The notes under the pieces: generated by a model | What the model was told of the DNA's origin: nothing | The model's input: only the letters and a program-made list of their open reading frames with translations | Database searches by the model: none | In this document: piece after piece, positions 1 to 20,000 of the stretch | How the letters are laid out: each line of letters starts with the position of its first letter | Position numbering within the stretch: position 1 is the first letter of the stretch | Translations under genes and position numbers: made by a program | Assembly: GCA_964388715.1 (NCBI GenBank) | Contig: CAYMBN010000007.1 | Location: 46,347 to 66,346 of the forward strand | Source of the DNA: an uncultured Methanosarcinales archaeon | Lineage (GTDB): Archaea > Nanobdellota > Nanobdellia > Woesearchaeales > CAYMBN01 | Direction: 5' to 3' | Length of the DNA stretch: 20,000 bases

Positions 1-1297
1 CTGCATCATCATAAGCTGTTTTGTATGATGCTGTTGTCATCCACCCACTGTATGTTACAGTTACTTCACTACCTTCAAGATCGCTTACTTTTGGATTAAA
101 TATAACTGTTTCACCTTCATTTACTGCAAAGTCTGCTATTGCTTCAATTGTAGGTGGTGTATTAAGAGTTGTAACAGTTATTTTAACAGTTACTTTAATA
201 GTATCATATCCATCACTTACAGTTACTGTTGCATGATAAGTACCTGCATCACCTTCAGCAGTTTGCCATTCCCCATTCTCATTAAGTGGCTTACCATACT
301 CAAATGTTAATTGTTCACCATCTGCATCAGTTGCTATTGGAGTAACCTTAACAAGATCACCTTCTTTAACAATTATATCATTAATTTTATCCAAAACAGG
401 TGCTTTGTTAACATTCTCAACAGTAATGGTAATTTCTTTTGTTGCTGAGGAACCATATGAATCAGTTGCAGTAACTTTTACTTTATGTGTACCAGCATCT
501 TTATCAGTTGTAGTATAAGAACTACCTTGCATAAAACCACTATAAGATATTTCAACTGCATCTCCTTCAGGATCACTTGCTTTTGGTTCAAGCTTGATTA
601 AGTCTCCTTCATTTACAGTTAGGTCTTCAACACCAGTTATTACAGGTGGCTTATTCCTAGACTTAACTTCAACCACAATAACCTTCTTTGATTCAAGTTT
701 TCCATCACTTGCAGTTACAGTTATATCATAAAAACCAGCATCACCTTTCTCTGTTTGCCATTTTCCATCTTCATTAAGTGGATCAGAAAATGTATAAAGT
801 AATTTATCACCATCAGGATCAGTTGAATGAAGATTCAAACTAACAAGATCACCTTCATAAACACTTATATCAGACTTTCTTGTTTCTTCAACAAGCTCAA
901 CTTCTTCAATAATAGGAACAGGTTCAATTACAGGCTCTTCTACAACAGAAGTATCTGTTACTATTTCACCAGTCACTTTAACTCCACTTGCCTCTTCTGC
1001 TTTTCCTTCTTCAATCATTTCTTTAAGTTTCTCAAACTGTTCTTTAAAATCATCTTCTTCAGGAGTTTCTTCAACAACTTCTTCAGTAGCTCCTCCACCC
1101 ATTATTACTTTATTACCTTGCTCATCAAGACAAATCCTTTGTTCATTTTCAACATAACAAACTCTATTTGCTCTTGAAGCATTTGTTTCAGAAGGTACTT
1201 CAAAGTCCTCTTGTGACATATAAACATTTTTTGGTATACAAGCAGTAACCAAAAAAACTAGAACACTTAACAATATTATTAATTTAAATCCCCTCAT
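1..1297 (-). CDS. Secreted lipoprotein with tandem Ig-like/cadherin-like repeats (3' end runs off the window)
   Basis: Translated by hand because it is missing from the ORF track (no stop inside the window). It starts MRGFKLIILLSVLVFLVTAC-IPKN (signal peptide plus lipobox-like VTAC) with a GGGGTGA SD upstream. An acidic linker follows, then 82-aa repeats V.EGD(L)V....D(P)DGD...DAG.Y...VT(A)SDG...N.PP. The frame stays open to the window edge. Confidence 0.88.
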   Translation of the reverse strand, partial: MRGFKLIILLSVLVFLVTACIPKNVYMSQEDFEVPSETNASRANRVCYVENEQRICLDEQGNKVIMGGGATEEVVEETPEEDDFKEQFEKLKEMIEEGKAEEASGVKVTGEIVTDTSVVEEPVIEPVPIIEEVELVEETRKSDISVYEGDLVSLNLHSTDPDGDKLLYTFSDPLNEDGKWQTEKGDAGFYDITVTASDGKLESKKVIVVEVKSRNKPPVITGVEDLTVNEGDLIKLEPKASDPEGDAVEISYSGFMQGSSYTTTDKDAGTHKVKVTATDSYGSSATKEITITVENVNKAPVLDKINDIIVKEGDLVKVTPIATDADGEQLTFEYGKPLNENGEWQTAEGDAGTYHATVTVSDGYDTIKVTVKITVTTLNTPPTIEAIADFAVNEGETVIFNPKVSDLEGSEVTVTYSGWMTTASYKTAYDDA

Positions 1298-1356
1298 TTT
1301 TTAATTCACCCCTATATATTCTTATTGATTTTGTTATTATTAATCAATACACAAAC

Positions 1357-1411
1357 CATATTTAAACTTTATGGTAGTTATGACTCAAAAATAGGAAAAA
1401 GTTTTTAAGTA
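1357..1411. promoter_or_regulatory. Divergent archaeal promoters (minus: TTTAAATA at about 1359-1366; plus: A-rich BRE and TTTTTAAG at 1402-1409)
   Basis: TATA-like boxes lie between the divergent genes. The plus box sits 23 nt before ATG 1433, which is leaderless-type spacing. CATATTTAAAC at 1357 recurs at 3997, upstream of another minus-strand gene. Confidence 0.5.
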
Positions 1412-1432
1412 ATACCACTCTCACCAAATGAT

Positions 1433-1867
1433 ATGAAAACCAAGAAAGTTACAAAGAAAAGTAGTAAAAAAATATTATTATTTGGATGCTTTGATTTAAT
1501 ACATAAAGGTCACCTAAATCTTTTTGAACAAGCAAACAAACATGGACAAATAATAGTTGTAATAGCAAGAGACAAAACAATAAAAAAAATAAAAACCAAA
1601 CCTCCAAAACACAAAGAAAAACAAAGATTGAAACATCTAAAAAAGATAAAAACAATTTCGAAAGTTTACCTTGGGAACACAGGAAACAAATATAAAATAA
1701 TTAAAAAGATAAACCCAGACATAATCTGTCTTGGATATGATCAAAAAATCTATGTAAAAGATTTAAAAAAAGAATTAAATAAAAGGAAACTAAAAATAAA
1801 AGTAATCCGGCTTAAACCTTACAAACCACATAAGTATAAGAGTTCTAAACTAAAGAAAACTTTATAA
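1433..1867 (+). CDS. ribL: FAD synthase / cytidylyltransferase-family nucleotidyltransferase
   Basis: FGCFDLIHKGH (HxGH motif), VVIARD, PDIICLGYDQ and a C-terminal KSS; 144 aa, typical of archaeal RibL. Confidence 0.8.
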   Translation: MKTKKVTKKSSKKILLFGCFDLIHKGHLNLFEQANKHGQIIVVIARDKTIKKIKTKPPKHKEKQRLKHLKKIKTISKVYLGNTGNKYKIIKKINPDIICLGYDQKIYVKDLKKELNKRKLKIKVIRLKPYKPHKYKSSKLKKTL

Positions 1868-1891
1868 GTTAGTATTCAAATAAACAATAAT

Positions 1892-2038
1892 ATGATAGTA
1901 AAAATTGAAACCATAAAAAAGGGCTGTCCTGTTTGTAACAACACAGTAAAAGGAAATCAACAAATTAAGTATTACTGCAAGAATTGTAATATATTATTCT
2001 CACAAATCAATAATGAAATCATCCAAAAAAGAGGATAA
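1892..2038 (+). CDS. 48-aa zinc-ribbon microprotein (CPVC...YYCKNC)
   Basis: Manual translation gives MIVKIETIKKGCPVCNNTVKGNQQIKYYCKNCNILFSQINNEIIQKRG*. It has two CxxC pairs 13 residues apart, fills the gap between ribL and the HTH gene, and overlaps the latter's start. Confidence 0.7.
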   Translation: MIVKIETIKKGCPVCNNTVKGNQQIKYYCKNCNILFSQINNEIIQKRG

Positions 2039-2681
2039 AAAAGAGGCATCACTTGAAAAAGTGATGAAGGATCGCATTAATTTCCTAGTAGAAGAAACAA
2101 TGCAAAAATTCTTAGGAGTTACAATTAGCGAACTTAACAAAGACCTTTCTGACAAAATATCAAGAAACCCTCTATTAGATTATGAAATAAACTCATCATT
2201 ATCTTTCAAAGTAGCAAAAAAAATGTTCAAAAAACAATTCCTATCAAAACTAATCAAAGCCCATTATGGAAATATTTCACTTGTTGCAAAAATTACTGGA
2301 CTAAACAGACGTTCAATTCATAGGGCAGTAAAAGAACTTGGAATTAAGATACACAAATTAAGAAAAGAAATGTTAACTCCAAAATACTTCAAAAAGGAAA
2401 CAGTAGATAGTATACTAAGACATACTCTTGACAATTATAAAACAATTTTACATCCAACAAAACTACAAAAAATGTATGAAAATGTAGAAACAGTAACAGA
2501 AGATATCATTACACACTTACCAGAACTTCAAATGACATGGAAACAAGCTGAAAAAGAGTTTGAAAAAGAATATCTAAAAAAAGTTCTAAAAAACAACAAC
2601 TTCAATCTAACAAAAACAGCAAAGAAAATCAAGTTAAGATATGAAACCTTGCTCAGAAAAATGAAGAAATTAGAGATATGA
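2013..2681 (+). CDS. DNA-binding protein with two Fis-type (HTH_8-like) helix-turn-helix modules
   Basis: Two internal repeats, FKVAKKMFKKQFLSKLIKAHYGNISLVAKITGLNRRSIHRAVKELGI and WKQAEKEFEKEYLKKVLKNNNFNLTKTAKKIKLRYETLLRKMKKLEI. Each resembles the C-terminal DNA-binding domain of NtrC-family proteins. There is no AAA+ or receiver domain. Confidence 0.8.
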   Translation: MKSSKKEDKKEASLEKVMKDRINFLVEETMQKFLGVTISELNKDLSDKISRNPLLDYEINSSLSFKVAKKMFKKQFLSKLIKAHYGNISLVAKITGLNRRSIHRAVKELGIKIHKLRKEMLTPKYFKKETVDSILRHTLDNYKTILHPTKLQKMYENVETVTEDIITHLPELQMTWKQAEKEFEKEYLKKVLKNNNFNLTKTAKKIKLRYETLLRKMKKLEI

Positions 2682-2770
2682 CATTTTTGTCCCACACATA
2701 GATATAACCATACAATAGTATTTATATTCTTAGACGTCTTATATATAGTAAGGTGATGTAATAGTCACAC
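2677..2770 (+). promoter_or_regulatory. Promoter flanked by two putative palindromic operators (copy 1)
   Basis: TATGACA-TTTT-TGTCCCA at 2677-2694, TTTATATT at 2721, GTCTT at 2736 and GGTGATG-TAAT-AGTCACA at 2752-2769. The layout is the same as at 9896-9989. Confidence 0.7.
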
Positions 2771-2809
2771 TTATAAACAAACACAAAGAGGTCAAAAAAA
2801 CACAACAAA

Positions 2810-2941
2810 ATGGTATGGTTTGATGATATAGGAAGAGTGCAACCAAATGTACCTGGATGTAGCGGGTATTCATCTAAAAGAGCACACGTAGCTACAGGCG
2901 GAGCTAGTGGATACGATAGTCATTTAAGACAAAAAAGATAA
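2810..2941 (+). CDS. 43-aa Gly/Ser-rich peptide of unknown function
   Basis: MVWFDDIGRVQPNVPGCSGYSSKRAHVATGGASGYDSHLRQKR*. GC content is higher than in the flanking intergenic DNA, and the stop lies 1 nt before the next ATG (2943). Confidence 0.6.
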   Translation: MVWFDDIGRVQPNVPGCSGYSSKRAHVATGGASGYDSHLRQKR

Positions 2942-2942
2942 A

Positions 2943-3737
2943 ATGTCATACTGTGGTAGTTGTGGATATAGTAATGGTTGTTCAAGTTCTGCTTCTTACT
3001 CTTCAATTGATAGCATGGTAAGATATTCTCCACAATATTCTATTGATGATAGTGTAAGTTATAACATGGTAGAAGCTGCTATCCCAGAGTCACCTATTTT
3101 AACCTTAACAGACATTCTACCTAACTCAATGATTTACAATAAAACCAAAGAAAATTATAGACAGCTTTACCTTAATAATCAAACAACAAGAATGTATTAT
3201 ACACAAACAAACAATTTCCTGGATTCATCAAGACCAATAACACCATTCATAGGAAAAATCAGTAAAATTGCACATTATATTAAACAAGCATTCAAACTAA
3301 CTACAGGAAAAGCATTTCCTAAAGATATTATTATTAGATTAGTTGATGATAAAGAATTTAACCAACCAAAACAAGTTATAGGCTTTGCAATAAACAAAAA
3401 ACCTTTTGGAGTAAGTTCAATACTTATAAGAAAAGGCCACTTAGATGAAATAATGGTAACAATTGGTCACGAAATTGGCCACGTTCTTACAAAAAAACTT
3501 AATAATGAAAAAGATGAAGAAGCAAAAGCATTTGCATTCAGCATTGCCTGGCTAAAGACAATCAAAGAACATAACATTGCCAACCTATCAAAATCAATAA
3601 ACCTACAAAAACCTGCCCAAAACGGAATCCACAATATTGCACTAAACTTTGTAAGAAAACTAATCAACCAGGGCAAGACTGCATTTGAGATTTATTCAGA
3701 AATCATCAGTGGTATGAGAAGTTGCTCAGCTAATTAA
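2943..3737 (+). CDS. Cytoplasmic zinc metallopeptidase, ImmA/IrrE (M78)-like, with a Cys/Ser/Tyr-rich N-terminus
   Basis: TIGHEIGH (HExxH) is followed by DEEAKAFAF, giving a downstream Glu ligand in an E..A..F pattern. No signal peptide; the N-terminus is MSYCGSCGYSNGCSSSASYSS. Confidence 0.7.
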   Translation: MSYCGSCGYSNGCSSSASYSSIDSMVRYSPQYSIDDSVSYNMVEAAIPESPILTLTDILPNSMIYNKTKENYRQLYLNNQTTRMYYTQTNNFLDSSRPITPFIGKISKIAHYIKQAFKLTTGKAFPKDIIIRLVDDKEFNQPKQVIGFAINKKPFGVSSILIRKGHLDEIMVTIGHEIGHVLTKKLNNEKDEEAKAFAFSIAWLKTIKEHNIANLSKSINLQKPAQNGIHNIALNFVRKLINQGKTAFEIYSEIISGMRSCSAN

Positions 3738-3744
3738 CTTATTT

Positions 3745-3777
3745 CTTAAAAAAATAAAATAAAAAAAATTAAAAAAC
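3745..3777 (-). terminator. Oligo-T archaeal-type terminator for the 60-aa membrane protein gene
   Basis: Long A runs on the + strand (T runs on the - strand) immediately after stop 3778, between convergent genes. Confidence 0.4.
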
Positions 3778-3960
3778 TTATTTTGGATGGAACATCATCA
3801 ATAATCCTTTTAGTGCAAATATTGCTCCTACAAACATCCACCATTCAAGGAATTTAAAATGTGCATTAAGCATAATTAATATTCCTAAAACCAAGAACTT
3901 CATACCAAAACACATTGGGTTACCACAACACATACCAGCTTCTTTTTTCTTTGTTACCAT
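3778..3960 (-). CDS. Small two-TM membrane protein with an N-terminal CC...C motif
   Basis: GAGGTGA SD 6 nt upstream of the ATG, two hydrophobic segments, a TATA-like TTTAAATA about 40 nt upstream and T-tracts after the stop. Confidence 0.75.
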   Translation of the reverse strand: MVTKKKEAGMCCGNPMCFGMKFLVLGILIMLNAHFKFLEWWMFVGAIFALKGLLMMFHPK

Positions 3961-4067
3961 TAATAATCACCTCTTTAATAACCCATAAATAATTCACATA
4001 TTTAAACCTTTCTAACCACTAACATTTATATATAATAACAACATAAACATCTAAAAAGAGGGTTTTA

Positions 4068-7000
4068 ATGAAAAGATGGGTGTTTTTTCTAATATTTGTA
4101 TTGATTTTAGCAACTGTTAGTGCTACAGACTCTGTAGATGATGTAGTTAACACTATTACAAAACACGCAGAAGATTATGAAGCAGGAAAAATTTCACTTG
4201 CACAATTATCTGTTTACAAAAACAGTGTAAGATCAGATTTCTTTGAAGTTCTTGGTGTTAATGAAGAAGAATTTAGATGGGGTAATGAAACCCAACAACA
4301 AATAGTAGAAAAAGCAATACAAAGATTCTTTGGTGAACCATTTGAAAAAACCAATTGGGCATGGAATATTAATGAGGATCGTGAAGAAAAACTTGACGAA
4401 TCAGTACCTGCTTGGAGAAAGATAATCTTTGACGGCAAAAAAGTACAGATTACTTTTAATGCATGGCCAGAAATCTTATACAAAAAAGGTAAAAAACAAA
4501 TATTTTATTGGCCTGGTTTTGAAGTAAGATTTAAACAACAATTTGATTTTGATATTGATAAGTTAATATCTTCTATCAAAGAAACTGCAACAATATACAG
4601 TACACAAGGTCAAAAATCAGACCTTCTTATTGATCAAATAATTAGCACAGAAAACCTATTAAACAATTATCTCCAACAAAACAGATTTAATTGTATAAGT
4701 GCAATGGAAACAATCTTTGACAAAACCGAAAAAGCACAAAAAGAATCTCTTACAAAATGGAGAGTTTATCCTTATTCTGGAGAAGATTTTGATTTATGGC
4801 TTGAACTAAACACATGTAATTCATGTGAATGGCCTTGGATTAATTTTTGGATAGAAGTTGAATCACACAGAATGTTTAGAGGAAAACAAGATATGGACAT
4901 GGAAAAAATAGATAAGGAAGAACTTAAACACTTATCTATAGATGAATTATATGAAAAACAAGAAAAATTAATTGATGAATTAGTAAAAGAAGCAGAAAAA
5001 CTTGATAGAACAGGCCATAGCAGATTATTTGAAATATTACCAAGAAACAGACACATGATTGAAACAATTTCTTGGGCAATGGACGAAATTTTCTATGATA
5101 GAAAAGAACCAGAAGAAAGACAAATTATTTATGAAGAAAGAATTGAAAGATTAGAAGAAATGTTTTCTGAATATGGTAAGATTGAGAAAACCCCTGTTAC
5201 TAATAATCGATATGAAAAAAGACTTGTTGAAAATCTAGAAGAAAATCAACATAGTTGGTGCCAACATGTTAATGATATCCCATGTGGAGCTGATGAAGGC
5301 TGTGTTAATGGAGAATGTATTTATGCAAAAGGCGGTGAAGAAGATTGTAGAAATAACATGGATGATGATGGTGATAATGTAGTAGATTGTAATGATCCTG
5401 ATTGTTTTGAACACAAAGATTGTGGCAAAATGTGTGAACCTATTTGTAACAAGCCAGGCGGTTGCTGGCAAACTAATGATAAATTATGTAGACCTGTTTG
5501 TGAAGATTGCTGGGGATGTTATGAATCAGGTAAAAGTAATGAAGAATGTGATGCAATCTGCCAAGAAAAATGTTGGCCTTGCAGTGACAGTGATGAAATA
5601 AAACAAGCATGTAATGATTGTTGGAATTGTGAAGATGAAGCATATGGTGGTTGTAGAAAAGTATGTGAACCATGTAATGAATGTTCAAAAAAAGATGGCG
5701 AAGACTGTAGTGGAGAATGTAAAGAATGTAGTTTATGTAACTATGAAAATGGAGATTTCCAATGTAATGAAAATCAAGTATTCTCAGAAGAAGAAGCTTA
5801 TTGTATGTGTGAAGAAGGATTTTATGATTGTGATGAAAATTGGAACAATGGTTGTGAATCAGATTTCCATTGTGGTGTAAAAAGAGGAAAGTGCAAACCA
5901 GAATGTAATGTATATTATGATTGTATGGATGATTGTAAAGATGCTATTAAAGAATCATGCGACAAACATTGTGAAGGTGTCACAGAATTTGATAGCTGTC
6001 ATGATATATGCATGGATACAACAGAAGAAAAAACAGATTGCAGAGGAATTTGTTTTAAAGGCGCTTCACAACATTGCCAAGTATGTAAAAAAGCCAAACC
6101 AAGAAAACAAACACAACTTGAGAAATGTATTAAATTATGTTCAGGAGATGTTGAATGTAAAAAAGCATGTGAACTTGAAGACAGAAATCGTTGTTTAGTT
6201 GGTTGTGGTGATGATGAAGATTGTAAAGTAGCTTGTATTGGTAAAGAAGGAGTTTATTTCTGTGATGGTAAAAAACAAAGAGTTCCTTGTGAAGATGAAT
6301 ATACATACATTTGTAATGGTGTAAAATCCTATAAACCATGTAAATTAAATTACTATGTATGTAATGGTAAAAGACAAGATACACCTTGTGAAGGAATAAC
6401 TGAGTGTGAAATGTATCAGTATTATAATGAAGATGAAAAAAGTTGTAGATGTATTCCAGGCCATTATGATTGTGATGGTGATGGTGACTGTGATTATACA
6501 CAAAAATGTAAAGGAGACATGGAAGTTTGTGATGATAACAAAGACAACGATGGAGACTTTATGGTAGATTGTAATGATATGCTTGACTGTAGTGATGGTA
6601 CTGCTTGTGGCGACAATAAATATTGCAACAATGGAGAATGTATAGAAGGACAGTTTTGTATGCTTTACTGCGGAACATGTTCAGAACTAGACTATCAAGG
6701 CTGCCAATGTAAAGTAATTGAAAACTGTTGTGGTAATGGTATTTGCGAAGAAGATGAAACATGTCCAGAAGATTGTGAATTCCAATGTATGAGTGACTCT
6801 GATTGTGAACAACCAAAATGTGGTTATTCTGAATGTATTGAATCTGAATGTTTAACTGTTGTACAGGAATGTAAAATTTGTGAAGACGGTGAAACAAAAA
6901 CAGAACAATGTGGTAAAGACATCATTGTTACAGAAAAATGTGAAAAAAATCAATGGACTAAAACAGGAGAAGAATGTATAACATGTAGTGATGGAGAAGC

Positions 7001-9647
7001 AAAAGAAGCAATATGTTTAGATGGAAGCATGATCGCAGTTGAAATATGTAAAGATGGTCAGTGGATTGCACAAGAAATTGAATGTCCTATTGTAGAATGT
7101 ATTGATGGAGAAACACAAACAACTGATTGTCCTGATGATTCTGTAATAATAACAGCAGAATGTGTTGAAAATACATGGATCTTAACTGAAAATGAATGTG
7201 GCCAAGAATGCCATGAAGAAGAAATAATTGAAAAAACATGTAAAGATGAGCTGTCAATCATAGTTGCAACCTGTGTAGACAATCAATGGGTTGAAACCAA
7301 TAATAAATGTTTAGATGATTATGGTGTTGTATGTGAAGATGAAGAAACAAGACAAAAAGAATGTCCTGATGATTCTATCATTGAAGTTGAAAAATGTGAA
7401 AATAACGCATGGGTTCGTTTAGATACTCAATGTCCTGAAGTTGGAGTTGTATGTGAAGAAGGAGAAAAACAAGAAGAACAATGTCCAGACGGTTCTACTA
7501 TTCTTACTGCAACATGTTCTAATAATGAATGGCACTATACACTAGTTGCCTGTCCAATTGAAGAAGAAACAGAATGTAAACTTGTTTCAGACTGTGGCCA
7601 AGATGAAGTTTGTTCAAATGGTGAATGTGTATATATTGAACCTGTTGAAGAAGAGGAAGAAGAAATAATTCCTTTACCTCCAGGAATAGAAGAAGAGGAG
7701 GAAGAGGAAGAACCTGAACAAGAACAACAACCAGAACCAGAAATTGAGGAAGAAGAAGAGATTATTGAAGAACCTCAACCTGAAGTTGAGGAAAGTGAAC
7801 CAGAAGAACAAGAAGTAGAGGAAGAGGAAACTCAAGAGCAAGAACCAGAACCGCAAGAAGAAGAGGAGCCAGAACCTGTTGTTGAGGAAGAACCTGAACC
7901 AACTCCAGAGCCTGAACCAGAACAACAAAATACAGAACCTGAAATAACTGGTAATGCTATAACAGCTTACGTTGTTGCAACTGGCATGGCTACTGCTAAT
8001 AAAGAATGTCGTGATGATAATCATTGTGATCAAAATCAATTCTGTTGGAGAGAATCTACTTGGGGTCATGAAGACCATCAAGGTATTTGCGCACCAGAAG
8101 GATGTTCAAGTGATGAAGATTGTCCTGATCCTAAAACACAACATTGTTGGGATAATGGATGTCATTGTAATAGATATGATAAACATTTTGACTGTGATAA
8201 AGACTATTCTAATGGATGTGAATCAACTGATGTAACTTGTGGCGGAACAGTTGATGCATGCGCTGTTCAAGAATGTGACAAACCAAACCAATGGTGTAAT
8301 CCTGAAAGAGGAGATTGTGAATGTAAAGAAGGATTTTATGAATGTAATGGTGATTGGGAAGACGGTTGCGAAAGCACTTCTGAATGTGACGGTTGTAAAA
8401 GTAGTGATGAATGTGCCAAACCAAGATGTGCTGAACATGATAACATACTTTACGAATTCGCATGTGTAAAAAGCGAACCATGGGTTGAAGAAAGGGGAAT
8501 GTTCATGTTCACAGGAGGATGTGAAGAAAGTTCAACAGAAACATGGCCACATGTGCATTTTAACTTCTGGGGAGAACCATTTGACCAATTAAGACCAAAA
8601 TACGAACAAAAAAGACATCAAAATGAACAAGATTGGTGTGAAAGAGAATTTGAACTTTTCAAAAAACAAAGAAAAGAAATTGAAAAATCTATTAATGAAG
8701 AATTTATGAATTGGTTCTTTAATATTTATGTTAGAAAAGATTCTGAAAAATGGACAAGTCATATAGGAGGAATCTTTGATACTTATTGGATGATTGTTGA
8801 CAATACAAGAGAAGTGGTAAGAACATTACAATGTATGGGTGAAGATGAATGGCCAAAAGAATTTGAACCAATTAATATCGAATTTGAAAGTGACTTTGGA
8901 TATGTTAAACTATGGGAAGAAGAAAAACATATCAAAGAATTTGATAAAATTGATACAATACTTTCACCATACATGCAAATTTGGATCTTCCCTCCTAAAG
9001 ATTTATTTAGATTTGAAATAGAAAAAGCTTACAAATTAAAGAAATTCCCAGGACCACCTGATGAAGAAGGTCCAGGCCCAACTCCAGAAGAAATTGAAGA
9101 AATAAGAAACAACCCAGTAATAAGAGAAGAATTTAGAAAAATACTAGATGAATTTGATGGAAGCATTAAGGTATTGCTTCAAATAGAAGATAACGATGAA
9201 ATAATTTACAAAGCTTTAGCTACTCTTGATGATGAAGTAATCTTTGATTTAAAAGTAGGAGAAGACATAACTCTTACAGAAGATGAAACAGATATTACCA
9301 TGACAATTGACTTAGAATGGTTATATGAAATGGTTAGTACAAGTGAAAAAGACATGAGAGGAGAAGAACTTGAAAGCCCACCATGGGACAGAAAACCAAG
9401 AATGGGTGCATTCAAGCAAATGGCAGGTAACATTAAGATGGGCTCAAAATTTGTTGGTGGATTAACAACAGGCAAAGTCAAAGTCAAACCAATGGGAAAA
9501 GCATTCAAATTAATGGGTTTCTTTAGAGATATGGATGAATTAAGGCCAGAAGATGAAAGAGATAGAAGAGGGGAAGGTGGAGAAGAAGAAAGAGGAGGAA
9601 AAAGGGACGAGCAAGATAAAGGAGAAGAAAAGGAAAGAAAAAGATAG
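4068..9647 (+). CDS. Giant secreted Cys-rich multi-repeat surface protein (1859 aa)
   Basis: Signal peptide MKRWVFFLIFVLILATVSA with a GAGGG SD and TTTATATA upstream. It has DxDGDxxVDCxD Ca-binding-like motifs twice, many disulfide-type repeats, a Glu/Pro linker, an ITGNAI motif and globular N- and C-terminal regions. Confidence 0.9.
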   Translation: MKRWVFFLIFVLILATVSATDSVDDVVNTITKHAEDYEAGKISLAQLSVYKNSVRSDFFEVLGVNEEEFRWGNETQQQIVEKAIQRFFGEPFEKTNWAWNINEDREEKLDESVPAWRKIIFDGKKVQITFNAWPEILYKKGKKQIFYWPGFEVRFKQQFDFDIDKLISSIKETATIYSTQGQKSDLLIDQIISTENLLNNYLQQNRFNCISAMETIFDKTEKAQKESLTKWRVYPYSGEDFDLWLELNTCNSCEWPWINFWIEVESHRMFRGKQDMDMEKIDKEELKHLSIDELYEKQEKLIDELVKEAEKLDRTGHSRLFEILPRNRHMIETISWAMDEIFYDRKEPEERQIIYEERIERLEEMFSEYGKIEKTPVTNNRYEKRLVENLEENQHSWCQHVNDIPCGADEGCVNGECIYAKGGEEDCRNNMDDDGDNVVDCNDPDCFEHKDCGKMCEPICNKPGGCWQTNDKLCRPVCEDCWGCYESGKSNEECDAICQEKCWPCSDSDEIKQACNDCWNCEDEAYGGCRKVCEPCNECSKKDGEDCSGECKECSLCNYENGDFQCNENQVFSEEEAYCMCEEGFYDCDENWNNGCESDFHCGVKRGKCKPECNVYYDCMDDCKDAIKESCDKHCEGVTEFDSCHDICMDTTEEKTDCRGICFKGASQHCQVCKKAKPRKQTQLEKCIKLCSGDVECKKACELEDRNRCLVGCGDDEDCKVACIGKEGVYFCDGKKQRVPCEDEYTYICNGVKSYKPCKLNYYVCNGKRQDTPCEGITECEMYQYYNEDEKSCRCIPGHYDCDGDGDCDYTQKCKGDMEVCDDNKDNDGDFMVDCNDMLDCSDGTACGDNKYCNNGECIEGQFCMLYCGTCSELDYQGCQCKVIENCCGNGICEEDETCPEDCEFQCMSDSDCEQPKCGYSECIESECLTVVQECKICEDGETKTEQCGKDIIVTEKCEKNQWTKTGEECITCSDGEAKEAICLDGSMIAVEICKDGQWIAQEIECPIVECIDGETQTTDCPDDSVIITAECVENTWILTENECGQECHEEEIIEKTCKDELSIIVATCVDNQWVETNNKCLDDYGVVCEDEETRQKECPDDSIIEVEKCENNAWVRLDTQCPEVGVVCEEGEKQEEQCPDGSTILTATCSNNEWHYTLVACPIEEETECKLVSDCGQDEVCSNGECVYIEPVEEEEEEIIPLPPGIEEEEEEEEPEQEQQPEPEIEEEEEIIEEPQPEVEESEPEEQEVEEEETQEQEPEPQEEEEPEPVVEEEPEPTPEPEPEQQNTEPEITGNAITAYVVATGMATANKECRDDNHCDQNQFCWRESTWGHEDHQGICAPEGCSSDEDCPDPKTQHCWDNGCHCNRYDKHFDCDKDYSNGCESTDVTCGGTVDACAVQECDKPNQWCNPERGDCECKEGFYECNGDWEDGCESTSECDGCKSSDECAKPRCAEHDNILYEFACVKSEPWVEERGMFMFTGGCEESSTETWPHVHFNFWGEPFDQLRPKYEQKRHQNEQDWCEREFELFKKQRKEIEKSINEEFMNWFFNIYVRKDSEKWTSHIGGIFDTYWMIVDNTREVVRTLQCMGEDEWPKEFEPINIEFESDFGYVKLWEEEKHIKEFDKIDTILSPYMQIWIFPPKDLFRFEIEKAYKLKKFPGPPDEEGPGPTPEEIEEIRNNPVIREEFRKILDEFDGSIKVLLQIEDNDEIIYKALATLDDEVIFDLKVGEDITLTEDETDITMTIDLEWLYEMVSTSEKDMRGEELESPPWDRKPRMGAFKQMAGNIKMGSKFVGGLTTGKVKVKPMGKAFKLMGFFRDMDELRPEDERDRRGEGGEEERGGKRDEQDKGEEKERKR
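6879..7556 (+). repeat. Six tandem ~35-40 aa four-Cys repeats within the giant protein
   Basis: Consensus C-x-(D/E)(G/E)E-x5-C-(P)D(G/D)S-x-I-x4-C-x2-N-x-W-x6-C, from CEDGETKTEQC to HYTLVACP. Confidence 0.85.
7638..7943 (+). repeat. Glu/Pro/Gln low-complexity linker (coding)
   Basis: EEEEEEEEPEQEQQPEPEIEEEEE...PEPTPEPEPE, encoded by GAA/GAG/CCA-rich DNA. Confidence 0.85.
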
Positions 9648-9675
9648 GTTTATATATTACTTCTTGATTTTTTAA

Positions 9676-9900
9676 GTGAAAATGCATGTAAAAGAACAAA
9701 AACCTATGGTAATTAAAGCAATCGAAGATACCCTTGATAATGTTGAAAATTTAATTGATCCACTAGCTGAAGGATATATAGCTCTAATAAAAAAATTTGA
9801 TGAATTAGCCTATAAAAGTTGTAAAATTCAACCATACCTTGCAAATAATGAATTAATTCTTTTTGCTACTTGTGCTTGTTCTCACTATTTAACCTTATGA
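9676..9900 (+). CDS. Hypothetical small protein (start GTG 9676 or ATG 9682)
   Basis: The ORF fills the gap, and TTTATAT at 9649 is at leaderless-type distance. No recognisable domain. Confidence 0.5.
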   Translation: MKMHVKEQKPMVIKAIEDTLDNVENLIDPLAEGYIALIKKFDELAYKSCKIQPYLANNELILFATCACSHYLTL

Positions 9901-9989
9901 CTTTTTTGTCGCACTTTTAACCACTTCCTCCCAGATTTCTTTAAATAAAATAAAGTCTTTATAGACCATAGTAGATTTAAATGTCACAA
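9896..9989 (+). promoter_or_regulatory. Promoter flanked by two putative palindromic operators (copy 2)
   Basis: TATGACT-TTTT-TGTCGCA at 9896-9913, TTTAAATA at 9940, GTCTT at 9955 and GTAGATT-TAAA-TGTCACA at 9971-9988. Confidence 0.7.
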
Positions 9990-9999
9990 GTTGATAAAA

Positions 10000-10221
10000 A
10001 TGGGCACACAAGAACAAATAGCAAATGATGTAATGTATAGAAGTATGAATTATATAAAAGAACCACATCCTTCATATTCAATGCAAGGCCCACAAGCAAT
10101 TTACAAGGAACAAAAAGGATATGATCCAGTTAAAAAAGCAACAGATAAAACTAACATGGCTGCCCAATACATAGCTGAACAGTTTTTCAAGTCACCTGGG
10201 GCAAAATATTTAAAACATTAA
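10000..10221 (+). CDS. Hypothetical 73-aa protein (MGTQEQIAND...)
   Basis: ATG at 10000 is preferred over TTG 9991. Codon usage is like the neighbours, and it ends 15 nt before the next gene. Confidence 0.65.
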   Translation: MGTQEQIANDVMYRSMNYIKEPHPSYSMQGPQAIYKEQKGYDPVKKATDKTNMAAQYIAEQFFKSPGAKYLKH

Positions 10222-10236
10222 CTAATTCTTTACATT

Positions 10237-11079
10237 ATGATACAAGAACTTAAACAAATATTCCAATCATTAACAAAATCACTTGAAATTCTTTATTTAA
10301 TAGAAGATGTAAAACCCTGTGCAAGAATCATGGTTCATGAAGATAAACTCGAGCAAATTAAACAATTTCTTCAAACTAAAGGATTATACTTTACTTTATC
10401 TGATTTTAAAGTTATCAAAGAAGAAAATGCAAGATATTCTAACAAAGGTAAAAGAGTTCCAGTAGAATCAGAAGAAAAAGGATATTATTTTATGTACATT
10501 TCAAAAGAACAAAGCAAAACAGAACAAGCAAAACAACTTGAAGCACAAAAAAAACACAAAGAACTAGGTATTTTACTTGGTTATCCAGAATGTTGCTCAG
10601 AATTCTTCCAAAAACATAGTCAAAACCAAGAAAAAACAACCAATGATTACATTTTACCAGCTTACAACAACAGTCAAGGTTATAAATTTCCATTCCACAA
10701 TAACATAATAGCAAGATACTTTGATTATACTCTTCTTAATCACTTCCCTTGCAATTTCAACTGTAACAAATCAATTGAACTTGCAAAAAAACATCTTGAA
10801 ATAATTCAAAAACATAATCCACAACTTGTAAATGAAATACAAAAAATTCTAAAATCAGTTGCACTTTTCACAGAATACTCAGGAAAATACCTTTTCTTAA
10901 ACCCAGAATTCACAAAAAACGTAATTCTATTTAAAAATATTTTAGCAACAGCAAAAGGTAGAGTCTTTTATGATTTAGAAGAACAAAAAGAGTTTGAGAT
11001 CATTGGAGAACACCATATTAAGATTGGCTTTGACAAGAATCTAACATGTGAAGATTTATGTGTTTTTGTGTTTGAGTAA
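10237..11079 (+). CDS. DUF483-like archaeal protein
   Basis: LGILLGYPECCSEFF motif plus HFPCNFNC; recognised from memory of the family, not by a search. Confidence 0.65.
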   Translation: MIQELKQIFQSLTKSLEILYLIEDVKPCARIMVHEDKLEQIKQFLQTKGLYFTLSDFKVIKEENARYSNKGKRVPVESEEKGYYFMYISKEQSKTEQAKQLEAQKKHKELGILLGYPECCSEFFQKHSQNQEKTTNDYILPAYNNSQGYKFPFHNNIIARYFDYTLLNHFPCNFNCNKSIELAKKHLEIIQKHNPQLVNEIQKILKSVALFTEYSGKYLFLNPEFTKNVILFKNILATAKGRVFYDLEEQKEFEIIGEHHIKIGFDKNLTCEDLCVFVFE

Positions 11080-11085
11080 AATTGT

Positions 11086-12759
11086 TTAATCCTTCTTATC
11101 TCTATAACTTGTATGTAACAATTCCTTTGACATTTTTCCCAAAGGTTTTCCCAAGAATTCATCATATAATTGTATTATTGCAGGATTCTTATGAGACCTT
11201 CTTATTTTCATTATTTTATCTTGCTTATATATTGCTTGCCTTCTCTTTTTAATAATTTCATTAGTTGTTGGCCTTGGTTGACCTCCTCCTCCAATACAAC
11301 CTCCAGGACAAGCCATTATCTCAATAAAATGATATTTACTTTTACCTTGTTTTAACTCTTCCAAAACATAGCGTGCATTCCTTAAACCATTTACAACAGC
11401 AACATTCAACTTAAGACCATCAATTTTAATAGTTGCTTCTTTTATACCAGTACTATTACGCACTTCATTAAAATCAATCTTATCATATTCTTTACCAGTT
11501 ATCACATAATAAGCTGTTCTTAATGCAGCCTCCATCACCCCACCTGTTGTACCAAATATTGCAGCACCACCAGAACTCATACCAAGTGGTTGATCAAATT
11601 CCTCCTCATCACATTTAGACAAATCAATCCCTTGCTGTTTCATTAACCTAGATGTTTCCCTTGTTGTTAAAACATAGTCAACATCACCTTTTAACTCCTT
11701 TCTATTTGCTTCATACTTCTTAGCAGTACAAGGCATAATACTCACGACAACAATATTTTTAGGATCAATACTTTGCTTTTCAGCATAATAAGTTTTAACA
11801 ATCGCACCAAACATCTGATGAGGTGACTTACAACTAGAAAGATGTTTCAACAATTCAGGATAAAACTTTTCAATAAAATTAATCCAACCAGGAGAACATG
11901 AAGTTATCATTGGAAGAATATCTTTTTTCTTAATCCTTTCAACTAATTCATTAGCCTCTTCTATTATTGTTAAGTCAGCACCAAAATCAGTATCAAACAC
12001 CATATCAAAACCAAGTTTTCTTAGAGCAGTAACCATTTTTTTTGTAACCAAACTTCCTGGCTCCATCTCAAACTCTTCACCAATTGATGCTCTTACAGCA
12101 GGCGCTGTCTGCACAACAACATGTTTTGTTTTATCCTTAAGCACTTTTTTAACATCCTCAATATTATTAGTTTCACTTATTGCATTAGTTGGACACACTA
12201 AACTACACTGACCACAACTAACACAAACAGTATCAGATATTTTATGATCAAAGTAAGTACCAACTTCTAATGCATTACCTCGTCCTTGAAAACAAATTGC
12301 ATTAACACCTTGCACATCCCTACACTTTGCAACACACTTACCACATAAAATACATTTTGAAGGATCTCTTGTAATTGCATATGCAGAATCATCAACCTTT
12401 TTAGGTGGCTCAGGTTGAAACCTTAACTCTTTAAGATCATGCATATCCCTAAGTTGATGTAGTCGATTAAATTCACACTCTCTTTGATAATTTGAAGCCA
12501 ATAATTCAAGATTCAATCTTCGAGCTTTCATAACCTTGTCAGTGTTTGTTTTTATTATCATTCTTTCTGCAACTTTATTATCACAAGAAGTCATCAATTT
12601 TCCATTAACTTCAACAAGGCAAACTCTACACCTTCCTTTTACCTCAAGATCAGGATGAAAACATAATGTAGGTATCTCAATTCCAATCCTCCTAACAGCT
12701 TCCCAAATACTTATTCCTTTCTCAACCTTAACCTTTTTTCCATCAATTATTACTTGCAT
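11086..12759 (-). CDS. hydA: [FeFe]-hydrogenase catalytic subunit (group A, trimeric type)
   Basis: H-cluster motifs ITSCSPGW, MPCTAKKYEA and EIMACPGGCIGGGGQP. N-terminal [2Fe-2S] (LC...CRVC...SC), two [4Fe-4S] (CILCGKCVAKC; CVSCGQCSLVCP) and a fused small-subunit tail (SHKNP...LLHTSY). Confidence 0.97.
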   Translation of the reverse strand: MQVIIDGKKVKVEKGISIWEAVRRIGIEIPTLCFHPDLEVKGRCRVCLVEVNGKLMTSCDNKVAERMIIKTNTDKVMKARRLNLELLASNYQRECEFNRLHQLRDMHDLKELRFQPEPPKKVDDSAYAITRDPSKCILCGKCVAKCRDVQGVNAICFQGRGNALEVGTYFDHKISDTVCVSCGQCSLVCPTNAISETNNIEDVKKVLKDKTKHVVVQTAPAVRASIGEEFEMEPGSLVTKKMVTALRKLGFDMVFDTDFGADLTIIEEANELVERIKKKDILPMITSCSPGWINFIEKFYPELLKHLSSCKSPHQMFGAIVKTYYAEKQSIDPKNIVVVSIMPCTAKKYEANRKELKGDVDYVLTTRETSRLMKQQGIDLSKCDEEEFDQPLGMSSGGAAIFGTTGGVMEAALRTAYYVITGKEYDKIDFNEVRNSTGIKEATIKIDGLKLNVAVVNGLRNARYVLEELKQGKSKYHFIEIMACPGGCIGGGGQPRPTTNEIIKKRRQAIYKQDKIMKIRRSHKNPAIIQLYDEFLGKPLGKMSKELLHTSYRDKKD

Positions 12760-13826
12760 TTTTTCTCAAACTCTTTTCTAAAATACTTAAGCGCTGTTTT
12801 AAGATGTGTTGTTGAACATTGACCCAATGCACAAAATGAAGTTTCTGGAATATGTTCAGCAAGCTCTTCAATCAAATCAAGCTCATTCTTAGTACATTTC
12901 TTTTTTTGAAACAATTGTAATAACCTATAATTACCTTCTCTACAAGGAGTACAATTTCCACAATTTTCTTCAACAAAAAATTTAGTAATATTACTACACA
13001 AATCAGGCACAGACCTTTCCATTCCTACAATAATCAAAGTACCAGAACCAAACATTGCCCCTTTTCCACTTACTTTCTCAACAGACAATTCCAATGATTC
13101 GTCATAAGGCAAACAACCACCAGCTGCTCCAAAAAACACAGCTTTTGGATCAATTGGTTTAGCCTCCAACATCAATTTGTTTAATTGAATCCCTCTTTCT
13201 GCTTCATACACTCCAGGATTTTCAACATCACCTGAAATAGAAAATAACATTAACTGATTATTCCAATCATCTCTAAAAACTAAAGCAACTCTAGCAAGTG
13301 TTTCAACATTATTTATACAAGTTGGCCTTCCAAATAAACCAATCTGAGCAGGGTAAGGAGGTTTCCTTCTTGTCTCACCCCTTCTTCCCTCAATACTATT
13401 CATTATAGCTGTTTCCTCTCCACACAAATAAGAACCAGCACCAACAACAATTTTAATATCAACACCAGACTGAGCTTTCTTCAAAACTTTTTCAAGTATT
13501 TTCTTAAGATAAACATACTCTCTTCTAAGATAAATATAACATTCTTTACATTGTAAAGCATAACATGCAATATCAATTCCCTCTACTAAAAGTTCAGGAT
13601 TATTCTCGACAATAAATTTGTCCTTAAATGTACCTGGTTCACCCTCATCAAAATTAACAATAAGATATTCAGCTTTTCCAGTTAATTGCCATTTTTTACC
13701 TGTTGGAAAATTAGCACCACCTAATCCAATAAGACCTGAATCAACAACTTTCTGAATAACTTGTTCTGGTTTAAACTTTCTTACTTTTTTCCAACTCTCA
13801 TAATTATTTTTACTTAAAATCTTCAT
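12750..13826 (-). CDS. hydB: NuoF/HydB-like FMN/NADH-binding diaphorase subunit (short, 358 aa)
   Basis: GLGGANFPTGKKW, NFDEGEPGTFKD, GAGSYLCGEETA, PTCINNVET, an SLBB region, and a CGNCTPCREG...SFCALG [4Fe-4S] site. Confidence 0.93.
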   Translation of the reverse strand: MKILSKNNYESWKKVRKFKPEQVIQKVVDSGLIGLGGANFPTGKKWQLTGKAEYLIVNFDEGEPGTFKDKFIVENNPELLVEGIDIACYALQCKECYIYLRREYVYLKKILEKVLKKAQSGVDIKIVVGAGSYLCGEETAIMNSIEGRRGETRRKPPYPAQIGLFGRPTCINNVETLARVALVFRDDWNNQLMLFSISGDVENPGVYEAERGIQLNKLMLEAKPIDPKAVFFGAAGGCLPYDESLELSVEKVSGKGAMFGSGTLIIVGMERSVPDLCSNITKFFVEENCGNCTPCREGNYRLLQLFQKKKCTKNELDLIEELAEHIPETSFCALGQCSTTHLKTALKYFRKEFEKKCK

Positions 13827-14220
13827 TTTTCAATATTTTTTTTATTTTTTCTTCATTTAATTCAGTAAAAACCTTATCATTTATCATCATTGCAGGTGCT
13901 TTATCACAACAACCAATACAAGAAGCAATATCAACTGAAAACTTAGCATTACTTTCACCAGGTTTTAAACCAGTCAACTTTTCAATTATGTCCAAAATAT
14001 TGTCAGAACCTTTCATATGACAAACAGGACTTTCACAAACCTTAATATGAAACTTTCCTCTTTTTTCTAAATCAAAAAAAGAATAAAAAGAAGCTGCTTC
14101 ATACAATTCTCCTACTGAAACTTTAAATTTGTCAGCAACTTTTTTTAAAGATTTCTCTGACAAAAAACTTTCTTTATCTTGTATCTTTCTAAGTTCATTA
14201 AGTATTAATTTATTAACCAT
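13810..14220 (-). CDS. hydC: NuoE/HydC-like [2Fe-2S] thioredoxin-fold subunit
   Basis: ASFYSFF, VCESPVCHMKGS and SCIGCCDKAPAMMIN. Confidence 0.93.
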   Translation of the reverse strand: MVNKLILNELRKIQDKESFLSEKSLKKVADKFKVSVGELYEAASFYSFFDLEKRGKFHIKVCESPVCHMKGSDNILDIIEKLTGLKPGESNAKFSVDIASCIGCCDKAPAMMINDKVFTELNEEKIKKILKNEDFK

Positions 14221-14741
14221 CTCTTTTCAACCTGCAAAACACCATAAACAAGTATTCCCCCTAATAAAGCAGTTGCTAACTGAACAATACCCATTGCTTG
14301 CAAGAATACAACAGGCACAATCTTAAGAGAGTACAAAATAAAAGCATATGAAAACAATAATAATGCTTTGAAAAAACTTCCACTTATTAAAGTAACAAAG
14401 AAATTCTTTTTATTATACCTCTTAAATACATACACAAGCAATGCATTACCTAACCATATCATTGGAACAAAGTACAACAAAAATTTTGTTAATGATCCAA
14501 ACAAAATACCCGCACTAACAGCACCTAATGAAGGCATTATAATCACAGGCAAAACCCTATACCCTTTCAATGTAAGAGCACTCCTTATTAAAAATGCATT
14601 TACAAAAACTCCTACTAACAATTGTGGATGTTGCAGAAATATAGGTAACAAAAAACTAAACATACTTAATATTACCATTTCAATATTTTGATAAAAAATT
14701 GAATAATTTAACTGTGTTCGATTAAAATAACCAAAAACCAT
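14205..14741 (-). CDS. Integral membrane protein (~5-6 TM), ECF S-component-like
   Basis: Hydrophobic throughout, with QLLVGVFVNAFL, MPS and PMIWLGNALLV motifs. It has a GGGGTGA SD and overlaps hydC by 16 nt. Confidence 0.65.
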   Translation of the reverse strand: MVFGYFNRTQLNYSIFYQNIEMVILSMFSFLLPIFLQHPQLLVGVFVNAFLIRSALTLKGYRVLPVIIMPSLGAVSAGILFGSLTKFLLYFVPMIWLGNALLVYVFKRYNKKNFFVTLISGSFFKALLLFSYAFILYSLKIVPVVFLQAMGIVQLATALLGGILVYGVLQVEKRWLIN

Positions 14742-14788
14742 ATTATATCACCCCATCAAACATTATTTGCATTAATCATTTAAATAAT

Positions 14789-15094
14789 TTACTTAGTTAG
14801 ATCATTAACCCACTGTATAAAACTAGGATTTCCCTTCCCAACATCAAATGAAATTACACAAGGAACTTCATAAGAATGTAATTCTTTAACCTTTTTAATA
14901 ACATCTTCAACTAATTCATCCTTTGTTTTCATTATCATCCCAAACTCATCACTATGCTCAACCTTACCCTGCCATCTATAAATAGATTTTATAGGAAACA
15001 TATTAACACATGCAACTAATTTTTCCTCAACCAATGTTGTACTAATTTCTTTTGCTTCCTCTTCATTCTTAACAGTAACATACATTAATTTCAT
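14789..15094 (-). CDS. cutA: Divalent-cation tolerance protein CutA
   Basis: LVEEKLVACVN...SIYRWQG...HSYEVPCV. The start is moved to ATG 15094, which gives an ATGA overlap with the iscU stop and a GGTGG SD. Confidence 0.93.
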   Translation of the reverse strand: MKLMYVTVKNEEEAKEISTTLVEEKLVACVNMFPIKSIYRWQGKVEHSDEFGMIMKTKDELVEDVIKKVKELHSYEVPCVISFDVGKGNPSFIQWVNDLTK

Positions 15095-15477
15095 TTTGAT
15101 CCACCTACACACTTTTGCCTTTTTTTATAATTTTCAATTGCTTTTCTTAAAGCTTGCACACCCATCACAGAACAATGATATTTTATTTTTGGTAAATCAC
15201 CTAGTTCTTTAAGAATATCTTTAAAAGTTATTTTCAGTGCATCCTTCAACTTTTTTCCTTTTGCTAACTGACACATTGCATCTGTTGAAGCTATTGCAGC
15301 AACACAACCATAAGTAAGAAACTTGATATCTTTAATAACATCATCCTTTACTTTAATAAATATCTTCATCATATCGCCACACTTAACATTACCAATCTCA
15401 CCAATAGCATCTGCATTCTTTAATTCACCTGCATTTTTTGGATGAGTAAAGCGTTTAAGAGTTTTTTTGGTGTACAT
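15091..15477 (-). CDS. iscU: Fe-S cluster scaffold, NifU/IscU family
   Basis: HPKNAG, GNVKCGD, TYGCVAAIAS and LPKIKYHCS (three conserved Cys); AGGTGA SD. Confidence 0.95.
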   Translation of the reverse strand: MYTKKTLKRFTHPKNAGELKNADAIGEIGNVKCGDMMKIFIKVKDDVIKDIKFLTYGCVAAIASTDAMCQLAKGKKLKDALKITFKDILKELGDLPKIKYHCSVMGVQALRKAIENYKKRQKCVGGSK

Positions 15478-16642
15478 AGTCCATCACCTTCCCTAACGGA
15501 GATATTTTTCTTAATTTTTCAATTATTTTTGGCAAAACTTTTAATGCATAATCAATCTCTTTTTCAGTTGTAAACCTACTTAAAGTAAGCCTTAAACTAC
15601 CATTTGCTTCTTCATCACTAAGTCCAATAGCTTTCAAAACATAACTTGGCTCAAGTGTTTTTGCTGAACATGCAGAACCTGTTGAAGAACAAATCCACTT
15701 TTGGTCAAGATATCCTCCTAAAGCTTCTCCTTCAATACTTTTAAATGAAAAATTAGCATTATTACACAATCGTTTATCACCTTTTGGTCCATTCAGTTTA
15801 ACACCAGGTATTTGAAGTATACCTTCAATTAATTTATTTCTAAACTGAACCATTTTTTCAACATGTTTTTTATCCATACCAAGCTTAGCAGCCTCTGCAA
15901 ACCCAACAATTCCAGGAATATTTTCTGTCCCTGCTCTCAAACCAAATTCATGAGAACCACCATGCTGCCATTGTTCTATCTTTGTACCTTTTTTAACAAA
16001 AAGAGCACCAACACCTTTTGGACCATGAATCTTATGACTATTTAATGTAACTAAATCAAGATTTTGTTTTTTAACATCAAGCTCAGTTTTTGTATGACTC
16101 TGACAAGCATCAGTATGAAAATAAACATTGTGTTTTTTACAAACCTCTCCTAACTTTTCCAAATCCTGAATTGTTCCTATTTCATTATTTCCGTGAATAA
16201 TTGAAACTAAGATTGTTTTTGGTGTGATAGCTTTCTCAAGTTCCTGTGGGTTAATAAATCCTTCACTATCAACATCTAAATAAGTTATTTTAAATCCTTG
16301 TTTTTCAAGCCATTCACAACTCTTCAAAACACATTTATGTTCAACTTTTGTTGTAATAATGTGATTACCTCTATCTTTATTTGTAAAAGCTACTCCTTTC
16401 AAGGTCATATTATTTGATTCAGTTCCACCAGAAGTAAATATAATTTCATCTGAACTTGCATTAATTGTTTTTGCAATAACTTTCCTTGCTTTTTCCAATG
16501 CATCCTTTGAATCATGACCAAAATTGTGTGTTGAGGAAGCATTTCCATACTTTTCATTAAAATAAGGCATCATAACCTTAACAACTTTAGGGTCTACCAT
16601 TGTAGAAGCACCATTATCCAAATAAACTACACTAAATCTCAT
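15455..16642 (-). CDS. iscS: Cysteine desulfurase, IscS/NifS group I
   Basis: YLDNGAST, FTSGGTESNN, HTDACQS, SHKIHGPKG (PLP lysine) and STGSACS (catalytic Cys). Confidence 0.96.
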   Translation of the reverse strand: MRFSVVYLDNGASTMVDPKVVKVMMPYFNEKYGNASSTHNFGHDSKDALEKARKVIAKTINASSDEIIFTSGGTESNNMTLKGVAFTNKDRGNHIITTKVEHKCVLKSCEWLEKQGFKITYLDVDSEGFINPQELEKAITPKTILVSIIHGNNEIGTIQDLEKLGEVCKKHNVYFHTDACQSHTKTELDVKKQNLDLVTLNSHKIHGPKGVGALFVKKGTKIEQWQHGGSHEFGLRAGTENIPGIVGFAEAAKLGMDKKHVEKMVQFRNKLIEGILQIPGVKLNGPKGDKRLCNNANFSFKSIEGEALGGYLDQKWICSSTGSACSAKTLEPSYVLKAIGLSDEEANGSLRLTLSRFTTEKEIDYALKVLPKIIEKLRKISPLGKVMDYVHQKNS

Positions 16643-16935
16643 TTCTTACACCCCACACAACAATGATTTCTAACATGTTTCTCAACTAACTTTAAAATTG
16701 GAATAACAGTATCTTTATTTAATGAATAAATCCTTTTTTTCCCTTTCTGCTCAACATCAAGTATATGACATGATGCTAACTGCTTAAGACTATGCGATAC
16801 CTTACTCTGCTCTTCACCAATCTTTGCAGATATTTCAGTCACACTCAATTTACCATCAATCAAAGACTTAATAATACTCAATTTAGTCTTATTCGCAAAG
16901 TTCATAAAAAAGCTATCATATGACTTACATTTCAT
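16639..16935 (-). CDS. ArsR/SmtB-family transcriptional regulator with a C-terminal HCCxxC
   Basis: LSVTEIS...EQSKVSHSLKQL...QKGKKRIYSLN winged HTH, with an ATGA overlap with iscS. Confidence 0.9.
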   Translation of the reverse strand: MKCKSYDSFFMNFANKTKLSIIKSLIDGKLSVTEISAKIGEEQSKVSHSLKQLASCHILDVEQKGKKRIYSLNKDTVIPILKLVEKHVRNHCCVGCKK

Positions 16936-16965
16936 ATGAAATAGAATTCATATGTTATTTATAAA
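16917..16965 (-). promoter_or_regulatory. Leaderless-type promoter with ArsR-type inverted-repeat operators
   Basis: TTTATAAA at 16958-16965 with an A-rich BRE upstream, 22 nt before ATG 16935. There is a perfect CATATGAA-N6-TTCATATG at 16933-16954 and a second copy with one mismatch at 16917-16938. Confidence 0.75.
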
Positions 16966-16977
16966 TGTTTTGGTTTT

Positions 16978-19740
16978 TTAGAGAACAATGTAGAATTCTT
17001 TTTTTTGTTTAGCTTTTTTTGCTGCATTTTTATAAGTATAATGATATGGATTATACGAAAAATCATAATCTTTTTTTAGAGCAAATTTAGGATAATTTCT
17101 TGAAACTATAATATCTTGTATTGTACCTCTGTTTGAATTGATCAATGGAGAAGTTGGTATAAGTAAACTTTGATACTTAAGTCGTCTTACAATCAATTTA
17201 GAAAATCTTACAATCTGATCATATAAACTATCATGCAAAGTAGAAGACAATATTGAACTAGCTGGCTGAATTGATAAGACTAAATAGTTATTATTTTCCT
17301 CAGAAAGTGTTCTGTAAAGAGCTCCACCACAAGCATTATCCTCTTTATCAAAAATAATCATCTGCCAAAAGTCAGGAGAATCCCATAATCTTTGATCTGT
17401 AGCAACACAAACACCCATATTTAACATTGCCACAGAATGCATCTTTCTTTTTGACAATACAAATTTAAAAGGTTTTCCAAGAGGAAAACTTAAATCACCT
17501 CTTGGTTTAAACTTTTTCATTTCTTTTCTCATCCCCTCATATTGTTCACCATATAAATCATTGAATATTTTTTGAACAAGGTTTTTTTCAATTACATTTT
17601 GTGATAAGGAATTTAGCCAATCGTCTATTTGATCTGGAGTTATATCTTTATTCCATTCTATATTTTCAACAAAAAAACCATTTCTTTCTAGGATTTTTTT
17701 TATTTTTCCCTGTTTATTTATGGCTTTTGAATTCCACAATCCAAATAATGTTTTTGCTAATTTTTTATAATCTGTTTTTGATTTACCTAATAGTTTTGAG
17801 AACTGCTTTGGAAATGCTTCTTGTGCTCTTGAAAGTAATGTAAAAATAAGATCATTTTTTAATCTATCTCCTATAAATTCTTTATATTGCATCAACGTTT
17901 TATGATCTGTGTTAAAATTATGTAATGAATCCCCATTAGAAACATTAAAAGCATAAATTTTTTTTAAGTATTTTTTTTGATTCTTTCTCAATGTTTTATC
18001 TTTATATTCTTTAAACAAATTAATACCCAGTTCTTCAGGAATTACTTTCATACCTTTCATATTTACCTCATTTACAGCTTCTATTAAGTTATTCCATGAA
18101 GAAGAATCTAATCTTTCTTTTTCCTTTAAGACATAAGTGCCCCCTTTTATTCTTACTGTCTTACCACTCAACCTGTTTAATACATAAGGAATATCAGACT
18201 GTCTATCTTTTCTTAATTCTAATAATTTATGATAAACATCTCTATCAACAGATATTTCAGGAGCAAAGACAGTATACAAAACACCTAAACCAAGAACAGT
18301 ATTATTATATTTAGTTAGAGTACCAGCAACAATCTCTTTTTTTATTTTTTTTACATCTTTAAACAAATTTTTATAAAGAAGATCCTTTTCTTTTGCTGTC
18401 CCTAAACAAATCTTTTTAAATTCACTATAAAGTTGAATTAAATTAACAGGAGTTTGTCTTAAAAATTCCTTTATTATTTCCGTTTCTTTTGAAAATGGTT
18501 TGTCAAATGCATGAACAAGACAACCTATTACAATAACATGTTTAAGAATATCATATGCCCTTTTTGATTTTTTCTGAACAATATATCTTAATATTTCTAA
18601 ATCCTCCTTTGTTTTAACCATCTTAGAAACAGGAGTTATTTCACCAAAGGCCTCCAAACATAAAAAAGTTGCAGCTGTTTGTGATTCTGCTGTTGGAATT
18701 AACAATTCATCAAATAAATCAACACCAAACAAATCAAAAAAATATTTTAAGTTTTTAAAAGAGATAAATAAAGAACCTACAGCTCCCTTACAAAGTTTTC
18801 CAAGTTTTAATAAACGCCTTTTGACTAATAAAAATGTTTTTTTATCTTTAAGATATTTTTCAACAGATTTAAAACCATAAGAAAACATAGGACCTATATC
18901 CTTACCTGCCCTCTGAGCCATTTTAACTAAATGTGGCCAGAATTCTGGATATTCTTTGATCAAATCTTCAAGAGAAATTAATCCACTATGTAACGAAGCT
19001 GCACCAACACCTGCTGCTTCAGACATTTTAACGACTTCAGGCCAGAACTTAGGGCGTATATAAATTGATTCTCCAATATTATGTAAATCTATTCCAAGAA
19101 ATTCAGTGTTATGATCACTAACTAATTCAACTTCAGCTATTCTAACTATACCTGGCCACAATTCAGGATGTTCTCTAATCAAATCTTTAATTTCAGGTAA
19201 AACCTCATAAAACAAATAAGGTATGAATATCCCAGGAATTTCAGCCAATTTAGTTGTTCCAGCCCAATGCTTGACTAAGAAATCAGCTAATTCTGGTTCC
19301 TCTTTAACATGAAAACCCCATTCTTTTAATTGTTTTAATCTTCTTTCATATTCTGTTTGTCCCATGTTAAACTTTTCATGTTCAATATTTAAAAATATCT
19401 TTTGTAAATCAGAGTGAAGCAATGCAATCCAACCTTTCTGAGGTTGTATTTGTTTAATATGCTCAAGTAGTTTCTTAATATCCCCCAATTCCTTCTTAAA
19501 CTTTTCTTCAACACCTTCATCTTCACACCTTTTTATTCTCGCAGTAGAATAATCATGTAAATCTTCAAGAATAATTTTTATTTTTTTTAGTTCCCTTCTC
19601 ATTTCTCCAAAATCTTGTTTTACTTCATCAAGCCAGAGATAAGCAATATCTCTTTTAACATATTTAAGAACATCTTTCCAAAGCAATTTAAGCTTCTCCT
19701 CTTCTCTAGACAACTCTTTTAAGTCTGATTTCTTTGACAT
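16978..19740 (-). CDS. Large hypothetical protein (~920 aa) with helical repeats
   Basis: Long uninterrupted ORF. The start is more likely ATG 19740 (MSKKSDL) than TTG 19791, because a TTTTATAT box lies about 22 nt upstream. It has an N-terminal coiled coil and (H/Y)PE(L/F)WP...V(K/R)(M/I)AE..G repeats. Confidence 0.8.
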   Translation of the reverse strand: MSKKSDLKELSREEEKLKLLWKDVLKYVKRDIAYLWLDEVKQDFGEMRRELKKIKIILEDLHDYSTARIKRCEDEGVEEKFKKELGDIKKLLEHIKQIQPQKGWIALLHSDLQKIFLNIEHEKFNMGQTEYERRLKQLKEWGFHVKEEPELADFLVKHWAGTTKLAEIPGIFIPYLFYEVLPEIKDLIREHPELWPGIVRIAEVELVSDHNTEFLGIDLHNIGESIYIRPKFWPEVVKMSEAAGVGAASLHSGLISLEDLIKEYPEFWPHLVKMAQRAGKDIGPMFSYGFKSVEKYLKDKKTFLLVKRRLLKLGKLCKGAVGSLFISFKNLKYFFDLFGVDLFDELLIPTAESQTAATFLCLEAFGEITPVSKMVKTKEDLEILRYIVQKKSKRAYDILKHVIVIGCLVHAFDKPFSKETEIIKEFLRQTPVNLIQLYSEFKKICLGTAKEKDLLYKNLFKDVKKIKKEIVAGTLTKYNNTVLGLGVLYTVFAPEISVDRDVYHKLLELRKDRQSDIPYVLNRLSGKTVRIKGGTYVLKEKERLDSSSWNNLIEAVNEVNMKGMKVIPEELGINLFKEYKDKTLRKNQKKYLKKIYAFNVSNGDSLHNFNTDHKTLMQYKEFIGDRLKNDLIFTLLSRAQEAFPKQFSKLLGKSKTDYKKLAKTLFGLWNSKAINKQGKIKKILERNGFFVENIEWNKDITPDQIDDWLNSLSQNVIEKNLVQKIFNDLYGEQYEGMRKEMKKFKPRGDLSFPLGKPFKFVLSKRKMHSVAMLNMGVCVATDQRLWDSPDFWQMIIFDKEDNACGGALYRTLSEENNNYLVLSIQPASSILSSTLHDSLYDQIVRFSKLIVRRLKYQSLLIPTSPLINSNRGTIQDIIVSRNYPKFALKKDYDFSYNPYHYTYKNAAKKAKQKKEFYIVL

Positions 19741-19787
19741 ATGTTTTATAATTATTATAGAATATAAAAAAGTTTCTAAATCTAATT

Positions 19788-20000
19788 TCAATAATTAGGC
19801 ATCCTACTTGTCATCATTGCAGGAATCATCTTTGCTAAGACAGGAAATGTTTTATATCCACTATCTGTGTTAAAATGTCCACCATCTTTGATTATATTAA
19901 GACCAGTATTAAGATGTGATACAAGCTCAGCTCCTTTAGCAATAGGCACATAAGGATCATTCTCAGAATTAATCACAACAAAATTCTTACAATTTTCATT
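19788..20000 (-). CDS. RBBP9/YdeN-family alpha/beta hydrolase, C-terminal part (5' end outside the window)
   Basis: INSENDPYVP (catalytic Asp) and GGHFNTDSGY (catalytic His); the frame is open to the window edge. Confidence 0.85.
   Translation of the reverse strand, partial: NENCKNFVVINSENDPYVPIAKGAELVSHLNTGLNIIKDGGHFNTDSGYKTFPVLAKMIPAMMTSRMPNY

Follow-up and report, generated by a model that had tools for sequence, protein, structure and literature searches.

The window (the whole stretch of 20,000 nucleotides that was analyzed) contains two promoters preceded by very similar short motifs, and the first of these motifs overlaps the end of a gene for a 222-aa protein with two HTH domains. 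This raises the question of whether the two promoters belong to a regulon, and whether the adjacent double-HTH protein is its regulator, as the first-pass annotation had proposed. The motif copies TATGACATTTTTGTCCCAC (2677-2695) and TATGACTTTTTTGTCGCAC (9896-9914) match at 17 of 19 positions, and all strings and offsets that had been annotated are present in the sequence, including the anchors GTCTT (2736 and 9955) and GTCACA (2764 and 9983). The relevant features of the window are the following.

2013..2681, + strand: gene of the 222-aa protein with two Fis-type HTH_8 domains, the proposed regulator
2679..2694, + strand: upstream site 1, copy 1, TGACATTTTTGTCCCA, the best PWM match in the genome (26.5)
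2721..2728, + strand: TATA box of promoter 1, TTTATATT, 42 nt past the start of site 1
2736..2741, + strand: GTCTTA element of promoter 1, about -15 to -10 of the predicted start
2754..2769, + strand: site 2, copy 1, TGATGTAATAGTCACA, 75 nt past site 1 (PWM 15.9 and 13.4)
2810..2941, + strand: putative 43-aa ORF from the ORF list, first frame past promoter 1, no family match
2943..3737, + strand: 264-aa target gene, putative gluzincin-type zinc peptidase
9676..9900, + strand: 74-aa ORF, its TGA stop being the start of site 1, copy 2; no family match
9898..9913, + strand: upstream site 1, copy 2, TGACTTTTTTGTCGCA, fourth best PWM match in the genome (22.7)
9940..9947, + strand: TATA box of promoter 2, TTTAAATA, 42 nt past site 1
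9973..9988, + strand: site 2, copy 2, AGATTTAAATGTCACA, offset +75 (PWM 6.6), the right half alone well kept
10000..10221, + strand: 73-aa ORF, first gene past promoter 2, no family match
10237..11079, + strand: 280-aa ORF, second gene past promoter 2, weak DUF483 likeness

By itself, the 17/19 pair was within chance expectation (the window held 40 clusters of such pairs, versus 6-10 in four Markov-like shuffles). In a scan of the 1.30-Mb genome, TGACWTTTTTGTCNCA had 5 exact matches, compared with 0 for the reversed pattern, and TTTAWAT began exactly 42 nt past the T of TGAC in 5/5 cases. The motif consensus TGAY-N5-TGTCNCA (16 bases) marks five promoters of this genome, located at 2679 and 9898 of the window, at C1:170518, and, as two divergent promoters, at C8:44872 and C8:44896. 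The genome scan with a PWM that the first-pass annotation had suggested as a check gave the same picture: with a matrix trained on 28 sites of other genomes only, the five TATA-linked promoters took the top ranks (21.2-26.5), and the sixth-ranked match (17.7) was without a TATA box. The fixed distance to the TATA box, also claimed earlier, extended beyond this genome. Of 39 strong sites overall, 28 had TTTAWAW at exactly +42, one at +43 and two at +44. The earlier description of the motif as a 7-4-7 palindrome was inexact, since a GAC-N6-GTC core is flanked by unequal sequences (TATGAY ... TGTCNCA). The operator element TATGAY-N5-TGTCNCA is asymmetric, 16-18 bp long, and constant in its orientation relative to the gene.

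The distribution of the motif followed that of the double-HTH gene. A set of 60 same-order genomes contained 32 sites with motif plus TATA box, spread over 18 genomes (2 matches for the control); an HTH homologue was found in 18 genomes, and motif and homologue together in 16. In 300 same-order genomes, the numbers rose to 100 sites in 63 genomes, versus 1 match for the reversed-pattern control. The HTH profile matched 87 of these 300 genomes. The motif was present in 58/87 genomes with the double Fis-type HTH gene versus 5/213 without it (table 58/29/5/208, odds ratio 83; 56/28/5/208 without the unpublished genomes G111, G182, and G205), with the reservation that these counts include related, non-independent genomes. 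The first-pass annotation had expected the motif only in genomes carrying the gene, and near-confinement to such genomes is indeed what we observed. It suggests that the HTH gene very probably encodes the switch.

The exceptions were inspected individually. The exact pattern was missing from 29 of the 87 HTH-bearing genomes; it is a strict pattern, and one genome (G044) has sites by PWM. Among the five genomes with motif and without gene, G289 is 71% complete and the rest of its family has the gene, and G251 and G300 come from one family. In the mixed GTDB families (f14, f52, f90, and f116), most gene carriers had the motif and members without the HTH gene did not, although in one carrier (G180, f90) no motif was found. 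When presence of the HTH gene was mapped on the NTase tree, 6 changes of state were required, and 3 or more of these fell on well-supported branches. The 3 independent pairs on well-supported branches (2 the same way, 1 without a difference) did not reach significance.

Conservation at orthologous promoters, which would be expected of a true operator, was observed for the gene of a 612-aa nucleotidyltransferase (NTase)-like protein, which is near-universal in the order (46-75% identical). In the 220 nt upstream of this gene, the best PWM score was 14.7 or higher in 12/13 HTH-bearing genomes, and 6.7 or lower in 17/17 genomes without the HTH gene, so that the motif was found in 12/13 versus 0/17 of the promoters. 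The remaining genome (G041) has the HTH gene and no motif at the NTase promoter. The natural loss of the gene, with the motif gone from orthologous promoters in genomes without it, amounts to a ready-made comparative experiment. The motif also precedes the orthologue of the 264-aa HExxH protein in 6 genomes. It was not found at this gene in one HTH-bearing genome (G026), and around the orthologue in genomes without the HTH gene there was no PWM match of 7 or higher in 3/3 cases.

Sites were also enriched at the regulator gene itself. A site scoring at least 13.5 was present within about 250 nt at 10/17 HTH loci, when about 0.14 were expected, and 19/58 genomes had motif plus TATA box no more than 2.5 kb from the HTH gene, when about 0.5 were expected (17/56 without unpublished genomes). 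Placement was downstream on the same strand for 15/19 of these. As annotated, the HTH-gene stop codon overlaps copy 1 and is formed by its first three bases; the stop codon lies within a site in three families (G000, G007, and G044). At 7/17 loci, a site was located upstream of the HTH gene, and in five genomes (G012, G022, G035, G007, and G016) it closely followed a TATA box, at -15 to -20 relative to the ATG. Candidate operators occupy two kinds of position, ahead of BRE/TATA in some promoters and past the TATA box in others, before the start site or on it. The window genome itself lacked a PWM site of 8 or higher in the 250 nt ahead of its HTH gene, indicating that autoregulation is not universal.

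The 222-aa protein matched Pfam HTH_8 (PF02954) in two stretches (E 7.5e-13; 48.4 bits, cut-off 22). This was its sole significant Pfam match, and no other gene of the window genome encodes an HTH_8 domain. The recognition helices of the two HTHs are unlike each other and each is conserved (RRSIHRA and LRYETLxRK), which fits an asymmetric site. Profile searches of the PDB retrieved the DNA-binding domains of NtrC4 (E 9.6e-9) and NtrX (E 1.1e-7), and the NCBIfam models of NtrX, NorR, and PspF matched in their C-terminal DNA-binding parts alone. A Foldseek search of the PDB at E up to 1e-3 identified no analogue of the whole regulator, only the local NtrC4 DNA-binding domain (4fth; probability 1.00, TM 0.79 over 60 residues). 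The predicted complex of two double-HTH copies reached a best score of 0.28 (mark 0.42), which is evidence neither way.

We then considered where the sites lie relative to the predicted starts. TATA-to-ATG distances in the genome peak at 30 nt, which places the start of promoter 1 near 2751; the previously proposed starts 2751 and 9970 agree with this distance, and for the promoter at C1:170518 the start is predicted near C1:170590. The sequencing runs containing window DNA were 8 DNA runs from 2 marine/seawater studies and no RNA run, so that the start sites are predictions. On this scale, site 1 is located at about -72 to -57, separated from the TATA box by a fixed gap of 26 bp, and site 2 at about +3 to +18 (+4 to +19 for copy 1 of the window). 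The BREs of the window promoters are weak, at the 33rd (promoter 1) and 10th (promoter 2) percentile of 341 genome promoters, and those of all five motif promoters were below the genome median (percentiles 10-33). Between genomes with and without the HTH gene, the difference in BRE score was marginal (-0.08 vs 1.51; p = 0.04 in a one-sided test), and the choice of TATA box behind it was noisy.

The annotated second palindrome at 75 nt stood up in part. The exact offset recurs in other genomes, and the best second-site match clusters at +75. However, a score above 6 was reached in only 11/32 promoters, about a third (control windows: 2/32 and 0/32), and the site was weak or absent in the other two thirds, including all NTase-gene promoters. 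Its quality is likewise uneven in the window, good in copy 1 but weak in copy 2.

Taken from sequence comparison, these observations make it probable that the 222-aa protein is the cognate regulator of a small conserved regulon, activating from upstream operators and repressing from start-site operators. A single chain with two different Fis-type HTHs would then serve as a sequence-specific regulator in part of a Woesearchaeota-type (DPANN) order, presumably with one chain per site and one HTH per half-site. Since site 1 lies outside the pre-initiation complex and the BREs are weak, a regulator bound there most likely helps to recruit TBP/TFB, and thus activates. Judging by position, the same protein on site 2, or on the sites at its own promoter, would block RNA polymerase, resulting in repression or autorepression. 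DNA between sites 1 and 2, about 7 helical turns apart, may form a loop. A more specific version of this scheme seems rather unlikely to us. It holds that the DNA-binding module of a bacterial enhancer-binding protein, duplicated in one chain, became a stand-alone archaeal factor that binds an oriented, asymmetric operator as a monomer, activates TBP/TFB promoters from a strictly phased site at about -65, and shuts these promoters at higher occupancy by a bridge of 75 bp (7 turns) to a start-site operator. If correct, the result would be an activator-repressor loop that limits itself; neither a Fis-type regulon nor a phased two-operator looping system would have been described in Archaea before.

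Other explanations for the sites were weighed against activation and repression by the double-HTH protein. The regulator might only repress, with site 1 as an auxiliary anchor that loops over 75 bp to load a weak start-site operator. The centre-to-centre distance of 75 bp, or about 7.1 turns, places both sites on the same face of the helix, site 2 is the weaker one, as is seen with auxiliary operators, and the sites at the regulator's own promoters occupy repressing positions. Yet the 12 NTase-gene promoters have site 1 at exactly +42 and no site 2, so that site 1 must act alone there, and the single-base constancy of the site-to-TATA distance together with the weak BREs suggests contact with the initiation complex. 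We consider pure repression unlikely. Alternatively, the operator could be real but recognized by another protein co-inherited with the double-HTH gene, such as an HTH_8-like paralogue or a protein of the regulon. Co-occurrence and neighborhood are no proof of binder identity, and weak HTH_8-like paralogues are encoded in motif-driven operons of two genomes (a 420-aa frame in G012 and a 274-aa protein in G021). These paralogues are sporadic, however, and the window genome has no second HTH_8 gene. The HExxH protein is ruled out as the binder by its distribution, as a search of 9 genomes with the motif yielded no copy of it, and 3 genomes without the motif have one. The presence of sites on the promoter and stop codon of the double-HTH gene in many families is what would be expected of a cognate, autoregulated factor. 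Recognition by a different protein therefore appears improbable.

Explanations that do without a regulator fared worse. The motif TGA is the stop codon of an upstream ORF at 3/5 genomic sites and is followed by 5-6 T, as would fit a transcription terminator or RNA signal of the upstream gene. Against this, many sites of relatives have A-rich spacers (e.g., TGACAAAATTGTC), divergent site pairs lack a correctly oriented upstream gene, the fixed distance runs to the downstream TATA box, and the GAC/GTC stem is just 3 bp long, which makes a terminator very improbable. The two copies, 7.2 kb apart within one window, could also stem from a duplicated promoter cassette or a small MITE-like mobile element, without any regulon. 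But the DNA between the anchors is largely diverged, as the first-pass annotation had noted (36/81 bases, or 44%, identical from the motif to +100), and the flanks are unrelated (8/40 bases shared before and 15/40 after). The motif is found upstream of orthologues of the same genes in different GTDB families, and neither terminal repeats nor near-identical copies were seen. A duplicated cassette or mobile element is thus extremely improbable, and regulation by the double-HTH protein is the reading that we carry forward.

How does the proposed regulator relate to known systems? The first-pass annotation described TGTCnCA/TGnGACA-like half-sites as typical of several bacterial Fis-HTH enhancer-binding proteins. 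By sequence profile, both HTHs match the DNA-binding domains of NtrC4 (4fth/3e7l) and NtrX (5m7n). Proteins of the NtrC family differ in carrying a receiver or AAA+ sigma-54 domain, neither of which is present in the 222-aa protein, and in contributing, like Fis, one HTH per dimer subunit, whereas here there are two per chain; moreover, the regulator here is associated with TBP/TFB promoters. A search for Sigma54_DBD (PF04552) came back empty for this genome, which is 95.75% complete, while the control recovered the domain in 4 bacteria. The PF00158 matches in the window genome were generic AAA+ proteins and the control matched all 14 genomes, so that this second search was uninformative. Fis is a homodimer of chains of about 98 aa, and the 222-aa protein matched PDB entries of Fis only with E 0.085-0.5. 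The AraC/XylS-type monomers MarA, SoxS, and Rob have two different HTHs in one chain and recognize an asymmetric site at sigma-70 promoters, where site orientation and distance to the core promoter matter. The likeness to our system, a pair of dissimilar HTHs plus an asymmetric site of fixed orientation, is one of logic only, as the HTH family is another one (no HTH_18 or HTH_AraC match was found in Pfam for the 222-aa protein) and monomer binding is inferred here.

Among archaeal systems, TrmBL1/Tgr of Thermococcales offers the closest parallel in operator positioning. According to PMC4706686, TrmBL1 is an activator when bound ahead of BRE/TATA and a repressor when bound past it, and the TGM motif (TATCAC-N5-GTGATA) downstream of the TATA box blocks RNA polymerase. 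The short inverted-repeat operator is shared, and the site positions in our genomes follow the same position-dependent logic. In contrast, TrmBL1/Tgr are winged-helix dimers of the TrmB family, while the protein here carries both of its Fis-type HTHs in one chain, has a site that is asymmetric and oriented, and had no TrmB domain among its Pfam matches at E up to 0.1. Furthermore, both positions may here share one promoter at a fixed distance of 75 bp, and site 1 is 26 bp away from the TATA box instead of adjoining the BRE. Archaeal activators bind upstream of the BRE according to PMC5512572, and binding upstream of weak BREs is described for TFB-RF1 (PF1088) and EarA in PMC5937170 and PMC5512572. 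The motif promoters share the weak BREs, but the TFB-RF1 and EarA sites lie directly upstream of the BRE, unlike the fixed 26-bp gap here, and the protein families are unrelated.

A full-text search of a limited range of journals found no literature on this protein family, motif, or regulon. Almost nothing is known of gene regulation in DPANN archaea, as these are uncultivated. The double-HTH protein and its proposed sites offer concrete candidates for a regulator and its operator. Their regulon is defined and conserved in dozens of GTDB families, and a module known mainly from bacterial sigma-54 activators is apparently at work in it on a eukaryote-like TBP/TFB promoter. The base-exact spacing between site and TATA box invites structural study.

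The regulon covers the near-universal NTase-like protein and a family of more than 500 uncharacterized putative zinc peptidases. An NCBIfam search returned nothing for six target proteins, and the 612-aa NTase-like protein had only chance-level choline-kinase matches among PDB sequences. The 264-aa protein combines a disordered Cys/Ser/Tyr-rich N-terminus with a C-terminal HExxH...EEAKAF domain, in which GHExGH, EEAKA, and other residues are invariant across 30 homologues. Its AF2 model has pLDDT above 90 for residues 90-264. VIA-align of residues 78-264 gave mostly zincin-type zinc peptidases and related metal hydrolases, with Z of 10.4 (2h1j) and 9.8 (5zum) for M3 and DPP III peptidases and 7.1 for thermolysin. 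HExxH, a downstream Glu ligand, and a zincin fold in the model qualify the protein as a putative gluzincin. Pfam M48 scored 20.0 against a cut-off of 20.3, a Foldseek search of the PDB gave no match at E up to 1e-3, and a protein atlas pointed to Woesearchaeota clusters and a DA1-like lead (0.89).

ImmA/IrrE (M78) are anti-repressor proteases paired with HTH repressors. By analogy, and as a further part of the rather unlikely looping scheme, the zinc peptidase encoded just past the regulator gene might inactivate the regulator; gene adjacency and the HExxH motif are the only resemblance, and no Peptidase_M78 match was found in Pfam at E up to 0.1.

At promoter 2, the likeness of the 280-aa ORF to Pfam DUF483 (E 1.6e-4, 22.1 bits) is under the cut-off of 25. 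Next to promoter 1, the position of the 43-aa ORF is taken in G012 by a Cys/Ser-rich ORF of 66 aa. The GTCTTA element of this promoter has counterparts as well, with TCTT/CTTA at +58/+59 in 7/28 promoters.

Site 1, the upstream motif of the two promoters in question, lies at 2679-2694 (copy 1) and 9898-9913 (copy 2). Both 19-mers, the TATA boxes and the GTCTT and GTCACA elements were found at the coordinates and offsets reported in the first-pass annotation. Taken alone, a 17/19 match within an AT-rich 20-kb window is not remarkable. Such pairs formed 40 clusters in the window, and 6-10 in four Markov-like shuffles. Between the anchors, 36 of 81 bases are identical and the flanks are unrelated, and a recent duplication, already disfavored in the first-pass annotation, is therefore unlikely as the origin of the two copies. 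The element (G)TCTTA at 2736-2741 and 9955-9960, about -15 to -10 from the predicted start, recurs at the same offset in 7 of 28 motif promoters.

The genome that contains the window as C7:46347-66346 (G000; 1.30 Mb, 30.8% G+C, 95.75% complete) has five exact matches to TGACWTTTTTGTCNCA and none to the reversed pattern; with one or two mismatches, counts equaled the control. A PWM derived exclusively from 28 sites in other genomes ranked the same five sites on top (scores 21.2-26.5). The sixth-best match scored 17.7 and had no TATA box, and the number of matches above 12 was at shuffle level. The five sites are:

Window 2679-2694: copy 1 of site 1
Window 9898-9913: copy 2 of site 1
C1:170518: single site on another contig
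C8:44872 (-): one half of a divergent pair
C8:44896 (+): the other half of this pair

At all five, TTTAWAT begins exactly 42 nt past the T of TGAC. Among 39 strong sites, many of them collected with a pattern permitting TATA at 42-44, TTTAWAW was located at exactly +42 in 28, at +43 in one and at +44 in two. The first 13 sites, collected without a TATA condition, had it at +42 (11 sites) or +44 (2 sites), in agreement with the fixed distance between motif and TATA box that had been proposed. Alignment of 32 sites revealed a T at position 9 in every case, even though this position was left free in the search pattern, and a preference for T and A at positions -2 and -1. The operator can be written as TATGAY-N5-TGTCNCA, with a GAC-N6-GTC core, unequal flanks, a spacer that is A/T-rich in either sense, and a constant orientation towards the gene.

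Across the 879 crude ORFs of G000, TTTAWAW occurs most often 30 nt ahead of the start codon (82 ORFs, against 39 at -31 and 33 at -32), which indicates that transcripts are mostly leaderless and begin about 30 nt past the start of the TATA box. The predicted starts near 2751 and 9970, already put forward in the first-pass annotation, agree with this peak; the C1 promoter has its ATG at +73, which also fits. Site 1 would thus be placed at about -72 to -57. The BRE consensus of the genome is (A/C)(A/G)AAA directly before TATA, and among 341 promoters the five regulated ones have BRE scores at the 10th to 33rd percentile. When genomes that have the HTH gene were compared with those that lack it, the difference in BRE strength was marginal (p = 0.04).

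A second site exactly 75 nt from the first had also been suggested. We searched 32 motif promoters from 17 genomes for the best further PWM match between +58 and +110. These matches cluster at +75 (+73 where the match is on the other strand), so that the spacing does recur in other genomes. It is not universal, as the score exceeded 6 in 11/32 promoters (controls: upstream 2/32, both partners of divergent pairs; far-downstream 0/32). Copy 1 has a good second site (2754-2769), and copy 2 has kept the right half alone (9973-9988). The second site is present at promoters of the HExxH operon and absent at those of the gene for a 612-aa nucleotidyltransferase-like (NTase-like) protein.

The candidate regulator and the nearby HExxH gene are located as follows:

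2013-2681 (+): 222-aa protein with two Fis-type (HTH_8) domains, the sole HTH_8 gene in G000
2943-3737 (+): 264-aa HExxH protein, a putative zinc peptidase

Full-length homologues of the double-HTH protein form more than 100 clusters, all unnamed or automatically labelled; those bearing an organism name are all from Woesearchaeota or Nanoarchaeia. The two recognition helices are unlike each other and each is conserved, as RRSIHRA(I/V)K and LRYETLxRKxKKLG. By profile, the protein matches the DNA-binding domains of NtrC4 and NtrX, and the AF2 model (pLDDT 79.6, all-helical) matches the NtrC4 domain alone, locally. Neither an AAA+ domain in the protein nor sigma-54 in G000 was found. The protein therefore has the DNA-binding module of an enhancer-binding protein without being one itself; it is a Fis-type HTH protein by family, yet neither an enhancer-binding protein nor Fis. 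In its two-HTH monomer logic, the proposed system would work like MarA-type activators. A 48-aa zinc-ribbon ORF (CPVC...CKNC) at 1892-2038 (+) shares 26 nt with the start of the regulator gene and may be co-transcribed with it.

The distribution of motif and gene links the two. In a first survey of 60 same-order genomes, one per GTDB family, the HTH gene was present in 18 and the motif with TATA in 18 (32 sites, 2 control matches), both together in 16. The refined pattern gave 100 sites in 63 of 300 same-order genomes (control: 1 match), and the protein profile matched in 87. Both were present in 58 genomes, the gene alone in 29, the motif alone in 5 and neither in 208, an odds ratio of 83. 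As relatives are not independent, the p-value makes the association look stronger than it is. Omission of three unpublished genomes (G111, G182, G205) changed these counts to 56, 28, 5 and 208. As the first-pass annotation had anticipated, the motif is thus nearly confined to genomes with the gene. Among the five genomes with the motif alone, G289 has a completeness of 71% and belongs to a family that otherwise has the gene. A single site was found in each of the remaining four. Within the mixed families f14, f52, f90 and f116, presence of the motif follows that of the gene; the one exception is G180 (f90), where the gene was found but no motif.

Orthologous promoters could be compared for the NTase-like gene behind the C8 site (C8:45013-46851, locus L021:4013-5851, outside the window). 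Its product was found in 59/60 genomes (56 strong matches, 46-75% identity) and has a Lys-rich N-terminus and nucleotidyltransferase-like domains with weak likeness to NTP_transf_2, MntA and ANT(9); a paralogue of about 270 aa is likewise universal. The best PWM score in the 220 nt upstream was at least 14.7 in 12/13 genomes with the HTH gene (G041 being the exception) and at most 6.7 in 17/17 without it. The NTase-like-protein tree requires the HTH state to change 6 times, in at least 3 cases on well-supported branches. Three pairs were independent; the motif was concordant in two and did not differ in the third, which is not significant. The HExxH gene of three regulator-less genomes had no PWM match of 7 or more within about 2 kb. 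In one of these three, G058 (C8:13500-15600, locus L104), the HExxH gene and the 270-aa paralogue stand back to back, 104 nt apart. This junction is the position of the HTH gene in several regulator-bearing genomes, and no motif is left. The regulator looks as if it had been cleanly deleted.

Sites also occur at the regulator gene itself. A site scoring at least 13.5 lies within about 250 nt at 10/17 HTH loci (about 0.14 expected from the G000 background rate). In G000, G007 and G044, the TGA of site 1 doubles as the stop codon of the HTH gene. In five genomes (G012, G022, G035, G007, G016) a site precedes the ATG of the HTH gene at -15 to -20, right after TATA, in what would be a repressing position; sites lie farther upstream in G002 and G044. 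Across the 58 genomes, the distance from the gene to motif plus TATA was at most 100 nt in 6, at most 1 kb in 12 and at most 2.5 kb in 19, the last against a chance expectation of about 0.5 (5, 11 and 17/56 without the unpublished genomes). In 15 of these 19, the site is downstream of the gene and on its strand.

Altogether, comparative genomics strongly supports the inference that the double-HTH protein is the cognate factor of the motif; a full-text literature search found no paper on this system. We favor a position-dependent dual role, by analogy with TrmBL1, described as activating from upstream of BRE/TATA and repressing from downstream of TATA (PMC4706686), and with the general rule that archaeal activators bind upstream of the BRE (PMC5512572). 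The operator logic would then be like that of position-dependent regulators in Thermococcales. The DNA may loop between sites 1 and 2, which are separated by about 7.1 turns. Site 1 would be more than a looping anchor and act on the initiation complex, because it is phased with TATA to the base, is the sole site at 12 NTase-gene promoters, and is placed before weak BREs.

The 33 promoters examined belong to the NTase-like gene (12), the HExxH family (6), a 70-84-aa protein (2) and, for the remainder, lineage-specific ORFs. In the HExxH protein, a disordered N-terminus rich in Cys, Ser and Tyr precedes a C-terminal domain that is predicted with confidence to be folded and in which GHExGH and EEAKA are invariant. 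Structural neighbors of the predicted fold are mainly zincin-type zinc peptidases and related metal hydrolases (Z up to 10.4). As a binder of the motif this protein was ruled out, since no copy was found in 9 of the motif-bearing genomes.

Further features of the window were noted:

4068-9647 (+): secreted, extremely Cys-rich protein of 1859 aa between the two motif promoters, with a long acidic Glu/Pro-rich stretch and no match in a Pfam search
11086-14220 (-): cluster resembling a three-subunit [FeFe]-hydrogenase (Fe_hyd_lg_C/SSU fusion, Nuo51-like protein, 2Fe-2S thioredoxin-like protein)
After this cluster: CutA1, NifU, a NifS-like gene and a small ArsR-type HTH gene

Finally, a repeat of some 60 nt or longer turned up among the weak PWM matches in G000, in at least five copies (C13:11817, C3:37475, C2:52959, C8:40474, C2:54807). 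It starts with TGAYAYYATTGTCTTACGAA, includes GGCACAGGCACTATGCA and may represent a small repeat element or a family of non-coding RNAs.

Follow-up and report, generated by a model that had tools for sequence, protein, structure and literature searches.

Does the trimeric [FeFe]-hydrogenase encoded in this 20-kb stretch of DNA (20,000 nucleotides; the window) bifurcate electrons, as published annotations of such archaeal loci propose, or does it exchange electrons between NAD(P)H and H2 alone? We found that hydABC probably encodes a soluble heterotrimeric [FeFe]-hydrogenase of a DPANN archaeon, which would link NAD(P)H directly to H2 with neither ferredoxin nor bifurcation. The sequence supports this non-bifurcating NAD(P)H reading well but does not prove it, and most of the support comes from the reduced flavoprotein subunit, HydB.

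Gene organisation and host lineage

The hydrogenase genes and those upstream of them lie on the same strand, as follows.

11086-12759, minus strand: hydA, 557 aa, [FeFe]-hydrogenase catalytic subunit (Pfam, NCBIfam and PDB matches)
12750-13826, minus strand: hydB, 358 aa, NuoF-like flavoprotein (Pfam, NCBIfam, alignments, fold match)
13810-14220, minus strand: hydC, 136 aa, NuoE-like thioredoxin-fold [2Fe-2S] subunit (Pfam, NCBIfam, PDB)
14205-14741, minus strand: membrane protein, 178 aa, about 5-6 hydrophobic helices (hydropathy)
14789-15112, minus strand: cutA, upstream of the hydrogenase genes (Pfam/NCBIfam)
15091-15477, minus strand: nifU scaffold gene, upstream (Pfam/NCBIfam)
15455-16642, minus strand: nifS cysteine desulfurase gene, upstream (Pfam/NCBIfam)
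16639-16935, minus strand: arsR-type regulator gene, upstream (Pfam/NCBIfam)

In the list of open reading frames the three hyd genes overlap, as an earlier note on this DNA had described, hydC and hydB by 17 nt and hydB and hydA by 10 nt. Such overlapping, co-directional hydC-hydB-hydA genes correspond to the trimeric 'group A3' by genetic organisation, in the usage of Huang 2021 and Greening 2024. The gene for the 178-aa membrane protein in turn overlaps hydC by 16 nt. This protein had no Pfam match, even at E = 10, and its single-sequence structure model was poor (pLDDT 63.6); its language-model neighbours included a cluster named '[Fe] hydrogenase, HymD subunit' (score 0.94). In archaeal group A loci hyd6TM, the gene of a membrane protein of 4 to 6 helices, occupies the same position, and the order hyd6TM-hydC-hydB-hydA is listed in Table S2 of Greening 2024. 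Judging from position, helices and language-model neighbours, the membrane protein is probably a hyd6TM/HymD-like companion of archaeal group A hydrogenases. The arsR-type, nifS, nifU and cutA genes are co-directional with the hydrogenase genes and overlap or lie at most 47 nt apart, possibly forming a single transcription unit with them; in one locus of the same Table S2, too, a cysteine desulfurase gene lies immediately upstream. Pfam and NCBIfam searches of the window found no hydE, hydF or hydG and no other nuo genes, and it holds no tRNA or rRNA markers.

Loci of this type have been catalogued before, as archaeal group A3 with a subclass M3c HydA and hyd6TM (Greening 2024; Huang 2021). 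The earlier note called such enzymes unusual for DPANN archaea, which was overstated: 44 archaeal enzymes, from at least six DPANN phyla, are assigned to group A3 in Greening 2024, where A3 is described as the most widespread archaeal [FeFe] hydrogenase. Its suggestion of a DPANN-like host fared better. All 14 organism-named relatives of NifS (70-77% identity) were archaeal, 13 of them DPANN, as were eight of the nine organism-named relatives of HydB, and the same operon occurs in an Aenigmarchaeota MAG (locus L001). A DPANN origin of the locus is thus likely from these relatives, and a Woesearchaeota/Nanoarchaeota-like lineage is the most likely host. Within their own sub-clade, the closest named relatives of HydA and HydB are labelled only '[bacterium]'.

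The HydA and HydC subunits

Judged by its domains and motifs, HydA is a group A [FeFe]-hydrogenase, a full H-cluster enzyme with a variant L1 motif. It matched the Pfam families Fe_hyd_lg_C (E = 3.4e-106), Fe_hyd_SSU (1.6e-23) and Fer2_4 (1e-14), and exceeded the cut-offs of two NCBIfam models: NF040763, 'NADH-dependent [FeFe] hydrogenase, group A6' (807.9 bits, cut-off 765), and TIGR02512 (529.8 bits, cut-off 405.95). The most similar PDB chain was T. kivui HydA1 (8a6t_A, 606 bits), followed by the A. woodii (545) and T. maritima (421) subunits. An N-terminal [2Fe-2S] site (C33/C44/C47/C59) and two [4Fe-4S] sites (C136-C146 and C179-C189) precede the H-domain and a small-subunit-like tail, with no extra C-terminal domain, and the cluster cysteine positions are invariant across our HydA alignment (A2).

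The consensus motifs of the H-cluster are TSCCPxW (L1), MPCxxKxxE (L2) and ExMxCxxGCxxGGGQP (L3). The earlier note had reported all three; L2 and L3 are indeed canonical, and L1 is a variant.

11884-11904, minus strand: L1, variant TSCSPGW, HydA 286-292 (alignments)
11710-11736, minus strand: L2, MPCTAKKYE, canonical, HydA 342-350 (C344 invariant in A2)
11275-11322, minus strand: L3, EIMACPGGCIGGGGQP, canonical, HydA 480-495 (C484 and C488 invariant in A2)
12442-12504, minus strand: lost His-ligated [4Fe-4S] site, HydA 86-106 (alignment A2)

Ser289 replaces the second Cys of the TSCCP found in T. kivui HydA1 and C. pasteurianum CpI, while Cys288, the proton-relay residue, and the remaining ligands of the H-cluster are all conserved. 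TSCSP was present in 90 of the 120 listed HydA proteins, this one included. A. woodii HydA1 has the same variant, with Ser301 standing in for a Cys that would ligate the [4Fe-4S] part of the H-cluster; its H-cluster infrared signature was apparently unaffected and the complex was active (Katsyv 2023).

A further feature, additional to those in the earlier note, is the loss of the His-ligated [4Fe-4S] cluster. Where bacterial relatives carry HxxxCxxCxxxxxC, residues 86-106 of HydA show a 6-residue gap and a lone C95, without a His/Cys triad, and PF10588, the His-ligated cluster domain, had no match in HydA. In alignment A2 the site was missing from 13/13 archaeal-type rows and kept in 7/7 bacterial A6-type rows. 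Within the listed set of 120 HydA proteins 42 lacked the site, and its loss combined with TSCSP was a minority pattern (13/120), both counts including this HydA. An N-terminus of the form '[2Fe2S]-2[4Fe4S]' without (His)[4Fe4S] is the subclass M3c layout of Table S2 in Greening 2024. The His-ligated cluster of solved HydABC structures, A5, links protomers and lies off the path from H-cluster to FMN (Katsyv 2023).

HydC matched 2Fe-2S_thioredx (E = 1.5e-38) and its best PDB match was T. kivui HydC (89.5 bits). Its cluster cysteines are C62, C67, C101 and C105, with an additional C104.

HydB architecture and bifurcation criteria

The 358-aa HydB is as minimal as the earlier note had proposed, by Pfam and by alignment. 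Only Complex1_51K (1.2e-42) and NADH_4Fe-4S (1.1e-21) matched, leaving a NuoF core that comprises an FMN/NAD(P)H site and a single [4Fe-4S] cluster (C289/C292/C295/C332). This core begins at residue 4-6, with no N-terminal [2Fe-2S] domain before it, and the protein ends 1-3 residues past it, with no C-terminal 2x[4Fe-4S] domain; nor is there a CxxCxxCxxxC ferredoxin motif anywhere in HydB. M1 aligns across 26/26 family members. Among PDB chains T. thermophilus Nqo1 scored highest (256 bits), above the HydB subunits of T. maritima, A. woodii and T. kivui (about 220-224), and the AlphaFold model of HydB (pLDDT 88.2) superposed on Nqo1 as its best fold match, with a TM of 0.90 over the query and nothing left over. 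Small size is general among the 120 listed HydB proteins (this one included): 113 had at most 395 aa, six were HydC-HydB fusions and none had a ferredoxin motif. Elsewhere in the window the only ferredoxin-type motif was a single match inside an antisense 71-aa ORF; a partner with a ferredoxin domain could be encoded elsewhere in the genome.

We took criteria for bifurcating and non-bifurcating beta subunits from Losey 2020 and Schut 2022. In bifurcating enzymes, positions 232 and 234 (T. maritima HydB numbering; A202 and M204 of A. mobile) are A or E and M, respectively, and position 367, close to FMN, is Phe; non-bifurcating beta subunits instead have T/S, K/S/A and Tyr, and lack both GGPSG and additional cluster domains (Losey 2020). 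Clusters B2-B5 occur in all true Bfu enzymes and are missing from non-bifurcating homologues (Schut 2022). The number of clusters is not diagnostic by itself, as Losey 2020 warns, and the C. tengcongensis enzyme has the full cluster set and works with NADH alone, ferredoxin not having been assayed (Losey 2017). Three sites in HydB bear on the residue criteria.

13620-13649, minus strand: nucleotide-site motif DEGEPGTFKD, HydB 60-69; T66/K68 form the non-bifurcating signature
13413-13442, minus strand: GAGSYLCGEE, HydB 129-138; Y133 where bifurcating enzymes have Phe
13113-13133, minus strand: FGAAGGC at the SLBB position, HydB 232-238; GGPSGG in bifurcating enzymes

The first motif is the flavin-region sequence that the earlier note had quoted; the bifurcating A. 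mobile HydB reads DEGDPGAFMD there and GAGAFVCGEE at the second site. GGPSGG was found in 0/120 listed HydB proteins (own included), although the family consensus at this position, FGASGGC, is nearer to the bifurcating GGPSGGC than to Nqo1. Among the comparison proteins, DPGA[F/Y]MD, F and GGPSGG co-occurred with C-terminal extensions of 63-91 aa holding 8-12 Cys, and those with EPGTFKD and Y had no Cys-rich C-terminal extension. The HydB sequence has none of the five features tested here that define bifurcating beta subunits. On its residues and domains, HydB falls on the non-bifurcating side of every published criterion in Losey 2020 and Schut 2022 and on the bifurcating side of none, in agreement with the non-bifurcating signatures first noticed.

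HydB phylogeny and comparison with known systems

In both of our trees HydB falls, with other short proteins of DPANN type, in a separate clade that has strong support. A FastTree tree of 165 rows placed it in a 26-row clade (support 99), apart from a 33-row clade (98) holding 27 of the 28 rows with bifurcating signatures. A quick IQ-TREE tree of 78 rows placed it in a 20-row clade (100) together with the Aenigmarchaeota locus L001, and all 18 bifurcating-signature rows in a separate 20-row clade (97). The HydB clade, whose members include fused HydC-HydB proteins (527-538 aa), some of them named Nanohalarchaeota, was also apart from complex I NuoF and from the HydB of a Syntrophomonadaceae MAG (locus L077), in an unrooted tree with unresolved deep branching. 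Locus L077 served as a family-level stand-in for S. wolfei, whose characterised enzyme, like that of S. aciditrophicus, was outside the set of sequences.

The enzyme had been likened to S. wolfei Hyd1ABC, which is non-bifurcating, NADH-dependent and ferredoxin-independent (Losey 2017). That likeness holds for the alpha-beta-gamma gene set, the non-bifurcating signature residues and the short HydB, which likewise has neither an N-terminal [2Fe-2S] domain nor a C-terminal cluster domain. It does not extend to lineage: because HydB does not group with L077, the functional analogy to S. wolfei is not based on common descent. L077 has the same gene order (hydC 160 aa, hydB 407 aa, hydA 574 aa), but its HydB is longer (407 v 358 aa), only 36% identical and in a different clade, and its HydA has the PF10588 domain that ours lacks. 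S. aciditrophicus HydAB is another non-bifurcating, NADH-dependent enzyme (Losey 2020); its beta subunit is a HydC-HydB fusion, unlike the separate overlapping genes here.

The solved bifurcating complexes of T. kivui (8a6t), A. woodii (7q4v/8a5e) and T. maritima (7p5h) share with ours the HydC fold and the HydB FMN and [4Fe-4S] core, and A. woodii also the Ser-for-Cys H-cluster ligand. Unlike ours, their HydB subunits have 599-630 aa, additional [2Fe-2S]/[4Fe-4S] clusters and DPGAFMD/F/GGPSG-type signatures; the alignment with the T. maritima and A. woodii proteins that the earlier note had proposed bears this out. Their HydA has the bridging cluster A5 (Katsyv 2023), missing here, and T. maritima HydA is longer (645 v 557 aa). 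Complex I NuoE-NuoF (T. thermophilus Nqo1/Nqo2, Aquifex NuoEF) gave the best sequence and fold match for HydB, with EPG[T/S]FKD and the flavin-site Tyr in common and, as here, one [4Fe-4S] cluster plus a NuoE-type [2Fe-2S]. Unlike NuoF, HydB is tied to a hydrogenase, and it is about 40 residues shorter by loop deletions, with about 30 fewer at the N-terminus.

From the archaeal A3/M3c loci of Greening 2024, with which it shares the HydA N-terminus without a His cluster and the DPANN host, we saw no structural difference; only the reading differs. Greening 2024 and Huang 2021 predict that archaeal A3 loci are bifurcating, an assignment made by gene organisation. Under it, NADH and reduced ferredoxin would be co-oxidised, with ferredoxin docking away from the missing HydB domains, for example on HydA or HydC or through a partner encoded elsewhere. 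The similarity of HydA to HydA1 of the bifurcating T. kivui and A. woodii complexes, the retention of HydC and the SLBB motif agree with such an enzyme, and DPANN fermenters are expected to produce reduced ferredoxin too (Greening 2024). We nevertheless regard it as unlikely, given the five missing beta-subunit features, the position of HydB outside the bifurcating-signature clade in both trees and the loss of the surface His-ligated cluster of HydA. In addition, ferredoxin is reduced at the HydB C-terminus in solved HydABC (Katsyv 2023), and that C-terminus does not exist here. The biochemical assays described in the consulted sections of Greening 2024 concern groups A1, B, E and F only, so the bifurcating label of A3 carries no assay there. 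For this locus, the minimal HydB suggests that the published bifurcating annotation should be doubted.

Proposed electron path and direction

Since HydB has no extra clusters for reaching ferredoxin, and HydA has no surface His-ligated cluster, direct NAD(P)H/H2 coupling is most likely. If the three subunits form a HydABC complex, it would have the most reduced cofactor set of the HydABC type, a single wire whose order is modelled on solved homologues. Electrons would pass between NAD(P)H, FMN in HydB, the HydB [4Fe-4S] cluster (C289/292/295/332), the HydA [2Fe-2S] cluster (C33/44/47/59), the two HydA [4Fe-4S] clusters and the H-cluster. The HydC [2Fe-2S] cluster would sit beside the flavin, like cluster N1a of complex I.

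We infer ferredoxin independence, the H2-producing direction and the use of NADH or NADPH from analogy and thermodynamics. The equilibrium H2 pressure of the NADH/H2 couple is about 67-70 Pa, and if HydABC makes H2 from NADH, the reaction would be favourable only below roughly 70 Pa H2; reference values for a non-bifurcating NADH-dependent enzyme are 17-40 Pa (Losey 2017). Dependence on an H2-consuming partner, which the earlier note had also raised, would be an inference only, by the same analogy.

The same non-bifurcating enzyme could instead run in the uptake direction, from environmental or host H2 to NAD(P)H, with no H2-consuming partner implied. S. wolfei Hyd1ABC (Losey 2017) and S. aciditrophicus HydAB (Losey 2020) are reversible, H2 oxidation by NAD+ is exergonic whenever H2 exceeds about 70 Pa, and T. 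kivui HydABC uses NADP (Katsyv 2023), which makes a biosynthetic NADPH role conceivable. Nothing in the window bears on direction, but the published reconstructions are of fermenters that need to dispose of reductant (Greening 2024; Huang 2021), and we think uptake rather improbable. It is very unlikely that the intact genes yield no active hydrogenase (lacking H-cluster maturation or serving another redox role) or that the contig is bacterial and not DPANN: the window has no hydE/F/G and no tRNA or rRNA markers, maturases are missing from most archaeal genomes with [FeFe] hydrogenases (Greening 2024), a Ser replaces a cluster-ligand Cys and the closest HydA and HydB relatives are labelled '[bacterium]', but the other H-cluster ligands and Cys288 are conserved, the A. 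woodii enzyme is active with the same Ser (Katsyv 2023), archaeal enzymes from maturase-less genomes were active once artificially matured (Greening 2024), and the NifS relatives and the Aenigmarchaeota operon of L001 point to an archaeal contig.

The hydrogenase operon and its HydB subunit

The hydrogenase operon in the window is real and intact. Its three genes, whose ORF coordinates in the window overlap by 17 nt (hydC/hydB) and 10 nt (hydB/hydA), are:

13810-14220, minus strand, hydC, 136 aa
12750-13826, minus strand, hydB, 358 aa
11086-12759, minus strand, hydA, 557 aa

HydA, HydB and HydC are textbook partners. Pfam searches of HydA returned Fe_hyd_lg_C (E = 3.4e-106), Fe_hyd_SSU, an N-terminal 2Fe-2S domain and a 2x[4Fe-4S] ferredoxin domain. 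HydB matched Complex1_51K and NADH_4Fe-4S only, with a sub-threshold match to SLBB, and HydC fell in the thioredoxin-like [2Fe-2S] family. HydA scored 807.9 bits against NCBIfam NF040763 ('NADH-dependent [FeFe] hydrogenase, group A6'; curated cut-off 765), while HydB matched the NuoF model and HydC the NuoE model, both under the cut-offs. ORF calls, overlaps, Pfam and NCBIfam thus confirmed the minimal hydC-hydB-hydA operon described in the earlier note.

The best PDB sequence match of HydB was T. thermophilus Nqo1 (256 bits); the bifurcating NiFe-HydB of A. mobile reached 240 bits and NuoF of Aquifex 239 bits, ahead of the T. maritima (626 aa), A. woodii (599 aa) and T. kivui (630 aa) HydB subunits at 220-224 bits. 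The Nqo1 match spans residues 4-356 of HydB, so there is nothing before or after the core, and the core of Nqo1 is ~40 residues longer because of loop deletions in HydB. An AlphaFold model of HydB from 26 family sequences (pLDDT 88.2) aligned to Nqo1 with a TM of 0.90 over the query. In comparisons with bifurcating HydBs, whose extra domains lower it, the target-normalised TM reached 0.52-0.58. The sole cluster site of HydB, C289, C292, C295 and C332, is invariant in the family; C88/C93/C96 were considered as an extra metal site and rejected, as these cysteines are not conserved in the family.

Signatures of electron bifurcation

Losey 2020 separates bifurcating from non-bifurcating beta subunits on four points: additional Fe-S domains in the former; A or E plus M, as against T/S plus K/S/A, at T. 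maritima HydB 232/234; Phe rather than Tyr at 367; and GGPSG in the SLBB region of bifurcating enzymes. Schut 2022 places clusters B2-B5 in all true Bfu enzymes, reports them missing from non-bifurcating homologues, and describes A. mobile A202 and M204 as Bfu-specific; in the alignment with the window HydB, these residues fall on 'PGAFMD' of A. mobile. The window HydB has T66, K68 and Y133, is without the extra domain, and reads FGAAGGC in the SLBB region, with the caveat that the family consensus there, FGASGGC, is closer to GGPSGGC than to Nqo1. All of the bifurcating features named in the two papers were absent from it and all of the non-bifurcating ones were present. Among the comparison proteins, DPGA[F/Y]MD, Phe and GGPSGG co-occurred with C-terminal extensions of 63-91 aa containing 8-12 Cys, and EPGTFKD and Tyr with the absence of those extensions.

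No separate gene for the missing domains turned up within the 20 kb: a six-frame scan for CxxC(x2-5)CxxxC recovered only the two HydA sites and one match in a 71-aa antisense ORF, at 140-172, and Pfam found no ferredoxin domain in the neighbouring genes of the window. An NADH-H2 enzyme without bifurcation, the function proposed in the earlier note, is the best-supported reading of these sequences, and we judge it more likely than not. The dependence on an H2-consuming partner also proposed there is one step further removed.

Comparator loci and characterised enzymes

A scan of genome contigs with generic NuoF patterns yielded 79 bacterial loci, most of them presumably complex I nuoF, and only one close relative, an Aenigmarchaeota MAG locus (L001). 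The sole bacterial locus inspected among the 79, from a Syntrophomonadaceae MAG (L077) and used as a family-level stand-in for S. wolfei Hyd1ABC, is a hydrogenase operon. Both repeat the gene order hydC-hydB-hydA.

Subunits of the two comparator loci
L001 (Aenigmarchaeota MAG): hydC 147 aa, hydB 370 aa, hydA 566 aa; PF10588 absent from hydA
L077 (Syntrophomonadaceae MAG): hydC 160 aa, hydB 407 aa, hydA 574 aa; hydA with PF10588

The L077 HydB carries DEGEPGTYKD and Tyr and is 36% identical to the window HydB. Directly upstream of its operon (L077 1171-2862, plus strand) lies a second M3-type hydA of 563 aa. According to Losey 2017, S. wolfei HydB1 is likewise 407 aa long, its enzyme forms 17-40 Pa H2 from NADH without ferredoxin, and the H2 limits are ~70 Pa at NADH equilibrium and >1000 Pa for confurcation; our own arithmetic gave an equilibrium of 67 Pa.

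Phylogeny of HydB

Among the 120 HydB matches listed, the window's included, 113 were of 395 aa or less, one was of intermediate length and six were HydC-HydB fusions of 527-538 aa; the listed matches were 49-59% identical to the window HydB. The full-library search with HydB gave 1193 cluster representatives at E ≤ 1e-30. The fusions (P0036-P0039, P0070 and P0099), some of them named Nanohalarchaeota, lie inside the window's HydB clade, a parallel to S. aciditrophicus HydB, which has been described as such a fusion.

Two unrooted trees were built on the NuoF core. The FastTree phylogeny held 165 rows, two of 166 candidates having been left out as short matches. The second, a quick IQ-TREE run under LG+C20 PMSF, used a 78-row subset: the window, 18 clade members, 18 rows combining the bifurcating signature with a C-terminal extension, a random draw of 16 N-fused and 14 NuoF-sized proteins, five other short proteins and six locus proteins. 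With FastTree, the window fell in a 26-row clade of short and HydC-fused proteins (support 99), and 27 of the 28 bifurcating-signature rows in another clade of 33 rows (98). With IQ-TREE, the window grouped with the Aenigmarchaeota locus in a 20-row clade (SH-aLRT 100), all 18 bifurcating-signature rows formed part of a separate 20-row clade (97), and the L077 HydB and four complex I NuoF sequences lay outside the window's clade. Deep branches were weakly supported.

The phylogeny called for in the earlier note set the window's clade apart from the bifurcating-signature clade in both trees, and we can say that the clade is distinct. As to a possible derivation of this HydB from a bifurcating HydB by domain loss, the SLBB motif does resemble the bifurcating form, but neither unrooted tree supported nesting in the bifurcating clade.

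HydA and the predicted electron path

The sequence observations in the earlier note were right, but a variant L1 was overlooked among the H-cluster motifs. L1 of HydA reads TSCSPGW (residues 286-292) instead of TSCCPxW, and Ser289 occupies the alignment column that holds the second TSCCP Cys in T. kivui HydA1 and CpI. In the alignments A. woodii HydA1 likewise has Ser at L1. There, as described in Katsyv 2023, Ser takes the place of a Cys ligand of the H-cluster [4Fe-4S], the H-cluster infrared signature is without apparent change and the complex is active. TSCSP occurred in 90 and TSCCP in 27 of the 120 listed HydA matches, the window's included; judging by titles, we found no literature on the TSCSP motif. 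A further Cys, in S[ST]C[KR]SP, was present in 117 of these 120. In the window it is C310 of SSCKSP (HydA 308-313; window 11821-11838, minus strand). C310 is invariant in our HydA alignment of archaeal-type and bacterial A6-type rows, in TSCSP and TSCCP rows alike; the residue in T. kivui HydA1 and CpI is Ala. This Cys might conceivably compensate for the Ser at the cluster-ligand position.

Also overlooked was the absence of the His-ligated [4Fe-4S] site from HydA, in which a Pfam search found no match to PF10588. In all 13 archaeal-type rows of the alignment, the window's among them, six residues are deleted and the His/Cys triad is absent, and all seven bacterial 'A6' rows keep HxxxCxxCxxxxxC; C95 is a single stray Cys in the lost region of the window HydA. 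In the solved HydABC of Katsyv 2023, this cluster (A5) bridges the two protomers and lies off the H-cluster-to-FMN path.

Ligand sets are present for one FMN/[4Fe-4S] subunit and one [2Fe-2S] subunit and, in HydA, for a [2Fe-2S], two [4Fe-4S] and the H-cluster. By analogy with solved homologues, electrons would pass from NAD(P)H to FMN, the HydB [4Fe-4S], the HydA [2Fe-2S], the two [4Fe-4S] and the H-cluster, and the HydC cluster would lie next to the flavin. For the N- and C-terminal HydB clusters that make up the ferredoxin branch in bifurcating enzymes, there would be no counterpart. With 22 Fe predicted, compared with 30 in S. wolfei Hyd1ABC, the window enzyme would give a very compact model of an NADH-to-H-cluster wire.

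Relation to catalogued archaeal hydrogenases

The locus type is known from two surveys. Huang 2021 found that Woesearchaeota encode trimeric hydrogenases, with genes resembling nuoF and nuoE, and assigned them to the bifurcating group A3. Greening 2024 reported 44 A3 enzymes from archaea, distributed over six or more DPANN phyla; its Table S2 orders loci as hyd6TM-hydC-hydB-hydA, one with a cysteine desulfurase gene upstream, and gives HydA subclass M3c as '[2Fe2S]-2[4Fe4S]'. The window operon belongs to this archaeal A3/M3c kind. In Greening 2024, enzyme assays cover groups A1, B, E and F only, and the HydB cofactors of the A3 model are taken from a non-bifurcating formate dehydrogenase chain (7E5Z_B). 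In the open-access literature Greening 2024 was the only paper we found that names HydABC together with archaea and DPANN, and we found none there of a non-bifurcating hydrogenase in DPANN or Woesearchaeales; a non-bifurcating reading of archaeal A3 appears not to be in print yet.

There is an even chance, in our judgement, that the whole DPANN 'group A3' clade, in which a short HydB (~358-395 aa) or HydC-HydB fusion is paired with an M3c-type HydA, is non-bifurcating, a separate minimal NAD(P)H-only lineage independent of the Syntrophomonadaceae type. A recent preprint (bioRxiv 10.64898/2026.05.13.725050) recovered nuoF as the sole complex I gene in Nanobdellota, in 148 of 256 genomes, and read it as 'a retained single-protein role', with hydrogenase absent from the main text. 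These 'orphan nuoF' genes are probably hydB of operons like the window's, as they would be if the clade reading is true.

Were these enzymes non-bifurcating, the functional label of the two surveys would be corrected, and assumptions about the energetics of a large DPANN group would change. Published models of metabolism in Woesearchaeota, Aenigmarchaeota, Altiarchaeota and their relatives would mis-state reductant disposal, and H2 release driven by NADH could not rise beyond tens of pascals, hence a thermodynamic tie to H2-consuming hosts or neighbours. Whether H2 can exceed 1000 Pa (confurcating) or stalls near 70 Pa (NADH-only) decides between fermenting alone and needing an H2 sink, and bears on proposed Woesearchaeota-methanogen associations.

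Neighbouring genes

The operon is flanked by:

2-1297, minus strand, ORF running past the window end, with Big_9, cadherin-like and PKD domains
1433-1867, plus strand, 144-aa cytidylyltransferase-like protein (PF01467, E = 5.5e-20; weak FAD_syn match)
2013-2681, plus strand, 222-aa protein with two Fis-type HTH_8 stretches (E = 7.5e-13)
4068-9647, plus strand, 1859-aa ORF; signal-like hydrophobic stretch at the N-terminus, repeated patterns holding hundreds of Cys, and a long acidic tract rich in Glu and Pro
10237-11079, plus strand, 280-aa ORF converging on hydA, stop codons 6 nt apart
14205-14741, minus strand, 178-aa protein with ~5-6 hydrophobic helices, overlapping the hydC start by 16 nt
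14789-16935, minus strand, arsR-type regulator, nifS, nifU and cutA, directly upstream of the hydrogenase genes
16978-19791, minus strand, 937-aa ORF with a TTG start

The 178-aa membrane protein matched no Pfam family, even at E = 10, and occupies the position of 'hyd6TM' in Greening 2024. Its language-model neighbours included a cluster named '[Fe] hydrogenase, HymD subunit' (0.94; ECF_trnsprt on 11% of members), and DPANN and bacterial clusters without a name at 0.96-0.97; a single-sequence fold (pLDDT 63.6, pTM 0.34) was too poor for a fold search. Flavin uptake, metal uptake or a membrane tether are guesses at its role.

The arsR-type, nifS, nifU and cutA genes are co-directional with the hydrogenase genes and overlapping or closely spaced, so the Fe-S assembly genes may be co-transcribed with the Fe-S-rich hydrogenase. 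For a relative's NifS (P0403), HydB (P0015) and HydA (P0149), the longest contig is in each case 18013 nt, which hints that the linkage may be conserved.

The 1859-aa ORF, without a Pfam match, has the look of a giant protein, either secreted or on the surface, and the ORF at 2-1297 is probably a surface adhesin-like protein. The 937-aa ORF matched nothing in Pfam or NCBIfam, and a language-model search gave it no family and low recognition (1891), and no help with taxonomy. The 280-aa ORF had a weak, sub-threshold DUF483 match (E = 1.6e-4). Archaeal FAD synthetase RibL has a cytidylyltransferase-like fold; if the 144-aa protein is of that kind, it would be a flavin-cofactor gene near a flavoenzyme operon.

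Taxonomic affinity

A DPANN origin of the window is likely. The tRNA and Rfam scans were both empty, and the window therefore offers no RNA marker for taxonomy; its G+C is 26-37%. Relatives of NifS, encoded two genes upstream of the membrane-protein gene, were 70-77% identical, and the 14 with organism names comprised eight Woesearchaeota, four Nanoarchaeota, one Aenigmatarchaeota and one 'Euryarchaeota archaeon SM23-78', with no bacteria. Organism-named HydB relatives were four Woesearchaeota, two Nanohalarchaeota, one Altiarchaeales, one Aenigmarchaeota and one '[bacterium]'. Against a DPANN origin, the window's own HydA/HydB sub-clade is labelled '[bacterium]' only, and HydA identity to bacterial 'A6' (54-57%) nearly matches that to archaeal sequences (57-63%). 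Pfam describes the family of the HTH_8 stretches as one of bacterial regulators, an odd find on a contig of otherwise archaeal appearance.
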